Of a DNA stretch of 64,000 nt, positions 1 to 64,000 are shown in pieces. The translations under genes were made by a program, and so were the position numbers. This DNA is from a virus. Lineage: Duplodnaviria; Caudoviricetes. The notes under the pieces were generated by a model that was not told the DNA's origin, did not search any database, and was given only the letters and a program-made list of their open reading frames with translations. Every line of letters starts with the position of its first letter. The stretch's first letter is position 1. The DNA is taken from IMG/VR virus record IMGVR_UViG_3300025401_000012; one strand, given 5' to 3'.

Positions 1-1182
1 CTTAGCAGCCACTTGTGCAGCCGCTTCTTCAGCACTCTTTGCAATAGGAACGCCAGCTTTTTGTAAACCAGCGGCAATCTTTGGTGCTTCGGCAGCTGCT
101 GCTGGCGCTGTTTTTGCTATATCTGCAACTCCGGTAGATGCAGCTTTCATCTCAGGTGCTGCATACTTTACATTACTCACATTACCTTGCATTTGTCCGC
201 CACTAAAATTAGGAGCGGCTTTTGGAACTTCTGCTTTCGGAACTTCTGCAGCAGGTAATTCTGGTGCTTTATATGAAGCACGGCCAGCTTCAACATTTGC
301 GCCAGCTGAACCTCTAGCGGTCAACGGCTTATCCAATGGATCAGCAACATTATATTTTGTTCGCATAAATCCAGGAAGATTTGGATTATCTGCGAGTTCA
401 TCTAACTGATAGCCAAAACTTTCAACAAGGCTTTGTGCAATACCTGAATTAAATTCTGTACCTTCTCTGTATAGTTGATGATACAAATCAGTTCCTCCAC
501 CGGCTAAACCAGTAACAGCAGCACCCGGTAACCCTCCTACTACAGCACCAGGGATTGCGCTAGCACCTGTTGCCAGTGCAAGTTCTTTCCAATTAAGTGA
601 TTTATTTTTAGGTTTAGGAGTTGGTCCAGGAGTTGGTCCAGGAGTTGGTCCAGGAGTTGGCATTGGCGCAATATCGCCTTTTATTGTTGCTTCTAGTTGT
701 GCAATTAGTTCTTCTAATTTTTTAGCATCATCATTTGCAACAGGAGTTGGTCCAGGCGCTGGGGCCGGAGCAGGAGTTGGTTTGTCTATATCTACCAATG
801 CTTTAGGATCGACATAGGCATACCCTCCTTTGTCAATAATTTGTAAACCGGCTGCACGAATACGTGCTGCATCCTTTTGACTTTCTCCAGGACCGCCTGA
901 TTGCATCCACTTAAATGGATATCCTTTAGGTTGGGGAGTACCGATCTCACCGCCATCGTCTCCGTAAAAAATTTGTCCAGTTTTTGGATTAATAGCTATT
1001 CCAAAACGCGGAATTTGATTCATTGGTGTATTTGCTATTTTTTTAACATCGGCAATCGCAGCTGATTTAGCATCATCTGATTTAAATTTATCGTATGCAG
1101 CACGTTGCAGATCTGTATCAGAAGGAGGTTTGCTTTCTTCTGCAATGTGATCCAACCTTGTCATTAAATCTCTTAAGTTCAT
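1..1182 (-). CDS. Partial (runs off left edge) Pro/Ala-rich late protein, probable virion/head-internal protein
   Basis: Not in the ORF track; translated by hand from ATG at 1182 (MNLRDLMTRLDHIAEESKPP...) and open to position 1. TAAATA motif about 20 nt upstream; PTPG and APE/APK repeats. Confidence 0.7.
   Translation of the reverse strand, partial: MNLRDLMTRLDHIAEESKPPSDTDLQRAAYDKFKSDDAKSAAIADVKKIANTPMNQIPRFGIAINPKTGQIFYGDDGGEIGTPQPKGYPFKWMQSGGPGESQKDAARIRAAGLQIIDKGGYAYVDPKALVDIDKPTPAPAPAPGPTPVANDDAKKLEELIAQLEATIKGDIAPMPTPGPTPGPTPGPTPKPKNKSLNWKELALATGASAIPGAVVGGLPGAAVTGLAGGGTDLYHQLYREGTEFNSGIAQSLVESFGYQLDELADNPNLPGFMRTKYNVADPLDKPLTARGSAGANVEAGRASYKAPELPAAEVPKAEVPKAAPNFSGGQMQGNVSNVKYAAPEMKAASTGVADIAKTAPAAAAEAPKIAAGLQKAGVPIAKSAEEAAAQVAAK
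617..660. repeat. 12-bp coding tandem repeat (ggagttggtcca x3.7) encoding PTPG repeats
   Basis: Directly visible; a related copy lies near 743-780. Confidence 0.9.
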
Positions 1183-1202
1183 TATTTTTCCCCGACTTGA
1201 TA

Positions 1203-1208
1203 TATTTA
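1203..1208 (-). promoter_or_regulatory. T4-like late promoter core (TAAATA)
   Basis: AATAAATA overlaps the stop of 1206..2057, 20 nt upstream of the next ATG; the motif recurs upstream of many structural genes. Confidence 0.6.
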
Positions 1209-2057
1209 TTTTACTGAGCATTTAGGCACTAGTTTACCGTTTTTAGTTTGCATGCCTGTTTGAACTTGTCCTGCACGACACACACTAGTTTTCTTTTTTG
1301 GCTTAATTGTTTTAGGTGCTGGTAACACATCTTCACCGATATTTTTATCTATTCCTCGACTAGCAACTCCGCCTTGCTTACGTTTTTTAGCAAGTTCGCT
1401 AATACCGTGGCGAATTTGTTCCAAATTTTGTTCTAGCCCCATGAACATACCACCCTTGGCTTTTGCACAAATTTGTTCCCAAGCAAGTAAATCGTTTGAC
1501 TCTGCTAATTCAGCAAGCTCTTTTAGTTGAGCACGAGTGCGCATGATACGATCTTTAAGTGTTGCTGGATTAGCTTTTTCGTGACTATGAATTAATGGAT
1601 TATTTGGATCTTCAGAATCCATAGCAATTGGAGCTTCGTCTACTACATAATTACCCATACCAGGACCAACAGTAGGTGCCTTAATTGCACCGTGTGTGCT
1701 CATTGGTATATCAAAATTTTCTTTCATTAATACACGTTTAGCAATAACACCAGCGTACTGATTAATCAATTGCTGTTTTCGTGTGCTTTCTTCTACTTGT
1801 TCTTGTTCAACTTCGTGAAAAAATTTATTAAGTAAACTTGGTTTACGTTCCGTAACGGGAGCAGATTCTTGCTTTTGATAATGTTGCATTGCCATTTGTA
1901 CAGGTAATGCAACTTTATGTGGATCTTTACCTTCGTGCAAATTTTGCACAGTGGCATTTTTATCTACAATAGATAAAAACTTAGCCATGTCATTAGCACC
2001 AGCTACAGGCTTTGTAGCAACACTATCCATAGCCTGTAGTATGCGCTTCATGTCCAT
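1206..2057 (-). CDS. Hypothetical late protein with C-terminal two-Cys module (CRAGQVQTG...KLVPKC)
   Basis: 283-aa ORF packed between neighbours; the C-terminal module resembles the CWxGY...VPNC module of large myophage proteins. Confidence 0.75.
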   Translation of the reverse strand: MDMKRILQAMDSVATKPVAGANDMAKFLSIVDKNATVQNLHEGKDPHKVALPVQMAMQHYQKQESAPVTERKPSLLNKFFHEVEQEQVEESTRKQQLINQYAGVIAKRVLMKENFDIPMSTHGAIKAPTVGPGMGNYVVDEAPIAMDSEDPNNPLIHSHEKANPATLKDRIMRTRAQLKELAELAESNDLLAWEQICAKAKGGMFMGLEQNLEQIRHGISELAKKRKQGGVASRGIDKNIGEDVLPAPKTIKPKKKTSVCRAGQVQTGMQTKNGKLVPKCSVK

Positions 2058-2061
2058 CGGA

Positions 2062-3765
2062 TTATCCCAATAGACGCTTTGTCAATGCACGGATTTGATC
2101 AACTTCACGATTTTCAACTAACGCTGGTTTTTCAGCACGATTTAAACGAGCTAGTTGTTCTTGCATACGTGTAAAATCTGTAGATTCTTTTACGGTTTCT
2201 TTTGCTTTTTTACCAGAACGTAATGCAGCTAAGTCTGATTTCTCAATCTTGCCATCATGATCAGCATCGATCTTTTCTTGATTGCCTGGCAAATCTTTAA
2301 CAGCTTTTTTCTCTGCCATATAAGCAGTAGTTTCTTTGATGTTCTTCCACATAGCGGCTGCAGCAATTTTCTTACCTTTCTCACCGCCACCAGCTTTCTT
2401 AGCAACATCTTTAAAACTCTTGCCTGGCTTACCGATATCTTTGCCTGCTTTAGCTTTTTTAACTGTAGCAGACTTTTCAGCCTTGCTTAGACCTGCACTT
2501 GGTTTAGCTTCGGAAACTTTCTTTGCTCTACCTGTAGGAGTAGTAGTCGTTGCATATTGATGTATTTGATCAATCTTTTTATGATTGCCTTTTTCAAGAG
2601 CGTCCTCTGCTCCTTGTTTTAAGTTTGCACCAGGGCTTTTGCTTTTGCCAATCTGAGCTACTTTTATAGCAGAGTCTTGACTTCTTTGACCACGAGGTGC
2701 GGCTTCTTTAACAGCCTTGCCACCCTTTTCGTCTTTACCAAGACGTCCGGCGATAACATCACCGCGTGTAATTTTGTCATATGGTTTAGCATTGTTGGCT
2801 AGGTTACCGTCGCCTTTCTTAGACGTTTTAGATTTAGCTTCCATTACAACACCTGGACACTCGTAAATGCCACCACCGTTTAGGTGCGGATGTTGATGGT
2901 AGCATTCTCCCATTGCACCATGTGTAATAGTACCGCCACATGATTCACATGCTTCTTTGTGATGCATTGCTAATTCTAAATTGCCTGATTTGTGATGTTT
3001 TGCATATTCGCAAGCATGGTGATGTGCCATGTTACCAGGAGCCATTTTGGCTTCATTGGTTGTTGTTTTACCATCTTTGTGAATAGTTTGTTTACCAGGA
3101 TTTGACTTGCCCCATGCTTTAGATTCTTTTTCTGCAGCTTTATCCATTGCACGATCACCTGCTTTATCAGCACTACTACGTGCTTTGGCATGTGATTTTG
3201 TACGATCATTATCACTGTGTGGCTCATCTGTGAAACGATCTGGATTATGTTTGTGAGTAATTGTACTACCTTTTTTAGTAGTCGTGCCACCTGTGCTACT
3301 ACGCTTTTCATAGTCGCCGTTATCATCTGATTTTTTGTTCTTCCAATCAAATGCGTTTTCTGCCATTTTAGCAGCATCTGCTTTTTTAAGAGCTTTAAGT
3401 TTTTCTTTAGCCTCGTTTAAACGGAATTTAAGAACACGTTTTTGACTTTCACTAATTGGTGCATGATCAACAGCTTCGCCGTACTCACCAATTTTCTTTT
3501 CATAAGCTAGATAATGGTAAACACTAGCAATATTAGTAGCAGCAATAGTAATTTTGCTTTGTACCCATGCTTCTAATTGTTCGTCATCATCGATATGTTC
3601 TTGTAAATTGGTAGCATAGTTAGCTAACTTAATTAGCTCTTGCTTGGCCATTGCGCCTTCTTGGTCGCCGTTACCTTCAGCTGGCCCTTCTAGGCTAGGG
3701 TCTGCACCCATATCTGGCATGTCTTGATCCATTTCTGGTGCTTCTTGATCTAATTCTGGTGGCAT
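2062..3765 (-). CDS. Modular Lys/Ala-rich late protein (probable head-internal protein)
   Basis: 567-aa ORF with GGAG RBS and upstream CTAAATA; modules separated by xxE-(A/S) sites; EF-hand-like DADHDGKIEKSD; His/Cys-rich segment. Confidence 0.75.
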   Translation of the reverse strand: MPPELDQEAPEMDQDMPDMGADPSLEGPAEGNGDQEGAMAKQELIKLANYATNLQEHIDDDEQLEAWVQSKITIAATNIASVYHYLAYEKKIGEYGEAVDHAPISESQKRVLKFRLNEAKEKLKALKKADAAKMAENAFDWKNKKSDDNGDYEKRSSTGGTTTKKGSTITHKHNPDRFTDEPHSDNDRTKSHAKARSSADKAGDRAMDKAAEKESKAWGKSNPGKQTIHKDGKTTTNEAKMAPGNMAHHHACEYAKHHKSGNLELAMHHKEACESCGGTITHGAMGECYHQHPHLNGGGIYECPGVVMEAKSKTSKKGDGNLANNAKPYDKITRGDVIAGRLGKDEKGGKAVKEAAPRGQRSQDSAIKVAQIGKSKSPGANLKQGAEDALEKGNHKKIDQIHQYATTTTPTGRAKKVSEAKPSAGLSKAEKSATVKKAKAGKDIGKPGKSFKDVAKKAGGGEKGKKIAAAAMWKNIKETTAYMAEKKAVKDLPGNQEKIDADHDGKIEKSDLAALRSGKKAKETVKESTDFTRMQEQLARLNRAEKPALVENREVDQIRALTKRLLG

Positions 3766-3789
3766 GAGTATACTCCGTTTATCTTTATA

Positions 3790-3795
3790 TATTTA
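3790..3795 (-). promoter_or_regulatory. T4-like late promoter core (TAAATA)
   Basis: CTAAATA overlaps the stop of 3793..4428, 24 nt upstream of ATG 3765. Confidence 0.6.
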
Positions 3796-4428
3796 GCCTC
3801 TTTTAACGGCGGGCCCACCAAATAAGCTGGTACCTTTAATATCTAAACCGTTTTTGGCTGTTCCATCTGAGTTTTTAGGTTGGTTAACTTTGGGTTGCGG
3901 CGGTGCTTTAGTACCTGACCCAGTTGCTACACTACCTGTATAACTTTTTTTACCACGTGCCTTACCAGGACTAATGTGTGGATTTACTACTGTTCCAATA
4001 TTAGCAGCACTAGTAGCACCTACTGTAGCCGATTCTGTTACACCATGTTTTTTAGCGGCAGCAATACGTGCATGAAGATGATGCAATCCATGTTCCATAC
4101 TTCGCGCTTCGCGTTCAGCACTAGTAAGATTTTGTTCGCGGTCTGCGTATTGCCAACCATTGCCGCCTAATGATTTATATTTTGCTAGCATTCTAGCATA
4201 TTCGGCTTCTAGTTCTGGAAGATTAGCATGATCTTTTGCTGTAGCATCTTGGGCACGTTGATGTGTAGCCTGACGGTCTGCATCACGTTTTTCTTGATCT
4301 TGACGACGTAATTCATCATGTTCCGGATCGCCGTGTACACGTAAGTTTTTAAATTTAGGATTATTCTTTTGTAAATCTTTAAAAAATGACATCATATCAT
4401 TTTCGTTCATTAGCTCTCGCATTTTCAT
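3793..4428 (-). CDS. Hypothetical late protein
   Basis: 211-aa ORF; N-terminus MKMRELMNE; 4-nt overlap with the upstream gene. Confidence 0.75.
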   Translation of the reverse strand: MKMRELMNENDMMSFFKDLQKNNPKFKNLRVHGDPEHDELRRQDQEKRDADRQATHQRAQDATAKDHANLPELEAEYARMLAKYKSLGGNGWQYADREQNLTSAEREARSMEHGLHHLHARIAAAKKHGVTESATVGATSAANIGTVVNPHISPGKARGKKSYTGSVATGSGTKAPPQPKVNQPKNSDGTAKNGLDIKGTSLFGGPAVKRG

Positions 4429-4655
4429 TTCTTAATTCCTCTGTATCCAGTGCCGACAGCACGTTCGCCATTCATAAACTTAGGTAAACTAAACCACAAC
4501 TTGAACCATTCTTCAGTTCCCGGTTGTATATTTTGTTCACGCATGATTTTTGCTTTTTCTGTACCAGTTATACTGATATTACTTCCGCCGTAAGGTTGCA
4601 GGCCTTTAAATTCATTAACGCCAGCTAACTTCTTAAGACGTGCTAATTCATCCAT
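4425..4655 (-). CDS. Small hypothetical phage protein
   Basis: 76-aa ORF coupled at both ends (TAATG and ATGA overlaps); LARLKKLAG and PGTEEWFKLWF motifs. Confidence 0.7.
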   Translation of the reverse strand: MDELARLKKLAGVNEFKGLQPYGGSNISITGTEKAKIMREQNIQPGTEEWFKLWFSLPKFMNGERAVGTGYRGIKK

Positions 4656-5029
4656 TATACACCGTACTTGTTCTTTTTAGTTTTAGCCACAGGACTTGCG
4701 GTATGGGTGTCATCGGGTTCACGGCTAGGTGTACGCGGGCGTACTTGATGATATTCTGTAGGAATAGCACTATGCACTTGTTGAATCATTTCGTGCTCTT
4801 TATCTGTATATGGATGTAAAGTCCACATAGTCCCCATCCAGCTTTCGTGATCGAGGTCTAATTTTTCTTTACTACCATCAGCCATAGCTAGTGCCATGCC
4901 AGTTCTTAATTGATGATAGCTAGGAAACCAACCTCCGGGATCACGTTGACGACTAAACCCCTGATGAACAGCATCGTGATGTTCGTGTGGTTTGCCAGAT
5001 CGCTCAACAATAAATTCTTTAGCTCTCAT
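4655..5029 (-). CDS. Hypothetical late protein, paralog of the C-terminal domain of the adjacent gene
   Basis: 124 aa, MRAKEFIVE...SPVAKTKKNKYGV; TAATG overlaps. Confidence 0.75.
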   Translation of the reverse strand: MRAKEFIVERSGKPHEHHDAVHQGFSRQRDPGGWFPSYHQLRTGMALAMADGSKEKLDLDHESWMGTMWTLHPYTDKEHEMIQQVHSAIPTEYHQVRPRTPSREPDDTHTASPVAKTKKNKYGV

Positions 5030-6303
5030 TATATTCCGTATTTGTTCTTTTTAGGTTTAGCTACAGGGCTAGTAACATTACCGCCGTCTGCTTCATTACT
5101 AACGCTATCGCTTATATGTGTAATAGCTCCTGCCCCCATTGTTTTAGCAGCGTCTTTTACCTTTTGCATTTCTGCATCAGTGTATGCTGTAATTAATGGA
5201 TCACCGCTCATAGCACCTGCGCGAGGCATGTCTGGATTAGCCATAGCAAGACCAAATCTATATTGCATGTATGGACTACCGTTGGCTTTGTTCATGCTGA
5301 TGTTAGGAATACTCATGGCATTTTTTAATGCTTGAATATGTACATGGTGTAATTCTTCCGAACCTCTGCCAGCATATGGTACATCGCCTTCTGCTAGTTT
5401 TTTACGCATAAATTCTTGTGCTCTCATTTCTCGTATTACCTTATTAGCATATTTAACTGAATTTTCAGAAGTCTTAGTATATACTTGTTTAACTTGTTTA
5501 GAGCCTTCACCTCTTTCAATTTTTTCAGGATCTTTAGCTTTTTCTTTTTCAAAATACTTACGCATTTCTTCAGTACTTGCTGAAGATTTTTTAACAACAG
5601 GTTTATTAGATTTTGCTAAAAATCCCATCAGGCTTTCATCAGCTACTTTTTCTTTTTTAGGCTTTTTACCAAAAGTAGGATCAGCCATGCGCACTCCTGC
5701 TTTGTGCATTAAGTCTCTAACCTCATTATCATCGAGTTCAGGACTCATAGCATCACGCCACGCACTGAATTTTTCATCATCTGTTGCGTTAGGATTTTTA
5801 AGAATATCACGCATTGGTGTAGCACGTGGGCCTTCTTCTTCTCTACTAGGATCGTTAGTTTCCTGACGACTAATAACGTTTAAATTATCAAAATTAAATG
5901 GAATATTTCCTTGTTTATCGGGCACACCATTATATTGTTTAACATAACTTAAACTATTAACTTGATCGGCACCGACAACAACAGTACAATCACTATAGCC
6001 CATTTCATTTAACTTACGCAGTACACGAGTTAAATCAGGCATTTCTTCTGTTGCTGTATGAAATATGTGTCCGTGTTTAGGAAACACTTTTTTGTATATA
6101 TGCAACTTTTCTTCTGGAGTTATTGGATCATCTTTTCCTACGGTACGACTAACAACAAAATAAGGATCTGCGCCCGATTCATTAGCTTGCGTAATAACAC
6201 TGCTAGCTAGGTACATATGGCCTTTATGACCCATACCGCGCCCCCATCCTACTACGCAGGATTTGCCTTCTCCGGTGCGATTAAGAAATTCACGTAACAG
6301 CAT
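5029..6303 (-). CDS. Cytidyltransferase-like (HxGH nucleotidyltransferase) domain fused to low-complexity and paralogous C-terminal modules
   Basis: GWGRGMGHKGH (HxGH), VVVGADQ and RQE...RATPMR segments. Start moved from track 6432 to ATG 6303 (MLLREF), giving a 14-nt overlap with the upstream gene. Confidence 0.7.
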   Translation of the reverse strand: MLLREFLNRTGEGKSCVVGWGRGMGHKGHMYLASSVITQANESGADPYFVVSRTVGKDDPITPEEKLHIYKKVFPKHGHIFHTATEEMPDLTRVLRKLNEMGYSDCTVVVGADQVNSLSYVKQYNGVPDKQGNIPFNFDNLNVISRQETNDPSREEEGPRATPMRDILKNPNATDDEKFSAWRDAMSPELDDNEVRDLMHKAGVRMADPTFGKKPKKEKVADESLMGFLAKSNKPVVKKSSASTEEMRKYFEKEKAKDPEKIERGEGSKQVKQVYTKTSENSVKYANKVIREMRAQEFMRKKLAEGDVPYAGRGSEELHHVHIQALKNAMSIPNISMNKANGSPYMQYRFGLAMANPDMPRAGAMSGDPLITAYTDAEMQKVKDAAKTMGAGAITHISDSVSNEADGGNVTSPVAKPKKNKYGI

Positions 6304-8155
6304 TGTCTTTCCTTGGCGCCCAATTAGCTTGATCGATTGTTTTGACAAACTGTCCTGGCAAATCGTGTTTAAATTTACCTCCAGGATGTGCTTGTACATA
6401 TCCCTCTGGTTTAGTTTGTCGTATCCCACCATGTGTTCCGGAACTTAATGAATTAATAACTTTCATTTTTTCGTGTGTTAGTAATTCTACAGCACTTAAT
6501 ACTGCATCTAATCCTGGATGTGTTAATACTTTTTCAGCTTGGCTGTTGCTTAACTTAGTTTGCGCCCATTGAGCAAATTGTTGTTTAACTCCAGCAACAC
6601 GTAAATTTTGATTATAGAATGAATACAACACATCACCTGGTTTACTTAAACCTGGCTGCCCAGCAATAAAACTATCAATTAACGATTTATTTTTCTTAAT
6701 ATAATCTTCTGCATGTTTTAATCCAGTATCATCTACTTTAGGTGGATGTTCGACATACGTTGTACCTTGCACAATAACATCTGGTGTTGATAGTTTTTCT
6801 GCATCAGGATACCGTGTTTCATCTGACCCGATATGTGTGTAATAACCGGTTGCAGCTACCATAACTTTAGCGTTGGCAATACGTTTGCCTAATGCACTGC
6901 CTACTGGAATATGAAAACTAGTAATGTTAGGTCTAAAATCATATTCGTTAGTCGATTGATTTAGTTGTGCTGGTTGTAACGGACTAAACAATATTCCGCC
7001 TTCGATGTATCCTTTTTTAGGACTGATCTTTTCAAAGTACGGCCATAGATCTGCAAGGCCTTGCGCAAATGCACGACGTTGTTCTTCTTGTCCAGGTTGT
7101 GTGTTACCTGTACCTAGTACAAACATGGCAACGTCATCTGGATCATTCATCATAGTAGTTACACCACTCTTGGTATGGGTAGTACCACGCTTCATATAAT
7201 CCCAAGCGTTCTTGGGGAACATATGGAACTTGCCGTCTTCATCCCTGCCCCAATAAATGACAGGACTACCATCCCACTTTAATTCTATTGTGCCACCTTT
7301 GCTAGTCATATGACGCAGACGTTCAACCGCATGTAATCCACCAGTACTACCATTTGTAAATACTAGATCTTCAATGTGCTGATACTTCCGACCTACAGCA
7401 GGAGCTGCTGCTTCATTAATTTGTTTAGGACTAACAGCTTGCCAACTTGCTCCACTGCTTGCAGATTGAAATATTTCATTTCTGCGAGTTTCATCGGGGA
7501 TTGCGTTCATAATACTTTCAACACTACCCAAATCTTTAGCATTTGCATGTGGCCCAATTAAACGTTTAGCAATTTCATCTAAATCGTCACTAATAAATTC
7601 TGATTTCTTCCCCATAGCATCTCGGGCATAAAGTCCTTCGTCCGGAGACCATAACATACCTTGACTACTTGCTAGTGCGTTCATCATCATTTGTTTGTGA
7701 ACGCCTTTATAAGGACTGCCTTGTGGAATGGAATGATGGTGAAATTTATGAACCCTTTCGGCATTACCAACAGCTTTAATATCGACTTGATAGAATTTAC
7801 CTTTATATGGTAAAAGAATATGTACAGTTACTCCGGTTTTTTTAGTTTGTAAACCTTTGCCTTGCAAATAGTGTTCTAATTCAGCTCTAGTAGTTTTACC
7901 ATCTTTAGTGCCAAACTGTTTCATCAGTTGACCTAAGTCAACCATAACATCTAAATCGCCGCTCATTTTACCAGGAGTCGGTGTCGCTGCGCTTCCAATT
8001 AAGTGTACGCTACTTTGTATTCCGTGCAAATATTTGTTTGTTTCTTGGGCAAGATGCGCAGCAATTGCTTGATCGAATTCTTCGGATTCCGGCCAAATAT
8101 TTCCACCTTCTAGAATAGGTTTCCTAACATCGAGGAACAATTCACGTAATAACAT
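6290..8155 (-). CDS. Two-domain protein: Pol-beta-fold nucleotidyltransferase plus ligase-like (KxDG) domain (DUF6267-like)
   Basis: N-terminal half LIGSAA...SGDLDVMVD...QVD (GS..DxD..D); C-terminal half ELKWDGSP (KxDG), IEGG and PEGYV. Confidence 0.65.
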   Translation of the reverse strand: MLLRELFLDVRKPILEGGNIWPESEEFDQAIAAHLAQETNKYLHGIQSSVHLIGSAATPTPGKMSGDLDVMVDLGQLMKQFGTKDGKTTRAELEHYLQGKGLQTKKTGVTVHILLPYKGKFYQVDIKAVGNAERVHKFHHHSIPQGSPYKGVHKQMMMNALASSQGMLWSPDEGLYARDAMGKKSEFISDDLDEIAKRLIGPHANAKDLGSVESIMNAIPDETRRNEIFQSASSGASWQAVSPKQINEAAAPAVGRKYQHIEDLVFTNGSTGGLHAVERLRHMTSKGGTIELKWDGSPVIYWGRDEDGKFHMFPKNAWDYMKRGTTHTKSGVTTMMNDPDDVAMFVLGTGNTQPGQEEQRRAFAQGLADLWPYFEKISPKKGYIEGGILFSPLQPAQLNQSTNEYDFRPNITSFHIPVGSALGKRIANAKVMVAATGYYTHIGSDETRYPDAEKLSTPDVIVQGTTYVEHPPKVDDTGLKHAEDYIKKNKSLIDSFIAGQPGLSKPGDVLYSFYNQNLRVAGVKQQFAQWAQTKLSNSQAEKVLTHPGLDAVLSAVELLTHEKMKVINSLSSGTHGGIRQTKPEGYVQAHPGGKFKHDLPGQFVKTIDQANWAPRKDNAVT

Positions 8156-8157
8156 TA

Positions 8158-8529
8158 TTAATCCTTGTACTTGCCAGTTTGTATGTGTTCACGTGTTTCT
8201 TCGTGTAGTTTTTTACATGCATCTTCACATGTTTTATCTTCTAAAATATCGGGCAATTCACGGATAGGAAATTTTTTCTTATATAATTTATAACATTCGT
8301 GCATTGTTTCTGCAAACATTTTAGCATCTGTAGGTTTTTTATCTTTAATACGATCTATGCACTTCATTAAAACAGGAAACACATAACGACGATAAACATG
8401 GTCATCATTGTGCATAAAATGCAATAGATCTTCTACTAGATCGTAGTCGATTTCACGCTTGTCACCTTGTTTTTTAACAAAATCTAACTCTTTAAAGTGA
8501 GCGTTTTCTAATAACTCTTGTATACGCAT
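8158..8529 (-). CDS. Hypothetical late protein
   Basis: 123-aa ORF, MRIQELLE N-terminus, first gene after GATAAATA at 8576-8583. Confidence 0.75.
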   Translation of the reverse strand: MRIQELLENAHFKELDFVKKQGDKREIDYDLVEDLLHFMHNDDHVYRRYVFPVLMKCIDRIKDKKPTDAKMFAETMHECYKLYKKKFPIRELPDILEDKTCEDACKKLHEETREHIQTGKYKD

Positions 8530-8575
8530 ATTGGCCTCAGTTTTACATACCCAATAGAATGCTATGGATTTAGAG

Positions 8576-8583
8576 TATTTATC
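8576..8583 (-). promoter_or_regulatory. T4-like late promoter (GATAAATA)
   Basis: Intergenic, 46 nt upstream of ATG 8529. Confidence 0.6.
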
Positions 8584-8601
8584 GCTTTTAGGATCAACGG
8601 G

Positions 8602-9216
8602 CTAGGCTTTAAGTATGCGTTCAATCTTGCTTATACTACTACCCAAGTGCATTTTTGCCAATAATAAGTTGTTATCGCCTGTAATATAAAAGTGTGTACC
8701 ACCCCAACTGCGCGGCTTTTGTAAATCTCTGATACAACTTTTAGTTAGCTTGCATTTTGTACTTTTATCAGCCCATTCGATAAATGCAGGGTTAGGTTGT
8801 GTAGTCTTACCCAATGTAACTCTAAAATCATAATTTATTTTAGGCATTATGATTGTATCGGATGTTAAATTATTACCTGCTGGTTCGCAAATATACTTTA
8901 CCCTGCTGGCATCTAATTTAGCTAGTTTTTCTACGTCTTTTTTATTGTTAGAATACACACTTATCCACGGACTTTCTACTCGCAAATCTATATCTGCCAT
9001 TTTAGATAATTCGCTAGCTAATGAAATAGCATATATTTTATCGGCTAACGTCTTAATAGAGCTAGATCGGTGAGGGATTGTGTTAGATGAATTTAATTCA
9101 TCTATAATAGCACTAAATTCTTTATTTCGAAAGAACCCTGAACCACTGCATACCAGTACAATTTTGTACTGGTATACTCCTCTAAACAATTTTGTAGTAA
9201 GTTTTTTACGTAACAT
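8602..9216 (-). CDS. Hypothetical protein
   Basis: 204-aa ORF overlapping the clpA stop by 11 nt. Confidence 0.75.
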   Translation of the reverse strand: MLRKKLTTKLFRGVYQYKIVLVCSGSGFFRNKEFSAIIDELNSSNTIPHRSSSIKTLADKIYAISLASELSKMADIDLRVESPWISVYSNNKKDVEKLAKLDASRVKYICEPAGNNLTSDTIIMPKINYDFRVTLGKTTQPNPAFIEWADKSTKCKLTKSCIRDLQKPRSWGGTHFYITGDNNLLLAKMHLGSSISKIERILKA

Positions 9217-11485
9217 TTAAATCTACTAATGATGGTGCATTATCTACAGTTAAAAGTTGTACTTTTGATTCCTTAGGAGTAGATACTAACAATAACTTAT
9301 TGTCGGTTACAGTAATACTTAACAAACCGCCGTTCTTAAGTTCACCAAACAACATTAATTTAGCCAACGGACGTTTGATTTCTTTATCAATAACACGTTG
9401 TAACGGACGAGCACCCATTTTAGGATCAAATCCGTTAGTAATAAGCCAGTTAGTACTTTCCTTATCTAGTTTAATCTTGATACCCTTTTCTTTAACTTGA
9501 GCACGAAGTTCGTCCATGAATTTAACAATAACTTTAGTCATTGATTCTTTGCCCAATCTGTTAAATGTCATGATACCGTCTAAACGATTACGGAATTCTG
9601 GTGTAAAGAATTTCTTTAAATCTTTATCACTGTATTCTCTATCCTGTGTACCAAACCCAATTGTATTCTTTTCAGCATCTTGTGCACCAGCGTTGGTAGT
9701 AAGAATAAGAATTAAGTTACGGCAATCTGCTCGTTTACCGTTTGAACCAGTAATAAAACCATTATCCATCATTTGTAATAATACTGTTGTAACATCTGGG
9801 TGAGATTTTTCAACTTCATCAAACAACAGAACAGCATTTGGATTTTCTTGTATTTGTGTAATTAGTAATCCGGCATTTTCTTCAAATCCAACATAACCCG
9901 GAGGGCTACCGATTAGCTTAGAGATGCTATGCTTCTCTTGGTATTCTGACATATCAAACCGTAATAGTTTAACACCTAGATGCTTGGCAAGCGACTTGGC
10001 AGTTTCAGTCTTACCGCAACCGGTTGGCCCCATGAACACAAACGATCCAATTGGTTTATTTTCTGATTTTAATCCTGCTTGTGCAACCATAATTTTATCT
10101 ACAACTTCTGTAATAGCAAGATTTTGCCCGTACACTTCTGCTTGTAAATTAGTTTCTAAAGTAGCAAGATTGCTAGATTCAGTTTCCATAATTTTTTCTT
10201 CAGGCATTTGAATCATTTTAGCAAGCTCAAATTGAATCTCGTGCTCACCGATTACACGTTCTTCTGCAATTTTAAGATTAAAACGCGAGCATGCTACATC
10301 AATTAAATCAATAGCTTTGTCTGGAAGTTTTTTATCTGTTTGATATTTGACAGATAATTTAACAGCTGCCTGCAATGCATCATTACGAATTTTAACATTG
10401 TGGAATGTTTCGTAATACTTTTTAATACCCTGTAATATGCTTAAAGTCATTTCTTGTGTAGGTTCATCGACTGTTATGCGTTGGAAACGACGCATTAATG
10501 CACGATCCTTTTCAAAATGCTTACGATATTCTTCCCATGTTGTGCTAGCAATGACTTTAATATTGCCTTTACTTAGTGCAGGCTTCATCATATTAGCAAG
10601 ATCGTTAGAACTATTTCCGGCACTGCCTGCACCAGAGATCATGTGTGCCTCGTCAATGAATAATACAGTCTTACCTTTCTTTTGTAGAGCTTTGATAACA
10701 TGTTTAAAACGTTCTTCAAAGTCTCCGCGATATTTAGATCCAGCTAACATAGCTGAAATATCTAAACTATATACTTTGTAATCTTTTAGGAAATCAGGAA
10801 CATGCCCTTTGACAATATTATAAGCAAGTCCTTCTGCTATAGCAGTTTTTCCTACGCCAGGATCGCCTACTAAGATTACATTGTTTTTGCTACGACGACC
10901 TAATGCTAACGCAATGTTTTCTAATTCATCAATACGCCCGATAACCGGATCAACTTTTTGTTTTTCTACTAGATCATTTAAGTTACTAGTAAATGCTTTC
11001 AACGCTCGATCACTTTGTGAATCTTGTGGACCTTCTTCATCTTCGGAAGTATCATTTACATTGTTTAGGTAATCTGCAAACTTATCTTTATCTATTTTGG
11101 CTTTATTAATATAGTAATAAGACCAGCTACGTTTTTCACCGATCATTGCTAAAAATACATCGGTAGGTTCGATTTTCTGTCTGCCATTAAACAGTACTTG
11201 TGTAAATGCACGATTAAGCACACGTTCAACACTTTGTGTTTTTTTAGGTTTAACAACAACATCTTCAATAGTAATTTCTTGGCACTTGTGGTGTAGATAA
11301 TTGGCCAAATCATCTTTTAATTCTGCAAGATTTGCACCGAATCCTTCTATAGTATTACTAAAAGTTTCATCTGCTAACATAGAAAATAACAAATGTTCAA
11401 TTGTTAGATATTCGTGATGTAATTTTTTAGCTGTATCTATTGCACGTTCAAATACAGCTTGTAAGTTATCACTTGGTTCAACCAT
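9206..11485 (-). CDS. clpA: ATP-dependent Clp protease ATP-binding subunit ClpA
   Basis: Clp N-domain (HEYLTIEHLL); two AAA+ modules (GDPGVGKT/FIDEAH and GPTGCGKT/LFDEVEK); IGF loop; GARPL; no ClpB middle domain. Confidence 0.93.
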   Translation of the reverse strand: MVEPSDNLQAVFERAIDTAKKLHHEYLTIEHLLFSMLADETFSNTIEGFGANLAELKDDLANYLHHKCQEITIEDVVVKPKKTQSVERVLNRAFTQVLFNGRQKIEPTDVFLAMIGEKRSWSYYYINKAKIDKDKFADYLNNVNDTSEDEEGPQDSQSDRALKAFTSNLNDLVEKQKVDPVIGRIDELENIALALGRRSKNNVILVGDPGVGKTAIAEGLAYNIVKGHVPDFLKDYKVYSLDISAMLAGSKYRGDFEERFKHVIKALQKKGKTVLFIDEAHMISGAGSAGNSSNDLANMMKPALSKGNIKVIASTTWEEYRKHFEKDRALMRRFQRITVDEPTQEMTLSILQGIKKYYETFHNVKIRNDALQAAVKLSVKYQTDKKLPDKAIDLIDVACSRFNLKIAEERVIGEHEIQFELAKMIQMPEEKIMETESSNLATLETNLQAEVYGQNLAITEVVDKIMVAQAGLKSENKPIGSFVFMGPTGCGKTETAKSLAKHLGVKLLRFDMSEYQEKHSISKLIGSPPGYVGFEENAGLLITQIQENPNAVLLFDEVEKSHPDVTTVLLQMMDNGFITGSNGKRADCRNLILILTTNAGAQDAEKNTIGFGTQDREYSDKDLKKFFTPEFRNRLDGIMTFNRLGKESMTKVIVKFMDELRAQVKEKGIKIKLDKESTNWLITNGFDPKMGARPLQRVIDKEIKRPLAKLMLFGELKNGGLLSITVTDNKLLLVSTPKESKVQLLTVDNAPSLVDLNVT

Positions 11486-11487
11486 TA

Positions 11488-11982
11488 TTATTTCTTCCTT
11501 TGTTGTTTTCTTAATTTTTTAATTGCCAATGCTAGCTTTAATGGACTTAGTTTACTAGTAAAACAAATTCCATTTAAATGATCTAACTCATGTTGGAAAC
11601 ATCTAGCATCCCACCCGGTTAATTCTATTATACATTCTTTTCCATTTCTGTCAAAGTATTTGGCCGTTAATTGTTTGTATCTTTTTACTGATAACCATAG
11701 GTTGGGGAAACTTAAACAACCTTCATTACCATCGACTAATTCGGTATCTGTTATTAGTATACTAGGATTAAACATACAAAATGGAACTTGATTATCCAAT
11801 GCAATAGCAAAAACACGTTTAAGTATTCCCACTTGATTAGCCGCTAACCCGCGACCATTATTAGTAATCATGGCTTGTACCATATCGATTTCTAATTCTT
11901 TTGCATTTAGGTCTTTTTCAAAATTCCACTCTGCAGATTGTTGTTTTAAAACAGGGTCTGTATCTTTAACTAATTTGAGCAT
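11488..11982 (-). CDS. def: Peptide deformylase
   Basis: All three PDF motifs: GRGLAANQ, EGCLS, QHELDHLNG. Confidence 0.95.
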   Translation of the reverse strand: MLKLVKDTDPVLKQQSAEWNFEKDLNAKELEIDMVQAMITNNGRGLAANQVGILKRVFAIALDNQVPFCMFNPSILITDTELVDGNEGCLSFPNLWLSVKRYKQLTAKYFDRNGKECIIELTGWDARCFQHELDHLNGICFTSKLSPLKLALAIKKLRKQQRKK

Positions 11983-12829
11983 TTAGTTCTTTTAATTTTG
12001 TTACTAACACAGGATCTGTGACTGCAGGAGTTTTAATTTTAATAACGCTTACAAATCTTCCTCTGTGTCCATTATTTACATTAGTAAATCCGTTTCCATT
12101 ACTGGCAAATTCTACACCTGATTCTATACCAGGTCTAAGATCCAAATCCATTGTATCGCCGGTAATTGTTCTGACTGTTTTTTTACAACCAATCATAGCT
12201 TCGATAGGAGTAATATTTACTGTAGCATATAAATCATCTCCACGTCTTTCAAAATTAGGATCTGACTGAACTATAATAGTTACATTGAGATTGCCACGTG
12301 GCGCATTTTGTACACTATCATCACCTAAGCCGTTATATCTAATAGTATCACCGTTGGCAATGCCAGCAGGCACATTAATTTTTACTGTTTGATTGCGTCC
12401 ACTAGGTAATTGAAAATTAGCTTCTAATGATTTTCCAAGATAAGAATCTATAAAACTTACAGTACATTGTATATTCAAATCTCTATTTCGACGCATATGA
12501 CCACCGCGCATATGACCAAATATATCGCCAAACGGGCTACCTTGCCCAAACGGATCAAATGCTCCGCCAAAAGGATTTCCTGTATTAAAGTGGAATTGAG
12601 TCCCACCAAATCCGCCACCAGGCATTCCGCCGTACATCCGTTGTTGATCGTATTCAGCTTTCTTCTGCGGATCGCTTAGATTTTCATATGCAACAGAAAT
12701 ATCTTTAAACTTGGCCTGATCACCGCCTTTGTCGGGATGATGTTTATTAGCCAAGCTTCGGTACGCTTTTTTAATTTCATCTGGGCTAGCATTTTCGCTA
12801 ACACCTAGTGTTTGGTAATAATCGCTCAT
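11966..12829 (-). CDS. dnaJ: DnaJ-family chaperone, class B (CbpA-like, no Zn finger)
   Basis: DYYQTLGV, HPD motif, G/F-rich linker, C-terminal substrate-binding domain. Confidence 0.92.
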   Translation of the reverse strand: MSDYYQTLGVSENASPDEIKKAYRSLANKHHPDKGGDQAKFKDISVAYENLSDPQKKAEYDQQRMYGGMPGGGFGGTQFHFNTGNPFGGAFDPFGQGSPFGDIFGHMRGGHMRRNRDLNIQCTVSFIDSYLGKSLEANFQLPSGRNQTVKINVPAGIANGDTIRYNGLGDDSVQNAPRGNLNVTIIVQSDPNFERRGDDLYATVNITPIEAMIGCKKTVRTITGDTMDLDLRPGIESGVEFASNGNGFTNVNNGHRGRFVSVIKIKTPAVTDPVLVTKLKELNAQIS

Positions 12830-12860
12830 AGTCGTAAAAAAACTCCAATTAATAATAGTA

Positions 12861-12889
12861 ATTATACTATCTTAATTGGAGTATGTCAA
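12861..12889 (-). promoter_or_regulatory. Sigma70-type promoter TTGACA-N17-TATAAT driving dnaJ-def-clpA
   Basis: Perfect consensus: -35 at 12884-12889, -10 at 12861-12866. Confidence 0.85.
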
Positions 12890-12898
12890 ACTTTTGGC

Positions 12899-13075
12899 TT
12901 ATTTTTTCTTAGCTGATGTATCTGGTTTTGTTCCAGCTATTTCTGTACCTTCGGCTTTTTTGTGATGTTTAACTTCTTTTTTTGCAGGTGCTTTGGCAGG
13001 TGCTTTAGTTTTTTCTGCAGCCATTGCAGAACTAGCAAACACAGCTACGATAAGTAGTGCTAATAATTTTTTCAT
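12899..13075 (-). CDS. Small secreted Lys/Ala-rich protein
   Basis: Start moved to ATG 13075 (AAGGA RBS); Sec signal MKKLLALLIVAVFASSAMA followed by a basic tail; 58 aa. Confidence 0.7.
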   Translation of the reverse strand: MKKLLALLIVAVFASSAMAAEKTKAPAKAPAKKEVKHHKKAEGTEIAGTKPDTSAKKK

Positions 13076-13085
13076 TTTATTTTCC

Positions 13086-13748
13086 TTATAATGGTGGTTG
13101 ATCAAATGATGGAACAACTTTTTTACCAGATGATGTTAGCGCTGGTGTAGTTGCGGGTGTTGTTCCTGACCCGCTATTAAAACCCGATCCAAAACCTCCT
13201 GGTGTCGTTGCGGATGTTGTTGTTGCAGGTGTGCTTCCAAAGCCGCCTGTAGATGTTGGTGTTGAACCAAAACCGCCGGTTGAGGAACCGAATCCTCCTG
13301 CCGCAGGTGCGCCAAATGCTGGAGCCCCGCCAAATGATGAGTTGTTTCCACCGCCGAATCCTCCTGTTGAACCTCCAAATCCTCCGCCCATACCGCCTTG
13401 ACCACTACCAAAGCCGCCAGCTACATTGCCTGACATATTTTGATTGTTAGTAATTGTTTGGTTTGTAGAAGTTGGATTGGCTGCTGTACCTGCTAGTTTT
13501 TCTTGTGTACGACCAAATGCGCTAATACCTAATACCGCACCCATAGCAATATGAAACAGACCAGCACCTTGAAGTGTCAGTGGATTCCATTGTGTAATAG
13601 GTACATGATTAATGCCTTGCCATAATGCCCATAGTACTGGGAATACTATCATGTCGGCCATACAGATTAACATGTACATCCAACCCATTGCTGGACGCCA
13701 TAGTTTTTGCATCCATTCTGCTCCACCGCCGTCTTTTTCTTCTGCCAT
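13086..13748 (-). CDS. Putative holin (3TM-holin-like) with long FG/Gly-rich C-terminal tail
   Basis: WRPAMGWMYMLIC...FPVLW and FHIAMGAVLGISAFGRTQEK membrane segments; downstream of endolysin and spanins; GGAG RBS. Confidence 0.65.
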   Translation of the reverse strand: MAEEKDGGGAEWMQKLWRPAMGWMYMLICMADMIVFPVLWALWQGINHVPITQWNPLTLQGAGLFHIAMGAVLGISAFGRTQEKLAGTAANPTSTNQTITNNQNMSGNVAGGFGSGQGGMGGGFGGSTGGFGGGNNSSFGGAPAFGAPAAGGFGSSTGGFGSTPTSTGGFGSTPATTTSATTPGGFGSGFNSGSGTTPATTPALTSSGKKVVPSFDQPPL

Positions 13749-13776
13749 AGTTCGCTCCTTTTGGCTGTTATATACG

Positions 13777-13782
13777 TATTTA
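13777..13782 (-). promoter_or_regulatory. T4-like late promoter core (TAAATA)
   Basis: Overlaps the o-spanin stop, 28 nt upstream of the holin ATG. Confidence 0.55.
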
Positions 13783-14055
13783 TTTCACGCTGTTAAATAT
13801 TTTTTGTTGAGTATTATACCAATCTAACCAGTTATCTACACGGTCTTTGCAAAGATAATATTGACTGTAATTGACTGTAATAACATTCAACGCATCGCTT
13901 AGTTTTGTTGTAGAAGCATCTACTTGATTTAGATCTGGACAAGCCGTTTTAAGATCTGGCGGAGTATCCGGCCATGACATAGTCATTTTAGGTCCAGTAA
14001 CACTAGAACACCCGTTCAGAAATACAATTAATGAGGCGACTAATATTTTTTTCAT
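13780..14055 (-). CDS. Putative o-spanin (Rz1-like lipoprotein)
   Basis: Lipobox LNG-C after a hydrophobic signal; Pro-rich mature part; 4-nt overlap with the i-spanin candidate. Confidence 0.7.
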   Translation of the reverse strand: MKKILVASLIVFLNGCSSVTGPKMTMSWPDTPPDLKTACPDLNQVDASTTKLSDALNVITVNYSQYYLCKDRVDNWLDWYNTQQKIFNSVK

Positions 14056-14510
14056 TTAGTCGCTCCTAGAGGATTCTTAGCCGCACCATTTAAAATAGTA
14101 ATGGCCTCTGGATCAATTTTACAGTCTGCGTCGATGCGTTTTTCAACTTCTTTAATTTTTTCTTGGTATACTATTTGTGTGTCGTGTATAACTTTTGTAT
14201 GAGTGACTATTTTTGTTTGTACAGCAGTATTAGCATCTGAACTAGCTTGTTGTGCTACAGCAATTTTAGCTTGTTGTTCTTTAATTTGTGCTTGCAATAT
14301 TTCGGTAACACCTGCACCACCGTACATAAACACACTTGCTATAATTATAACAAAACTAACTGGTTTAATAAACAATGCATATGGTTTAAAATTAGGAAAA
14401 TTTCCTAATATATTTGCAGTAAAGTAAACAGTTGCACCTGCACCCGCTATTGCTGGCCATAACCATGAAGGTAAATTTCCTAATATTTGCTCTAATAACC
14501 AACTAAACAT
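14052..14510 (-). CDS. Putative i-spanin (Rz-like)
   Basis: N-terminal hydrophobic segments, coiled-coil-like periplasmic part with a distal Cys; lies between endolysin and lipoprotein. Confidence 0.65.
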   Translation of the reverse strand: MFSWLLEQILGNLPSWLWPAIAGAGATVYFTANILGNFPNFKPYALFIKPVSFVIIIASVFMYGGAGVTEILQAQIKEQQAKIAVAQQASSDANTAVQTKIVTHTKVIHDTQIVYQEKIKEVEKRIDADCKIDPEAITILNGAAKNPLGATK

Positions 14511-14514
14511 TTTT

Positions 14515-15144
14515 TTAACCCATTAACACTGAATGTGCATTACTTGTATGTTGCTGACGTTCGTTGAGACCCAATGTTCCGCCGTTAATCTTTTTAGTTA
14601 ACCCAAGAACATCGCCTTTGTCTGCCAGGTCATTCAAATTGTTAGCTTCCCAAAACCAGCAAGCACTTTGTACACATCCTTCGAATGTTGTTAAAAATTC
14701 AGGAATATCTTCTAACGGTGTATCAATACTTTCAGCAAATTTTTGATAATTGCTTTTGCCAGTAAGCTGAATTAATCCACGTCCGCAAAACTTCCAGCCG
14801 TCGCCTGATTCTTCTGGCCCATTTCCCATACGATTAGCATACGCACGGTTAGCAATTTGCTCAGGATGATGGCCATATTGATTAGCAATATCCATTGTTG
14901 GAAAATAGTGCGGCCAAACTTTCATCAATGTTTCTGGTTTGTAATTTAAATTTTCGATAATAGCTCTGTAGCCGGCACTTTCAACCATTGTTTGCCCCAT
15001 GAAACATGCTACACGTTCTAAAGTATTAATATCGTAATCAGGCAAAATTTTGCATAATGCTTCATGCCAATGTTCGCTATATGGGTTATTTTGTAGAATC
15101 GCTGTACACTTTTCTAAACTAAAATCAAATGTAAAATCTGCCAT
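14515..15144 (-). CDS. Glycoside hydrolase family 19 endolysin
   Basis: FMGQTMVES, ENLNY, GDGWKFCGRGLIQLTGKSNY, SACWFW and TKKINGG motifs. Confidence 0.9.
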   Translation of the reverse strand: MADFTFDFSLEKCTAILQNNPYSEHWHEALCKILPDYDINTLERVACFMGQTMVESAGYRAIIENLNYKPETLMKVWPHYFPTMDIANQYGHHPEQIANRAYANRMGNGPEESGDGWKFCGRGLIQLTGKSNYQKFAESIDTPLEDIPEFLTTFEGCVQSACWFWEANNLNDLADKGDVLGLTKKINGGTLGLNERQQHTSNAHSVLMG

Positions 15145-15878
15145 TATTGTATCCTTTTAAGTGCAACAGCCCAGTTAGTATTTTCAAATATAAATGTATC
15201 GCTAATTTTAGTAATATTATAATTACCGATTACTTTAGTTAAAAACATAACTTCTGCCATATCCTTACCTTCTAGTACGATAGGACCTTTAATGCTGTCG
15301 TAAATTTCTTTTTTGTTACCACTATTTAATATTTTAAATGTTACAGTTCCGCTATATGGTCTGGTAAAACTAATACTTTCGTCAATGACACTTAATGTAT
15401 CGGCATAACTATTTTTAAAAAAATTGCTAAAATTATTTAAATTAGTTTCTTTAGTAGCTGCTTTATAACTATTTTTGTCTTTAGGAACAATTTCTTCTAA
15501 TTTTTCTAATGTAGCAGGTTCGCTTTTAAAATTTTTAAAATATCTAAAACGCATCTCTTCCAAGCCTGTGATTTTCATTACACCTTCGACTATTTCTGAA
15601 ATTTGTTCAGCTACTCTTCTTGATCTTTCTAACTCTACAAATACACGATACTTACCGTCATCCATTTCGCCAGGTGTACAATCTGCATCTAAAATAAAGT
15701 TATAACCCATTTCAAAGAAATTTTCAAGATCTTTAGCTGGATCTTGATGATCAACAGTAAAACTCAATACTACAACATCTTCATCATTGCCAATTTTGCT
15801 TTTATAACTGTCGATATCAAAGACTTTTTTTACTAAATCTCTAAGATCATCTTTGCGTAATGCTTCAGTTAGGCTCAT
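15144..15878 (-). CDS. Hypothetical protein
   Basis: 244-aa ORF with GGAG RBS; TAATG-coupled to the endolysin. Confidence 0.75.
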   Translation of the reverse strand: MSLTEALRKDDLRDLVKKVFDIDSYKSKIGNDEDVVVLSFTVDHQDPAKDLENFFEMGYNFILDADCTPGEMDDGKYRVFVELERSRRVAEQISEIVEGVMKITGLEEMRFRYFKNFKSEPATLEKLEEIVPKDKNSYKAATKETNLNNFSNFFKNSYADTLSVIDESISFTRPYSGTVTFKILNSGNKKEIYDSIKGPIVLEGKDMAEVMFLTKVIGNYNITKISDTFIFENTNWAVALKRIQ

Positions 15879-15880
15879 GC

Positions 15881-16450
15881 TTATGCTCCTCCTGCTGGAG
15901 CTGCTGGAGCTGCTGGAGCTGCTGCTGGAGCTGCTGGCGCCGCCGGCGCTTGTGGTTGTGCTGGTCCTCCAGGAGGTGTAGCTGAGTCAGTTAGTGTAGC
16001 TGATTGATCTTTATAATCGTGCTTCATTTTTTCCATATAGCCTTTGTAGATATCAAAAGCTACTTTCTTTGGCATTGTAATTTCTACAATCCAAATAGGC
16101 TTGCGATCTAATTTTCCTTTTTTAGTATTAGGACGAATATCCTCGGGAGTACGTATTTTACGTGGTTCTATTAAATGGCTTTTCTGGTAGGTAACTTTGC
16201 AACCTAATTCTGTTAGTCTTTTTCCAGCTATCGGGTTAGGCATTTTACTAGCTTCCCACATGAATCCTGCTGTAATCCAATGACGATCTACTTTAGGACC
16301 ATACGCTAATTCGCCTTCTTCCCAATTTTCGTATACATAAACATCGGTCTCTTCTAGAACTCTTTCAAAATCTTTTAAAACAGCGAGACTGCTGTTATTT
16401 TCATATAACTCTTCTATGTTTTTAATAACATCTAAAATATCGTGGTACAT
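15881..16450 (-). CDS. Hypothetical late protein with Pro/Ala tail
   Basis: 189-aa ORF downstream of CTAAATA. Confidence 0.75.
   Translation of the reverse strand: MYHDILDVIKNIEELYENNSSLAVLKDFERVLEETDVYVYENWEEGELAYGPKVDRHWITAGFMWEASKMPNPIAGKRLTELGCKVTYQKSHLIEPRKIRTPEDIRPNTKKGKLDRKPIWIVEITMPKKVAFDIYKGYMEKMKHDYKDQSATLTDSATPPGGPAQPQAPAAPAAPAAAPAAPAAPAGGA
15892..15937. repeat. 9-bp coding repeat (ctgctggag) encoding PAA repeats
   Basis: Directly visible imperfect tandem array. Confidence 0.8.
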
Positions 16451-16478
16451 AATTGTGGTTTCCAGAAGCTTCTGTACT

Positions 16479-16484
16479 TATTTA
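16479..16484 (-). promoter_or_regulatory. T4-like late promoter core (TAAATA), leftward
   Basis: CTAAATA 28 nt upstream of ATG 16450. Confidence 0.6.
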
Positions 16485-16531
16485 GCTGGTTTGAAATCAT
16501 AACATATCACTTTATTATTCTATATATTCGT

Positions 16532-16537
16532 TAAATA
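16532..16537 (+). promoter_or_regulatory. T4-like late promoter core (TAAATA), rightward toward phoH
   Basis: TTAAATA in the divergent intergenic region, 76 nt upstream of the phoH ATG. Confidence 0.45.
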
Positions 16538-16613
16538 ATAGTGTAGGACCTCTGTAGTTATCATAGGCGGTCACTACAAGTCTTACTTTTTCATAAAAGT
16601 AGGAGCAACTTTA

Positions 16614-17333
16614 ATGAGTAAACAACGAGTGAAAAAGCGTTTTACATCAGAAGTTAACATAATTGATTTCCAGCCGTATCTTCCGGCAAAAAAGCAACGT
16701 GTGAGTATTAATGCACGTAATGCTAATCAGAAACTCTACCTCTCAAAATTGTATGCGGAGCACACTAGCATAGTACTTGCTATTGGTCCTGCTGGCACGG
16801 GTAAAACCATGTTGGCTGTACAATACGGAATTAAATTGTTTCAGGAAGGTCTAGTTGAAAAAATCGTTGTGACAAGACCCGCCGTCTCAGTCGACGAAGA
16901 TTTAGGATTTTTACCAGGTACATTAAACGAAAAAATGGCACCATGGACTCGTCCTATATTTGACGTCTTATCCGAGTATTATCAAAAAAAGGATATTGAA
17001 AAAATGTTAGAGGAAGGTGTTATCGAAATAAGCCCATTAGCGTATATGCGTGGACGCACATTTAAGAACGCATACATTATAGCAGATGAAATGCAAAATG
17101 CCACAGTAAATCAAATGAAAATGCTACTGACCCGTTTAGGAGAAGGGTCTAAGATGGTAGTGACAGGAGACTTGGCACAAGCAGACCGATTGAGCGATAA
17201 TGGTCTGATTGATTTTTGTAATCTGTTAGAATCAAAAGAATATTTAGAGCACATCGATATCGTTCGATTCGATGCTCGTGACATCGAACGCCATAATGCC
17301 GTGAAGGAGGTGTTAGCGGTTTATGGAGAATAA
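16614..17333 (+). CDS. phoH: PhoH-family ATPase
   Basis: GPAGTGKT, TRPAV, LGFLPG, AYMRGRTF, DEMQN and GDLAQAD motifs; AGGAG RBS. Confidence 0.95.
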   Translation: MSKQRVKKRFTSEVNIIDFQPYLPAKKQRVSINARNANQKLYLSKLYAEHTSIVLAIGPAGTGKTMLAVQYGIKLFQEGLVEKIVVTRPAVSVDEDLGFLPGTLNEKMAPWTRPIFDVLSEYYQKKDIEKMLEEGVIEISPLAYMRGRTFKNAYIIADEMQNATVNQMKMLLTRLGEGSKMVVTGDLAQADRLSDNGLIDFCNLLESKEYLEHIDIVRFDARDIERHNAVKEVLAVYGE

Positions 17334-17358
17334 AGTAGCAATACTTTAGATAGTCATT

Positions 17359-17385
17359 AAAAAAGGCCCTGCAGGGCCTTTTTTT
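17359..17385. terminator. Bidirectional intrinsic terminator between convergent phoH and clamp loader genes
   Basis: aaaaaa-GGCCC-tgca-GGGCC-ttttttt. Confidence 0.85.
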
Positions 17386-18298
17386 ATAAGTTTCCTAATC
17401 TAATCAATGTTGCAGACAAATTAATTTCTGGATCAATAACTAGTGTATGATCTACTAACCCTTGTTTGATGATTAAAATAGCTTTATTTTGATTTGCTTC
17501 GTCGCCAAAAATTTCAACATTGTCGTATAACCAGCGGTATATTTCGTCCATTTCTTCTGGACGAGCTTGACTGCATAGTAGTTTACGTGCATCACTGATC
17601 TTACCAGCTTTAAACAATTCAACCATTTTAAATTTATAATCGGCTTCATTGGTATCACCTACTTGCGGAGCATTCAGAATACCTTCGCTGGAATTCATTT
17701 GTATAGTGTTGATACATTTTCTTAGATCTGGGTATGTTGCTTTGACAAAACTATCTAATGTATCGATTTCAAATTGAATATTTTCTGAAATAAGAATCTC
17801 GGCTGCTCTTGCAGTAAACTCAGTTTGATCAGTTTTAGCTACATGAAATCCTTGACATCTACTATGGATAGCAGGAATAATTTTATTAGGATAGTTACAA
17901 GTTAGCACAAACCTTGCTGTAGTATGATATTCCTCCATAACTCCGCGAAGTGCGCCTTGTGCATTAGGACTCAAATAATCTGCCTCATCTAACAAAACTA
18001 CTTTGAAATCGCCAAACGGAATCATTTGTACAAAATTTACAATTTTATCTCTAACATCATCTACACTATTTGTACGACTTGCGTTAATTTCTAATATATC
18101 TAAATCATTTACTTCTAGTTCATGAAACAGCACTTTAGCTAAAGTAGTTTTTCCGATGCCAGCACTACCGCTGAATAGTAAATGCGGAATTGATTTTTCT
18201 TTAATCCATGTTTGTACTTGTGCCCGTTGATGAGCATCGCGAAATACATAACCATCCACTGTCTTAGGACGATATTTTTCTACCCACAGTTCTTTCAT
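17384..18298 (-). CDS. Sliding-clamp loader subunit (T4 gp44 / RFC small subunit-like AAA+)
   Basis: WVEKYRP, GSAGIGKT, EINAS, LLDEAD, SRC and YPDLRKCIN motifs. Confidence 0.92.
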   Translation of the reverse strand: MKELWVEKYRPKTVDGYVFRDAHQRAQVQTWIKEKSIPHLLFSGSAGIGKTTLAKVLFHELEVNDLDILEINASRTNSVDDVRDKIVNFVQMIPFGDFKVVLLDEADYLSPNAQGALRGVMEEYHTTARFVLTCNYPNKIIPAIHSRCQGFHVAKTDQTEFTARAAEILISENIQFEIDTLDSFVKATYPDLRKCINTIQMNSSEGILNAPQVGDTNEADYKFKMVELFKAGKISDARKLLCSQARPEEMDEIYRWLYDNVEIFGDEANQNKAILIIKQGLVDHTLVIDPEINLSATLIRLGNL

Positions 18299-18318
18299 AG
18301 AATTCCTTAGTTTTCTTT

Positions 18319-18347
18319 ATTATACAGATAAAAACAGGACTAGTCAA
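18319..18347 (-). promoter_or_regulatory. Sigma70-type promoter TTGACT-N17-TATAAT for the clamp loader
   Basis: -35 at 18342-18347, -10 at 18319-18324; AAGGA RBS downstream. Confidence 0.8.
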
Positions 18348-18356
18348 TAGTCCTGT
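18330..18356 (-). terminator. Intrinsic terminator after the GroES-like gene
   Basis: ACAGGACTA-ttgac-TAGTCCTGT followed by a T tract on the minus strand. Confidence 0.7.
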
Positions 18357-18377
18357 AATTGTTTGGTAAAATTAATT

Positions 18378-18815
18378 TTAAAATTGCGGCCCGGCAAATT
18401 GCGCAGGATCCCATTCTTGATGCTGTATTTTTGAATGTCCGCCATAGGTATTCATATATTTTTCATCTGGTTTGTCATCGCTAACCATCAAAATTGCTTT
18501 AATATCTGCTCGACGGATCGTAATTTCATTGCCATCATCTTCTACCACCGTGACACCACGAGTCCATCGGCCGTGCTCTAACAGAATCCATTCACCGACT
18601 TTAACATCTTTTTGTTTTGGACCAACAGCCCAAACTCGTGCCCACCGATGGCGAACTCCTTCGCTTTTACCATCATCACTTGGTAGTACAAACATACCAA
18701 GTTTTCGTTCGCCAAATTCCATATCAGTAACAAGAACGTTGTCGCGTATAGGGATAAGTTTTCCGTATACTTTAGGTTTAATACCCTCGTGTCCTATACC
18801 TTTTGATTCTGCCAT
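18378..18815 (-). CDS. groES: GroES-like co-chaperonin
   Basis: LIPIRDNVLV, mobile-loop GMFVLP, VWAVGP...VKVGEWIL. Confidence 0.8.
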   Translation of the reverse strand: MAESKGIGHEGIKPKVYGKLIPIRDNVLVTDMEFGERKLGMFVLPSDDGKSEGVRHRWARVWAVGPKQKDVKVGEWILLEHGRWTRGVTVVEDDGNEITIRRADIKAILMVSDDKPDEKYMNTYGGHSKIQHQEWDPAQFAGPQF

Positions 18816-19093
18816 TACTCGTTTCCTTCCGGATCCATTGATGCAATATCTTTTTTAACAGACACCGATACGGGTGCAGGCTGTGCAGCAGGAACATTAT
18901 TTTGATTAGGAATCGGACTAATATTTTGTGAAACGATTTCCTCTCTACGTTGAATAATTTTACCACCTGGCCCTAGTTTATCACCACGAGCATTAACTTT
19001 AGCGTTACCTACAGCTGGGGTTAATTCATTTTGATTAACCATTTTGCCCATGTCAATTACTTTGCCACGAGCTGTTTTGTAAGTTTGTCCCAT
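18815..19093 (-). CDS. Hypothetical protein
   Basis: 92 aa, AAGGAG RBS, TAATG-coupled to the GroES-like gene. Confidence 0.75.
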   Translation of the reverse strand: MGQTYKTARGKVIDMGKMVNQNELTPAVGNAKVNARGDKLGPGGKIIQRREEIVSQNISPIPNQNNVPAAQPAPVSVSVKKDIASMDPEGNE

Positions 19094-19120
19094 TTAATTC
19101 TCCTTGAATTATACTACTAC

Positions 19121-19630
19121 TTATCTCAAAAATTCCTGCCAGTCTAAATTATATTTGACCGAATCTATTTGATGTACGCCTAACAAATATAGTACAAAGC
19201 TAGCTACGCTCGATCCACGACCGACTCCCCAAACAATACCATTTTCATTGCAAGTATCTACAAAATGTTTAGTCCATTGCAATAATGGAATCATTCCGCG
19301 ATCTTTATAAGCAGCCATTTCAGCTGTTACTCTGGCAATTTGTTCTTTGGTTGTACATTTTTTAATACACCAATCTTCTACATCAAAATCTCTGTATTCG
19401 TTAGGCATAAACCAATCGCTTTGCAATGCACTATCGAAATCTGTGATGTCAATTGATTCTAATTGTTCGTTGAATCTTCGAAATGTAAAACCCGCAACTT
19501 GCTCCAACTCATTAATCTCTTCGGTATAATCTACCGTAAGATCCTTGAGGTTGGTTAGCTTTCCTTGATACAGGAATTTAAATATATCTTGTGTATTAAA
19601 AATAGGATTACCGAATTTATCTAGGCGCAT
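19121..19630 (-). CDS. dnaE: Stand-alone fragment of DNA polymerase III alpha (split DnaE-like, GRGS region)
   Basis: WGVGRGSSVASFVLYLLGVHQIDSVKYNLDWQEFLR matches DnaE GPGRGSAAGSLVAY.LGIT.IDP....L.FERFL; only 169 aa. Confidence 0.75.
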   Translation of the reverse strand: MRLDKFGNPIFNTQDIFKFLYQGKLTNLKDLTVDYTEEINELEQVAGFTFRRFNEQLESIDITDFDSALQSDWFMPNEYRDFDVEDWCIKKCTTKEQIARVTAEMAAYKDRGMIPLLQWTKHFVDTCNENGIVWGVGRGSSVASFVLYLLGVHQIDSVKYNLDWQEFLR

Positions 19631-19640
19631 AGCCTATATT

Positions 19641-19871
19641 TTAATTGACTTTAATTAATTTGTCAATGTTTTTCTCACTCGATTTCATTAATTTTTCCAA
19701 TGCCAATCTGCGACGGGTACTAAGTTCTTCTTTGTACGACTCTAACAACATGCCAATTTGAGTTTTGACATCGGTATTATAAGTCATAAAATATTTGTTA
19801 GTGAGATCTGCAACCTTAGCTTCGATTTCACTATCTTTAAGTTCTGCAAAACTGCCGGCTAATGGATGCAT
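19641..19871 (-). CDS. Small hypothetical helical protein
   Basis: 76-aa ORF, TAATG-coupled to the upstream gene. Confidence 0.7.
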   Translation of the reverse strand: MHPLAGSFAELKDSEIEAKVADLTNKYFMTYNTDVKTQIGMLLESYKEELSTRRRLALEKLMKSSEKNIDKLIKVN

Positions 19872-20488
19872 TATATACTACTCGAATAAGTTCCAGATAC
19901 TTTTAAATATACGTGGCTACCTGCATCATAACTAAATGCATCAATTACATACATATTATTAGTACCTGGATAAGGATACACAATTTGTACATTTGAACCA
20001 ACACCACCCGATTGGGTAAACACACTGCCGGACCATGAACTATCTACTACTAGTTTTCCTGAATTAGTAGTACTAAGTGTAGTTGTTGTTGTCGCAGCTT
20101 GTGTAAATTTAAGAATAAGTTTTATAGTACCAAACCCAGTTGTTGGCCAATTTGCAAAAGTTAGCGTAAGTCCAGATGTATTGATAGTTCCGTATTGAAC
20201 TGACCCGTTATTTAAATCGATAGTAGTTGAAGTGCCGATAGTTCCTAAATTATCTGCTTGAGGATAAAATTGACTGTAGGAACCGTTAGTTAATGTTGAT
20301 CCTTGTAAAGAATTTGTAGCAGATGTAACATTGATACCATTTGCCTGCAAAGCTGAAATTTCAGTAGCCGCTTCGGCTAATCCAGTTTTAATAGCTGTGA
20401 AATTGTCACGAAATCCTTGACTATTATTATCCTGTCCTGCTACTGGGTAAGCAGTATTAATTGTTGATGTAATTATTGCGCTGGTCAT
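19871..20488 (-). CDS. Putative virion structural protein
   Basis: 205 aa, Thr/Ser/Gly-rich beta-type; YPVAGQDNNSQGFRDNF N-terminus; downstream of a late motif. Confidence 0.65.
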   Translation of the reverse strand: MTSAIITSTINTAYPVAGQDNNSQGFRDNFTAIKTGLAEAATEISALQANGINVTSATNSLQGSTLTNGSYSQFYPQADNLGTIGTSTTIDLNNGSVQYGTINTSGLTLTFANWPTTGFGTIKLILKFTQAATTTTTLSTTNSGKLVVDSSWSGSVFTQSGGVGSNVQIVYPYPGTNNMYVIDAFSYDAGSHVYLKVSGTYSSSI

Positions 20489-23070
20489 ACGGTTATCCTA
20501 TTGTCTTTGAATATTAGATATTTATCGTTGCTGTACCCTGACAGAGAAGTCAATGTGAATCTGTCTACAGTATAGTCTAATTGGCTAAAATTAAACCCAT
20601 TAAATTTGATATTTGTTATAATTTTGTCTGCTGTTCCTGGTTTACAAAAACACAATGGAATAGCTAGTACATACCCTAATTGGGCTTTTTGTCCGGATTG
20701 TATACTTCTCATCCATAGAGGCAAATAATTACGCTCTGTTGCTCCGGCATTGCTTAGTCTCTTTTGCCAATTAGAAATACTACTAGGAAAATATGTATCT
20801 GTATTTGGATTACTAGCTTCGTACCCTGTACTATCTACAGTAATATTGTAATCATTTCTTCTACTATCGGGCGCATCTAAAGTAAGTGTAGTTAAATCGT
20901 TTTTGTAAAAATTTAAACTATTATCTACAGTAATTGTTTCAGGAGCATTACTACTAGTTTTAATAGATAAGGGTAAATGTTTTCCATTTGGCTCCATAGG
21001 ATCTAGCATTTGTATGTAAACTACTTCGTAGACTGGAACATTAGATATAGGATCAAATGCCACAGCTTTCTCGATGCTTCCAAATTGAAAACGTTTCTTT
21101 TTATTGTTTAACGTCATAGCACTAACATATGCAGAAGCATATAAATTTTGTATTCCTGCGTATATTAATATAGATAAATTAGTTTGTACTCCAAAATTTG
21201 GATCTTCTGGTCTATAAATGCTGGATGGCGTGAATACTGTACTGTTGTTTATAAAACTGCTAAACAATGCTCTTTGGGCAGGGATCAAAAATGGTCTTGC
21301 TGTAATATTATTGTAAATTGTAGTATTCGGAGTAGTGATAGTTAGAGTAAATGTTTTATCAATTGCACTATAGGCATATTGATCGGCTGCTTCAACAGTA
21401 AATGTATATGTTCTATCGTAAGTTGTCTTACCAGCATCGAATGTAGTTTGTGATCTGTCAATGGTTAACAACCCTGGCAAATTATTTACTAGATCATCAA
21501 ACTGATTTGGAATTCCTAAAATCTCGCCATCGCCGTTCAATTTAAGTCCTGGTGGTAAAGATCCTGCCGTTAAATTATACGTAACAATGGCATCTGGTAC
21601 ACTAGTAGTAGCCAATAGATTCAATGTACATATATAATCGGCTGGTATAGATCCTAAATTACTAGGAGAGCTCCAGGTTATAACACTGTTAATACTTCCT
21701 AATATTGTAATATTAAATACTCTACTAGCAGATATAACTTCACTATTATTATCGCCAGGTCTACTGGCTGTAATAGTAAATTTATAATTTTTAGTAACAC
21801 TTGGTTGATAAGGTACTAGTCCGTAGAGATCACCTGATACAGGATCAAAATTTAAACCTAATGGTAGTTTACTTAAACTTCCTATATAAAAATAAGTATT
21901 ATTAGGAATAGAAATTAATAATGCACTTGACAGTGCTAATCTATAACGAGTAGGAGTTAATTGTGTTACTCCTGTTATTGTATAGATAGTATTATCAGCA
22001 GAATTTATATAATTATCTAATGTAAAAAATTGTCCTATTACTGGAATACTTGATAAATCTTGAACAGTAACAGACGTACTACCTAAAATATTATCAGTTA
22101 TTAACATTTGATATGCAACAGCATATACTTCTTCATTTGTGGTCTCTAATCTGAATTCTACGTTTCTATTGTCATATAATGCAACAGGAATTGTTATATA
22201 GTTATTTGATCTAAATATTCCTAAATTACTATCAGTTAACCACACTGGACGTCTCAAATATGTTGAATCGGCTGTGAATTCGTCAGCTTGACCGTCTAGT
22301 GTAATACTATCTGCTCTAAATTCATCAGTTCCGGTAACAAATATTTTAAAAATTCTTTGACTATAATTAGTACCATCAGTTACTGTGACTTTAAATTGAT
22401 AATTTAAACTTAATGTTTGTGTGACTACTGAAGGTGTAAAATAATCAAAAATTACATCGTCGTATTGGTAGCTGTCAAAACCATTAGTCGATCTTAAACC
22501 AAAATCAAATACTCCCTTGTCATAACCCTGTTCGTCGAAATTTCCAACACCGTCATTGACGGTAATCTGAGGAGAAGGTTCGATGTAACCACTAATGAGA
22601 CCTGAAGAATTTAAAGATAATCCTGGCGGAAGAATGCCGTCACCGTCGGCAATATAAAATGTTAGAGTTGCACCTGAAGCAACATTTAAATCGGAAACTT
22701 CTATTTGATAATTGATATAAGTTTGATCTGGTGTATAAAATTGTTTACTTGGCCCTAAGGGCAATGATCCTGCAGGAGTTATAAATGTCGGAGGATTATA
22801 ACCGTAAACACTGATTGTAAATGTTCTATCGGATATACTAATACCATCGGATGCTCTTATACAGAATGTATAAGTTGTTTGATTAGCTACTGCTAGTGGT
22901 GCACCTGTAAGATTACTGCCTATTAAAAATATGCCATCGGGCAAATTTCCTGATATAATTGTAAAAGTAATACCTCTGCTGTTTGATACTGGTAATGCCA
23001 ACGTAACAGATTGCTGTTCTTGCAGAGTTCCAAATGAATACCCGCTAGGTTGTGTCCAAACATTTAACAT
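20485..23070 (-). CDS. Putative baseplate wedge protein with Ig-like (G.LPPGL.L) repeats
   Basis: 861 aa; repeats ISGNLPDGI, DGILPPGLSL, SKLPLGLNF, AGSLPPGLKL; lies next to gp9/gp10-like genes. Confidence 0.6.
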   Translation of the reverse strand: MLNVWTQPSGYSFGTLQEQQSVTLALPVSNSRGITFTIISGNLPDGIFLIGSNLTGAPLAVANQTTYTFCIRASDGISISDRTFTISVYGYNPPTFITPAGSLPLGPSKQFYTPDQTYINYQIEVSDLNVASGATLTFYIADGDGILPPGLSLNSSGLISGYIEPSPQITVNDGVGNFDEQGYDKGVFDFGLRSTNGFDSYQYDDVIFDYFTPSVVTQTLSLNYQFKVTVTDGTNYSQRIFKIFVTGTDEFRADSITLDGQADEFTADSTYLRRPVWLTDSNLGIFRSNNYITIPVALYDNRNVEFRLETTNEEVYAVAYQMLITDNILGSTSVTVQDLSSIPVIGQFFTLDNYINSADNTIYTITGVTQLTPTRYRLALSSALLISIPNNTYFYIGSLSKLPLGLNFDPVSGDLYGLVPYQPSVTKNYKFTITASRPGDNNSEVISASRVFNITILGSINSVITWSSPSNLGSIPADYICTLNLLATTSVPDAIVTYNLTAGSLPPGLKLNGDGEILGIPNQFDDLVNNLPGLLTIDRSQTTFDAGKTTYDRTYTFTVEAADQYAYSAIDKTFTLTITTPNTTIYNNITARPFLIPAQRALFSSFINNSTVFTPSSIYRPEDPNFGVQTNLSILIYAGIQNLYASAYVSAMTLNNKKKRFQFGSIEKAVAFDPISNVPVYEVVYIQMLDPMEPNGKHLPLSIKTSSNAPETITVDNSLNFYKNDLTTLTLDAPDSRRNDYNITVDSTGYEASNPNTDTYFPSSISNWQKRLSNAGATERNYLPLWMRSIQSGQKAQLGYVLAIPLCFCKPGTADKIITNIKFNGFNFSQLDYTVDRFTLTSLSGYSNDKYLIFKDNRITV
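20519..20524 (-). promoter_or_regulatory. T4-like late promoter core (TAAATA)
   Basis: GATAAATA 30 nt upstream of ATG 20488, inside the end of the upstream gene. Confidence 0.5.
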
Positions 23071-23071
23071 T

Positions 23072-24154
23072 TTAATAACCGCCGGTTAATGGTGATCTTT
23101 TCCAAGTATTAGGTGCTGTACAAACATAAATGTAGTTGGTATCCCATGAAATTTGTCCAATAGTACCTGTTGAATTTGAACTTTTTGTGCCGGATGTACT
23201 AGGCCATGCGGTATTTTGTATTGTGCCATCTTGAAAAGTTACATTACCATTAGTTGCATTGATTTCAAATACTGAACCATTGATGGCAAAATTTCCAGAA
23301 GCATATAAATATCCGCTTAGTGATAAATTAGTTGCGGTAGTAGTTCCTGTCAATATAGGATTTGCATTAAAAACAGCATATCCAGTTCCAGTAGCATCGG
23401 GTATTATAGACAGCAACTGACTACTACTTGTATTTGCAAATTGGTTTAATGTACTGGCAGTAGTTGTTAAAATACCGCTAGTAGGCAGTGTTACATTGGT
23501 AACACCAGTAGATGTTAATGTGATATTATTAGTACCTGCGGTAGTAAGGCTAACACCTAAAGTTAAAAAATGACCTCCTACAGATAGTGAAGTTTGCCCA
23601 AACTCGCCAAAATCATAATCATTGTTTGGAGGATTAGTAATACCACTTAATACTCCAGTTCCATTAAAATCTACAGTATAACCTCTGCTATTTCTTTGCC
23701 AGCCAGTTGGGTAAGTAACAGAACCAAAATCTGCAATAAGATTGGTAGTAGGAACCATTGCAGAAAATAAACCTGCAGCTATATTTGGATCTTGACCATA
23801 TATGGTATTTTGTATATCACCACCGAACGTATGATGACCATTTAAATTTAAATTATTGTTTAGTGTAGGAGTTGAATCGTTAATTAGTATAGTCTTTGCT
23901 TCTAAATTAACTGTGCTTGCATCAGTTGATATTGTTACTGTATTTCCTGTACTAGTTAATGTTTTAAATTCTAAATTAATACCGTTTTTATCGGCAAATA
24001 CTCCAGTTCCAGAACCTAAGTTAACAGCAGTACTAATTGCTGCCTCAGCATTAAGAACAGCAAAGTTACTGTTTACCTTAGTAAATGCGGTGCGTAAATC
24101 GTCACCTGTGCCGTCATTAGCATAGCTACCTAAATTGATTGTTTGTATTGTCAT
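23072..24154 (-). CDS. Baseplate/fibre protein with T4 gp9/gp10-like N-terminus
   Basis: INLGSYANDGTGDDLRTAFTKVNSNF; C-terminal GQISWDTNYIYVCTAPNTWKR module. Confidence 0.7.
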   Translation of the reverse strand: MTIQTINLGSYANDGTGDDLRTAFTKVNSNFAVLNAEAAISTAVNLGSGTGVFADKNGINLEFKTLTSTGNTVTISTDASTVNLEAKTILINDSTPTLNNNLNLNGHHTFGGDIQNTIYGQDPNIAAGLFSAMVPTTNLIADFGSVTYPTGWQRNSRGYTVDFNGTGVLSGITNPPNNDYDFGEFGQTSLSVGGHFLTLGVSLTTAGTNNITLTSTGVTNVTLPTSGILTTTASTLNQFANTSSSQLLSIIPDATGTGYAVFNANPILTGTTTATNLSLSGYLYASGNFAINGSVFEINATNGNVTFQDGTIQNTAWPSTSGTKSSNSTGTIGQISWDTNYIYVCTAPNTWKRSPLTGGY

Positions 24155-24170
24155 TTGCAGTCTCTTTTAG

Positions 24171-24176
24171 TATTTA
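24171..24176 (-). promoter_or_regulatory. T4-like late promoter core (TAAATA)
   Basis: GTAAATA overlaps the stop of 24174..24431, 16 nt upstream of ATG 24154. Confidence 0.6.
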
Positions 24177-24431
24177 CCATGTTCCAGCATCATACGTGTG
24201 CCTCTTCCAAATATTAGTAGTACCGTCATACGATGCTGTGCAGTAGTAAAAATATACAGAATCAAACGCAACCATTCCTGCTATATCGCCTGTTTTACCA
24301 GTACTGTGAGTAGGCACAATTTGCGGGTATAAATCAGCAAAATTTGCATTTACCTTACCAAATGCTACACGAATAGTATCTGCACCTGTAGCATTTGGTG
24401 TTGCGCCGATGTTTATATTTTGTTGAGTCAT
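24174..24431 (-). CDS. Minimal baseplate/fibre protein (gp10-like N-module plus YxC...WKR C-module)
   Basis: 85 aa: NINIGATPNATGADTIRVAFGKVNANF followed directly by GMVAFDSVYFYYCT...IWKR. Confidence 0.7.
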   Translation of the reverse strand: MTQQNINIGATPNATGADTIRVAFGKVNANFADLYPQIVPTHSTGKTGDIAGMVAFDSVYFYYCTASYDGTTNIWKRHTYDAGTW

Positions 24432-27400
24432 TATGCTCTCCCTACAGCAACTTCAATGACTCCAGCTTCGCCGTAGTCCTTATCTTCTAATGCTTTGCCA
24501 ACAATAGCACCTAAAGTAGGAGTTGCAGCACGTACGGCATATCCAGGAGTAGCACTTGTAGTTAAGATATCTCCTTTCTTCACCCGTCCTACAACTTTAC
24601 ATGGTACACGACCTGCAAGTGCAAGACACGCCCTAGTTCCTTTTAGTTGACTATTCATAGTATATGCCGGATCTGTTGTTACAATACCAGCACAACGTGT
24701 GTCATTAATTGTTGTAGTAGTTGTAGTTTCTGCATCACCTCCAAATACTAATACTGTACCAGGTTCGTATTCTGCATCAGCTGTATACCATTCAGCTAAG
24801 TCGCTATACGTAGCTTGAAGTTGTGTTCCAGTTCCGCTTAATGTCCAAGTACCTGTAATAGTACCTGCATTAGTTCCACTACCTGTTGTTAATGTACTAC
24901 TTAATAATGTTCCACCATATGTATACAAATCGATATAACTACCGCTTTGAACTTGCCAATTACCTTGTATGCTGCCTTTAACAGTATTATCTGTACTATT
25001 AGTAAACAAGTTTTTAGCAAGTAATGTACCATTAGTATGATCGACAGCACCGTACATTGTTGTAACTGTATTACTAGTAGTTGTACCCGTACTAGTCATA
25101 AAGTATGTTGTACCAGTACTTGCGCCGGGTGTACTAAAATTTAATGTAGTTCCACTTACAGTTAATGCTGTGTAAGTAGAAACTTTTAAACTGCCAACAT
25201 CAACACTCTTATCAGCTCCAGATTTTACAATACTGCTTACGGCATTACTTACGCTAACTGGTGTTACACTATAAGTATTACCAGCTGTGCTAACACCATT
25301 GTAAGTTATAGTCATTATACCGCTTGAATTAAACGAAGTGTTTACAATACCGCCAGCATCACTAACTACTTGTGCAGGAGTAACAGTTGTTGGACTTGTT
25401 GCACTACCACTTCTGTTACCCAACAATGTTCCAGTAGCAATTTGTGTAATAGCTGTTAATGGTACACCTGTAGTTGAACTAGAACTAGTTAACAAATCGA
25501 CAAAACCAGTAGCGCTTACATTAAACACATTATTGTTGTAAACACTTAATCCTAAATCTGCCTGCACAATAGCGCCTGCTGTTCCACTTCCACTAGTTCC
25601 TGTTGCTAGTCCTTTGGCAACATTTAATGACAATTTGCTTTGAGCAATAGCGGCCGATGAGCTAATCATTGAATTAGTAATAGTACTACTATTGATTGTA
25701 GCAACAATATTAGTTCCCACATAAGTTATAGTAATATTACTTGCGCCGCCAGTACTAGCATTAACCCATGTTGTACCATTGTACGCTAACAAATTATTTT
25801 GAATCGGTGATGCAATTAACACATCACTTAGTTTACTTAAAGCATTGAATAATGTAACTTTGCCATCAACATAAACTTTATTAGCTGCATCGGTAGTATA
25901 CACTGGTGTAGCAAGATTACTAACTGTAAAGCCTGCAGCATTAATATTACCTTTCATACTTAGACTTCCGTCTAATGCCAAGAATCCAGGACCAATTAAG
26001 TTGACCAGAGGAGTTAAACTTCCATTGTGTGTCAATCCTAAACGACTATCGATATAACTTCGAATTGCACTTTGTACTGGAATAACATCACTTGCATTTT
26101 CAGCCATAGTTCCATCTGTACTAAATGAACTAACAACTACACCTTTCTTAAATCCTAGACCGTCTAAGTTACTTAAGGCAATTGATGCTGAGAATGTAAC
26201 AGTACCGGTACCTTGGTCAACTGTAAAGAATCGACCCACACGGAAAATACCGTTTTCGTCTGTTGTTACATAAAACACACGACCAGTAGTTTCTTCTAAA
26301 ATTTGCTGACTTGAAATTTCAGCAATAGCAGGATTACCGTAAATTTGTGTTGGGTAGTTACTGGTATTGTAACCGCCAGTACCAATATTCAAAAAGTCGT
26401 GACCTGTAGCACGAGTAGTTGAAATCTTAACAGTAATTTGTCCTGAACTAGCTGCAGGATAACCTAAACGTAATGTTGAACTTGTTGTAAGACTAAATGG
26501 TTTACTTAATCCTAATGCTGTAGAACTTGCACTAGTTACCTCAGGTGTTATTGTAGTAGTTGTAGTGTAAGTAGTTCCATATATACCAGGATCATATGGA
26601 TAGGTTAATGTAATACTAGTAGTACTACTTGAGCTACATTGAAAATAACCATTGTACAAACTGTTGCTGTTACCTGCTACATAGAACCAAGCATTAGTTG
26701 TTGGTGCTGTAGTTGTTAAGAAACTTAATACAATACTATAATTGTTATTACCAGAATTATATGTCTTACTAACAAAACCAGTACTAGTTATAGAACTGCC
26801 ATAAGTATATCCTGGACAGTAGAATGTCATTAAACCAGTTCCAACAGTACCAGTTGTAAATGAATTTCCACCAGGTGTAGCACTTACTGTAATTTGTTTT
26901 GTACTAGAATTTACATTAGTAATATAATATGTAGTACCAGTTACTAGATTACCTAATGCTGTTCCACCACTAGGTGTTGTAAATGTAATTTGATTACCAA
27001 TGCTAATATTATTGACAGTACTTAATGTAATTAAATTGTCGGTACCTGTAATTGTTGTTGAACTTACAGTATAGTTTGTACCAATATTAGTTGCAGTTTG
27101 CCATGTACTTCCACTTCCACTAGTAATGTAAGTGTAAATATTGCTATTTACGGTACCGGGTGTACTTAATGCCCCTGTTGTACTATTGGTATAACTTACT
27201 ATAGTTGTTGTACCTGATACACTTGCACTTGCTGCCGATTGGCTGGTATTAACAGTATAACTTGTACCTGTTGTAGGAGTTCCAGTTGCACTTTGATTTA
27301 ATGTGTATGTGCCGGTTCCACCTGTCCCGCCCAAGAACGCACTGATATAAGTTCCAGCTGTCACTGTACCACCACTTAATACCATACCAACGCTAATTGT

Positions 27401-30400
27401 TCCTGCAGAAATTGTTGCTATTGTTAGTGTTGTACTGCTAATAGTACTAGTAAATGTTGCTGTATTAATACCAGTAATATATGTACCAGCAGTAATATTT
27501 GCACTAGTTACCACACTACCAATTGAAATGTTTGAACTATTAGTTATAGTACCAGTTAATGATAATGTATTACCTGATATAAATCCAGATGTGCTGCTAA
27601 ATGTAGTTGTACTAGAAGCGGTAACTGGATAAGTTCCATTATAACCAGTCGGAACCATGCCTGTAACAGTAATTAATTGACCAACAGCGTATGGAGTTGT
27701 TAGCGATGTAATTACAGTAAATGTAACTGTACCGGTATTAGTACTGACAGATGCAACTGATAAACTTGTTTCTTGTGCTATACCTGCACCAGTTAATATC
27801 ATACCATTTGTAACAGTGCCGGATACAGATCCAATTGATAACACACCACTACTATTGATACTACTAGATGACATAGTAGCAGTAGTAGTTGCTACGGCTG
27901 TAGCGTTGCCGCTAGTGCCTGGATCAGTTGAGTACAATAATTGAGCTTGTATAGTATTGACACCTGCATTAGCAGATACACTTACTGCTGTTGGCACAGT
28001 AATGACCGGTGTCAATATTGCGCCTCCTAGTACTGAACTTAATGTAATCGTTGGAGTACTGGTATATCCAAAACCAGGACTTACAACAGTAACAGCGCTA
28101 ATACTTCCGCCACTGATTGTACAAACTGCAATAGCTTGTTGCGCAGGACTTGTTACCCCTCCACCTGAGAATGTTATTGTTGGTGGGCTTGTATACCCAC
28201 TACCGCCGTTGGTAATAGTTACACTAGCTACTGTTCCTAATAGTTGACTACTTACTACGGATCCATATTGAACCCAACAAGCAGGACTTACAGTAAATTG
28301 TGTTGAACTATCAATACTTTGAACAATTGTTCCACTTGGAACATAACTAAATGGATTTGAAATAGTAGCGCCTGTGACTGTTGCCGACCCAGTAGTTGTA
28401 CTTGCAATGACTACTCCAGTAAGTCCTGTTCCACTTACTAATGAGTAAACAGTATAAGTGCCGTTGTATGCTGTAGTACCAGTAACACCTGCAATTACTA
28501 TAACGCTATTAATACTAAATGGCGCACTAGTTTGTGTGCCATAAGTTACAGTAAAATAACCTACACCAGGTGTACTAGCAGTGATACCGGTGATAGTAAT
28601 ACTAGTATTAATACTAGATACAACCATACCAGTAGTTAAACTACTAGTGCTACTTGTTGTAATTTGAGTTTTATTAGTAATACCTACTACTTGATAAGTT
28701 CCATTATAGTTAGTATTGGCTTGGTTTGCTATTGTTATATAACTATCTACTGGTGGTAATATAGCATTGGCGTTGTAGGGAATATTATAAGTAACAAATT
28801 TACTACTTGTACTATTAGGTTGTAGTGTTTGGCTAGCAAACGTCATAGCACTAACACCTGTGCCAATACTTGATAAGTTGTAAACACTATTTGGATCAAT
28901 AGTTAAGAACGCATTAGTAGCTGTTCCTATAGTCAATGTTCCACTCGGTACACCGCTTGGTGCAACATTTAACACAATTTGAGCTGTGCTCAATGTTGGT
29001 TGTGTAAAACTTACAATGCTTTGTGTACCATTAAAACCAGCACCTGTTATTAGAGAATTATTTGTAATTGTTCCAGCAACTGCTGTTAGATAAATTGTTG
29101 TACTATAACCTGTAAATGTATTACTTGTTACTAGTTGACCAATGTTAACAGTATAACTTGTACCTGTCGTAGGAGTACCCGTCGCTGATTGATTTAATGT
29201 CCAACTTGTACCGCTACCTGAAACAATATATGTTCCAGCTGTTACGCCAGTTCCTGTAATTGCCATACCAATTGATATGGTTCCACTTGTTACTGAACTA
29301 ATGGTTAAAGTAGTTGTGCTAATAGTACCAATAAACACGGCTGAATTAACAGCGGTAATATATGTACTATTAGTTATACCTGAACCAGTAAGTCCCATGC
29401 CCACAGTAAATGATCCTGTGATAGTACTTAACGGAGTAAAAATATTTCCAATACTTGCACTGGCTAACCCATTACCAATAATACCTGTACTAGATGCTGT
29501 AGTGCTTAATGCTTGATTGAATAATCCGCTGGCAGGTATATTTGATTGTGTATAGCTTAATACACGGAAAACTTTACCACCCCAACCTGTTAGATATGTA
29601 CCTTGGTTAATTTGGTTAATAGTTGTTGATACGCTAGATGCCAAAACAGCAATTTTACTATCACCTAATTTTGAACCTTGTGATTGTGTTGAAAATACTA
29701 CAGGTCCATACGGAGTCAGTGTTGGAACACCGCTTAATGTTACAGTATAGCTTGTACCTGTAATTGCACCGCTTGTAGCTGCGCTAGTAGTATTTGTTTG
29801 CCATGTACTACCGCTACCGCTACCGCTAATATTAGATATAATATAAACAGTGCCTGTAACATTAGTACCAGTTAGCACCATACCGATGGCAACAGTTCCT
29901 GATCCTAATGTGCCAACTGTAAATACACCAGTGTTGCTAATTGTAGATCCTGTTGTTACTGCTGTATTAGTTACAACAGTTGATACAGTTTGATTGGTAA
30001 AACCAATGCCTCCAAGAATTTGTCCAGCAATAATTGTACCATTAACTTGATTAACTGTTAGCGTTGTGCTGCTTGTATTATTTCCTGAACCGTTAATTGC
30101 AACAAATCCTTTAGCCGCATAATTTACTAAGTCAGCATTTTGTATACTACTTGTATCATGATTAAATGATATGTAAGCAAACGAACTATCTGTAGTTAAC
30201 ACAGATGTATTTGCTGGCAATTGTTCACCAGTACTTTCAGTCAATCCGTAACTAATAATACGATAGATAGAACCTAAATTAGTACTATATTGTAATGCGG
30301 TACTTGGACGAACAGGTTTAACGTTAGTGATATTGTAGAATTTAATATTTTGCAATACTCGAATAGTTACTAGTTGTCCGTCATATAACGGGTATGCTAG

Positions 30401-33400
30401 ACCTGTTGTAGTTGTACTGTTTGTACCTGAAGTACTCAATGCAAGAGACAATACATTTTGACCATTTACATATACTGTAGTATGGCTTACTGTATTAATT
30501 AAATATCTAGTAATCACTCCACCACTGGCTGTGTGATCAATTTCTAATTCGCTTGTTGGCTCTGGAGGATACTCGTAGTTAATAATATATACAGTTAAAT
30601 TTAAACTTGTAGCTGTTGTTTGCGAACTAGCAAAAATACCTTCTTTGTAGATACGTGCTGTTTGAACCATGTCGTTGGCCAAATTCACAGCATTAGGTAA
30701 TTCAGTTACATCACTACCACTTGAACGTAATCCGTACACACCATAGCTACTTGAGCCAGCAACAGAACGAATTTGTCCACCGTTTAATGCCCAATAGCTT
30801 ACATAGTTGTAGTATGTAAACATACTTACAGCTTCTGCTGCACCACCGTTAGTTACTAATAATCCGTAACCTAAATCGTTTACCATAGTAAAGTCATTGC
30901 TCAACATTGACTTATTACCGCCCATTTCAATGTTGATACCAATATTGGCACCAGCGTTGATATAATTAACAGCGGCATCTTCAATGTCGATAGTACTAGT
31001 ACCAAAAGTGTATGTTCCAGCGGCCTGTGCAGTCAATGTTACAGGTAACCCAGTTGATGCACTAACTAATTGAATAGTTGAGCTAGTTGGAACATATGTA
31101 TTAGCAACTGCTGTTCCTGCAGGTACCCCAGTACCTGTAACAATCATTCCAGGCAATATACCTGACACACTACCAGTTTCGGTAAATGTCATGGTTAATG
31201 TACCAATAGTAGTAGTGATTGGGCTACCATTCAATGTTGTAGATAATGTAAATCCTGTTGTGCCAGTTACAGAAATAATATAGTAGATATTACCAGTTGT
31301 ATATCCAGAAATACTTCCAGTACCACCTGCAGACCCGGTTACTGTAACAGTATTACCGAGTACTAGTTTTGCACTATTACAAGTGAATGTTCCTGCTAGT
31401 CCAGTTGCTTGTACATTGCTTAATGTTGTATTTGCGCTGTTTGATATAGTGAATGAACTAGCACCACTTGCTCCACCGCTAGAATAAGTTGCGGTTACAC
31501 TAGCAATCTTATTATTAGATAATGTATAAAAATCAGTAATAGCACTTGTAGTTTGCGCTGTAATTACTGGTGGTGTACGAGTAACAGCTGGAGATCCTAC
31601 AGTTAATAATATAGTGCCATCTTGATTACTGCCGCCTGTGCTAGCACTTGTTGCAGTAGCTGCATTGCTTAGTGTTGCGGTTCCAGTTGAAAAATTAATA
31701 TTACTTAATGTTGTACTTGCTGGAATACCGGTACCTGTAACAGTTACTCCATTAGTTAAATACGGGCTATAAGACAAATTGGTAATAGTTGTACTACCAG
31801 CAGTGATAGTTGCTGCTACAGTATCGTTAAATGCGCCGTCAGCAACATAATCAATTAATGTATTAAACAATGTGGAAATAGCCAATGCTTCGACACTAAA
31901 CGCAAATGTTAATCCCACTGGCGTACCTGCTGTAGTTGAAATCGCTGCACCACCCGAGTAGCTAGATAAAGTGAATGATGTTTGTGTGCAAGTTGTAATA
32001 TAATATGTACCGTTTGCTACACTACCTGATCCAGTATTAGTACCACTAATAGTAACAGCTAGACCAACAACTAAAGTTCGTGGAGCAGTTGCAAATGTAA
32101 ATGTTCCGCTAGAGCCAATTACAACACTACTTAAAGTTTCTGTGGCGGCTGTGTAAGTTGTAAGATTTTGAGTTAGCAAATTACCATTGCTTGGAGTTAC
32201 AACTTGATTTTGAATAACTTGTTGTATTACGGTGTTTAGGCGTATATATGCTGCAATACATACTTGTGCATTTGTACCTAACTGGCTAGTACCGTTGTAA
32301 TTTGAAGTATAGAATGTTTGTGCTATATCATAAATTGATGAATTGCCGCCGTATAACAAATCATAACTAATCGCATCAATAATATACCCAGCATCTCTTT
32401 GAGATTTAGTAGCTGTATAATTTGATAAACTAGTTGTTACATAATTATTTGCGATCCAAGCTGAGATTTCAGATTGTAAAAAATTCTTATTCAAAGTTAT
32501 ATTTTTACGAGCCTGACTAACAGTACTAGTTACACCAACAGGATCGGGATAAACTAATGTTGGTACACTAACTGTTCCATTTGCAATAATATTAGTAATA
32601 TTGGCAAGAGAAGATGCTACTGTAGTCAAGGTAGTCGATTGTAAACTCAATGTATTAATTAATGAATTTGCATAGTTAAGCCCTTGAATTACAAATAACT
32701 CAGCTGTTGTTGTAACAGCATTTTGAGGTGCAAGATAAATCAACCCTTGTTTAACACTTTGATAGTTTGAACCAAACACATTATCGTATGCAATAGCATC
32801 GACAATATTACCTAAGTTGCTTGCAAATGCAGCACTACTGTAAATTACAGCAGGGTTAAACGGTGTACTAACATCTAATGTAACAGTTACTTGAGGAGCA
32901 TAGAATGTGTATGTTCCGGCAGCTTGTGTTGTTAATGCGGCTGAAAGAGTTAGTGTAGTACCGCTGATAGATTTAATATAAGTTCCAGTAGGAATACCAG
33001 TACCACTAATTACTTGACCAACTAACACTAGTAAATTACTAGCAATAGTTAAAGTCTTTGCACCAATTGCTCCGCCACTTACATAAGCAGCTGTTGTAAT
33101 AGTAGCATTAGCATTATAACTTGTAACATTGTTGACTTGATATCTAAAACCTTGCAAGTAAAATGCGCATGGTGTTTGCGGTGGTCTAACATCAAGACCA
33201 CTATTAACTGTACCTTGAATAGTAACTGATAAACCGGCAGTACCATTGGCACTAGCAATACCAATTATATTACCAAATAATCTTCCAGTAAATCCGTCAA
33301 CAAATTGTCCGCCCCTAAATGCTTGTGCGTTTATACTTGCACTAAACACTGCACTTTCTTGACCATATGGCGATTTAGTTTTAATTTGTCCAGTTGGATC

Positions 33401-36400
33401 AAGTACCATAGCAAATCCGCCATGGCCTTGCATAGTCAACAATTTAATACGTGTAGCATCATTACATAAGAATACATCCATGTTTTGATTATTCAATGGA
33501 GTACTGTTAATATCTAATGGATTACTTAGGTAATGACGTCCGTAATTAATAGTTCCAAATAAATGCCAACTATTTGCTGCGTATGTTTGTGTAGCTGTAA
33601 ATGGATAAATTGTTGTACAATTAATTACGTTACCGCTAACTGTGTTAATTACTGCCTTACCTGCTACAATATTACCGTAACTAGTTGCATTAATAGTAGT
33701 AGAGTAATTGTAAACTGTTATAGTGGCAGTTCCGCCACTAGTACCTGCACCTGTTACATTGATAGTATTGATTGCATACACACCATTATATGAAGCAGGA
33801 GTCATCCCTTCAATATTAATATTTTGACCAACAATATACGGACTAGATGGCATTAAATTGCCTTGAATAGTCTGGAAAGTCAACGTAGCTACATTTGTGC
33901 TAGTGTTTATAGATGCACTGGTTACTTGATATACAGCTTCAGTTAATACCAGACCTGGCCATGTTGAAATGGCCTGTACTCCATTACCAAGCGAAGCAGT
34001 AAATGTGCCAGATGTAGCTCCAATAGTTAATGCAGTAGCTGATAACTGAGCATAATCGGTTCCTGCATAATTTATTGGCCCAACTTGTAAGGCATCAATT
34101 ACACCGTCTCGATAGAAGAATACATTACGCCATGGACTTTGACTGATACGATTTAATGGTCGAATAATTGTACGACGGAAATCATCTCCGCTAATGGTCA
34201 CGTTTGCTGGAATTTTAATTGGATAGTCTTCGTAATAAATTCCGCTTTCTACAAAAATTGTAATATTTAAATTACTAACAGTTTCGCCATAATCCAAATA
34301 TTCCCCAACTTGGAAGAATCCTGGTTGTGTTAGATACATGTTAATTGTATCATATGGAACCGTGCTAAGAGGTTGTTTACCGGGAGTGTAACTTATAATT
34401 TGTCCAAGTGCATTAGACGAATTACCAATCAATATCTTGCCTGGTATAATATGTACATCTCCGGGTGTTCCTTGATCTACATACCCATTACCGCCGTTAT
34501 TAAATGTGATACTATAATAACCAGTACCGTATGTACTAGTAGTTATAGCAGGAGCTGCTCCGAGTCCGGTAGTAATAATACTATAGGCAATGTACCATTG
34601 ACTTGTGTAAGTATTAATGGCAGGAGTAGTTGGGTTATAATTTGTGCTTAATGTAGCATTAGTTTGCTGAGTAACTAGTGTTTGATAGCGTTGAACATTG
34701 GTAGTTTGATTTAAAACTTGATATACTAGGCCAACATTACTGCCGCTACCATCACCAAATGCAAATGTTAGTCCATCTATAGTTTCAGTATATTGTGTTC
34801 CAATAGCAATACCTTGTGCTGAAGCATTTTTATAATATGCTCGACCTGCATTGATACTTTGATATGTACCGTTAACACGCATATCAATAACCATGGCATC
34901 AACAATTAAACCAATATCTCTAGAACAAGTTGCTTGATTATAGTTGAATCCACCGGTGTATTTGTTTGCAAGATAAGTTGTAGTTGCTGTTCCAACTGTA
35001 ATATAATTATTGTTAATTAATGTTCTAGCATTAATGTATGTTGAATTATAAACTGAGTTACTAATTAACGGATTAGTTAATGTATAGTTAACTGTATTAG
35101 ATCCGCCACCTGTAGTTGTTACTGTTGAAATAGTGGTAATATTATTCGTAGTCGAAGTAGTTACTGTAGTAGCACCAACAATAGTAATTATTTCACCTAG
35201 TAGCGAAGTAGTTGTTTGGTAGTTAGTTGCTTGTGTTCCTGTTGTAACTCCGCTGGCAGAACTCCAACCAGAATATTGAACTTGTGTAGTGATTTGTCCT
35301 TGCCCGCTAACAAACCCTACGGTACTATTAGTAGTATTTGCATATTGAACATAATTTGTTCCTACTCCAGTTACAGTAAATGATGTACCAGTTGTAGAGT
35401 TAAGACTACTAGGTGTTAGCCCTTGAACAGTAATTTGTTGGCCAATTGTAAATGGAGCAGAAGTTTGACTAGCAAAATTTAATTGAACATATCCTGTACT
35501 AGGAGTTGATACTGTAACACCAGTAACTGACAGATAATTTCCTAAACTTGCACTAGCAGGACTGTTGCTCAATACAGTACCAATAGTTGTTGAAATTTGT
35601 GTTAATGCAGCAACATATAAACTGTTTAATCCTGCACCAATAGCATTTGCACTGGCAATAAATGTTTGTGCTACGGCACTGCTTGCTGTATTTCCACCGT
35701 AAGTTAAATCATAAGCTAATGCTTCGATGATATAGCCTAATGCACGTTTAGTAGAAATAACATCAATAGTAGTTGTAGAATAATTTACAGCAATCCAAGA
35801 TGTAAATTCGTTTTGCAAGAATAGAATATTGGCCAATAATGCTGATTGTGCCTGACTATTTGCAGAAGGTAATCCTGTAGGGTTGACAAAAGTTGGAACT
35901 GTCCTGTTAGGTACCCCTACATTTAATAAATTGGTAATGCTGCTAAACAAATTAGTAATGATAGTGTTAGTTGTTGTATCATTAATAATAGAGTACGTAG
36001 CATTGATATAATTGATTGCTCCTTGAACTAGTCCAGTAGTCATAGGAACTAGACTGAGATTTAGGGCATTATTAACTGTCCAGGATAATCCTGATCCGCC
36101 AGTGATTATTGTACCATCGATTACGCCTGCTCCGCTAATAGTATCACCTATACCAAACGGCACACTTCCTGTAACACTTCCAGAAATTGTTAAAGTATTA
36201 GTAGCAATACTTCCTGTAAAGGTATCTCCAACTTTTTGTGAAGTTAATATACTTCTAATACTTTGTAATATACTATTACCATTAGAATATGTAGGAGCAG
36301 TTGCAGTAGGACTAGTATTTGTGCCATCGATTACATGTTGTATTGTTGCAATGTTTGCAGCAATTGATGACGAAATTGTTGTTGCGCCACCATTGATAAA

Positions 36401-38716
36401 TCCGCTACCACCGTTTAGGTATGTTGCATTTGTATACTGAACTACACTAGATTGATACAGCGTAGTACTACCAGAACCAAGTAAGGTGTTGTTAATAATG
36501 TTTTGTGCTAGGGTATTTAAATATCCAACCGCAGCTGCGCAGACAGGTTGTTCGCTAGAGTTTAAATGTAGTGTAGCATTGTAGCGGTAACGATTTGCTG
36601 CATAAACGCTTTGACTGTTACCTCCATACATTAAATCGTATACTAAACTCCAAACAATATACTTTATATCGCGTTGTGATAACGATGTACTATAGCTTAC
36701 ATTTGGATAATTTGCTGTGATATACGCTGTTATTTCAGCTTGTATGAAAGGAATATTATTAATTAATAAATTTTGAGCACTTACCTGACCAGTAGTTGTT
36801 GTAGCAATTGATGGGAAAGTAGGATTTGGTATATTGCCAGACTGAATAATATTAATAATCGATGTTATTGTGTTGGCAATAAATGTTGAAGTAGTTGGAG
36901 CAGTTGTAATGTTAGAATTCCAACTGGCTGAACTTGTAATTACACTTGATAAATTAGTCAATGCTCCGACAATTTCAGTTGTAGTTAGTCCTGTATTAGC
37001 ATACGAAAATGCCAAAGCTGCTTGAATACTTTGGTAATTTGATAAGAATACTACATCAGATGCAACAGCATCTATAACTGAACCAATGTATGTTTGTGTA
37101 TTGGTTATGCTATAAGAATAAGTTGCCAGTTGCGCCTGAGCATAACCGATAGCATCAACTAGTTGAATATAATAATTTGAAATAATGTCTGAATTATTAT
37201 TGTTTAATAATAAACTAGCCTGGGTAATACTATTGTAGTTTGATAAAGGAGCAACCGATCCATTAGAAAATACTAGATCGTTTCCAATACTGGTTAAAAT
37301 ATTATCAATAATACCGGCCCAACGTGCTTGACTAAATGTAAATTGATTTACATATTTTCTGTTTAGATAAGCAATAGTTTCAGCTTGAATGAATGATCTA
37401 TTAGCTTGTAATAATGCTGTAGCATCCATGTATCCTTGGATGCCACTATTTCCTCCCACTAGTGTTACACTTTGAACTGTACTTTTATATTGGGTTGGAG
37501 ATATTGTATAAACAATAGTTTGACGATACGGTCCGGGTTCTATTGAAGATAAATTTATTAAATTGTCAGCTTGTAATGCAGCAGCACCTACAGTTTTGTA
37601 GGCATATTGCCAAGCACGACCTTGTCTTCCACTAGGTGTATTTCTTTGTAAATCATCACCTTTTGTTGCACTAACATATAAATTAACACCGCTATAGTAT
37701 GTGTTGCTATCAACATAATATTTTGTAGCAGCTTGTAAATCGGTTGAAGAATTAACAATACCTTTACCGTTTAGCGGTGCAGGGTGATCGTTAAGAGTCA
37801 ACGTGCCAGACATGGTATCGCCATCGCGACGAACTGCATGACGGCGTTGTATCGCTTCAGTAGCTACATAATTTCCTTGTAATGTTGCATCGTAATCTGA
37901 ATCACTGGTTTGTGGTGTAGTAGGTTCATTTCGAACTTTTAATGCCCCAATAACACTACCAGTTGCTGGATTAATTGGTAAAAAGTTACTGTTGGCATAG
38001 CCAACAGTAACTGGCATTTGATTTAGTGTAGTAGTTAAGCTAGGATTTACTGAGCCATAAAACGCATTAAATTGTGCTACTAGTGCTGGACTAGGATCAG
38101 ACAAACGCCCAATAGTAAAATTTGCCGCATTTAAAAAATTTCCTAATGTCGGACTAGAATCGCTCTGAAGTGTGCCGGCTGTTGAACTAATAGTTAACGT
38201 ACTATTATTTGAATTATTGATGGTAATATTTGTGCCAGCCACTAGTGTTCTTGCAGATAATGCACTACCACTAGTATTTGCCATAATAATTTGATTAGCA
38301 CTATAAGCTGTACTTGCCACAGCACCTAATGTCGTAGCTGTACCAGTGGTACTATTGATTACAGTAATAGTAGTAGATGATGCTGCTGTAATTAAATAGT
38401 TTCCATTATAACCAGATGGCGAACAACCGCTAATAGTAATATTTTGTCCTGTAGTAAATGGACTTAATAATACATTTGGATTAGAAAATGTTATAGTTGT
38501 AGAACCAGTAGACGGACTACCAGCAACAATATTTGTAATACTAAAACTTGCCGTACCAGGTGCGTCTGCTAAGTTACTAAATTTAATTTGACCGCCAGCA
38601 CCAAATACAGCATACAGCTCTGTAAAGTTATTATTGATTTTGGTAAAACTATCGCGAATACTATCGCCTGTACCGTCATTACCTTGTACACCTACGTTAA
38701 CTAATTGTTGTGACAT
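24431..38716 (-). CDS. Giant (4761-aa) tail fibre/adhesin with gp10-like N-terminus, interrupted beta-helix scaffold, many inserted repeats and C-terminal chaperone-like domain
   Basis: Uninterrupted 14.3-kb ORF; VNVGVQGNDGTGDSIRDSFTKINNNF start; Thr/Ser/Gly-rich; ends DLAEWY...GRVPCKV...GKAL...IEVAVG. Confidence 0.8.
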   Translation of the reverse strand: MSQQLVNVGVQGNDGTGDSIRDSFTKINNNFTELYAVFGAGGQIKFSNLADAPGTASFSITNIVAGSPSTGSTTITFSNPNVLLSPFTTGQNITISGCSPSGYNGNYLITAASSTTITVINSTTGTATTLGAVASTAYSANQIIMANTSGSALSARTLVAGTNITINNSNNSTLTISSTAGTLQSDSSPTLGNFLNAANFTIGRLSDPSPALVAQFNAFYGSVNPSLTTTLNQMPVTVGYANSNFLPINPATGSVIGALKVRNEPTTPQTSDSDYDATLQGNYVATEAIQRRHAVRRDGDTMSGTLTLNDHPAPLNGKGIVNSSTDLQAATKYYVDSNTYYSGVNLYVSATKGDDLQRNTPSGRQGRAWQYAYKTVGAAALQADNLINLSSIEPGPYRQTIVYTISPTQYKSTVQSVTLVGGNSGIQGYMDATALLQANRSFIQAETIAYLNRKYVNQFTFSQARWAGIIDNILTSIGNDLVFSNGSVAPLSNYNSITQASLLLNNNNSDIISNYYIQLVDAIGYAQAQLATYSYSITNTQTYIGSVIDAVASDVVFLSNYQSIQAALAFSYANTGLTTTEIVGALTNLSSVITSSASWNSNITTAPTTSTFIANTITSIINIIQSGNIPNPTFPSIATTTTGQVSAQNLLINNIPFIQAEITAYITANYPNVSYSTSLSQRDIKYIVWSLVYDLMYGGNSQSVYAANRYRYNATLHLNSSEQPVCAAAVGYLNTLAQNIINNTLLGSGSTTLYQSSVVQYTNATYLNGGSGFINGGATTISSSIAANIATIQHVIDGTNTSPTATAPTYSNGNSILQSIRSILTSQKVGDTFTGSIATNTLTISGSVTGSVPFGIGDTISGAGVIDGTIITGGSGLSWTVNNALNLSLVPMTTGLVQGAINYINATYSIINDTTTNTIITNLFSSITNLLNVGVPNRTVPTFVNPTGLPSANSQAQSALLANILFLQNEFTSWIAVNYSTTTIDVISTKRALGYIIEALAYDLTYGGNTASSAVAQTFIASANAIGAGLNSLYVAALTQISTTIGTVLSNSPASASLGNYLSVTGVTVSTPSTGYVQLNFASQTSAPFTIGQQITVQGLTPSSLNSTTGTSFTVTGVGTNYVQYANTTNSTVGFVSGQGQITTQVQYSGWSSASGVTTGTQATNYQTTTSLLGEIITIVGATTVTTSTTNNITTISTVTTTGGGSNTVNYTLTNPLISNSVYNSTYINARTLINNNYITVGTATTTYLANKYTGGFNYNQATCSRDIGLIVDAMVIDMRVNGTYQSINAGRAYYKNASAQGIAIGTQYTETIDGLTFAFGDGSGSNVGLVYQVLNQTTNVQRYQTLVTQQTNATLSTNYNPTTPAINTYTSQWYIAYSIITTGLGAAPAITTSTYGTGYYSITFNNGGNGYVDQGTPGDVHIIPGKILIGNSSNALGQIISYTPGKQPLSTVPYDTINMYLTQPGFFQVGEYLDYGETVSNLNITIFVESGIYYEDYPIKIPANVTISGDDFRRTIIRPLNRISQSPWRNVFFYRDGVIDALQVGPINYAGTDYAQLSATALTIGATSGTFTASLGNGVQAISTWPGLVLTEAVYQVTSASINTSTNVATLTFQTIQGNLMPSSPYIVGQNINIEGMTPASYNGVYAINTINVTGAGTSGGTATITVYNYSTTINATSYGNIVAGKAVINTVSGNVINCTTIYPFTATQTYAANSWHLFGTINYGRHYLSNPLDINSTPLNNQNMDVFLCNDATRIKLLTMQGHGGFAMVLDPTGQIKTKSPYGQESAVFSASINAQAFRGGQFVDGFTGRLFGNIIGIASANGTAGLSVTIQGTVNSGLDVRPPQTPCAFYLQGFRYQVNNVTSYNANATITTAAYVSGGAIGAKTLTIASNLLVLVGQVISGTGIPTGTYIKSISGTTLTLSAALTTQAAGTYTFYAPQVTVTLDVSTPFNPAVIYSSAAFASNLGNIVDAIAYDNVFGSNYQSVKQGLIYLAPQNAVTTTAELFVIQGLNYANSLINTLSLQSTTLTTVASSLANITNIIANGTVSVPTLVYPDPVGVTSTVSQARKNITLNKNFLQSEISAWIANNYVTTSLSNYTATKSQRDAGYIIDAISYDLLYGGNSSIYDIAQTFYTSNYNGTSQLGTNAQVCIAAYIRLNTVIQQVIQNQVVTPSNGNLLTQNLTTYTAATETLSSVVIGSSGTFTFATAPRTLVVGLAVTISGTNTGSGSVANGTYYITTCTQTSFTLSSYSGGAAISTTAGTPVGLTFAFSVEALAISTLFNTLIDYVADGAFNDTVAATITAGSTTITNLSYSPYLTNGVTVTGTGIPASTTLSNINFSTGTATLSNAATATSASTGGSNQDGTILLTVGSPAVTRTPPVITAQTTSAITDFYTLSNNKIASVTATYSSGGASGASSFTISNSANTTLSNVQATGLAGTFTCNSAKLVLGNTVTVTGSAGGTGSISGYTTGNIYYIISVTGTTGFTLSTTLNGSPITTTIGTLTMTFTETGSVSGILPGMIVTGTGVPAGTAVANTYVPTSSTIQLVSASTGLPVTLTAQAAGTYTFGTSTIDIEDAAVNYINAGANIGINIEMGGNKSMLSNDFTMVNDLGYGLLVTNGGAAEAVSMFTYYNYVSYWALNGGQIRSVAGSSSYGVYGLRSSGSDVTELPNAVNLANDMVQTARIYKEGIFASSQTTATSLNLTVYIINYEYPPEPTSELEIDHTASGGVITRYLINTVSHTTVYVNGQNVLSLALSTSGTNSTTTTGLAYPLYDGQLVTIRVLQNIKFYNITNVKPVRPSTALQYSTNLGSIYRIISYGLTESTGEQLPANTSVLTTDSSFAYISFNHDTSSIQNADLVNYAAKGFVAINGSGNNTSSTTLTVNQVNGTIIAGQILGGIGFTNQTVSTVVTNTAVTTGSTISNTGVFTVGTLGSGTVAIGMVLTGTNVTGTVYIISNISGSGSGSTWQTNTTSAATSGAITGTSYTVTLSGVPTLTPYGPVVFSTQSQGSKLGDSKIAVLASSVSTTINQINQGTYLTGWGGKVFRVLSYTQSNIPASGLFNQALSTTASSTGIIGNGLASASIGNIFTPLSTITGSFTVGMGLTGSGITNSTYITAVNSAVFIGTISTTTLTISSVTSGTISIGMAITGTGVTAGTYIVSGSGTSWTLNQSATGTPTTGTSYTVNIGQLVTSNTFTGYSTTIYLTAVAGTITNNSLITGAGFNGTQSIVSFTQPTLSTAQIVLNVAPSGVPSGTLTIGTATNAFLTIDPNSVYNLSSIGTGVSAMTFASQTLQPNSTSSKFVTYNIPYNANAILPPVDSYITIANQANTNYNGTYQVVGITNKTQITTSSTSSLTTGMVVSSINTSITITGITASTPGVGYFTVTYGTQTSAPFSINSVIVIAGVTGTTAYNGTYTVYSLVSGTGLTGVVIASTTTGSATVTGATISNPFSYVPSGTIVQSIDSSTQFTVSPACWVQYGSVVSSQLLGTVASVTITNGGSGYTSPPTITFSGGGVTSPAQQAIAVCTISGGSISAVTVVSPGFGYTSTPTITLSSVLGGAILTPVITVPTAVSVSANAGVNTIQAQLLYSTDPGTSGNATAVATTTATMSSSSINSSGVLSIGSVSGTVTNGMILTGAGIAQETSLSVASVSTNTGTVTFTVITSLTTPYAVGQLITVTGMVPTGYNGTYPVTASSTTTFSSTSGFISGNTLSLTGTITNSSNISIGSVVTSANITAGTYITGINTATFTSTISSTTLTIATISAGTISVGMVLSGGTVTAGTYISAFLGGTGGTGTYTLNQSATGTPTTGTSYTVNTSQSAASASVSGTTTIVSYTNSTTGALSTPGTVNSNIYTYITSGSGSTWQTATNIGTNYTVSSTTITGTDNLITLSTVNNISIGNQITFTTPSGGTALGNLVTGTTYYITNVNSSTKQITVSATPGGNSFTTGTVGTGLMTFYCPGYTYGSSITSTGFVSKTYNSGNNNYSIVLSFLTTTAPTTNAWFYVAGNSNSLYNGYFQCSSSSTTSITLTYPYDPGIYGTTYTTTTTITPEVTSASSTALGLSKPFSLTTSSTLRLGYPAASSGQITVKISTTRATGHDFLNIGTGGYNTSNYPTQIYGNPAIAEISSQQILEETTGRVFYVTTDENGIFRVGRFFTVDQGTGTVTFSASIALSNLDGLGFKKGVVVSSFSTDGTMAENASDVIPVQSAIRSYIDSRLGLTHNGSLTPLVNLIGPGFLALDGSLSMKGNINAAGFTVSNLATPVYTTDAANKVYVDGKVTLFNALSKLSDVLIASPIQNNLLAYNGTTWVNASTGGASNITITYVGTNIVATINSSTITNSMISSSAAIAQSKLSLNVAKGLATGTSGSGTAGAIVQADLGLSVYNNNVFNVSATGFVDLLTSSSSTTGVPLTAITQIATGTLLGNRSGSATSPTTVTPAQVVSDAGGIVNTSFNSSGIMTITYNGVSTAGNTYSVTPVSVSNAVSSIVKSGADKSVDVGSLKVSTYTALTVSGTTLNFSTPGASTGTTYFMTSTGTTTSNTVTTMYGAVDHTNGTLLAKNLFTNSTDNTVKGSIQGNWQVQSGSYIDLYTYGGTLLSSTLTTGSGTNAGTITGTWTLSGTGTQLQATYSDLAEWYTADAEYEPGTVLVFGGDAETTTTTTINDTRCAGIVTTDPAYTMNSQLKGTRACLALAGRVPCKVVGRVKKGDILTTSATPGYAVRAATPTLGAIVGKALEDKDYGEAGVIEVAVGRA

Positions 38717-38719
38717 ATA

Positions 38720-39043
38720 TTAAACTCCGAAGCTGCTACCACAGCCGCATGTTGTTGTTGCATTAGGGTTTTTGATACTAAAACTACTACCCATTAAATC
38801 TTCTTTATAATCTATTTCTGCACCTGTGAGGTATTGCATGCTCATGCTGTCTACAAGTACTTTATATTGGTCTAACGGGATTTCAAAATCATCCTCGTTC
38901 ATTTCTTCGTCAAATGTAAAACCGTAGCTGAAGCCACTACAGCCTCCACCTTGTACAAATGTACGTAATGCTAATTTAGGATTGTTTTCTTCAAGGAGTA
39001 AATCCTTGATTTTTGCTTTTGCTGATTCAGAGATTGTGATCAT
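38720..39043 (-). CDS. erpA: A-type Fe-S cluster carrier (ErpA/IscA/HesB family)
   Basis: GGCSGFSY and [14 protein letters not shown] motifs; start moved to ATG 39043 ([16 protein letters not shown]). Confidence 0.9.
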
Positions 39044-39060
39044 GATTGCCCTCGATATGT

Positions 39061-39068
39061 TATTTATC
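39061..39068 (-). promoter_or_regulatory. T4-like late promoter (GATAAATA) for the erpA-giant fibre unit
   Basis: 17 nt upstream of ATG 39043. Confidence 0.6.
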
Positions 39069-39102
39069 AAAGGCTTTTTATAATCTTAATGTAAATTAAA
39101 TG

Positions 39103-39108
39103 TAAATA
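39103..39108 (+). promoter_or_regulatory. T4-like late promoter core (TAAATA), probably giving a leaderless transcript
   Basis: GTAAATA only 5 nt before ATG 39114; no SD. Confidence 0.55.
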
Positions 39109-39113
39109 CTAGC

Positions 39114-39401
39114 ATGTACTTGAGCATAGAATATCAACAAACACAGCACATACGTGTGAGCAAACGCGGTAACTATCATAGTTATTTTCGTAAAAAACGT
39201 ATTGTGATTTTTAGTTGCGATTGTTGTCAGGGAATTTTTAAACGAGACAAAGGAGACATAGATCCTAAACGTTTAGATAATAACTATTATCATGTATGCG
39301 GCAACTGCGATGCTAAAAAGTTTGCCCAAGAAAAAGGCGTAGAAGCACGTAAAGTTTGGGATATGCCAGTTAGCAGTCTTAAGACGCTAGACCAATTCTA
39401 G
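39114..39401 (+). CDS. Small Zn-ribbon-like protein
   Basis: CDCC...CGNC pairs; 95 aa. Confidence 0.7.
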   Translation: MYLSIEYQQTQHIRVSKRGNYHSYFRKKRIVIFSCDCCQGIFKRDKGDIDPKRLDNNYYHVCGNCDAKKFAQEKGVEARKVWDMPVSSLKTLDQF

Positions 39402-39939
39402 AACTAATAACGTTCCAGTTGATAATTTTCCATTGATTAGATAGATACTTTTTCTTTTCACTTTGATAGTCTAATGCCCACGCATGTTCCCACCAGTCAA
39501 CTATTAAAACAATATCCATCTTAATTTCGTGGTTCTTGATAGTTTTAATTTTACCATCTCGAGCTAGGTATACCCAACCACTACCTTGTATTTTCATTGC
39601 TTCTTTTTCAAAATCAGCTGTAAATTTGTCAAATGTTTTAAAATGTTTAGTTATAAACTCGCCAGCAGAACCGTCTGGATCATTACTTCTTGCAGGTTCT
39701 TGATATTGAGTAAACAATAAATCGTGTAAAAATGCACCTGCTTCATTAAAATCAGCATCGCCTTCGCCGTTATTAAACCGATCAACATATCCTTTGTATA
39801 ATTTTCCATAATGGTAGTTGATAGTATCCTCACTGATACTAGGTTCTAACGCATCGCGTTTGTAAGGCAATTTAGTTTGTTCTAAAGTTTTAGGAGTTTT
39901 TCCTTCATTTAGGCTAACATAACGAATAAAATTATACAT
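39379..39939 (-). CDS. sod: Fe/Mn superoxide dismutase-like protein
   Basis: LPYKRDALEP, INYHYGK, FLHD and DWWEHAW supply the H/H/D/H ligands; GSGWVYL. Confidence 0.85.
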   Translation of the reverse strand: MYNFIRYVSLNEGKTPKTLEQTKLPYKRDALEPSISEDTINYHYGKLYKGYVDRFNNGEGDADFNEAGAFLHDLLFTQYQEPARSNDPDGSAGEFITKHFKTFDKFTADFEKEAMKIQGSGWVYLARDGKIKTIKNHEIKMDIVLIVDWWEHAWALDYQSEKKKYLSNQWKIINWNVISSRIGLAS

Positions 39940-39946
39940 AGTGTAA

Positions 39947-39964
39947 TATTTAGCGATATAAATA
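39947..39964. promoter_or_regulatory. Back-to-back late promoters: CTAAATA (minus, 39947-39952) and TATAAATA (plus, 39957-39964)
   Basis: Both lie in the 44-nt divergent gap; the plus copy is the exact T4 consensus. Confidence 0.65.
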
Positions 39965-39983
39965 ACATGGAGGATAATATACC

Positions 39984-40238
39984 ATGTTAAAATTTATCAA
40001 AAGTTTCTTTAAAAAGCAAGAAGCATCTGTTGCTGAATATAAAGTAGAAGCACCAGCACCAGTTGTTGACGTTGCACCAGTTCCAGCCGGCACACCGCTA
40101 GTAAACGATGCTGGTGTAGTTGTTGCTATTGCTGATGGAAAACCTGCTAAAGGCCCTAAGGTTAAGAAAGAGCCAGCGGCTAAAAAAGCATCAGCTGTTA
40201 AGAAACCACGTAAGCCTAAAACGCCTAAAGCAGAGTAA
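39984..40238 (+). CDS. Small Lys/Ala/Pro-rich protein (histone-like tail)
   Basis: GGAGG RBS, TATAAATA promoter, KKEPAAKKASAVKKPRKPK tail. Confidence 0.75.
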   Translation: MLKFIKSFFKKQEASVAEYKVEAPAPVVDVAPVPAGTPLVNDAGVVVAIADGKPAKGPKVKKEPAAKKASAVKKPRKPKTPKAE

Positions 40239-41250
40239 GTTCTTTAGCCTGCTCGTAAAGCGCAAAGCTGGCTAGATTCTTGCCCTTGCTTTCGCACATG
40301 ATATCGTGCGTACCTAAAAAGCTCAATGCCCATTCATTCGTTGCTGTGTTCCAGTAAAAGTCTGAATGTGCTCTGAGCTTTTGCTTTTTGTAGCCTTCTA
40401 GAATAAGCTGGGCATGAACAGGTGCGGTAGACTGGTCGTGGTCGATAAGATAATCCTCACGACTAACTGAATAGTGACAAGTAGGCCGCATACCACGCCA
40501 GCTATCAACAACCCTCTTAACACGGTCATCGTTGGCGTTAATGTACTCTCCCTCTCGGATCCAATGATGATGTATATCGAGGACAATAGGAACAACATCA
40601 CTAATAGTAAGACAATCATTTAACCCCCATGAGTTTTCTTCGTTCTCAATTGTAATACAGTTGCGGGCCTCGGGTGTGAGTAACTTGTAGGCACGTCTAA
40701 TACCTTCGGGACCTTGTTTACCCGAGATGTGTACGTTGATTTTGAAATCCTGGAAGGATTTACCATAGCCCATGTAACGTGCCATATCTGCATGATATTC
40801 AAACTCGGCTATCGAACGCTCGACAATGCCAGGGTTATCACTTGCCAGAACTGTAAACTGACCAGGATGCATAGACAAGCGAATATTACTATTGCGAGCA
40901 ATGTCGCCCACTCGCGCAAAGTGCTTTTCGCAGTATGATACAACGTCAGGTTTACGCCAATAATCAGCAAAGTCAGCGTGAGTATAAGCAGGGAGAATGT
41001 CACTGCTAATCCTAACCATCCTAAGAGGAGCATCAAGGGTGCTGACACGTTCGACTAGTTTCCTTGTTGATTCGATATTGCCTACCATTAGGTCCCATAG
41101 TTTCTGCTCCGCGACATCTCTTGATTGTTTATTTAACCAAGAAATAGTAGTTGTACCTGTATTATACTGTTTGGCATCGTCATCTTTGCCAATACCATTG
41201 ACCTGATGAGGATGGTCAATCCATTTACATGCGAAGCCTATACGTTTCAT
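40225..41250 (-). CDS. uvsE: UV damage endonuclease UvsE/UVDE
   Basis: RISS, RLSMHPGQF, INVHISG, ITIEN, VLDIHHH and HSD motifs; start moved to ATG 41250 (MKRIGFACK, TAATG overlap). Confidence 0.9.
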   Translation of the reverse strand: MKRIGFACKWIDHPHQVNGIGKDDDAKQYNTGTTTISWLNKQSRDVAEQKLWDLMVGNIESTRKLVERVSTLDAPLRMVRISSDILPAYTHADFADYWRKPDVVSYCEKHFARVGDIARNSNIRLSMHPGQFTVLASDNPGIVERSIAEFEYHADMARYMGYGKSFQDFKINVHISGKQGPEGIRRAYKLLTPEARNCITIENEENSWGLNDCLTISDVVPIVLDIHHHWIREGEYINANDDRVKRVVDSWRGMRPTCHYSVSREDYLIDHDQSTAPVHAQLILEGYKKQKLRAHSDFYWNTATNEWALSFLGTHDIMCESKGKNLASFALYEQAKELTLL

Positions 41251-41450
41251 TACCAATGCCTTATGACGCCTGCGATTATAAAAGTGTTTGTAAGTACATA
41301 TGATAACACAATTAAGGTACGAATGCAAGCAATTCGGTCCGATTCCTTGTCCGTGTTGCCTGCTTTCTCACCTAATGCTTTGGCCCAAAGGCGCCAAAAA
41401 TACTTAACCTTCGTACGTAGCCGAATTAGCACCGTGTTCAAATACTTCAA
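41250..41450 (-). CDS. Small membrane protein (WRLWAKALGEK family); start uncertain
   Basis: One C-terminal hydrophobic segment; TAATG-coupled to uvsE. TTG start overlaps the queD end; GTG near 41432 is an alternative. Confidence 0.5.
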   Translation of the reverse strand: MKYLNTVLIRLRTKVKYFWRLWAKALGEKAGNTDKESDRIACIRTLIVLSYVLTNTFIIAGVIRHW

Positions 41451-41889
41451 CTGATTTAACTCTTACTGTTGGGTTAATTGGGTAGCGTTGATTGCCATTT
41501 ACTAATAAGTCTGCCATTTTGTCATATGCCATTTTGGCAAACATTTCACAGCCTACACCTTCCACAATACGTAAATCGCACAAGCCGCTATCATTGAATC
41601 CACCTTTAATTTCATTTAACTGTTTGAATGTTTCAAGATGGGGATCGTCTTCTGCAATAACTAAAGTGTGATCAAACATATAGTCTGCCCACGCTTTGAA
41701 TTCTTTGAGTCCGCCAAAGTCCATGCACCAGTTTTTGTCATCTAGTGTGTCACATTCAAAGATTAATTTGATGCCAATTGAGTACCCATGTAGCGTTGAG
41801 CAATGACTGTGTGTGGCACGCCATTGTCTAAAACAGCATGAAAGTCCGCGATCATTTCCGTAAGTTTTTGTAGAGTAAAATTTTGCCAT
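41404..41889 (-). CDS. queD: 6-carboxytetrahydropterin synthase / 6-pyruvoyl-tetrahydropterin synthase
   Basis: CSTLHGY, MDFG, FDHT and VEVFE motifs; AGGAG RBS. Confidence 0.85.
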   Translation of the reverse strand: MAKFYSTKTYGNDRGLSCCFRQWRATHSHCSTLHGYSIGIKLIFECDTLDDKNWCMDFGGLKEFKAWADYMFDHTLVIAEDDPHLETFKQLNEIKGGFNDSGLCDLRIVEGVGCEMFAKMAYDKMADLLVNGNQRYPINPTVRVKSVEVFEHGANSATYEG

Positions 41890-41911
41890 TGTTGTCTCCT
41901 AAGATTAGCAA

Positions 41912-41953
41912 TGGCGGCAGAGTTTATATTGCGGGATGACGCCTAGTCCGCAT
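41912..41953 (-). ncRNA. Candidate preQ1-I-like leader RNA (hairpin/pseudoknot) upstream of queD
   Basis: UGCGG-[ACUAGGCGUCAUC]-CCGCA-AUAUAAACUCUGCCGCC: 5-bp P1, 13-nt loop, A-rich tail; begins at the predicted +1. Only a partial match to consensus. Confidence 0.35.
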
Positions 41954-41959
41954 ATAGTA

Positions 41960-41987
41960 ATTATATACTTTTATTGCGTAAAGTCAA
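41960..41987 (-). promoter_or_regulatory. Sigma70-type promoter TTGACT-N16-TATAAT for queD-uvsE
   Basis: -35 at 41982-41987, -10 at 41960-41965. Confidence 0.7.
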
Positions 41988-41989
41988 TG

Positions 41990-43450
41990 TTATTGGCTAG
42001 CAATCATGCCAAACCCATACCAAACACCAGGTGTTCCGGACACAATACAAATCCAGCCAACATAGTTGTTAGGTTGCGGATCAGTATTCCAACAGATATC
42101 ACCTTTTACAAATGTGCCAATAGTTGGCATTTGTGTACTATTAGTGAACCGTCTTCCACCTAATGCAACATCACCGTTCACACTAAATTGTAATGTTGGG
42201 TCAGGATTATTGATATTAACACTCAGAGGCCCAAATATTTTGACAGGTTTTTGTTGTTGTGTTTTATCACCTATATTAATTTGGTTTGTATCTCCATATA
42301 CAATTTCAGTATTATTAACAGTGATAGATGCATTACTTGTAGTATCAATGCCATTGCCTGTATAACGATAAGTTCCGATTGCAACATCTATGTTAACAGC
42401 AATACTAGAATTAAACAGTGCAGAACCTTGCACTACTAGTGTTTCAAGTTCTCCAACAGTGGTAAGATTACTATGTGTAATACCACTACCTAAACTAGTT
42501 TCTGCTATTACAGGTTTTCCATTTATACAATATTGTTTGTCGGAATTAATATCAATATTTTCACTAGACCATAGTCTAGTCGGACCGCTCATCATAACAA
42601 GTTGACTTGTAGTATTAGTATCAGTCCACACTAGCCCTAAACCAAAAATGCTAGTATCTTTAGTTGCACTAAATTGTAGCGGATGTGTACGATCAATTCT
42701 ATTATCAGTTACGATACTTCCTGCGCTTATAACTCCTGCGACATTTAAATTACCGGCAATATTCACTTCGCCTGTATTCTTAATAGTAATACGTGGTAAA
42801 TTATCTGTAGTAATTGCAAGATCGTGGCTACTAATAGTCCCAATAGTGGCTAAATTAATTTCAGGACTTCCAATTCCAATTTCAACATTATTATCGAGAA
42901 TAGTCAAACTTGCACTAGGATCTTCTGTACCTATGCCGATTCTGTTTAATCCGCTATTAATAAAGAAAAATTCTCCCAAGTTGGCATCGCCAGCCACACT
43001 TAGATTTGTCAATGTGCCTACACTTGTTAAACTACTAGATTTAATACTTCCGCCTAACATTCCCGCCGATAGTACAGGAATATCGTCAATAGAATAAGAC
43101 GACCCATTTGCCAAATCTAAATTAGCATTAGTCCAAAGACGATTACCAAGACGATATATTAGTTGAGTTTGTCCAAGACCATATGTCCAATTAAATCCTT
43201 TACCGTTTAATTCTGCTTCGGTATTGTAAACCCATTGTCCTACACTAGCTAGTCCACCATTGTCTGTGACTAGATTTTTAACATTAAATGTATTAGCTGT
43301 TAGTGTACCGTTTACTGACAGGTTATAGCTTACATCGAGGTTGCCGATGATATTTGTATTACCGCTATGCTGTACATCACCGCGAGTATTAACTAATGTT
43401 AAATCTGTAATGGAAACGGTAGATTCTTGTATATCAAATAATTTGGACAT
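41990..43450 (-). CDS. Putative fibre/structural protein with internal duplication
   Basis: 486 aa; two copies of G.G..W...RLW...S.LT.VG.L..L.V; C-terminal GDICWN...VGWIC...GVW module. Confidence 0.7.
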   Translation of the reverse strand: MSKLFDIQESTVSITDLTLVNTRGDVQHSGNTNIIGNLDVSYNLSVNGTLTANTFNVKNLVTDNGGLASVGQWVYNTEAELNGKGFNWTYGLGQTQLIYRLGNRLWTNANLDLANGSSYSIDDIPVLSAGMLGGSIKSSSLTSVGTLTNLSVAGDANLGEFFFINSGLNRIGIGTEDPSASLTILDNNVEIGIGSPEINLATIGTISSHDLAITTDNLPRITIKNTGEVNIAGNLNVAGVISAGSIVTDNRIDRTHPLQFSATKDTSIFGLGLVWTDTNTTSQLVMMSGPTRLWSSENIDINSDKQYCINGKPVIAETSLGSGITHSNLTTVGELETLVVQGSALFNSSIAVNIDVAIGTYRYTGNGIDTTSNASITVNNTEIVYGDTNQINIGDKTQQQKPVKIFGPLSVNINNPDPTLQFSVNGDVALGGRRFTNSTQMPTIGTFVKGDICWNTDPQPNNYVGWICIVSGTPGVWYGFGMIASQ

Positions 43451-43485
43451 GGATAAAATACTCTCTTATGGAGTATTTATCCATG
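43448..43485 (-). promoter_or_regulatory. Late promoter GATAAATA embedded in a 15-bp hairpin that pairs with the start codon
   Basis: Arms catggataaaatactc (43448-43463) and gagtatttatccatg (43471-43485), one bulge; TAAATA at 43474-43479. Confidence 0.7.
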
Positions 43486-43497
43486 ATTTGATAACTG

Positions 43498-44667
43498 TTA
43501 TTGTACTTTTAACAGTACAATTTCCTCATTAATACGTCCGTTCATTCGAGTATCTGTAGCATTGATGGTATCTAAGAACTTGCGTAGTTGTACTTTACCA
43601 GCTGCTTTGAATTCTTTAAGTTTTTCATCTGGTTTGCGCAGAGTCTTACAAATACTGAGATTCTCGCTAAAACCGGTAATTGTAGTACCTTTGATACTTA
43701 AATCTTTGTATTCTTCTGCAACATATCGACCCAATTTACGGGTCTTAGTATTGTAAACCCAAAGTTCCTTGCTACCAATAATATCAGTAGGATTGATACT
43801 AACCAATTTCAAAGGCTCGTTACTCTTCATATATTTCAATTTGGCAACAATCTTATCTTTTGGCACAGACTTAGTCTTACGGGGTTTGCGATTAACTTTA
43901 GCTTCTTGTGCCAACATATCACACGCACTCATAATCTCTTGATAAAATGCAATCAAATTACGAATTTGTTTCTTTGTACGATGGCTGTAGCCCTCTTTAA
44001 GCTGTTCATCTGCATTACCGCTAGCTAACTCTAGTAGTTCGTCTAAATCCCTTGTATAGAGGGTTTTAATGACTCTAGCATGGGCGGCTTTGACCTCTTT
44101 TCCTTTGAGCAAGTTAAGCATTTTAAATGCTTTTGGATCAAAGTTTTCTGGATCTTCTTGGAAACCTTCTATAGCATCTTCGATTTCTTCAGTCATTCGA
44201 AAAGCTGTTTCACGCAACCGATCTTGGATGCTAGGTTGAGCTACTACAGGTTTAGCCAATTCAGCTATTTTATTAGCTTCTTCGTCGATGTCGTTTTTAC
44301 CTGCTTCGATTACTTGCACAATTTCGTTACGCAACCACGCAGATGCATCGCGGCCTTTATTAAAATCTGCACGAACAGCCGGCATACCGCGAAGTAAGCA
44401 ACTGGCAATAGCACCCATTGTAACATTACAACGACCATCTTTGGTTTTCTTAAAAGCTGTAATATCTTCTTTAGTACACCCAACCGACTGCATCCATTTG
44501 AGCACAGCTGGTTTCAAATCTTTGCCCGAAAACTCCAAACGATAGTAAGCAGTTGCAGAATGAAATTTTTGTAGAAATTCTGCTTCTGTCCAAGTTTCAT
44601 GTCCTTCCCAAACTGGACTATGATCTTTTGGTACCCGTGAACGAGTTGCTGTAGCTGTTTTAGCCAA
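43498..44667 (-). CDS. Hypothetical early/middle protein (TTG start)
   Basis: 389 aa, AGGAG RBS; C-terminal LWVYNTKTRKLG...KTLRKP segment typical of large myophages. Confidence 0.8.
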   Translation of the reverse strand: MAKTATATRSRVPKDHSPVWEGHETWTEAEFLQKFHSATAYYRLEFSGKDLKPAVLKWMQSVGCTKEDITAFKKTKDGRCNVTMGAIASCLLRGMPAVRADFNKGRDASAWLRNEIVQVIEAGKNDIDEEANKIAELAKPVVAQPSIQDRLRETAFRMTEEIEDAIEGFQEDPENFDPKAFKMLNLLKGKEVKAAHARVIKTLYTRDLDELLELASGNADEQLKEGYSHRTKKQIRNLIAFYQEIMSACDMLAQEAKVNRKPRKTKSVPKDKIVAKLKYMKSNEPLKLVSINPTDIIGSKELWVYNTKTRKLGRYVAEEYKDLSIKGTTITGFSENLSICKTLRKPDEKLKEFKAAGKVQLRKFLDTINATDTRMNGRINEEIVLLKVQ

Positions 44668-44682
44668 TTTCTGCTCCTGTTT

Positions 44683-44727
44683 TATTTAACATGTATATAT
44701 TATACTATCGAAGATACAAGAAGTCAA
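44683..44727 (-). promoter_or_regulatory. Sigma70-type promoter TTGACT-N17-TATAAT plus downstream TAAATA motif
   Basis: -35 at 44722-44727, -10 at 44699-44704, TTAAATA at 44683-44689. Confidence 0.8.
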
Positions 44728-44762
44728 CTGTTCATTGTGTTGTGTTTTTGCAACACAATAAC

Positions 44763-45890
44763 TTAATTTTGATCAAAATATTTAGGGTCTAGATCGTATA
44801 GTCTACTTAAACTTTTACGCCAATTATTGCCTCTTATAGCATCTAATTTATTTAATCTGTCAATCCACGATAACGATGTCTCGTTGTTTTCCATAATTGA
44901 ATTAATTAACGTAACTATTGACCACTTAGCATCTGAATCTGGCAATGATATAATATATGAGTGTAGCATATTAAAATGTTGTTTTGGAAAATTTAAAGTC
45001 GATAGTTCTCCCCATACATTTTGATTCATGAATACTTTATAGTTATTGTCTAAACCCCATTGAATTAAATCGCCAACATACAGAATATTATGTATGCCTA
45101 TTGATGCACCTATCCTTAGAATAATATTATTTAAACCAGAATTTTGGTAGCTTAATAAATTCTGTTCAACTTCTAACCAATTTGCTCCGTATCGTGTGTA
45201 TTCAAAACATTCCCCAATAGCATCGATACTAATATTAAATGCTACTTCGTAAAAATTTTTCCAAATATTAATCATCTCTTCGGTGAATCTAAAAGTACCA
45301 TTAATTGAATATAGCACTCTTATAGTAGACGGATCTCGATGATTTTTAAGTATATGATTAAGAACATTAATATGATCGCGAGTCATTAAAGGTTCTCCGC
45401 CATTAAAATAGATTTGTTTTACATGACTCACATCGATATTTTCAAATAATTTATTATTTTTTGTTTTTTTAATATTTGTATTTTGTACGTTTCTCCAGCC
45501 TAGTTTAAGTTCATCTTCTAACCAAGCCGAGCTATAATGACCTCCGCACATTATACATTTTAAATTACAAATATTGTCGCAGTTATAATCTAATTTTTCT
45601 AATTGTACTTTGATTGGATATTCAGTTAATAATGGCCATCTAGAAGTTCTTTGGTTAGGAGATCCTATTTTTTCTGAATCTTTACAATACTTACATTCAT
45701 TAGGTAATTCTCCGGTGTTTAAATAAAACTGTCTAGATTTTTCTAAATGTGAATGATCCATGCTAATCGTAGATAATGGTTCACTTAATTTTGCTACACA
45801 ACAATGAGCAATTCTTGTAGTATTTTGATCTTCTTTTTCTAAAAAAAGTCCAGTAAAAAGATCCGGGCAATAGTTTTTATTATTTTGCAT
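44763..45890 (-). CDS. Radical SAM protein with N-terminal Cys (twitch/SPASM-like) domain, subfamily A
   Basis: CNLKCIMC, NGGEP; N-terminal C...CC...CKYC. Confidence 0.88.
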   Translation of the reverse strand: MQNNKNYCPDLFTGLFLEKEDQNTTRIAHCCVAKLSEPLSTISMDHSHLEKSRQFYLNTGELPNECKYCKDSEKIGSPNQRTSRWPLLTEYPIKVQLEKLDYNCDNICNLKCIMCGGHYSSAWLEDELKLGWRNVQNTNIKKTKNNKLFENIDVSHVKQIYFNGGEPLMTRDHINVLNHILKNHRDPSTIRVLYSINGTFRFTEEMINIWKNFYEVAFNISIDAIGECFEYTRYGANWLEVEQNLLSYQNSGLNNIILRIGASIGIHNILYVGDLIQWGLDNNYKVFMNQNVWGELSTLNFPKQHFNMLHSYIISLPDSDAKWSIVTLINSIMENNETSLSWIDRLNKLDAIRGNNWRKSLSRLYDLDPKYFDQN

Positions 45891-45898
45891 GTAAGTAA

Positions 45899-46612
45899 TT
45901 AAGATTTAATTAATTTTTTAAAGCTATTTGCTACCAATTTATTAAAAAACAACTTAGGAGCACCATGAGAAATTATGTGAATTCTTGGAGTATTGCTATT
46001 ATTCCAAACACTATGTAAATTTCCTATATCTACTAAACACGAATTTCCTGTTTCTTCAAAAGGAACGTATCCTTTACCCTCCATATTAAAAATACATCCT
46101 TTGGGATTATTCAATGCAATATTAATAGGAGAGAGAAAATGTTCACTTCTGTCTCGGTGTGGTAGTATGTATCCCTGTGGATCTAGCCACATAAATCTTA
46201 TTCGCTGAGTTGGTGTGTGTGGGAAAAAATTTTTAAAATATTCTGTAGTGACAGGGCATAAATCGGCTACTTTAGTCCATTTATATTCAATATCTTCCAT
46301 ACGTTTATTTGCATTTTCAGGGTAGGCAGTATAATAATCTGTTTTATTCCATTCTTCCCCGTAAATACAAAGGCTTTTCCAACCTAAACTATCTGGACTC
46401 CTGTGTACTATAAACATATCTTTTATAGCAAGGGCTTCTTCAAGCATTTCCTTATAAGGAACATTTGGCAAATCTAGTGGAAGATACGGCCAACCACTGT
46501 TATGAATGATCCAATGCCCTAGTTGCTCATCCTCAAAATTAGGTACTATTTGATTTTTAAAATCAAATGTCCAAGGAGCCTCTTGAAAAAAATCTACAAT
46601 TTTATTATTCAT
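45899..46612 (-). CDS. 2OG-Fe(II) oxygenase, Asp/Asn beta-hydroxylase-like
   Basis: RIRFMWLDPQGYILPHRD (HxD), INIALNNP, HSVWN...PRIHII; start moved to ATG 46612 (ATGA overlap). Confidence 0.75.
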   Translation of the reverse strand: MNNKIVDFFQEAPWTFDFKNQIVPNFEDEQLGHWIIHNSGWPYLPLDLPNVPYKEMLEEALAIKDMFIVHRSPDSLGWKSLCIYGEEWNKTDYYTAYPENANKRMEDIEYKWTKVADLCPVTTEYFKNFFPHTPTQRIRFMWLDPQGYILPHRDRSEHFLSPINIALNNPKGCIFNMEGKGYVPFEETGNSCLVDIGNLHSVWNNSNTPRIHIISHGAPKLFFNKLVANSFKKLIKS

Positions 46613-47997
46613 CGAATAACACCGTAATGTGTCCAAGCAGAATTTGCCGCATTATCGCATCCGCCTAGATGTATACTTTGATTGTTTTCTATTAGATCTT
46701 TTAAAAAGTTTTTATATAAAGATTTTAATGCTGAAGGGGAAAAATTTCTAATACTTGCTGGAGTATAAAAACTATTGCTAAACCATATAAAATTATTACC
46801 AGAGTGGGATTGCATATCTGTTATCATTTCGCGATAATTTCCAAATAAATCAATATGCATATACTTGTGCGGCAATTTTTTATATTGATTCCATGTATCT
46901 AACCACAACGTTTGCCCACCAAACATATCAATAGTTTTATCCCATTCCGGTGTAAAATCTCTGTTTGGCAACCAGTTAGGTCTGAATGTAGAATCGATTT
47001 GTTTGTACTCGTTAATTTTTTCTAAGTAATTTGTACCGTCCCATGTTTCTACCAACCATTTTTTAAAATTTAACGCAGATTGCGAATAATCAATGTATAC
47101 CACTCTAGCAGATTTCCAGTCGGTTTTAGTTAATATTTGTATAGGTTTAAATCCGGCGGCAACGGCATATAATGTATCTAGTTTTGTATCTTGATTATAT
47201 GCAAGATTTGGTAAGTTAACTGGATCATTATTGAATACAAAAACAAGTGTGGTTACATTTTTATCAAAATTAGTCTCTTCTAGATATCGATATTGTCCGC
47301 CAGTAGGGCCAACTGGTTCAACAGTTATATTTTTTTCACCATTTAATATTCTTTCAAATCGAGTATCTTCTATATCTGGATATAAATGATATTTTTGATC
47401 TCGTACTTGCCTACTAAAATTACCTACAGCATGCCCTGAGGACAAAATAGAAGAAATAAAATCTGCTCCAGGACGTAATGAACCGTTATAAACTTGACTT
47501 GTATTTGTTGGTTTTAAATATGTTGGGGTATAATCGTCGTGAATATCTTCATTACTACGATCAGGTAATGCTAACATTTCTGAATTTGCTGTTCTGTAAT
47601 TTCCAAATACAGGACATCCTATTTCCTGCCATGTTTTAATATTAACATACAGTGCTTGATCGTGCAAATAAAAATATCCAGAAGGTTTATCTTCTAAAAT
47701 ATGTCCCACAAATGCATAGTTATTTTCCTGTGCTTCTTTTATTATTTGATGAACAAGCATGGGAGAATGTGACTGATATCCTAACGCAACTAAAAATAAA
47801 TGATCGGTATTCTGTGTCAATGCATCTGTCATTATCTTAGTAATATCATCCCCTTCTATTAAAATAGTTTCAGTGAAATTATTTCTACTATTGTTTAACG
47901 ATATATTAATACTGAATAAAGTTATATCTTTAACATGTTCTCGATAAGAAGATGATTTATGATTTAGCTGATTATATAATCCAAATGCTATTTTCAT
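46609..47997 (-). CDS. Two-domain hypothetical enzyme (possible GT-A-like N-half and SAM-binding Rossmann-like C-half)
   Basis: VGHILED...YLHDQALYVN and LYAVAAGFKP...VVYIDYS; start moved to ATG 47997 (ATGA overlap). The CDS is well supported; the function is weak. Confidence 0.6.
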   Translation of the reverse strand: MKIAFGLYNQLNHKSSSYREHVKDITLFSINISLNNSRNNFTETILIEGDDITKIMTDALTQNTDHLFLVALGYQSHSPMLVHQIIKEAQENNYAFVGHILEDKPSGYFYLHDQALYVNIKTWQEIGCPVFGNYRTANSEMLALPDRSNEDIHDDYTPTYLKPTNTSQVYNGSLRPGADFISSILSSGHAVGNFSRQVRDQKYHLYPDIEDTRFERILNGEKNITVEPVGPTGGQYRYLEETNFDKNVTTLVFVFNNDPVNLPNLAYNQDTKLDTLYAVAAGFKPIQILTKTDWKSARVVYIDYSQSALNFKKWLVETWDGTNYLEKINEYKQIDSTFRPNWLPNRDFTPEWDKTIDMFGGQTLWLDTWNQYKKLPHKYMHIDLFGNYREMITDMQSHSGNNFIWFSNSFYTPASIRNFSPSALKSLYKNFLKDLIENNQSIHLGGCDNAANSAWTHYGVIR

Positions 47998-48932
47998 CGA
48001 TTTTTCCAAATTACAATACTATCTAGTTCAACTGAATCTACAGTAGCATCAATTAATGATAACCAATCTATCAATTCTAAATCTAAAATATCCCCGATCG
48101 GGAATCGATTTACTGGTTTTCCGGATTCTAAATGTTGTTGGGTCCAGCTTGGATTTTCCATTACAGTTGCAAATATCATATGGGGATCTAACATAATATT
48201 AGGAGTCATGAATAAATTGCCAGTACAATCATTTGCAGATAGGTCGTCGTGTTCTAACCATGATTTAATTTGATCTTTGCCCTGTATATCCTCAGATAAC
48301 CATACGGTATGATGGAACCCATTTGTTTCAGGATTAAATATTCTATCAGTCAATCTAAGTTCGGCCCCATTACCAAATAGTGCATCTTTATTTTTAAATT
48401 CTTTACTGTCAGTGCATGCAATAAAATGAAACCATTTTCCTTTTATTAAATTAACGTTTTCAAGATAGCAATATGTAGATCTTTCTAGATCGTGTGTATT
48501 TTGATTTAATATGTTTACAGCTTTAAATGTATCTTCGCTAGTAAAACCTGTCGGCACAGGCATTCTACCAGAGTACCACTCTGTCGATTGGGTAGTAAAA
48601 TGTCGATGCCATGTATTTAAATGGGATTGTCTTAATTCAGTTGGATTTTTAATTAAATATTTCAGATCCGATAATTCTGTTGTATAATCTAATCCTAGAT
48701 TATTATGTAAAAAATTAAATCCATCATACAACCCTTGCAATAGTTCAACTGGAGCATCCATGTAATGTACTGCTTTGCACCCACCGATTCTTAAATTCCA
48801 ACCAATATCAGGCAATCTTTTAGATAATGCCAGCATATAATTTTTCCATTCTAATGCAAAATCTGTATCTAATAACTGCACATTAATTTTAGTTGTGCTA
48901 TTATCTTTACGTGTAAGATTATACGTTAACAT
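47994..48932 (-). CDS. Hypothetical protein
   Basis: 312-aa ORF overlapping both neighbours. Confidence 0.75.
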   Translation of the reverse strand: MLTYNLTRKDNSTTKINVQLLDTDFALEWKNYMLALSKRLPDIGWNLRIGGCKAVHYMDAPVELLQGLYDGFNFLHNNLGLDYTTELSDLKYLIKNPTELRQSHLNTWHRHFTTQSTEWYSGRMPVPTGFTSEDTFKAVNILNQNTHDLERSTYCYLENVNLIKGKWFHFIACTDSKEFKNKDALFGNGAELRLTDRIFNPETNGFHHTVWLSEDIQGKDQIKSWLEHDDLSANDCTGNLFMTPNIMLDPHMIFATVMENPSWTQQHLESGKPVNRFPIGDILDLELIDWLSLIDATVDSVELDSIVIWKNR

Positions 48933-50103
48933 CTACTATTTCCTTTATTGGTATAAATTTACTTAGAATTGGGATAGATTTAAGCAAACTTTCTTTTCTA
49001 TATATATCTGTATTATATAACATGTTCAAATTTTTTTTAATTTGTTCTTTGGAACTAGACCGACTATCCATAAAATTTAAAATACCGAGCATGGTATTTT
49101 TATATTTTTCACTCCATGAGTAAGTTTTCCATCTTTCTCTTATCTCTTTTTTTAATGATGCAGGAGCAGACCATAATGCCATATGTTCTGGCGAGTGTAC
49201 TATATTATTCCAGATAGAAAACTTTGGAAACTCTGTTTTAATTAATTCATGTACTGCGGGTGCTTCTAATGCATTTAACCAACTTATAGTAAAGTTAATT
49301 TGTATATTAATGCGATCGGCATATTCATAATATTGTTTCATATTGTGATATGTTTCTAGCCATTTTCCAGGATGTCTTAAATATTCATACGTTGCACCGA
49401 TACCATCGATGCTCAGCCCTATTCCAACAGATTTAAAACTAGTAGCAATTCTCTCTAATAACTCGGGAAAAAATAATGTGCAGTTGGTAGTCAGTGTTAG
49501 GTCGATATTTTTACTGTATCCCATATCGATTAATTCAGTTAATATAATATGCCATTGCTTAACATAAAATGGTTCACCACCGACTATTTCTAATCTAGTG
49601 AGTTTCCTGTACCAGTTATGTCTTTCGGTCCAAAGTTTTCCCATTTCATCCCCGCTTTGCCCTAATGGCATAGGATAACCATTGTTACCGGTTAAAATTT
49701 TAATTTCGTGTTGCCATTGGGTGCTATGACTTGGTGTACAACTACGGCATTTTAAATTGCAACTATTGTTAATAATTAACTGTAGTTCAGAAACACCCGA
49801 AGGCTCCTCCTCCCAATTTATAAGATCTTTTCGAATATTAGTATTATAAATTAATCTTTTACTTTGATACCCGTTATCCTCATCGGCCCAACACGTACTA
49901 CATTCTTCCGGGCGTTCATTACGTCTAAAACGATTACGCAAGTCCTTCATAAAACTACTATGCAATATTTCATCGGGAGTGCTAGTCTGCACATACATAT
50001 TATCTATGTAGCCTTTATATAAGCAACACGGTTGTGCTCTGCCATCTGGTTCATTACTAAACCCAGTCCACGGTATACTACATAGATTGCTAGGACAAGT
50101 CAT
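48919..50103 (-). CDS. Radical SAM protein, subfamily A
   Basis: CSIPW...PCC...CSTC; CNLKCRSC; VGGEP. Confidence 0.9.
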   Translation of the reverse strand: MTCPSNLCSIPWTGFSNEPDGRAQPCCLYKGYIDNMYVQTSTPDEILHSSFMKDLRNRFRRNERPEECSTCWADEDNGYQSKRLIYNTNIRKDLINWEEEPSGVSELQLIINNSCNLKCRSCTPSHSTQWQHEIKILTGNNGYPMPLGQSGDEMGKLWTERHNWYRKLTRLEIVGGEPFYVKQWHIILTELIDMGYSKNIDLTLTTNCTLFFPELLERIATSFKSVGIGLSIDGIGATYEYLRHPGKWLETYHNMKQYYEYADRINIQINFTISWLNALEAPAVHELIKTEFPKFSIWNNIVHSPEHMALWSAPASLKKEIRERWKTYSWSEKYKNTMLGILNFMDSRSSSKEQIKKNLNMLYNTDIYRKESLLKSIPILSKFIPIKEIVDVNV

Positions 50104-51329
50104 CTTTTACCTATTTCCATTGCTAAGTTAACTGATTTGTGTCTACGCTTACAGTATTGATCAAAAAATATATCTGAATCTTTTCTATATTCGGCATGTT
50201 TATTGTTTGTTAGTTTTGGATCTAACATATTTAAAATTCTAGGTATAACTTTCAATTCGGAGTCTGTTAGTTTATGTTCAATTGACGAAAAGAAATTAAT
50301 ATATTTTTTTTGATAAAATGTACGTTCGACATAGGATAAACATGCAAGACTTTGAAATTCTGGATATGTGGCAAAATTTATCGATATATATGGACGTTTA
50401 GTAATATTAAGAATATCTATATATAATTGATCTAATCCTATCAATGCTAATGCAGTTATAGTTGTACTAATACTAATATTAGCAGTTGTTTCGGCACAGA
50501 CACGTGATACATTGTCGAGCCACTGATTATATATCATGCCATCTCGGATGAATTCGGCAACGTCTCCTGCTGTTTCGTTACTTATGTTTATACGTACATT
50601 TGATAATTTATTAACACTATTAATGAACCTATCTATTATTGTCGGTTTTTGACATAAATTTGTGTGTATAACACATTCTATATTGGGATTGATTTGTCTT
50701 ATTTTTTCAAATGTTTTAAATGTATCTTCGTGCAATAACGGCTCGCCACCAGTTATCCGTATACTTTCTAACTCATCAGCTGATTCGTCAAACCAATTCC
50801 AAAACAAATCCATATCAACTGGAATATTATTATCTATTCCTCGTTGATAATGTAATTTTTTATCTGTTGTTAAACCGTTATAATTCCCATAACGATTGAT
50901 ATCGTTTTTCCATTCAGTACTAAAACTAGGACTACAATAACTACATGCTAAATTACATGTATTTTGAAATGCAAGTTCTAATGCTTTAGGTTTAAAAATA
51001 AAACTACGATTTAGGTAATCCTTAGCTTCGAGTGAATTTTTAAATGATAATGATTTTAATTCTCTGTCACTTGTTATTCCTTGATCTTCTAAATTCCAAC
51101 AGTAGTTACATTCGCTAGGCTTTTCACCCGATAACATTCTGTTTTGTTGATCTCGTTTGTCAGTCGGATTAAAAAATGTTACTAAACTTTCGCCAGGAGT
51201 GACCATAGGCGTATGATGGCATCCTGCCAACTTACTAGCATATAGCCAAATAGTAGCCTCGTGAAATTTAGCCAAGCATATTGTATTGCTAGTATTTTTT
51301 TTAATATTATTTAAAATTTCTTTATTCAT
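50100..51329 (-). CDS. Radical SAM protein, subfamily B
   Basis: CLAKF...GCHH...CNYC; CNLACSYC; TGGEP. Confidence 0.9.
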   Translation of the reverse strand: MNKEILNNIKKNTSNTICLAKFHEATIWLYASKLAGCHHTPMVTPGESLVTFFNPTDKRDQQNRMLSGEKPSECNYCWNLEDQGITSDRELKSLSFKNSLEAKDYLNRSFIFKPKALELAFQNTCNLACSYCSPSFSTEWKNDINRYGNYNGLTTDKKLHYQRGIDNNIPVDMDLFWNWFDESADELESIRITGGEPLLHEDTFKTFEKIRQINPNIECVIHTNLCQKPTIIDRFINSVNKLSNVRINISNETAGDVAEFIRDGMIYNQWLDNVSRVCAETTANISISTTITALALIGLDQLYIDILNITKRPYISINFATYPEFQSLACLSYVERTFYQKKYINFFSSIEHKLTDSELKVIPRILNMLDPKLTNNKHAEYRKDSDIFFDQYCKRRHKSVNLAMEIGKR

Positions 51330-52455
51330 TTGAATTTAAAATTTGAAATATTTCAGGAAATGTTTTTTCAAAATTTGTATTTCGAATATTATCTAAACTT
51401 TTTAACATTGTTAATGTTTTTTTAGAAGTTAAGTTAGGTTCTAAATAACTTTCTACAGAAGATTTATACTCATTTTTGATTGTATTCAAATTAACAACAC
51501 CTAACGGCACTAGTTGATCTATTAAATTAATGTTTCGCAACAATATTTTTAATTTTTGATTAGTATTCAGAACATCCACAGAGTAGTATGAAGGGCCAAT
51601 CAGCTTAGTCATAGCTAGTGTACAATTATTTAAATTATTATTACACCAATTACAAAATTCATAAAAATAATATACATTCATTACTGATAGTGTATAGTGA
51701 ATATAAAAATAAAAATTATTATTTTCTGGTTTTAAATTACTATATTTTATTAAATTATTTTTTAATTCACTCCAATCGCTACCATAACGTAAGTAATCAT
51801 TTTTTTCTTCAATGCTATCGATACTTACTCCTATAGTAATACGTTTAAATTTTGTAAAATAATAATTTATATTTTTCAATACAGTTGTACCATTTGTTAT
51901 AAAGGACAAAGAAATATTATCTACATTTGTTAATGTGGTCAGCCAATCAACAAAATCTATAACAGCTGGGTTAATAGTAGGTTCGCCTCCGTAAAAGGTT
52001 ATAAGAACAGGGTTGTTAGCTGTTTTTATTATATTTTTACAGATTTCTAATTTGATAGGACCCTGTTCAGTCAATTTGTTATAAACTTTTCTCTCGTCTG
52101 GATTTATAAAATTTAATTTTACAGCATCGCCTATCCACTGAGAGCTTGCTTCGACATTACAAGTTGTGCATTTTAAATTACATAAATTATCAACACATAA
52201 TGATATATCAATTACATTTTCAACAAAATTCATACGATGGGATATTGCAGATCCTGAATTTTCTAAATCGATACAATATTTACACCCCGATTCGACATCG
52301 AATTTTTCTAATTCTTTTTTATATAAATTCCAATTTTGTAAAATATTTAACGGCAATTTATGTTTAAAATAGCAACAAGGCGTAACATTATTGTGTGTAT
52401 CGATGTATACAGAATTTTTATAAGCGTTGCATTCTTTGAATCTAGTTAAATCCAT
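51322..52455 (-). CDS. Radical SAM protein, subfamily A (very AT-rich)
   Basis: C...PCC...CKYC; CNLKCTTC; YGGEP. Confidence 0.88.
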   Translation of the reverse strand: MDLTRFKECNAYKNSVYIDTHNNVTPCCYFKHKLPLNILQNWNLYKKELEKFDVESGCKYCIDLENSGSAISHRMNFVENVIDISLCVDNLCNLKCTTCNVEASSQWIGDAVKLNFINPDERKVYNKLTEQGPIKLEICKNIIKTANNPVLITFYGGEPTINPAVIDFVDWLTTLTNVDNISLSFITNGTTVLKNINYYFTKFKRITIGVSIDSIEEKNDYLRYGSDWSELKNNLIKYSNLKPENNNFYFYIHYTLSVMNVYYFYEFCNWCNNNLNNCTLAMTKLIGPSYYSVDVLNTNQKLKILLRNINLIDQLVPLGVVNLNTIKNEYKSSVESYLEPNLTSKKTLTMLKSLDNIRNTNFEKTFPEIFQILNSNE

Positions 52456-53641
52456 AAGAATCCTTTTCTAATAAATTATTCCATTCCGGAAAAACATTTT
52501 TAAACGATGTACGATTATTCTGATCTAACCAGTTATTATATTCTAATCCTTTTTGAAATAACTCAGGATCTCCTTTAAATTGACTAGACAAACTATTTAA
52601 TTGCCAAGAATTTAAATCTGTTGATCTATCTAATATAATATCTTTAAATTTATCAGGCAATACACTTACGGAGAGAAACGTGGGATCGTATACATAATTC
52701 ATATGAACATGCAATCCTCTGTCTTGCATAAATTTATTAAATTCGTTTACATAATAAACATTCATCCAACTAATTGTTTGACATACACTAGTTTCAATCC
52801 ATGAGTATGATTGCAACTTATCTAAGTTAGATATAATGGTACCCCAATTAGATCCTGCACGAATGTAATCATTTCGATCACCTAAGTCATCTATACTAGC
52901 AGTTATTTGGACCTTTTTAAAATTACTCCATAAGTCAATCAATTTGTCGGGCAAATTGGTCATGTTTATATTGTACCATAGGGTAATTTGTTTATTAAAA
53001 CCGCGCTTGATAAGTTCTTCTAAATACCGCCAATGTTTTTCTACCAGTGTGGGTTCACCACCGTTAACATAAATTAATTCAACATTCTTACTATGTTCAA
53101 ATAAGTCATCCCAAAATTCATCGCTTTCGGTCCATTCACTATTAATCTTTCTATCATAGTGTGTTACAAATTTTAACTCTTGTTGTAATTTCTGATAAGG
53201 CTGTATCCAATTTGTACTACTAGCAGGATTACAAGTTCGACATTTAAGATTACATAAATTACCAAGACGTAATTCTATAAATTTAAAATTAACAGGTATA
53301 GTGCCATCTTCTTGAGTAATAGCACGAGCCATGTCTTCTGTAAACCCTAGTTTAGTATTTTCTTCTATGCGTTTACTTCTAACACCATTGGCTTCTTCTT
53401 GAAAACAACGTTTACATGCCTTAGGTACAACATTGTTTAACATTTCTAATCTTGTTTCTTTATAATAGTCACTATTCATGATAGTATCTATTTTATTATT
53501 ATTAAGGTCTAGATATGTCAATGGATGATAGTTTTTTGCTCGGCTAGCAGCATTACGGTGATCGCTCACACAACAAAGTGTAGCACCACCATCAGGATGT
53601 GTTGCTAAATGTATCCACGGCAGTGAACAATATGTACTCAT
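52442..53641 (-). CDS. Radical SAM protein, subfamily A
   Basis: CSLPW...LCC...CKRC; CNLKCRTC; NGGEP. Confidence 0.9.
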   Translation of the reverse strand: MSTYCSLPWIHLATHPDGGATLCCVSDHRNAASRAKNYHPLTYLDLNNNKIDTIMNSDYYKETRLEMLNNVVPKACKRCFQEEANGVRSKRIEENTKLGFTEDMARAITQEDGTIPVNFKFIELRLGNLCNLKCRTCNPASSTNWIQPYQKLQQELKFVTHYDRKINSEWTESDEFWDDLFEHSKNVELIYVNGGEPTLVEKHWRYLEELIKRGFNKQITLWYNINMTNLPDKLIDLWSNFKKVQITASIDDLGDRNDYIRAGSNWGTIISNLDKLQSYSWIETSVCQTISWMNVYYVNEFNKFMQDRGLHVHMNYVYDPTFLSVSVLPDKFKDIILDRSTDLNSWQLNSLSSQFKGDPELFQKGLEYNNWLDQNNRTSFKNVFPEWNNLLEKDSYGFN

Positions 53642-55020
53642 AGACTATTCCACCATTTAATTAGGTTTTTATTTTGAGAATATATATCTTCTATGGTGTA
53701 TTTGTCGTTGCGTATAGTTTCAAGTCTTTCAAGCCAGTTCTTACCGTTCTTAGCAGCTTTTCTATATTCATTAGGATATGCTTCCTCATGAGTTTGTCTT
53801 GTTTTCATTGACTCTAGTGTATTGATTAAAGTCTGTTGTTTGTGTCCTGCTAAAGGTTTCATGTATACTAACAAGTCGTCTATCATATCATTTAGTATTG
53901 GGCGCGGCCATGCCATTGCTGTAAACATGATGTCAGCATGAAACGCAAACATTATTTTAGTTTCTATACGGACATCTAGTTCTTGACTTAGATCGAACAG
54001 CTCTTTGAGACTAAACATACCAGGACCAGTTATAGTTAAATCTATGATCATCTTGTCTTTGCCGCCAGGCAGAGCGAGACCTTGTTTAAAGTTATCTAAC
54101 CACTCATTCCATTTAAGACCTGTTCGGATATACTCTCCGATTTGCTCAGTTCCGTCTATACTAGCACACATCATCCAATCTTTAAACTTAGGCAAATATT
54201 CATACAAGTTCTTCTTACCAAACTGTACACGACTTAGATTACTGTTATAACGCATATAACATGTCTTAGCAGATCCGTTATTAACCATCTCCTCTAATGC
54301 CCACCAATGTATATCGTACATCAGAGGTTCCCCTCCAACCCAATACATTTCTTCTACAATACCTCGTTGTATAGCATCTTTAAATTCAGGTTCTACTACA
54401 GTACCTTGAAAGTCTTCCATGGCTGTTTTAATTTCAGGAATCATAAATGATTGATTTTTAGGACTCCACAGTCCATTTACTTTCTTTTCTGTTTCCCAAC
54501 TGCTGCTCAATTGTTCGCCACACATACGACATTTAAAATTACACAAGTTGCTAAATCTATAGTCAAAACTAATTGGCTCCATAGTAGTATAACCTGTATC
54601 GTCTGTGTTATCAAATGCTTGTTGTATCTTATCTTTGAACAAGTTTCCAGTAAACCATTGACGATATGTACTAATGCTTAGTAAGTCTTTGTTACATACA
54701 TCGCATTGTAGAATTTCTTCTCCACGCATTAGCTTAACGCGAATGTCTCGCATATAAGGACTATTCCAATGCTCTTTAAGACTAACTGGATTATAGTCAT
54801 CTAAGGCTGTTTTACTTTCAGTAACTTTGCCGTACTTGCTATCGTTACTACTATCAATGTATTGCTTTTGAAAACTATGTTCTTCACGGCTGGCGCAACA
54901 TAGCCTGCGTTCACTTTGTGGGCTAATATAAGTATGAGTCCACGGAGCCATGCAAAATGTTTTGTTAGGACTATTTGGATTTATACGTCCATGGTCCCAT
55001 ATAGGTATAATTTTAGACAT
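53638..55020 (-). CDS. Radical SAM protein, subfamily A
   Basis: CMAPW...LCC...CDVC; CNFKCRMC; VGGEP. Confidence 0.9.
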   Translation of the reverse strand: MSKIIPIWDHGRINPNSPNKTFCMAPWTHTYISPQSERRLCCASREEHSFQKQYIDSSNDSKYGKVTESKTALDDYNPVSLKEHWNSPYMRDIRVKLMRGEEILQCDVCNKDLLSISTYRQWFTGNLFKDKIQQAFDNTDDTGYTTMEPISFDYRFSNLCNFKCRMCGEQLSSSWETEKKVNGLWSPKNQSFMIPEIKTAMEDFQGTVVEPEFKDAIQRGIVEEMYWVGGEPLMYDIHWWALEEMVNNGSAKTCYMRYNSNLSRVQFGKKNLYEYLPKFKDWMMCASIDGTEQIGEYIRTGLKWNEWLDNFKQGLALPGGKDKMIIDLTITGPGMFSLKELFDLSQELDVRIETKIMFAFHADIMFTAMAWPRPILNDMIDDLLVYMKPLAGHKQQTLINTLESMKTRQTHEEAYPNEYRKAAKNGKNWLERLETIRNDKYTIEDIYSQNKNLIKWWNSL

Positions 55021-56533
55021 TTTGCCCTAGCGAATCATTTTTGATATCCCACCCATGTGCAACTTCATCGCTAACATAGCCAGCTTCTGTAGTAGCAGGA
55101 TCCCCTCCTAATACTAGTTCTCCTCCGATAAGTTCAATACTATCGATAAAGTCAACGAAATCTTGTGGAAATGTAGTTCTAAAGTTTTTACCTCTACGCT
55201 GATCGTATTGCTCATAGAAACTTCTAAAGTCATTGTATAACTTGGGTTGTTCTGCTGTATTACGGTGAGGAGTTTTAATAATATCTAGATAATCTATTAG
55301 ACGATTAATTTGATCTACTTCTCCCATGGTTAATATAGATTCGGACCATAGACCTCTATCAACCTTTTCACCTTCTGCTAGACGAGCATCTAACCAAGTT
55401 TGTAGTTTATTTTTATAAAATTGTTTCATATGATCTGGCAGTATAGCCGCACTTTGAAAACTAGGAAATCTCAGTATATTCAAACTCATAGTAGGACTAG
55501 TGGTTTGATGTTTACGTTTGAACGCTAGAACATCATCCATGAATTCGGTGATACTAGCAAGACAAAGGCTATTAATAGTCATCATCATGTGTGTAGATTT
55601 TACTCGACCCTCTGTATGCAGTCTGTCTAGATTATTCCACCATGTTGTATATTCCATACCATCTCGAATATATTCGCTTTGTACCCCGACACTTTCGTTA
55701 CTGGTATAAATTTCTAAATGTGGAATACTATGACTTAGTTCGATTAGTTTATCTAATATTTCTTGTTTAGGCACTAGATTACTATTAATGGCAAATCGCA
55801 TTTTCTTTCCACGAGCGGGGTTGTTCTTAAACCAGTCAAACAATTTCCATACACTTGGTGCCATTAAAGGTTCGCCACCTGTGATACGAATTTCTTCTAA
55901 ACTGTCTGCTAAGTCACTTTCCCACCATTTCCAAAATGCTTGTATATAAGGGTTGTCGTCTTCGTTCTTAGGACTTTCTGCCCATGGAGCAGTGTCCATA
56001 AAATGCCCGCGACCGTCACTAACAATATTAATGTATGGACCATTCTTTTTAATATCACGAACCCAGCTAGTACTAAATGCCGGATTACAATATGTACAGG
56101 CAAAATTACAAGTACGTTCAAAACTAATTTCTAATGTTTTAAGTGTAACATCGCTATCCCAAGGCATCTCGCTAGATGTTTTAATATCCTCATCGGAGTA
56201 GATATGTGTTTTAAATACACGATCGCTAACAGCATCTCGACCCATGTCTTCTACTTTCCAGCAGTACTCGCACTCGTTAGGTCGTTCGCCTTCTAACATT
56301 AGCTTACGCATTAGCTTTTTGTGTTGAGTATTGTGAATGGCACTTGGATTAGTTTCAATTTCTTTTATATCGATTTTATGTGCTGGCGGATGGTGGCAAC
56401 TAGTAGTTTGACCGTGCCCTAGCCAAATAGTAGCATTGTACCATTTGGCTCCGCAATATGTATCACTAATTGGATCAATAACTCTTAGTTTAAATTGTCT
56501 ATACGTTTCTTTTTTGCTGTAATTTCTAGCCAT
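55013..56533 (-). CDS. Radical SAM protein, subfamily B
   Basis: CGAKW...SCHHPP...CEYC; CNFACTYC; TGGEP. Confidence 0.9.
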   Translation of the reverse strand: MARNYSKKETYRQFKLRVIDPISDTYCGAKWYNATIWLGHGQTTSCHHPPAHKIDIKEIETNPSAIHNTQHKKLMRKLMLEGERPNECEYCWKVEDMGRDAVSDRVFKTHIYSDEDIKTSSEMPWDSDVTLKTLEISFERTCNFACTYCNPAFSTSWVRDIKKNGPYINIVSDGRGHFMDTAPWAESPKNEDDNPYIQAFWKWWESDLADSLEEIRITGGEPLMAPSVWKLFDWFKNNPARGKKMRFAINSNLVPKQEILDKLIELSHSIPHLEIYTSNESVGVQSEYIRDGMEYTTWWNNLDRLHTEGRVKSTHMMMTINSLCLASITEFMDDVLAFKRKHQTTSPTMSLNILRFPSFQSAAILPDHMKQFYKNKLQTWLDARLAEGEKVDRGLWSESILTMGEVDQINRLIDYLDIIKTPHRNTAEQPKLYNDFRSFYEQYDQRRGKNFRTTFPQDFVDFIDSIELIGGELVLGGDPATTEAGYVSDEVAHGWDIKNDSLGQNV

Positions 56534-58097
56534 TTAATTTCTCACATTCTAACCAATAAGGTTTCATTTCTGGGAAGGTTGTCAAAAAGTCTGTGTTTCT
56601 TCTTTGGTCGTATTGTTTGATAAACTGATAAAACTGTTTTCTATTAGTAATTAGTTGTTCATCACTAGTGCCTTCTTTCATCATGGCTAAGTTACGTTTA
56701 AGTTTTAAAATTTCGTGAGGTTTAAACCCTTCTAAAGTTTTTCCATAATCTGAAGCCTGCTCGTTCGCCTCCATAAATTCTACACATTCTTCTACCATTG
56801 CAATTAATTCTGGACTAGCATTTTTTACATCAAACCAATTAGGATAATTTAACAATGGAATATCAAAGAAAATTCTTTGAAATCGTTTTTGTTTGTACTT
56901 TTTATGTATAATACCATGTGCTTGTTCTTCGGCAGTAGATACTGGTGCAATTTCAAATTCTTGTTGATTACGCCCTCCGAATTCTTGTCTAAGTTCAAGT
57001 ATAAGTTGTAGATAACTATGCAAGCTAGGTATACTTAACAAATTAAATGTATTAATAAAACTAACAGTTGTATATCGTGTGGTGTTTAAAAATCTGCGTA
57101 TATTATCTAACATCAGTTTATAATTTAATCCTGTACGCATATATTCTGCTTGTGCGCCTGTACCGTCAAAACTAACGTATAACCAAAAATGTTTAAAACC
57201 TTTATCTACATACCAATGATTACCACTGTGTTCATTAAAGTTATCTTTATCTTCGTAAGTACGTATAACTTCAATAGCTTGGACTTTACTAATAAACCGA
57301 TCAAACAGTTTGGGATCTGGAGGACACATGTTGCTGGTGATGCTTAGTTCTAACTGTCCATGCGGATTTTCATTAACATAATCTAGTACTTTAAATGTAT
57401 TTTTATCCATTAGTGGTTCACCACCAGTCATACGAAATACACGCAAGTTTCGATATATGGTAGGCCACCATTTCCAAAAAGCTATTACATACGGATTGTC
57501 TTTATTAGCAGCCTCTATAGGCATATATCCTTTTTGTTTAAGACTAGTAATATCATTATGACCACCGTGATCGAATTTATAAGGACCAAATTTTTCTATT
57601 TCTTCTTCCCATGTTGTGCTGATATGGGGACTACAATACATGCATTTAAAATTGCAAGCACGATTAAAATTAACCTCTACATAGCGGGGAGTGATATTAA
57701 AATCAAAAGATTTACTCATTACTTCGTTATAATGAGGTTCAGCCCACCATTCACTAGACTTATAATGTCTGTCGCTTAGATTTTCTCCTTCTGCATCTTC
57801 TACACGCCAACAATAGCTGCAACCATCAGGCCTTTTTCCTTCGAGCATTTGTTTGCGTTCTTGTTTTTTAAAATTTGTATTGTGCAATGCGCTTGCATCA
57901 ATTACAAGTTCTTCCAAAGGAATAGGATGGGCTGGAGGATGATAACAACTTTGTGTAGTACCGTTTGTCAAATTAATACTAACCTGCAACCATTTAGCAA
58001 GACACATACTAGGGCTAACAGTATTCAATTTATCCCGCATGTCTTCCGCACGTTGGAAATACTCTGTGAATCCGTAATTCTTTCTTATTAATGTCAT
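56526..58097 (-). CDS. Radical SAM protein, subfamily B
   Basis: CLAKW...SCYHPP...CSYC; CNFKCMYC; TGGEP. Confidence 0.9.
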   Translation of the reverse strand: MTLIRKNYGFTEYFQRAEDMRDKLNTVSPSMCLAKWLQVSINLTNGTTQSCYHPPAHPIPLEELVIDASALHNTNFKKQERKQMLEGKRPDGCSYCWRVEDAEGENLSDRHYKSSEWWAEPHYNEVMSKSFDFNITPRYVEVNFNRACNFKCMYCSPHISTTWEEEIEKFGPYKFDHGGHNDITSLKQKGYMPIEAANKDNPYVIAFWKWWPTIYRNLRVFRMTGGEPLMDKNTFKVLDYVNENPHGQLELSITSNMCPPDPKLFDRFISKVQAIEVIRTYEDKDNFNEHSGNHWYVDKGFKHFWLYVSFDGTGAQAEYMRTGLNYKLMLDNIRRFLNTTRYTTVSFINTFNLLSIPSLHSYLQLILELRQEFGGRNQQEFEIAPVSTAEEQAHGIIHKKYKQKRFQRIFFDIPLLNYPNWFDVKNASPELIAMVEECVEFMEANEQASDYGKTLEGFKPHEILKLKRNLAMMKEGTSDEQLITNRKQFYQFIKQYDQRRNTDFLTTFPEMKPYWLECEKLNG

Positions 58098-58104
58098 TTA
58101 TTAA

Positions 58105-58677
58105 TTATAATCCTGTAATATAGAATTGAACAGCCAATGTAATTCTAAATTTATGATTTACGGGAGCAAATGCCTTATGTTTTATATTACTTGGAAATAG
58201 CACAATTCGATTTTGTTTAAATTCACATCTTTTAATTTCTTCATTTCGATTAGGTTCGTAAAATACCAAATCTCCATCGCTATCATTTACGAAATAAACA
58301 CATGTTAAACAATCATTATTATGATGATCAATATGCATATTAGCATCGTTTCCTTTTATAAGACAATTCCATCGCACTCCTTGTAATACCAACGGGTGTA
58401 TTGCTGGAATTTCTTTTGTAATTAAATCGGTAAATGCAAGATTAAAAGTTTTAGTAGTATGTAAATGATCTTCTAAAAAATGATTGTGTACATAGCTTCC
58501 GTATGTAAATGTAAATTCTTCTATATCATTTTCTGGAATGTATTTAAGTCCCCATGGGATAATTTTTGATTGCGATATGATATATTCTTCGACCCATCCA
58601 GGAAACGGATTGTCGATGATTATAATTTGATCGGCATCTGTTTTTATATTTTGTAAATTTGTTACCATTATGTCCAT
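58105..58677 (-). CDS. 2OG-Fe(II) oxygenase (prolyl-hydroxylase-like)
   Basis: MHID (HxD), TCVYFVN..DGDLVF, NRIVLFPSNIKH...RITL. Confidence 0.82.
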   Translation of the reverse strand: MDIMVTNLQNIKTDADQIIIIDNPFPGWVEEYIISQSKIIPWGLKYIPENDIEEFTFTYGSYVHNHFLEDHLHTTKTFNLAFTDLITKEIPAIHPLVLQGVRWNCLIKGNDANMHIDHHNNDCLTCVYFVNDSDGDLVFYEPNRNEEIKRCEFKQNRIVLFPSNIKHKAFAPVNHKFRITLAVQFYITGL

Positions 58678-59498
58678 AAACTTTGTCTAATTTTGATAAG
58701 TCGAATCATCATAGCTTCGTCTTCATCTTCGTAAGCCTTTTCAATCTTTTGAAGTAGCTTGTGAGCTTTATCGCTGGCTTTTTTAAGCACAGGATCTTTT
58801 TCGGCACCAAAACTTAGTCGACCGCCGTTGGCAATACGACTTGCTTCACATGCCGCAGTCCAGCCACTTGCTTCATAAGGGTCTGGACGATTACGATAGA
58901 CAGTAGTCCACCAAGTGTACAGCTCAATAATCTCTTTTGCGGCATTGGCTTGATAAGTTGGTTCAGCTTCAGATTTTTTATCATCATCCAAAAACTCTTC
59001 GTTAGTAAGAGTACTTGCCCATTTTAGATATTCTAATCCAGCTTCGGGACAGCGCCATGTGCGTAGGCGCAACCAGCCACTACGATACCAAGGAACATTG
59101 AACTTCTTACGCTCTTCATCGTTCCACATACAGTAATGCCACGCTTGCTCTACTTCAACGAAATCCACAAGCTCTTTAAAAAGACAAGGGAGAAACCGAT
59201 TACCAACGTCACACCAACTGCCAGGGCGGATATCACGAGGATCGGCAGTAAGAGCATGACTCTTACTAATCCAACGATTGTTGATGTAATATCTGACATC
59301 ATTTAAACGGTCCATAGGATAGTTTACAAAATTTTGTACTGCATCTAACGCTTCTTCGGCTAGCCAGTATCGAAAGTTGTGTTTCATTTGGGCAGTGGTA
59401 CGCCACTCATCCCATTCTTCACTAGTAGCCGCACTAAGTTTTTTAGTACCACGCAACCAATCTGCAAATTTTGAACATGACCAGTAATTGCTTCTCAT
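58668..59498 (-). CDS. Hypothetical Trp-rich protein
   Basis: 276-aa ORF, AGGA RBS, higher GC than its neighbours. Confidence 0.8.
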   Translation of the reverse strand: MRSNYWSCSKFADWLRGTKKLSAATSEEWDEWRTTAQMKHNFRYWLAEEALDAVQNFVNYPMDRLNDVRYYINNRWISKSHALTADPRDIRPGSWCDVGNRFLPCLFKELVDFVEVEQAWHYCMWNDEERKKFNVPWYRSGWLRLRTWRCPEAGLEYLKWASTLTNEEFLDDDKKSEAEPTYQANAAKEIIELYTWWTTVYRNRPDPYEASGWTAACEASRIANGGRLSFGAEKDPVLKKASDKAHKLLQKIEKAYEDEDEAMMIRLIKIRQSLWT

Positions 59499-59511
59499 AT
59501 TATAATCCTGT

Positions 59512-60264
59512 TTAACTTAAAAGTTTTTTTGTTGAAGCGAAAAAAGATTTTACGTTTTTCACGTAATTTTTCATAACTAAATATCCCCACGCATTTGCCA
59601 TATATCTATCGTGCTCGTTTGCTGGCTCGACAATTAAATCTACTAGAAGATTTCTAGGGATTGGAATAAGTTGGCATATAGGGGTACCTGCTTCAATAAG
59701 GATATCGTCATTAAGTTTATGCCAGAATAGTTGAATATTTAATTCGTAGTATTTTGAACAATCGATAATACCATGTGCAGCTGTAAAAATATTATGGTCA
59801 GCATACGGCAACGGCATTTGTAAAAATACAATATCATCTGAACTAGTTATTCTCCATTGTGTATTAACCTTAACTAAACTCTTAAGTGAGTCTTCCCTAA
59901 TAGGACAAAATTTTGCCAATTGATCGTAGGAATGTTGTCCTATATAATTTGCATTAGCTTCCGCACCTTGTGGCATATTCCAAGCAAAACCAACTGGATT
60001 ATCGGCTCGAGTTTTAATAACAAAATCCATAGGAGCAGTAATAATAAACCCAGTTTTAAATAAATCACTGATACCTGGACATCGGTTAGTTCCGGCCATT
60101 GGATCAGTTATTTTTTTATTCGCCATTCTTTCTTTAAAATCTAAAGATGCGGCTTTGAACCAATCAAATCGATAATCTTGTGCTCTAATAATGGGATGTG
60201 CGAATTCAACTCCAGGAATGAAGTTTACAAACCTAACCCAGGGCTTTTTTTTACGAAAAAACAT
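59512..60264 (-). CDS. Hypothetical protein with RCPG motif, possible degenerate dUTPase-like fold
   Basis: TNRCPGISD; HGIIDC and AGTPICQLIP resemble dUTPase motifs 3 and 4. Confidence 0.6.
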   Translation of the reverse strand: MFFRKKKPWVRFVNFIPGVEFAHPIIRAQDYRFDWFKAASLDFKERMANKKITDPMAGTNRCPGISDLFKTGFIITAPMDFVIKTRADNPVGFAWNMPQGAEANANYIGQHSYDQLAKFCPIREDSLKSLVKVNTQWRITSSDDIVFLQMPLPYADHNIFTAAHGIIDCSKYYELNIQLFWHKLNDDILIEAGTPICQLIPIPRNLLVDLIVEPANEHDRYMANAWGYLVMKNYVKNVKSFFASTKKLLS

Positions 60265-61593
60265 TTATAATTTTTCACCTTTTGTAAAACCACGGAAACC
60301 TTTGAATCGAGGAAACCTGAGGCTATATGTGCCGTCTTGATTTTGTGTTACAGCATCTGCACGAACTTCAACAATATTTCCGCCAAGACTACTACGGCTA
60401 TTCCAAAAACTATCACGATCACTATCGGTAAAGCCACTGCCAACGTTGACTCTGATTCTTTTTCCATCATCTTCTCCTTCGCATACTAGCGCACCAAGTT
60501 TACCTACATTTCTGCCTGTACCTTCTTCTACGGCTACCACTTCAAGACTAACTTCAATAAAGGGCTTTAATTTCAACCAAGCCGCACTACGCTTACATTC
60601 ATAAGGAGCATCTGGGTCCTTAATCATAATACCTTCGTAACCACCATTAATTGCCTTTTGATTAATTTCTCGGAAACGTTTTTGACCTTCTTCTGTGTCT
60701 AAATCAACTAGCTCATTAGCAACATAGGTTACATTAGGAATCAATTCTTGATAGGTGTTTACCCAATGCTCAACCATCTTGCTGCGCAAACTCTGTGGCT
60801 TATTATAAATTCCTTGTTCAAAATCTGCTAATGGCATAACATCAAACAAGTTTAATACAGCATCACCTGCTTGTACATTATCTTTACGATGCACTTGTTT
60901 CATCAAGTCTTGGAAACTACTTGACATAATTTCGCCATCGAGCACGACATTTACATTTTTGTCTGTGCCTTTAGACTTAACTACATTTGAAATCTGTTCT
61001 GCTATGTGAGGGAAGTTAACAAGTTCCTTACCGTTACGACTAAACATATCGACGCGGCCATCTGCACGAACAATAGTGATAACACGAACCCCATCAAGTT
61101 TAACCTCAATAAGTTTTTTGCCCGAGACTTTATTTTCATGATTAGCACTATCGTGGGCAAGCTGGCAACCAAACACAGGAATACTGTAATCAGCATATTT
61201 TTTCTCTACTACTTTGTTAATTGTTTTTTCGCTTACACCACAGCGTAAGTCTTTGATTAGTATTCTACGATACCAACTGTTCCACTCTTTCTTAGTGGCA
61301 CTCTTCATCATTGTTTGAATCATGTCGCGAGCTGTATTGCCTGTGACATTGCGAGTTGTAAAGCCAGTAAGAGCGAGAGTAAAACTATCCCAAGGTAACC
61401 CAGTCCCGTCTTCATCTTTTTTCTCCGGTATTTGTTTAAGTCCAAAAGTAATCATTGGATCAAGGGCTAGGCGGCAACCTTCAAAAAATTCGTCATTACC
61501 TAACTCTGCTTGAGCAAGAATGATTTGTTCTTTATTCAAACGACTAGGATGATCTTCCAAAGAAGAGATTATTGAGTAGCAAGGATCGCTCAT
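60265..61593 (-). CDS. ATP-dependent DNA ligase (T4 gp30-like)
   Basis: EVKLDGVR (KxDG), LDGEI, YEGIMIK, WLKLK, OB-fold SLRFPRF. Confidence 0.95.
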   Translation of the reverse strand: MSDPCYSIISSLEDHPSRLNKEQIILAQAELGNDEFFEGCRLALDPMITFGLKQIPEKKDEDGTGLPWDSFTLALTGFTTRNVTGNTARDMIQTMMKSATKKEWNSWYRRILIKDLRCGVSEKTINKVVEKKYADYSIPVFGCQLAHDSANHENKVSGKKLIEVKLDGVRVITIVRADGRVDMFSRNGKELVNFPHIAEQISNVVKSKGTDKNVNVVLDGEIMSSSFQDLMKQVHRKDNVQAGDAVLNLFDVMPLADFEQGIYNKPQSLRSKMVEHWVNTYQELIPNVTYVANELVDLDTEEGQKRFREINQKAINGGYEGIMIKDPDAPYECKRSAAWLKLKPFIEVSLEVVAVEEGTGRNVGKLGALVCEGEDDGKRIRVNVGSGFTDSDRDSFWNSRSSLGGNIVEVRADAVTQNQDGTYSLRFPRFKGFRGFTKGEKL

Positions 61594-61625
61594 TTTGACT
61601 CCAATGATTAGCTGTACAAGTGTAT

Positions 61626-61654
61626 ATTATACAGAGTAATTATCAGTATGTCAA
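61626..61654 (-). promoter_or_regulatory. Sigma70-type promoter TTGACA-N17-TATAAT at the head of the ligase-radical SAM operon
   Basis: -35 at 61649-61654, -10 at 61626-61631; perfect consensus. Confidence 0.85.
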
Positions 61655-62368
61655 GTAGTTTGTTGTCTTAAATGGTTTGCCTTCGTAGGCATTTTCCAAA
61701 TTACGCATAATTAAATTTTTCATTCTGCGGATAATTGGATGATTGTGATTCCAATCAAATGTTTTCAAATAATCAGACCATGTTGAATTTTTATGTCTAC
61801 GACATTGATTTGAGTCTAAATATTTTCCGATAGTATTTGGATCATATCCAAAACGATCCAAAAGTTCGCATGCTGTATTGAAGGCGTGAGCCCCCATTTC
61901 GTCTCTATCGCCATAATATTCTTGTTTTTTTCTGTCTTTGGTTAATAGTGCTGTGCTTTGATATCCAGGAATGTTTTTAAAATTACGAGCACGAAATTGG
62001 CGCATATGAATGATTTCATGGCATACCACATCTGCAAATCTAATAGCCATACGTTTAAAACGATATTCTGTAAGTTTTAACTTACTATCTGTGGGATTAA
62101 AGTTAAAATTAACTTCTATAGCTGGCATACCTTTGCGATCCAAATTGCTATAGTAAACGCCTCCCATAAACACAAACCCTTTAGTTGTGGGTGTATAAAC
62201 ACATTTTTTGAGTTTTATAGGTATATGGGCTTTAACATGTCGACTAATGCGTTTTTGTATTTGGCTAGGAGATAGCTCTTTTCCTACTATTTCACTGTTG
62301 AGCGAATAGAACATAGAGTACAGATTACTGCGGGTAAGTTCAGACCAATCAAACGGTAGTTGGGCCAT
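61643..62368 (-). CDS. Late protein with HExxH zincin-like motif
   Basis: CHEIIHMRQ followed by YYGDRDEMGAHA; AGGAG RBS; TATAAATA promoter. Confidence 0.7.
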   Translation of the reverse strand: MAQLPFDWSELTRSNLYSMFYSLNSEIVGKELSPSQIQKRISRHVKAHIPIKLKKCVYTPTTKGFVFMGGVYYSNLDRKGMPAIEVNFNFNPTDSKLKLTEYRFKRMAIRFADVVCHEIIHMRQFRARNFKNIPGYQSTALLTKDRKKQEYYGDRDEMGAHAFNTACELLDRFGYDPNTIGKYLDSNQCRRHKNSTWSDYLKTFDWNHNHPIIRRMKNLIMRNLENAYEGKPFKTTNYLTY

Positions 62369-62388
62369 AGTACACTCCTAGCTAATAC

Positions 62389-62396
62389 TATTTATA
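62389..62396 (-). promoter_or_regulatory. T4 consensus late promoter TATAAATA
   Basis: Exact match 20 nt upstream of ATG 62368. Confidence 0.7.
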
Positions 62397-62438
62397 GTAT
62401 ACTACGGCTACCAATTATCTACGCATTTTATGATTGTT

Positions 62439-63221
62439 TTAAATGCCTCTTACCCATGTTATATGGTCGTCCCACCCAATTTCTTTATAAACTTTTCTAC
62501 AATCTGTTAAAAATTTAATATTATTCAATAAATCTTGAGCTTTTTGCACCCATTGTTCATCCACCGTTTTCTGTAATTTTGGGAGTACAAACGCTTTTAA
62601 ATAATCTAAATGTGCCGCAGGAGTTGGGTGTTCATCGTAGAATTTATTATGTGTAACTTCGTCTATTAAATAGGGTTTATTATAACCTAGGGTTGAAGTA
62701 AATTCACCCATGGGTGGCAGCATATCTTGAAATATAGGCATATACATCGATAGCTCACTATCTAATCTAGCGGCTTCAGATAAATCATTAAATGAAGTCA
62801 TAAGCCAAGTAGATGGCAACGATTCTAATAAAGTTCTGCCTAATTTAATAAAATTGTAAGAATGATAAATGTAACTAAATTCCTTCCAATTTTCATCTAT
62901 CCATTGTCTAGTATATCCAGGATGCTGAAAAATATTTCCATGAGAGTTCCATCCATCTCCAGTATGTGGTCTATGTAATCTCATAGGCATTCTATGATGA
63001 ACGTCATGCCTATGAATTTCACTCCATTGAACAATGATAGTGTCATCTTTAGTAATGTTATTGCTCATTACCAATTCTGTTAAGCGTTCAAGAATTGCTC
63101 TGTTGCCAAACCCAGGTTGCGCCCAATTTTCAAAATGATCATATTCTCGGCCCAATATATCGGCCCAAGTGGGCCAATAATATTGTGTAAAGCTACATCC
63201 TACAACAAACAACCGTTTCAT
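62439..63221 (-). CDS. SGNH/GDSL hydrolase-like protein
   Basis: VVGCSFT (block I), PGFGN, VQWS, DEHP (DxxH-like block V). Confidence 0.6.
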
Positions 63222-63805
63222 CGTTTTGTTATGATCTCGTCAATCAGGCCAAAATCTAATGCTTCTTGAGCACTCATAAAGTTGTCACGTTCCATGGCAT
63301 TGTAGAACTCATCAAATGTCTTACCCTTACTATTATGATTAACATAAATTTGGGTAAGATTTTGCTTCATCTTTAAAATTTCTTTTACTTGGATTTCCAT
63401 ATCTGTAGCTTGTCCACCCGCACCGCCGCTTGGCTGATGAATCATGTGGCGAGCGTTAGGTAGCATTTTGCGTTTGCCAGGAGAGCCAGCAGTGGCGAGT
63501 AAACTACCCATTGAGCAAGCCTGTCCCATAACGATGGTGGAGACGTCTGGCTTGATGAACTGCATAGTATCGTAAATTGCCATGCCAGCGGTAACAACAC
63601 CGCCAGGGCTATTAATGAAAAAATGAATATCTTCATTTCCTTGACTTTCTAAAAATAACAGTTGAGCTACTAATAAACTTGCTGAATGTTCATTTACATC
63701 TGTGTCTAACATGACAATACGGTCCTTTAACAAGCGACTGTAAATGTCATAACTACGTTCACCTCGAGCTTCTTGCTCGATTACCATTGGCACTAAATTA
63801 GGCAT
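63218..63805 (-). CDS. clpP: ATP-dependent Clp protease proteolytic subunit
   Basis: [23 protein letters not shown] (Ser), MIHQPSGG (His), ERD (Asp). Confidence 0.96.
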
Positions 63806-64000
63806 CTTTTTCCTTTGTAATAAATGGTTTCAATTCGGGAGGCGTCCATCCAATTGGTTTTAGTACTTTGCCATCTTCACGTTTACGAACTTTGCCTGTT
63901 TCTTTATCAATTTTAGCAAAGTTGGTTTTCATAACTTCTTTCCAAGCGCCTTCGATATCACATCCCATGCTATGAGCGGCGCCGATAGTAACAACCAAAA
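63798..64000 (-). CDS. Partial (runs off right edge) MazG-like/HAD-associated NTP pyrophosphohydrolase
   Basis: C-terminal [12 protein letters not shown]...[13 protein letters not shown] motif. Confidence 0.75.

Follow-up and report, generated by a model that had tools for sequence, protein, structure and literature searches.

The window, the 64,000-nucleotide stretch of phage DNA analysed here, carries on its minus strand eight radical SAM genes (r1-r8) between positions 44763 and 58097. Three further genes (u312, u466 and oxA) separate r2 from r1, and a second oxygenase gene, oxB, precedes r8 (Table 1).

Table 1. Features of the radical SAM array and its surroundings, in the order in which the minus strand is read.
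Feature	Position	Strand	Basis or remark
Sigma-70-type promoter, TTGACA-17 nt-TATAAT	61626-61654	-	12/12 consensus; GGAG and ligase ATG downstream
ATP-dependent DNA ligase, first gene of putative unit	60265-61593	-	PF01068 E 1.5e-23; PF14743 E 2.2e-11
250-aa protein, phrog_7084	59512-60264	-	PHROG E 1.8e-46; no Pfam match
276-aa protein	58668-59498	-	no family match
oxB, 2OG-Fe(II) oxygenase, prolyl-4-hydroxylase-like superfamily	58105-58677	-	PF13640 E 2.4e-7
r8, N-twitch radical SAM, subfamily B, core orthogroup	56526-58097	-	NF033640 290.4 bits
r7, N-twitch radical SAM, subfamily B, core orthogroup	55013-56533	-	NF033640 310.6 bits
r6, N-twitch radical SAM, subfamily A, core orthogroup	53638-55020	-	NF033640 306.5 bits; N-terminal Pfam SPASM match
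r5, N-twitch radical SAM, subfamily A, core orthogroup	52442-53641	-	NF033640 353.2 bits, best family-model match
r4, N-twitch radical SAM, subfamily A, accessory copy	51322-52455	-	NF033640 182.1 bits
r3, N-twitch radical SAM, subfamily B, accessory copy	50100-51329	-	NF033640 240.9 bits
r2, N-twitch radical SAM, subfamily A	48919-50103	-	NF033640 283.2 bits; N-terminal Pfam SPASM E 6.6e-7
u312, conserved protein, first gene of three-gene sub-module	47994-48932	-	22 homologues
u466, 466 aa, N-terminal GT-A glycosyltransferase-like fold and C-terminal Rossmann (methyltransferase-like) fold	46609-48009	-	structure model
oxA, Asp/Asn beta-hydroxylase-like cupin oxygenase, u466 partner	45899-46636	-	PF05118 E 4.2e-12
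r1, N-twitch radical SAM, subfamily A, last gene of unit	44763-45890	-	NF033640 187.5 bits
Hairpin	44734-44759		11-bp stem, no U tail; 3 nt past r1 stop codon
Fe/Mn superoxide dismutase	39379-39939	-	PF02777 E 4.9e-23; PF00081 E 1.5e-11
A-type Fe-S carrier (ErpA/IscA-like)	38720-39070	-	PF01521 E 6.9e-21

The original prediction, of eight CxxxCxxC/GGEP radical SAM proteins with an auxiliary cysteine domain ahead of the core, is well supported: the CxxxCxxC, the GGEP and four N-terminal cysteines are intact in every protein, and all eight exceed the curated cut-off of family NF033640 (N_Twi_rSAM; 170 bits, full-length HMM score), at 182-353 bits, while the same cut-off was exceeded in none of 14 control genomes. 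Six of the eight also reach the Pfam Radical_SAM gathering score (29.5 bits), with r6 (20.6 bits) and r8 (25.0 bits) falling below it. The array, taken earlier for an uncharacterised modification pathway, is not an unrecognised enzyme type; it consists of diverged paralogues of one catalogued radical SAM family, for no member of which did we find a tested reaction in the literature searched. In an alignment of 16 sequences (numbered as in r5, whose structure model has a pLDDT of 84.6) the invariant columns are C5, C24, C76 and C79, the CxxxCxxC cysteines C130, C134 and C137, and the GGEP residues G194-G195-E196-P197. The four leading cysteines precede CxxxCxxC in all eight array proteins as well as in 10 relatives, and Pfam SPASM (PF13186) matches residues 5-110 of three array proteins above its gathering score. 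Judged from these sequence features, the proteins carry a predicted auxiliary-cluster (twitch) module that is permuted to the N-terminus, ahead of the radical SAM core.

The genes are tightly packed, as had been predicted, and lie behind a sigma-70-like promoter that proved to be a perfect consensus match, the best in 19.5 kb scanned, in the gap ahead of the ligase gene. Neighbouring genes are co-oriented and either overlap by 4-16 nt (28 nt if oxA uses a TTG start) or lie 7-13 nt apart, which leaves no room for a small precursor open reading frame; the array also holds no precursor peptide or transporter gene, again as predicted. Transcription of the unit probably starts at this host-type promoter. 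The hairpin beyond r1 is followed by a second promoter-like site (44727-44699, 11/12) and then by AGGAG and a TTG codon that starts the following gene, so the putative unit likely ends after r1. The 276-aa protein encoded before oxB has a 52% identical homologue immediately before the array of a related contig (L006). The linkage of the array to DNA ligase, on the other hand, is not general: a ligase gene is nearby in only four of 41 non-redundant related phage groups.

The proposed division into two subfamilies was recovered as two clades, A (r1, r2, r4, r5, r6) and B (r3, r7, r8), with support of 0.96 and 0.996, respectively. The copies are ancient and under purifying selection: pairwise identity among the eight is 17-33%, and comparison with orthologues gave dN of 0.12-0.33 with saturated dS, and dN/dS of at most 0.13 where computable (0.03 for r7 against locus L003). 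Four of the genes have widely distributed orthogroups, each with 31-47 phage loci plus members in Bdellovibrionota, namely r8 (31 phage loci and four bacterial members, support 0.95), r7 (37 and three, support 0.98), r5 (47 and three, support 1.0) and r6, whose orthologues are 47-84% identical across most loci. As a core, the series r8-r7-r6-r5 is found again on Bdellovibrionota chromosomes and in some 40 non-redundant groups of IMG/VR phages. The r2 clade comprises 37 phage loci and three bacterial members (support 0.88). Among the loci sampled, r3 has orthologues in L001-L003 (64-66% identity) and L156 (51%), r4 only in L003 (52%) and L156 (34%), and r1, a singleton in the tree, has no close orthologue. 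The idea of a single assembly line of eight enzymes is better replaced by that of a conserved four-gene core with variable extras and an inserted glycosyltransferase/hydroxylase sub-module.

Both oxygenases that had been predicted in the array score above their gathering thresholds: oxA matches PF05118 with 46.6 bits (cut-off 22.6) and oxB matches PF13640 with 32 bits (cut-off 27), as well as phrog_274 (E 5.9e-27) and phrog_81 (E 7.6e-11). The oxA protein is 60% identical to a homologue at the same position in L156, and in that locus, in L157 and in two ENA contigs u312 homologues precede those of u466 and oxA. No Pfam domain was found in any of the 22 u312 homologues. In its structure model, which is of moderate confidence (pLDDT 65.5 overall and about 80 for residues 50-200), the u466 protein consists of a GT-A domain followed by a Rossmann domain. 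Foldseek matched this model to chondroitin synthase, LH3, COLGALT1, Mimivirus R699 and NNMT, and its AFDB matches are GT2-like proteins with E-values down to 5e-19. Homologues of u466 and oxA are paired in 68 of 80 viral contigs and fused into 696-aa proteins in others. In one ENA contig such a fusion is accompanied by a radical SAM gene, a homologue of u312, and genes for an NDP-sugar epimerase/dehydratase and a carbamoyltransferase.

In phages and bacteria alike, the steady neighbours of NF033640 genes, which number 3-10 per locus, are glycan genes. Across the 41 phage groups we found a GT-A-like gene, c1, in 40, a carbamoyltransferase in 26, a UDP-Glc/GDP-Man dehydrogenase in 21 and an aminotransferase in 10; c1 aligned with a GT2 profile over the DxD region (hhalign probability 58%, E 1e-4). 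The family cut-off was also exceeded in 79 of 301 Bdellovibrionota genomes, and chromosomal arrays in bacteria sit amid GT2 glycosyltransferases, a PMT_2 (GT-C) gene, an aminotransferase and c1. The window itself lacks c1, the carbamoyltransferase and the UDP-sugar dehydrogenase, so its sugar context is borrowed from relatives with the exception of u466, the only protein there with a GT-A fold, as predicted by a moderate-confidence model.

Elsewhere in the window, the A-type Fe-S carrier likely supplies clusters to the sixteen predicted [4Fe-4S] sites of the radical SAM proteins, and the Fe/Mn superoxide dismutase could possibly protect these Fe-S enzymes. ClpP and QueD/PTPS are encoded at 63218-63805 and 41404-41889, respectively.

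The reading that we favour, with a probability of roughly 0.55, is that the array forms the tailoring part of a sugar pathway acting on a nucleotide-sugar or a glycan. In such a pathway the CxxxCxxC cluster would cleave SAM to a 5'-deoxyadenosyl radical that abstracts a hydrogen atom from the substrate, with the N-terminal twitch cluster serving in electron transfer or substrate handling. The r8-r7-r6-r5 quartet would catalyse an invariable sequence of radical reactions, for instance dehydrogenation, dehydration, epimerisation, decarboxylation or C-C coupling, to which the variable r4, r3, r2 and r1 would add lineage-specific steps and oxA and oxB hydroxylations. The u312-u466-oxA trio may then transfer or further decorate the product, and the Fe-S clusters would be drawn via the phage-encoded A-type carrier. 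We infer the sugar substrate and the individual reactions, as well as an acceptor that could be a virion protein, the host envelope or DNA. A glycan was among the substrates first proposed, and it has gained weight from the phage and bacterial neighbours and from the GT-A fold of u466, although the argument from neighbours is one of guilt by association. The nearest solved enzymes point both ways: among them are BlsE, AprD4, viperin, MoaA and BtrN, which act on sugars or nucleotides and speak for a sugar substrate, but equally the protein- or peptide-modifying anSME, CteB, SkfB, EpeE and a cyclopropyl synthase (8vpo), which count against it. With both kinds among the nearest, sequence and fold do not separate the substrate types, in agreement with the original view that sequence cannot decide the substrate. 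Also counting against a sugar, PF05118 and PF13640 are families known mainly as protein hydroxylases.

Alternatively, the radical SAM enzymes and hydroxylases might act directly on the side chains of a phage protein and there introduce crosslinks, epimerisations or hydroxylations; the target could be a virion protein such as the 4761-aa fibre, which is rich in Thr and Ser. SPASM/twitch maturases make such side-chain changes on peptides, and here anSME, CteB, SkfB, EpeE and the RiPP cyclopropyl synthase are among the best structural and sequence neighbours, both oxygenases belong to typical protein hydroxylase families, and tail-fibre-like genes followed by the giant open reading frame (16.8% Thr, 11.8% Ser) come after the array, in an order (array-u389-u486-giant ORF) that is repeated in the L006 contig. 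We nevertheless consider this unlikely. That close relative is the only one in which the proposed link to the giant fibre was seen, and a complete 607-kb phage, in which ten copies exceed the cut-off (nine at the array and one elsewhere), showed no homologue of the first 600 residues of the fibre. Neither of the marks of a RiPP maturase, an adjacent precursor gene and an RRE domain, was found in the array; in Pfam and NCBIfam searches the eight proteins matched only radical SAM and SPASM models above cut-off, with no peptide-recognition domain. Moreover, it is sugar enzymes and glycosyltransferases that recur beside the family, and no substrate protein does.

That the array would modify nucleotides or DNA, either by building a hypermodified base directly or by attaching an unusual sugar to DNA, with early expression alongside ligase, seems to us very unlikely. 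The co-orientation with the ligase gene behind a host-type promoter and the presence of QueD/PTPS are consistent with it, as are weak matches to enzymes of the viperin, MoaA and QueE types, yet the best scores against the corresponding equivalog models (viperin 41 bits vs 180, MoaA 35 vs 284, QueE 23 vs 260) are all far under the cut-offs, and the ligase is seldom a neighbour in related phages. No transglycosylase, hydroxymethylase or base-kinase gene was found inside the unit with Pfam and NCBIfam, and the bacterial arrays sit in GT2/PMT_2 loci, not beside DNA-modification genes; GT2 and PMT_2 are best known from envelope and protein glycosylation. Finally, it is hardly credible that the array is not a biosynthetic pathway but serves in defence or counter-defence, whether as an enlarged system of the His-Xaa-Ser (HXS) type or as another with multiple radical SAM enzymes, since the weak matches to the HxsB/HxsC models (TIGR03978 25.7 bits, TIGR03977 22.1 bits) lie an order of magnitude under the cut-offs (370 and 268) while all eight proteins pass that of NF033640, and the unit contains no (His-Xaa-Ser)n protein and no HxsA/HxsD-like gene that we could find.

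The u466-oxA pair is reminiscent of LH3 and the Mimivirus collagen-modifying enzymes, which likewise combine GT-A, Rossmann accessory and Fe(II) oxygenase domains, fused in some of our contigs; the oxygenase, however, is of the Asp/Asn beta-hydroxylase family (PF05118) and not a lysyl hydroxylase. With TM-scores of about 0.2 between the moderate-confidence u466 model and LH3, COLGALT1 or Mimivirus R699, this is a modelled resemblance of architecture and not membership. The radical SAM proteins share the barrel and the kind of auxiliary module with the C-terminal twitch/SPASM enzymes BtrN, anSME, SkfB, CteB, EpeE, BlsE and AprD4, and the NF033640 profile reaches the C-terminal twitch region of BtrN at E 0.003, but the module of the array proteins is N-terminal, their Foldseek TM-scores are only about 0.3-0.45 at 15-19% identity, and they have no peptide-recognition domain or second SPASM cluster. 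In the pathways of BtrN and AprD4 (aminoglycosides) and BlsE (blasticidin S), twitch/SPASM-clan enzymes also work together with aminotransferases, dehydrogenases, carbamoyltransferases and glycosyltransferases. Such a pathway involves just one or two radical SAM enzymes, in contrast to the several copies at each NF033640 locus, where we saw no antibiotic-type scaffold genes.

With NF033640 itself all eight proteins align end to end, including the N-terminal four-Cys module, CxxxCxxC and GGEP; that family is only catalogued, and the window holds eight members in two deep clades. As a phenomenon, radical SAM arrays in phages are not new. A T4-like viral genome, TARA_ERS488813_N000010, with 12 radical SAM genes and an A-type Fe-S carrier was reported by Nishimura et al. 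(2017, mSphere; PMC5332604), who listed these genes among Fe-S-related auxiliary genes and gave them no family or pathway. Our phage and the genomes of that study are alike in being large, T4-like and uncultured and in encoding several radical SAM proteins, an A-type carrier and ClpP; theirs are marine, whereas ours comes from freshwater metagenomes.

The eight radical SAM genes of the window (r1–r8) lie in a gap-free minus-strand run of 15 genes in which neighbours either overlap by 4–16 nt or are spaced by 0–13 nt. The ligase gene that opens the run is preceded by a perfect TTGACA-17-TATAAT promoter, then GGAG and the ATG, while an 11-bp hairpin begins 3 nt past the stop codon of r1 and precedes a second promoter-like site, after which comes the next gene's ribosome-binding site. 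The original prediction had described just such a unit, tightly packed with a promoter before the ligase, and its description proved accurate; the 15 genes are probably transcribed together. The T4-type late promoter TATAAATA occurs three times in the window, which is rarer than chance, and never inside the unit. No RNA runs containing the array, or r5 alone, are listed, a result that says nothing about expression.

Coordinates of the features discussed, with the genes of the run numbered in 5' to 3' order
Feature	Coordinates	Strand	Remarks
15-gene run	61593–44763	minus	
Promoter before ligase	61654–61626		TTGACA-17-TATAAT
Gene 1		minus	DNA ligase
Gene 2		minus	250-aa unknown
Gene 3 (u276)	58668–59498	minus	276-aa unknown
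Gene 4 (oxB)	58105–58677	minus	2OG-Fe(II) oxygenase, PF13640
Genes 5–11		minus	radical SAM r8, r7, r6, r5, r4, r3, r2
Gene 12 (u312)	47994–48932	minus	312 aa
Gene 13 (u466)	46609–48009	minus	466 aa
Gene 14 (oxA)	45899–46636	minus	Asp/Asn beta-hydroxylase-like cupin, PF05118
Gene 15		minus	radical SAM r1
r1–r8, overall span	44763–58097	minus	
Fe-S carrier and superoxide dismutase	38720–39939		PF01521; Fe/Mn type
Giant ORF	24431–38716		4761 aa; 16.8% Thr, 11.8% Ser; no Pfam domain
Giant-ORF homologue	G303:C1:119184–130300		3684 aa, on a 188-kb contig
Proteostasis set	9206–12829, 18378–18815, 63218–63805		
169-aa ORF	19121–19630		
260-aa ORF	62439–63221		upstream of ligase unit
Proteins ending in a c1 domain	L008:16057–19392, L009:6396–10250, L027:17882–21205		1000–1300 aa

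All eight radical SAM proteins match the NCBIfam model NF033640 ('N_Twi_rSAM, twitch domain-containing radical SAM protein') end to end, at 182–353 bits against a cut-off of 170 bits, a score reached in none of 14 control genomes. Each keeps CxxxCxxC and GGEP, and each has four cysteines before the core (C, x18–25, C, ~50 residues, CxxC) that stay invariant when bacterial relatives and those of other phages are aligned with them. Four cysteines imply one auxiliary cluster, and hence a domain of the twitch and not of the SPASM type. The Pfam SPASM model exceeds its gathering score at the N-terminus of three copies, and the full-length family profile reaches into the twitch region at the C-terminus of BtrN (E 0.003); a profile restricted to the N-terminal domain had no match among PDB sequences. 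The primary structure of r1–r8 thus predicts a twitch domain permuted to the N-terminus.

The copies are old. Pairwise identity among r1–r8 is 17–33%, and in a family tree of 374 members the two subfamilies originally proposed are clades, A (r1, r2, r4, r5, r6) with support of 0.96 and B (r3, r7, r8) with 0.996. Homologues of r5 were found at 61 IMG/VR loci, which form 41 groups at 95% identity and carry three to 10 radical SAM genes in the 21-kb stretches around them. In most of these loci r5, r6, r7 and r8 have orthologues 40–84% identical to those of the window, usually in the same order (the core quartet), and the accessory genes r1–r4 occur sporadically. Bdellovibrionota sequences fall within each of the core orthogroups and within that of r2, so the paralogues had already split when the cassette spread. 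In comparisons with the closest orthologues, dN is 0.12–0.33 and dS is saturated, with dN/dS ≤ 0.13 where computable, as expected of working genes and not of decaying duplicates. We found no near-identical DNA in cultured phage records, where matches are distant (protein level only, to Ralstonia phage RsoM2USA and Vibrio phages at ~23% identity). The window DNA is covered nearly in full in about 20 freshwater metagenome runs from 2017, which marks this as a recurrent lake phage.

The company that these genes keep points to sugars. Of 301 Bdellovibrionota genomes sampled, 79 have NF033640 matches above the cut-off, often in several copies, and two metagenome-assembled genomes searched in full contain eight and five. 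Chromosomal arrays in this phylum lie amid GT2 glycosyltransferases, a PMT_2 (GT-C) gene, an aminotransferase, an FAD oxidoreductase, further radical SAM genes and c1, an unnamed protein of ~320 aa; such a neighbourhood is characteristic of loci that build glycans. Among the 41 non-redundant phage groups, c1 is found near the array in 40, a carbamoyltransferase in 26, a UDP-glucose/GDP-mannose dehydrogenase in 21, DUF6071 in 17, and an aminotransferase and a further PF13640 oxygenase in 10 each. We therefore read the array as a multi-step pathway of sugar or glycan tailoring, at slightly better than even odds (about 0.55).

Two side observations concern the reach of the family and of the module. 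Four genomes of predatory Bdellovibrionota (G188, G251, G152, G172) each gave at least 30 first-look NF033640 candidates, and all five scored per genome passed the cut-off; the N-twitch family may be greatly expanded in some members of this phylum. In the window, the 260-aa ORF matches the cluster HMMs c10 (E 1.7e-10) and c4 (DUF6071-like, E 3.6e-6), and because these clusters flank N-twitch arrays in 10–17 other phage groups, the array module may extend further upstream than 44763–58677.

The protein c1, with its signature 'IFFISY..NA ... VDGDN', is likely but unproven to be a GT-A glycosyltransferase, as judged by profile alignment. Its alignment with a GT2 catalytic-domain profile spans the nucleotide-binding and DxD region (hhalign probability 58%), but that with a single GT2 sequence is not significant; Atlas searches gave weak leads to glycosyltransferase families, and its profile matched nothing meaningful among PDB sequences. 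Three large proteins from related phages end in one complete c1 domain preceded by six to eight partial matches, and look as if built from degenerate glycosyltransferase half-domain repeats. The window itself lacks c1, the carbamoyltransferase and the dehydrogenase. Its closest relative by flanking genes, the L006 contig (G303), shares with it u276, which precedes the array, and u389 and u486, which lie between the array and the giant ORF, and carries c1 ~55 kb from its own array.

The same enzymes could instead modify protein directly, which we consider unlikely even though proteins are familiar substrates for their clan and for both oxygenase families. AlphaFold models r5 with confidence (pLDDT 84.6), and the nearest solved structures (anSME, CteB, SkfB, EpeE, BlsE, AprD4, viperin and MoaA) are matched at TM-scores of ~0.3–0.45 and 15–19% identity; the model makes the radical SAM clan clear, with no solved close relative, and since these neighbours act variously on peptides, sugars and nucleotides they do not identify the substrate class. 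Modification of DNA or nucleotides is quite improbable. In its favour, the array probably shares an early-type promoter with the ligase, a QueD gene lies nearby and a tailored sugar could end up on DNA; against it, a ligase is near the array in only four of the 41 phage groups. An HXS-like system is rejected, as is membership in the viperin, MoaA, QueE and RiPP maturase families, all eight proteins scoring far below the cut-offs of the models for HXS, viperin, MoaA, QueE, NirJ, PapB and sactipeptide maturases.

For sugar or glycan tailoring the window has a tie of its own, in the trio u312, u466 and oxA. The model of u466 has two domains (pLDDT 65.5 overall, ~80 in the first). The N-terminal domain models as a GT-A fold, its structural matches including chondroitin synthase, LH3, COLGALT1, Mimivirus R699 and STIV A197, and AlphaFold DB clusters named glycosyltransferase 2-like with E-values as low as 5e-19. 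The C-terminal domain models as a Rossmann, methyltransferase-like fold that recurs in one AlphaFold DB cluster, 'aspartyl/asparaginyl/proline hydroxylase domain-containing protein'. The u466 profile found nothing meaningful among PDB sequences, and hhalign comparison rejected kinship with c1. As for the other members, an Atlas search with u312 gave no usable match, and oxA has a weak 'beta-hydroxylase' match among solved structures (E 0.04); oxB had chance matches only.

The pairing of u466 with oxA recurs in 68 of 80 other viral contigs without nearby radical SAM genes, and is an independent, widespread phage module. In these small contigs (L078–L155; e.g. L084:6600–8555) the pair stands in a fixed neighbourhood and in the opposite order to that of the window. 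In two ENA contigs the two are fused as 696-aa proteins that follow a u312 homologue, with a radical SAM gene two genes beyond; in the longer of the two, the genes that come next encode an NDP-sugar epimerase/dehydratase, a carbamoyltransferase and a protein of >1000 aa. A 293-kb lake contig (L156) has the window's order of radical SAM genes, u312, u466 and oxA. Such recurring arrangements indicate that the trio is a portable sub-module with a glycosyltransferase-like part.

Downstream of the array lies the giant ORF, of which Ser and Thr make up 28.6%. In the L006 contig a giant ORF directly follows the array; this homologue is 51% identical over residues 136–591. Nothing homologous to the N-terminal 600 residues of the fibre could be detected in a complete 607-kb phage that carries ten N-twitch genes scoring above the cut-off; the fibre is thus a candidate acceptor and not a conserved partner. 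Between array and giant ORF, an ErpA/IscA-type Fe-S carrier and a superoxide dismutase adjoin each other, and may together serve as phage-borne support for Fe-S enzymes in oxic water: with two clusters in each of eight enzymes, a set would need sixteen [4Fe-4S] clusters, for which a phage-borne carrier would make sense. Elsewhere in the window are a ClpA/B-like double-AAA ATPase, ClpP, DnaJ, peptide deformylase and a Cpn10-like co-chaperonin, and a 169-aa ORF, possibly a fragment or split gene, whose C-terminal half aligns with no more than the beginning of the DNA polymerase III alpha NTPase domain (PF07733 16–94/260).

Nishimura et al. (2017; PMC5332604) described T4-like viral genomes from the environment in which an A-type carrier occurs together with as many as 12 radical SAM genes, and a curated NCBI model of the N-twitch family exists (NF033640), although we found no published test of any member in the literature. 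The window array is a further case of this known but uncharacterised type, and as such adds little as a discovery. New here are the division into core quartet and accessory genes, the wide occurrence of the family in glycan loci of Bdellovibrionota, and the u312/u466/oxA sub-module. N-twitch enzymes form a large family without a known reaction, and many uncultured aquatic phages encode three to 10 of them at one locus. A core quartet common to phages and bacteria, the family's constant glycosyltransferase and sugar-nucleotide company and the fused GT-A/Rossmann/hydroxylase partner together offer concrete substrates to try and culturable bacterial hosts for genetic work. If the sugar reading is true, these loci encode new radical carbohydrate chemistry, and may encode an unrecognised phage way of decorating virions, host envelopes or DNA.

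A fuller scheme is a long shot. The relay of permuted-twitch radical SAM enzymes would build a heavily tailored, so far undescribed sugar, and the hydroxylase and glycosyltransferase module u312/u466/oxA would attach it to the phage's own giant Thr/Ser-rich fibre; if true, this would be phage-encoded, hydroxylation-dependent virion glycosylation with new radical sugar chemistry. Such attachment would be analogous to the glycosylation of collagen hydroxylysine, and the layout of u466 and oxA recalls, as a resemblance only, that of the collagen enzyme LH3, which combines GT-A, accessory Rossmann and Fe(II) oxygenase domains.
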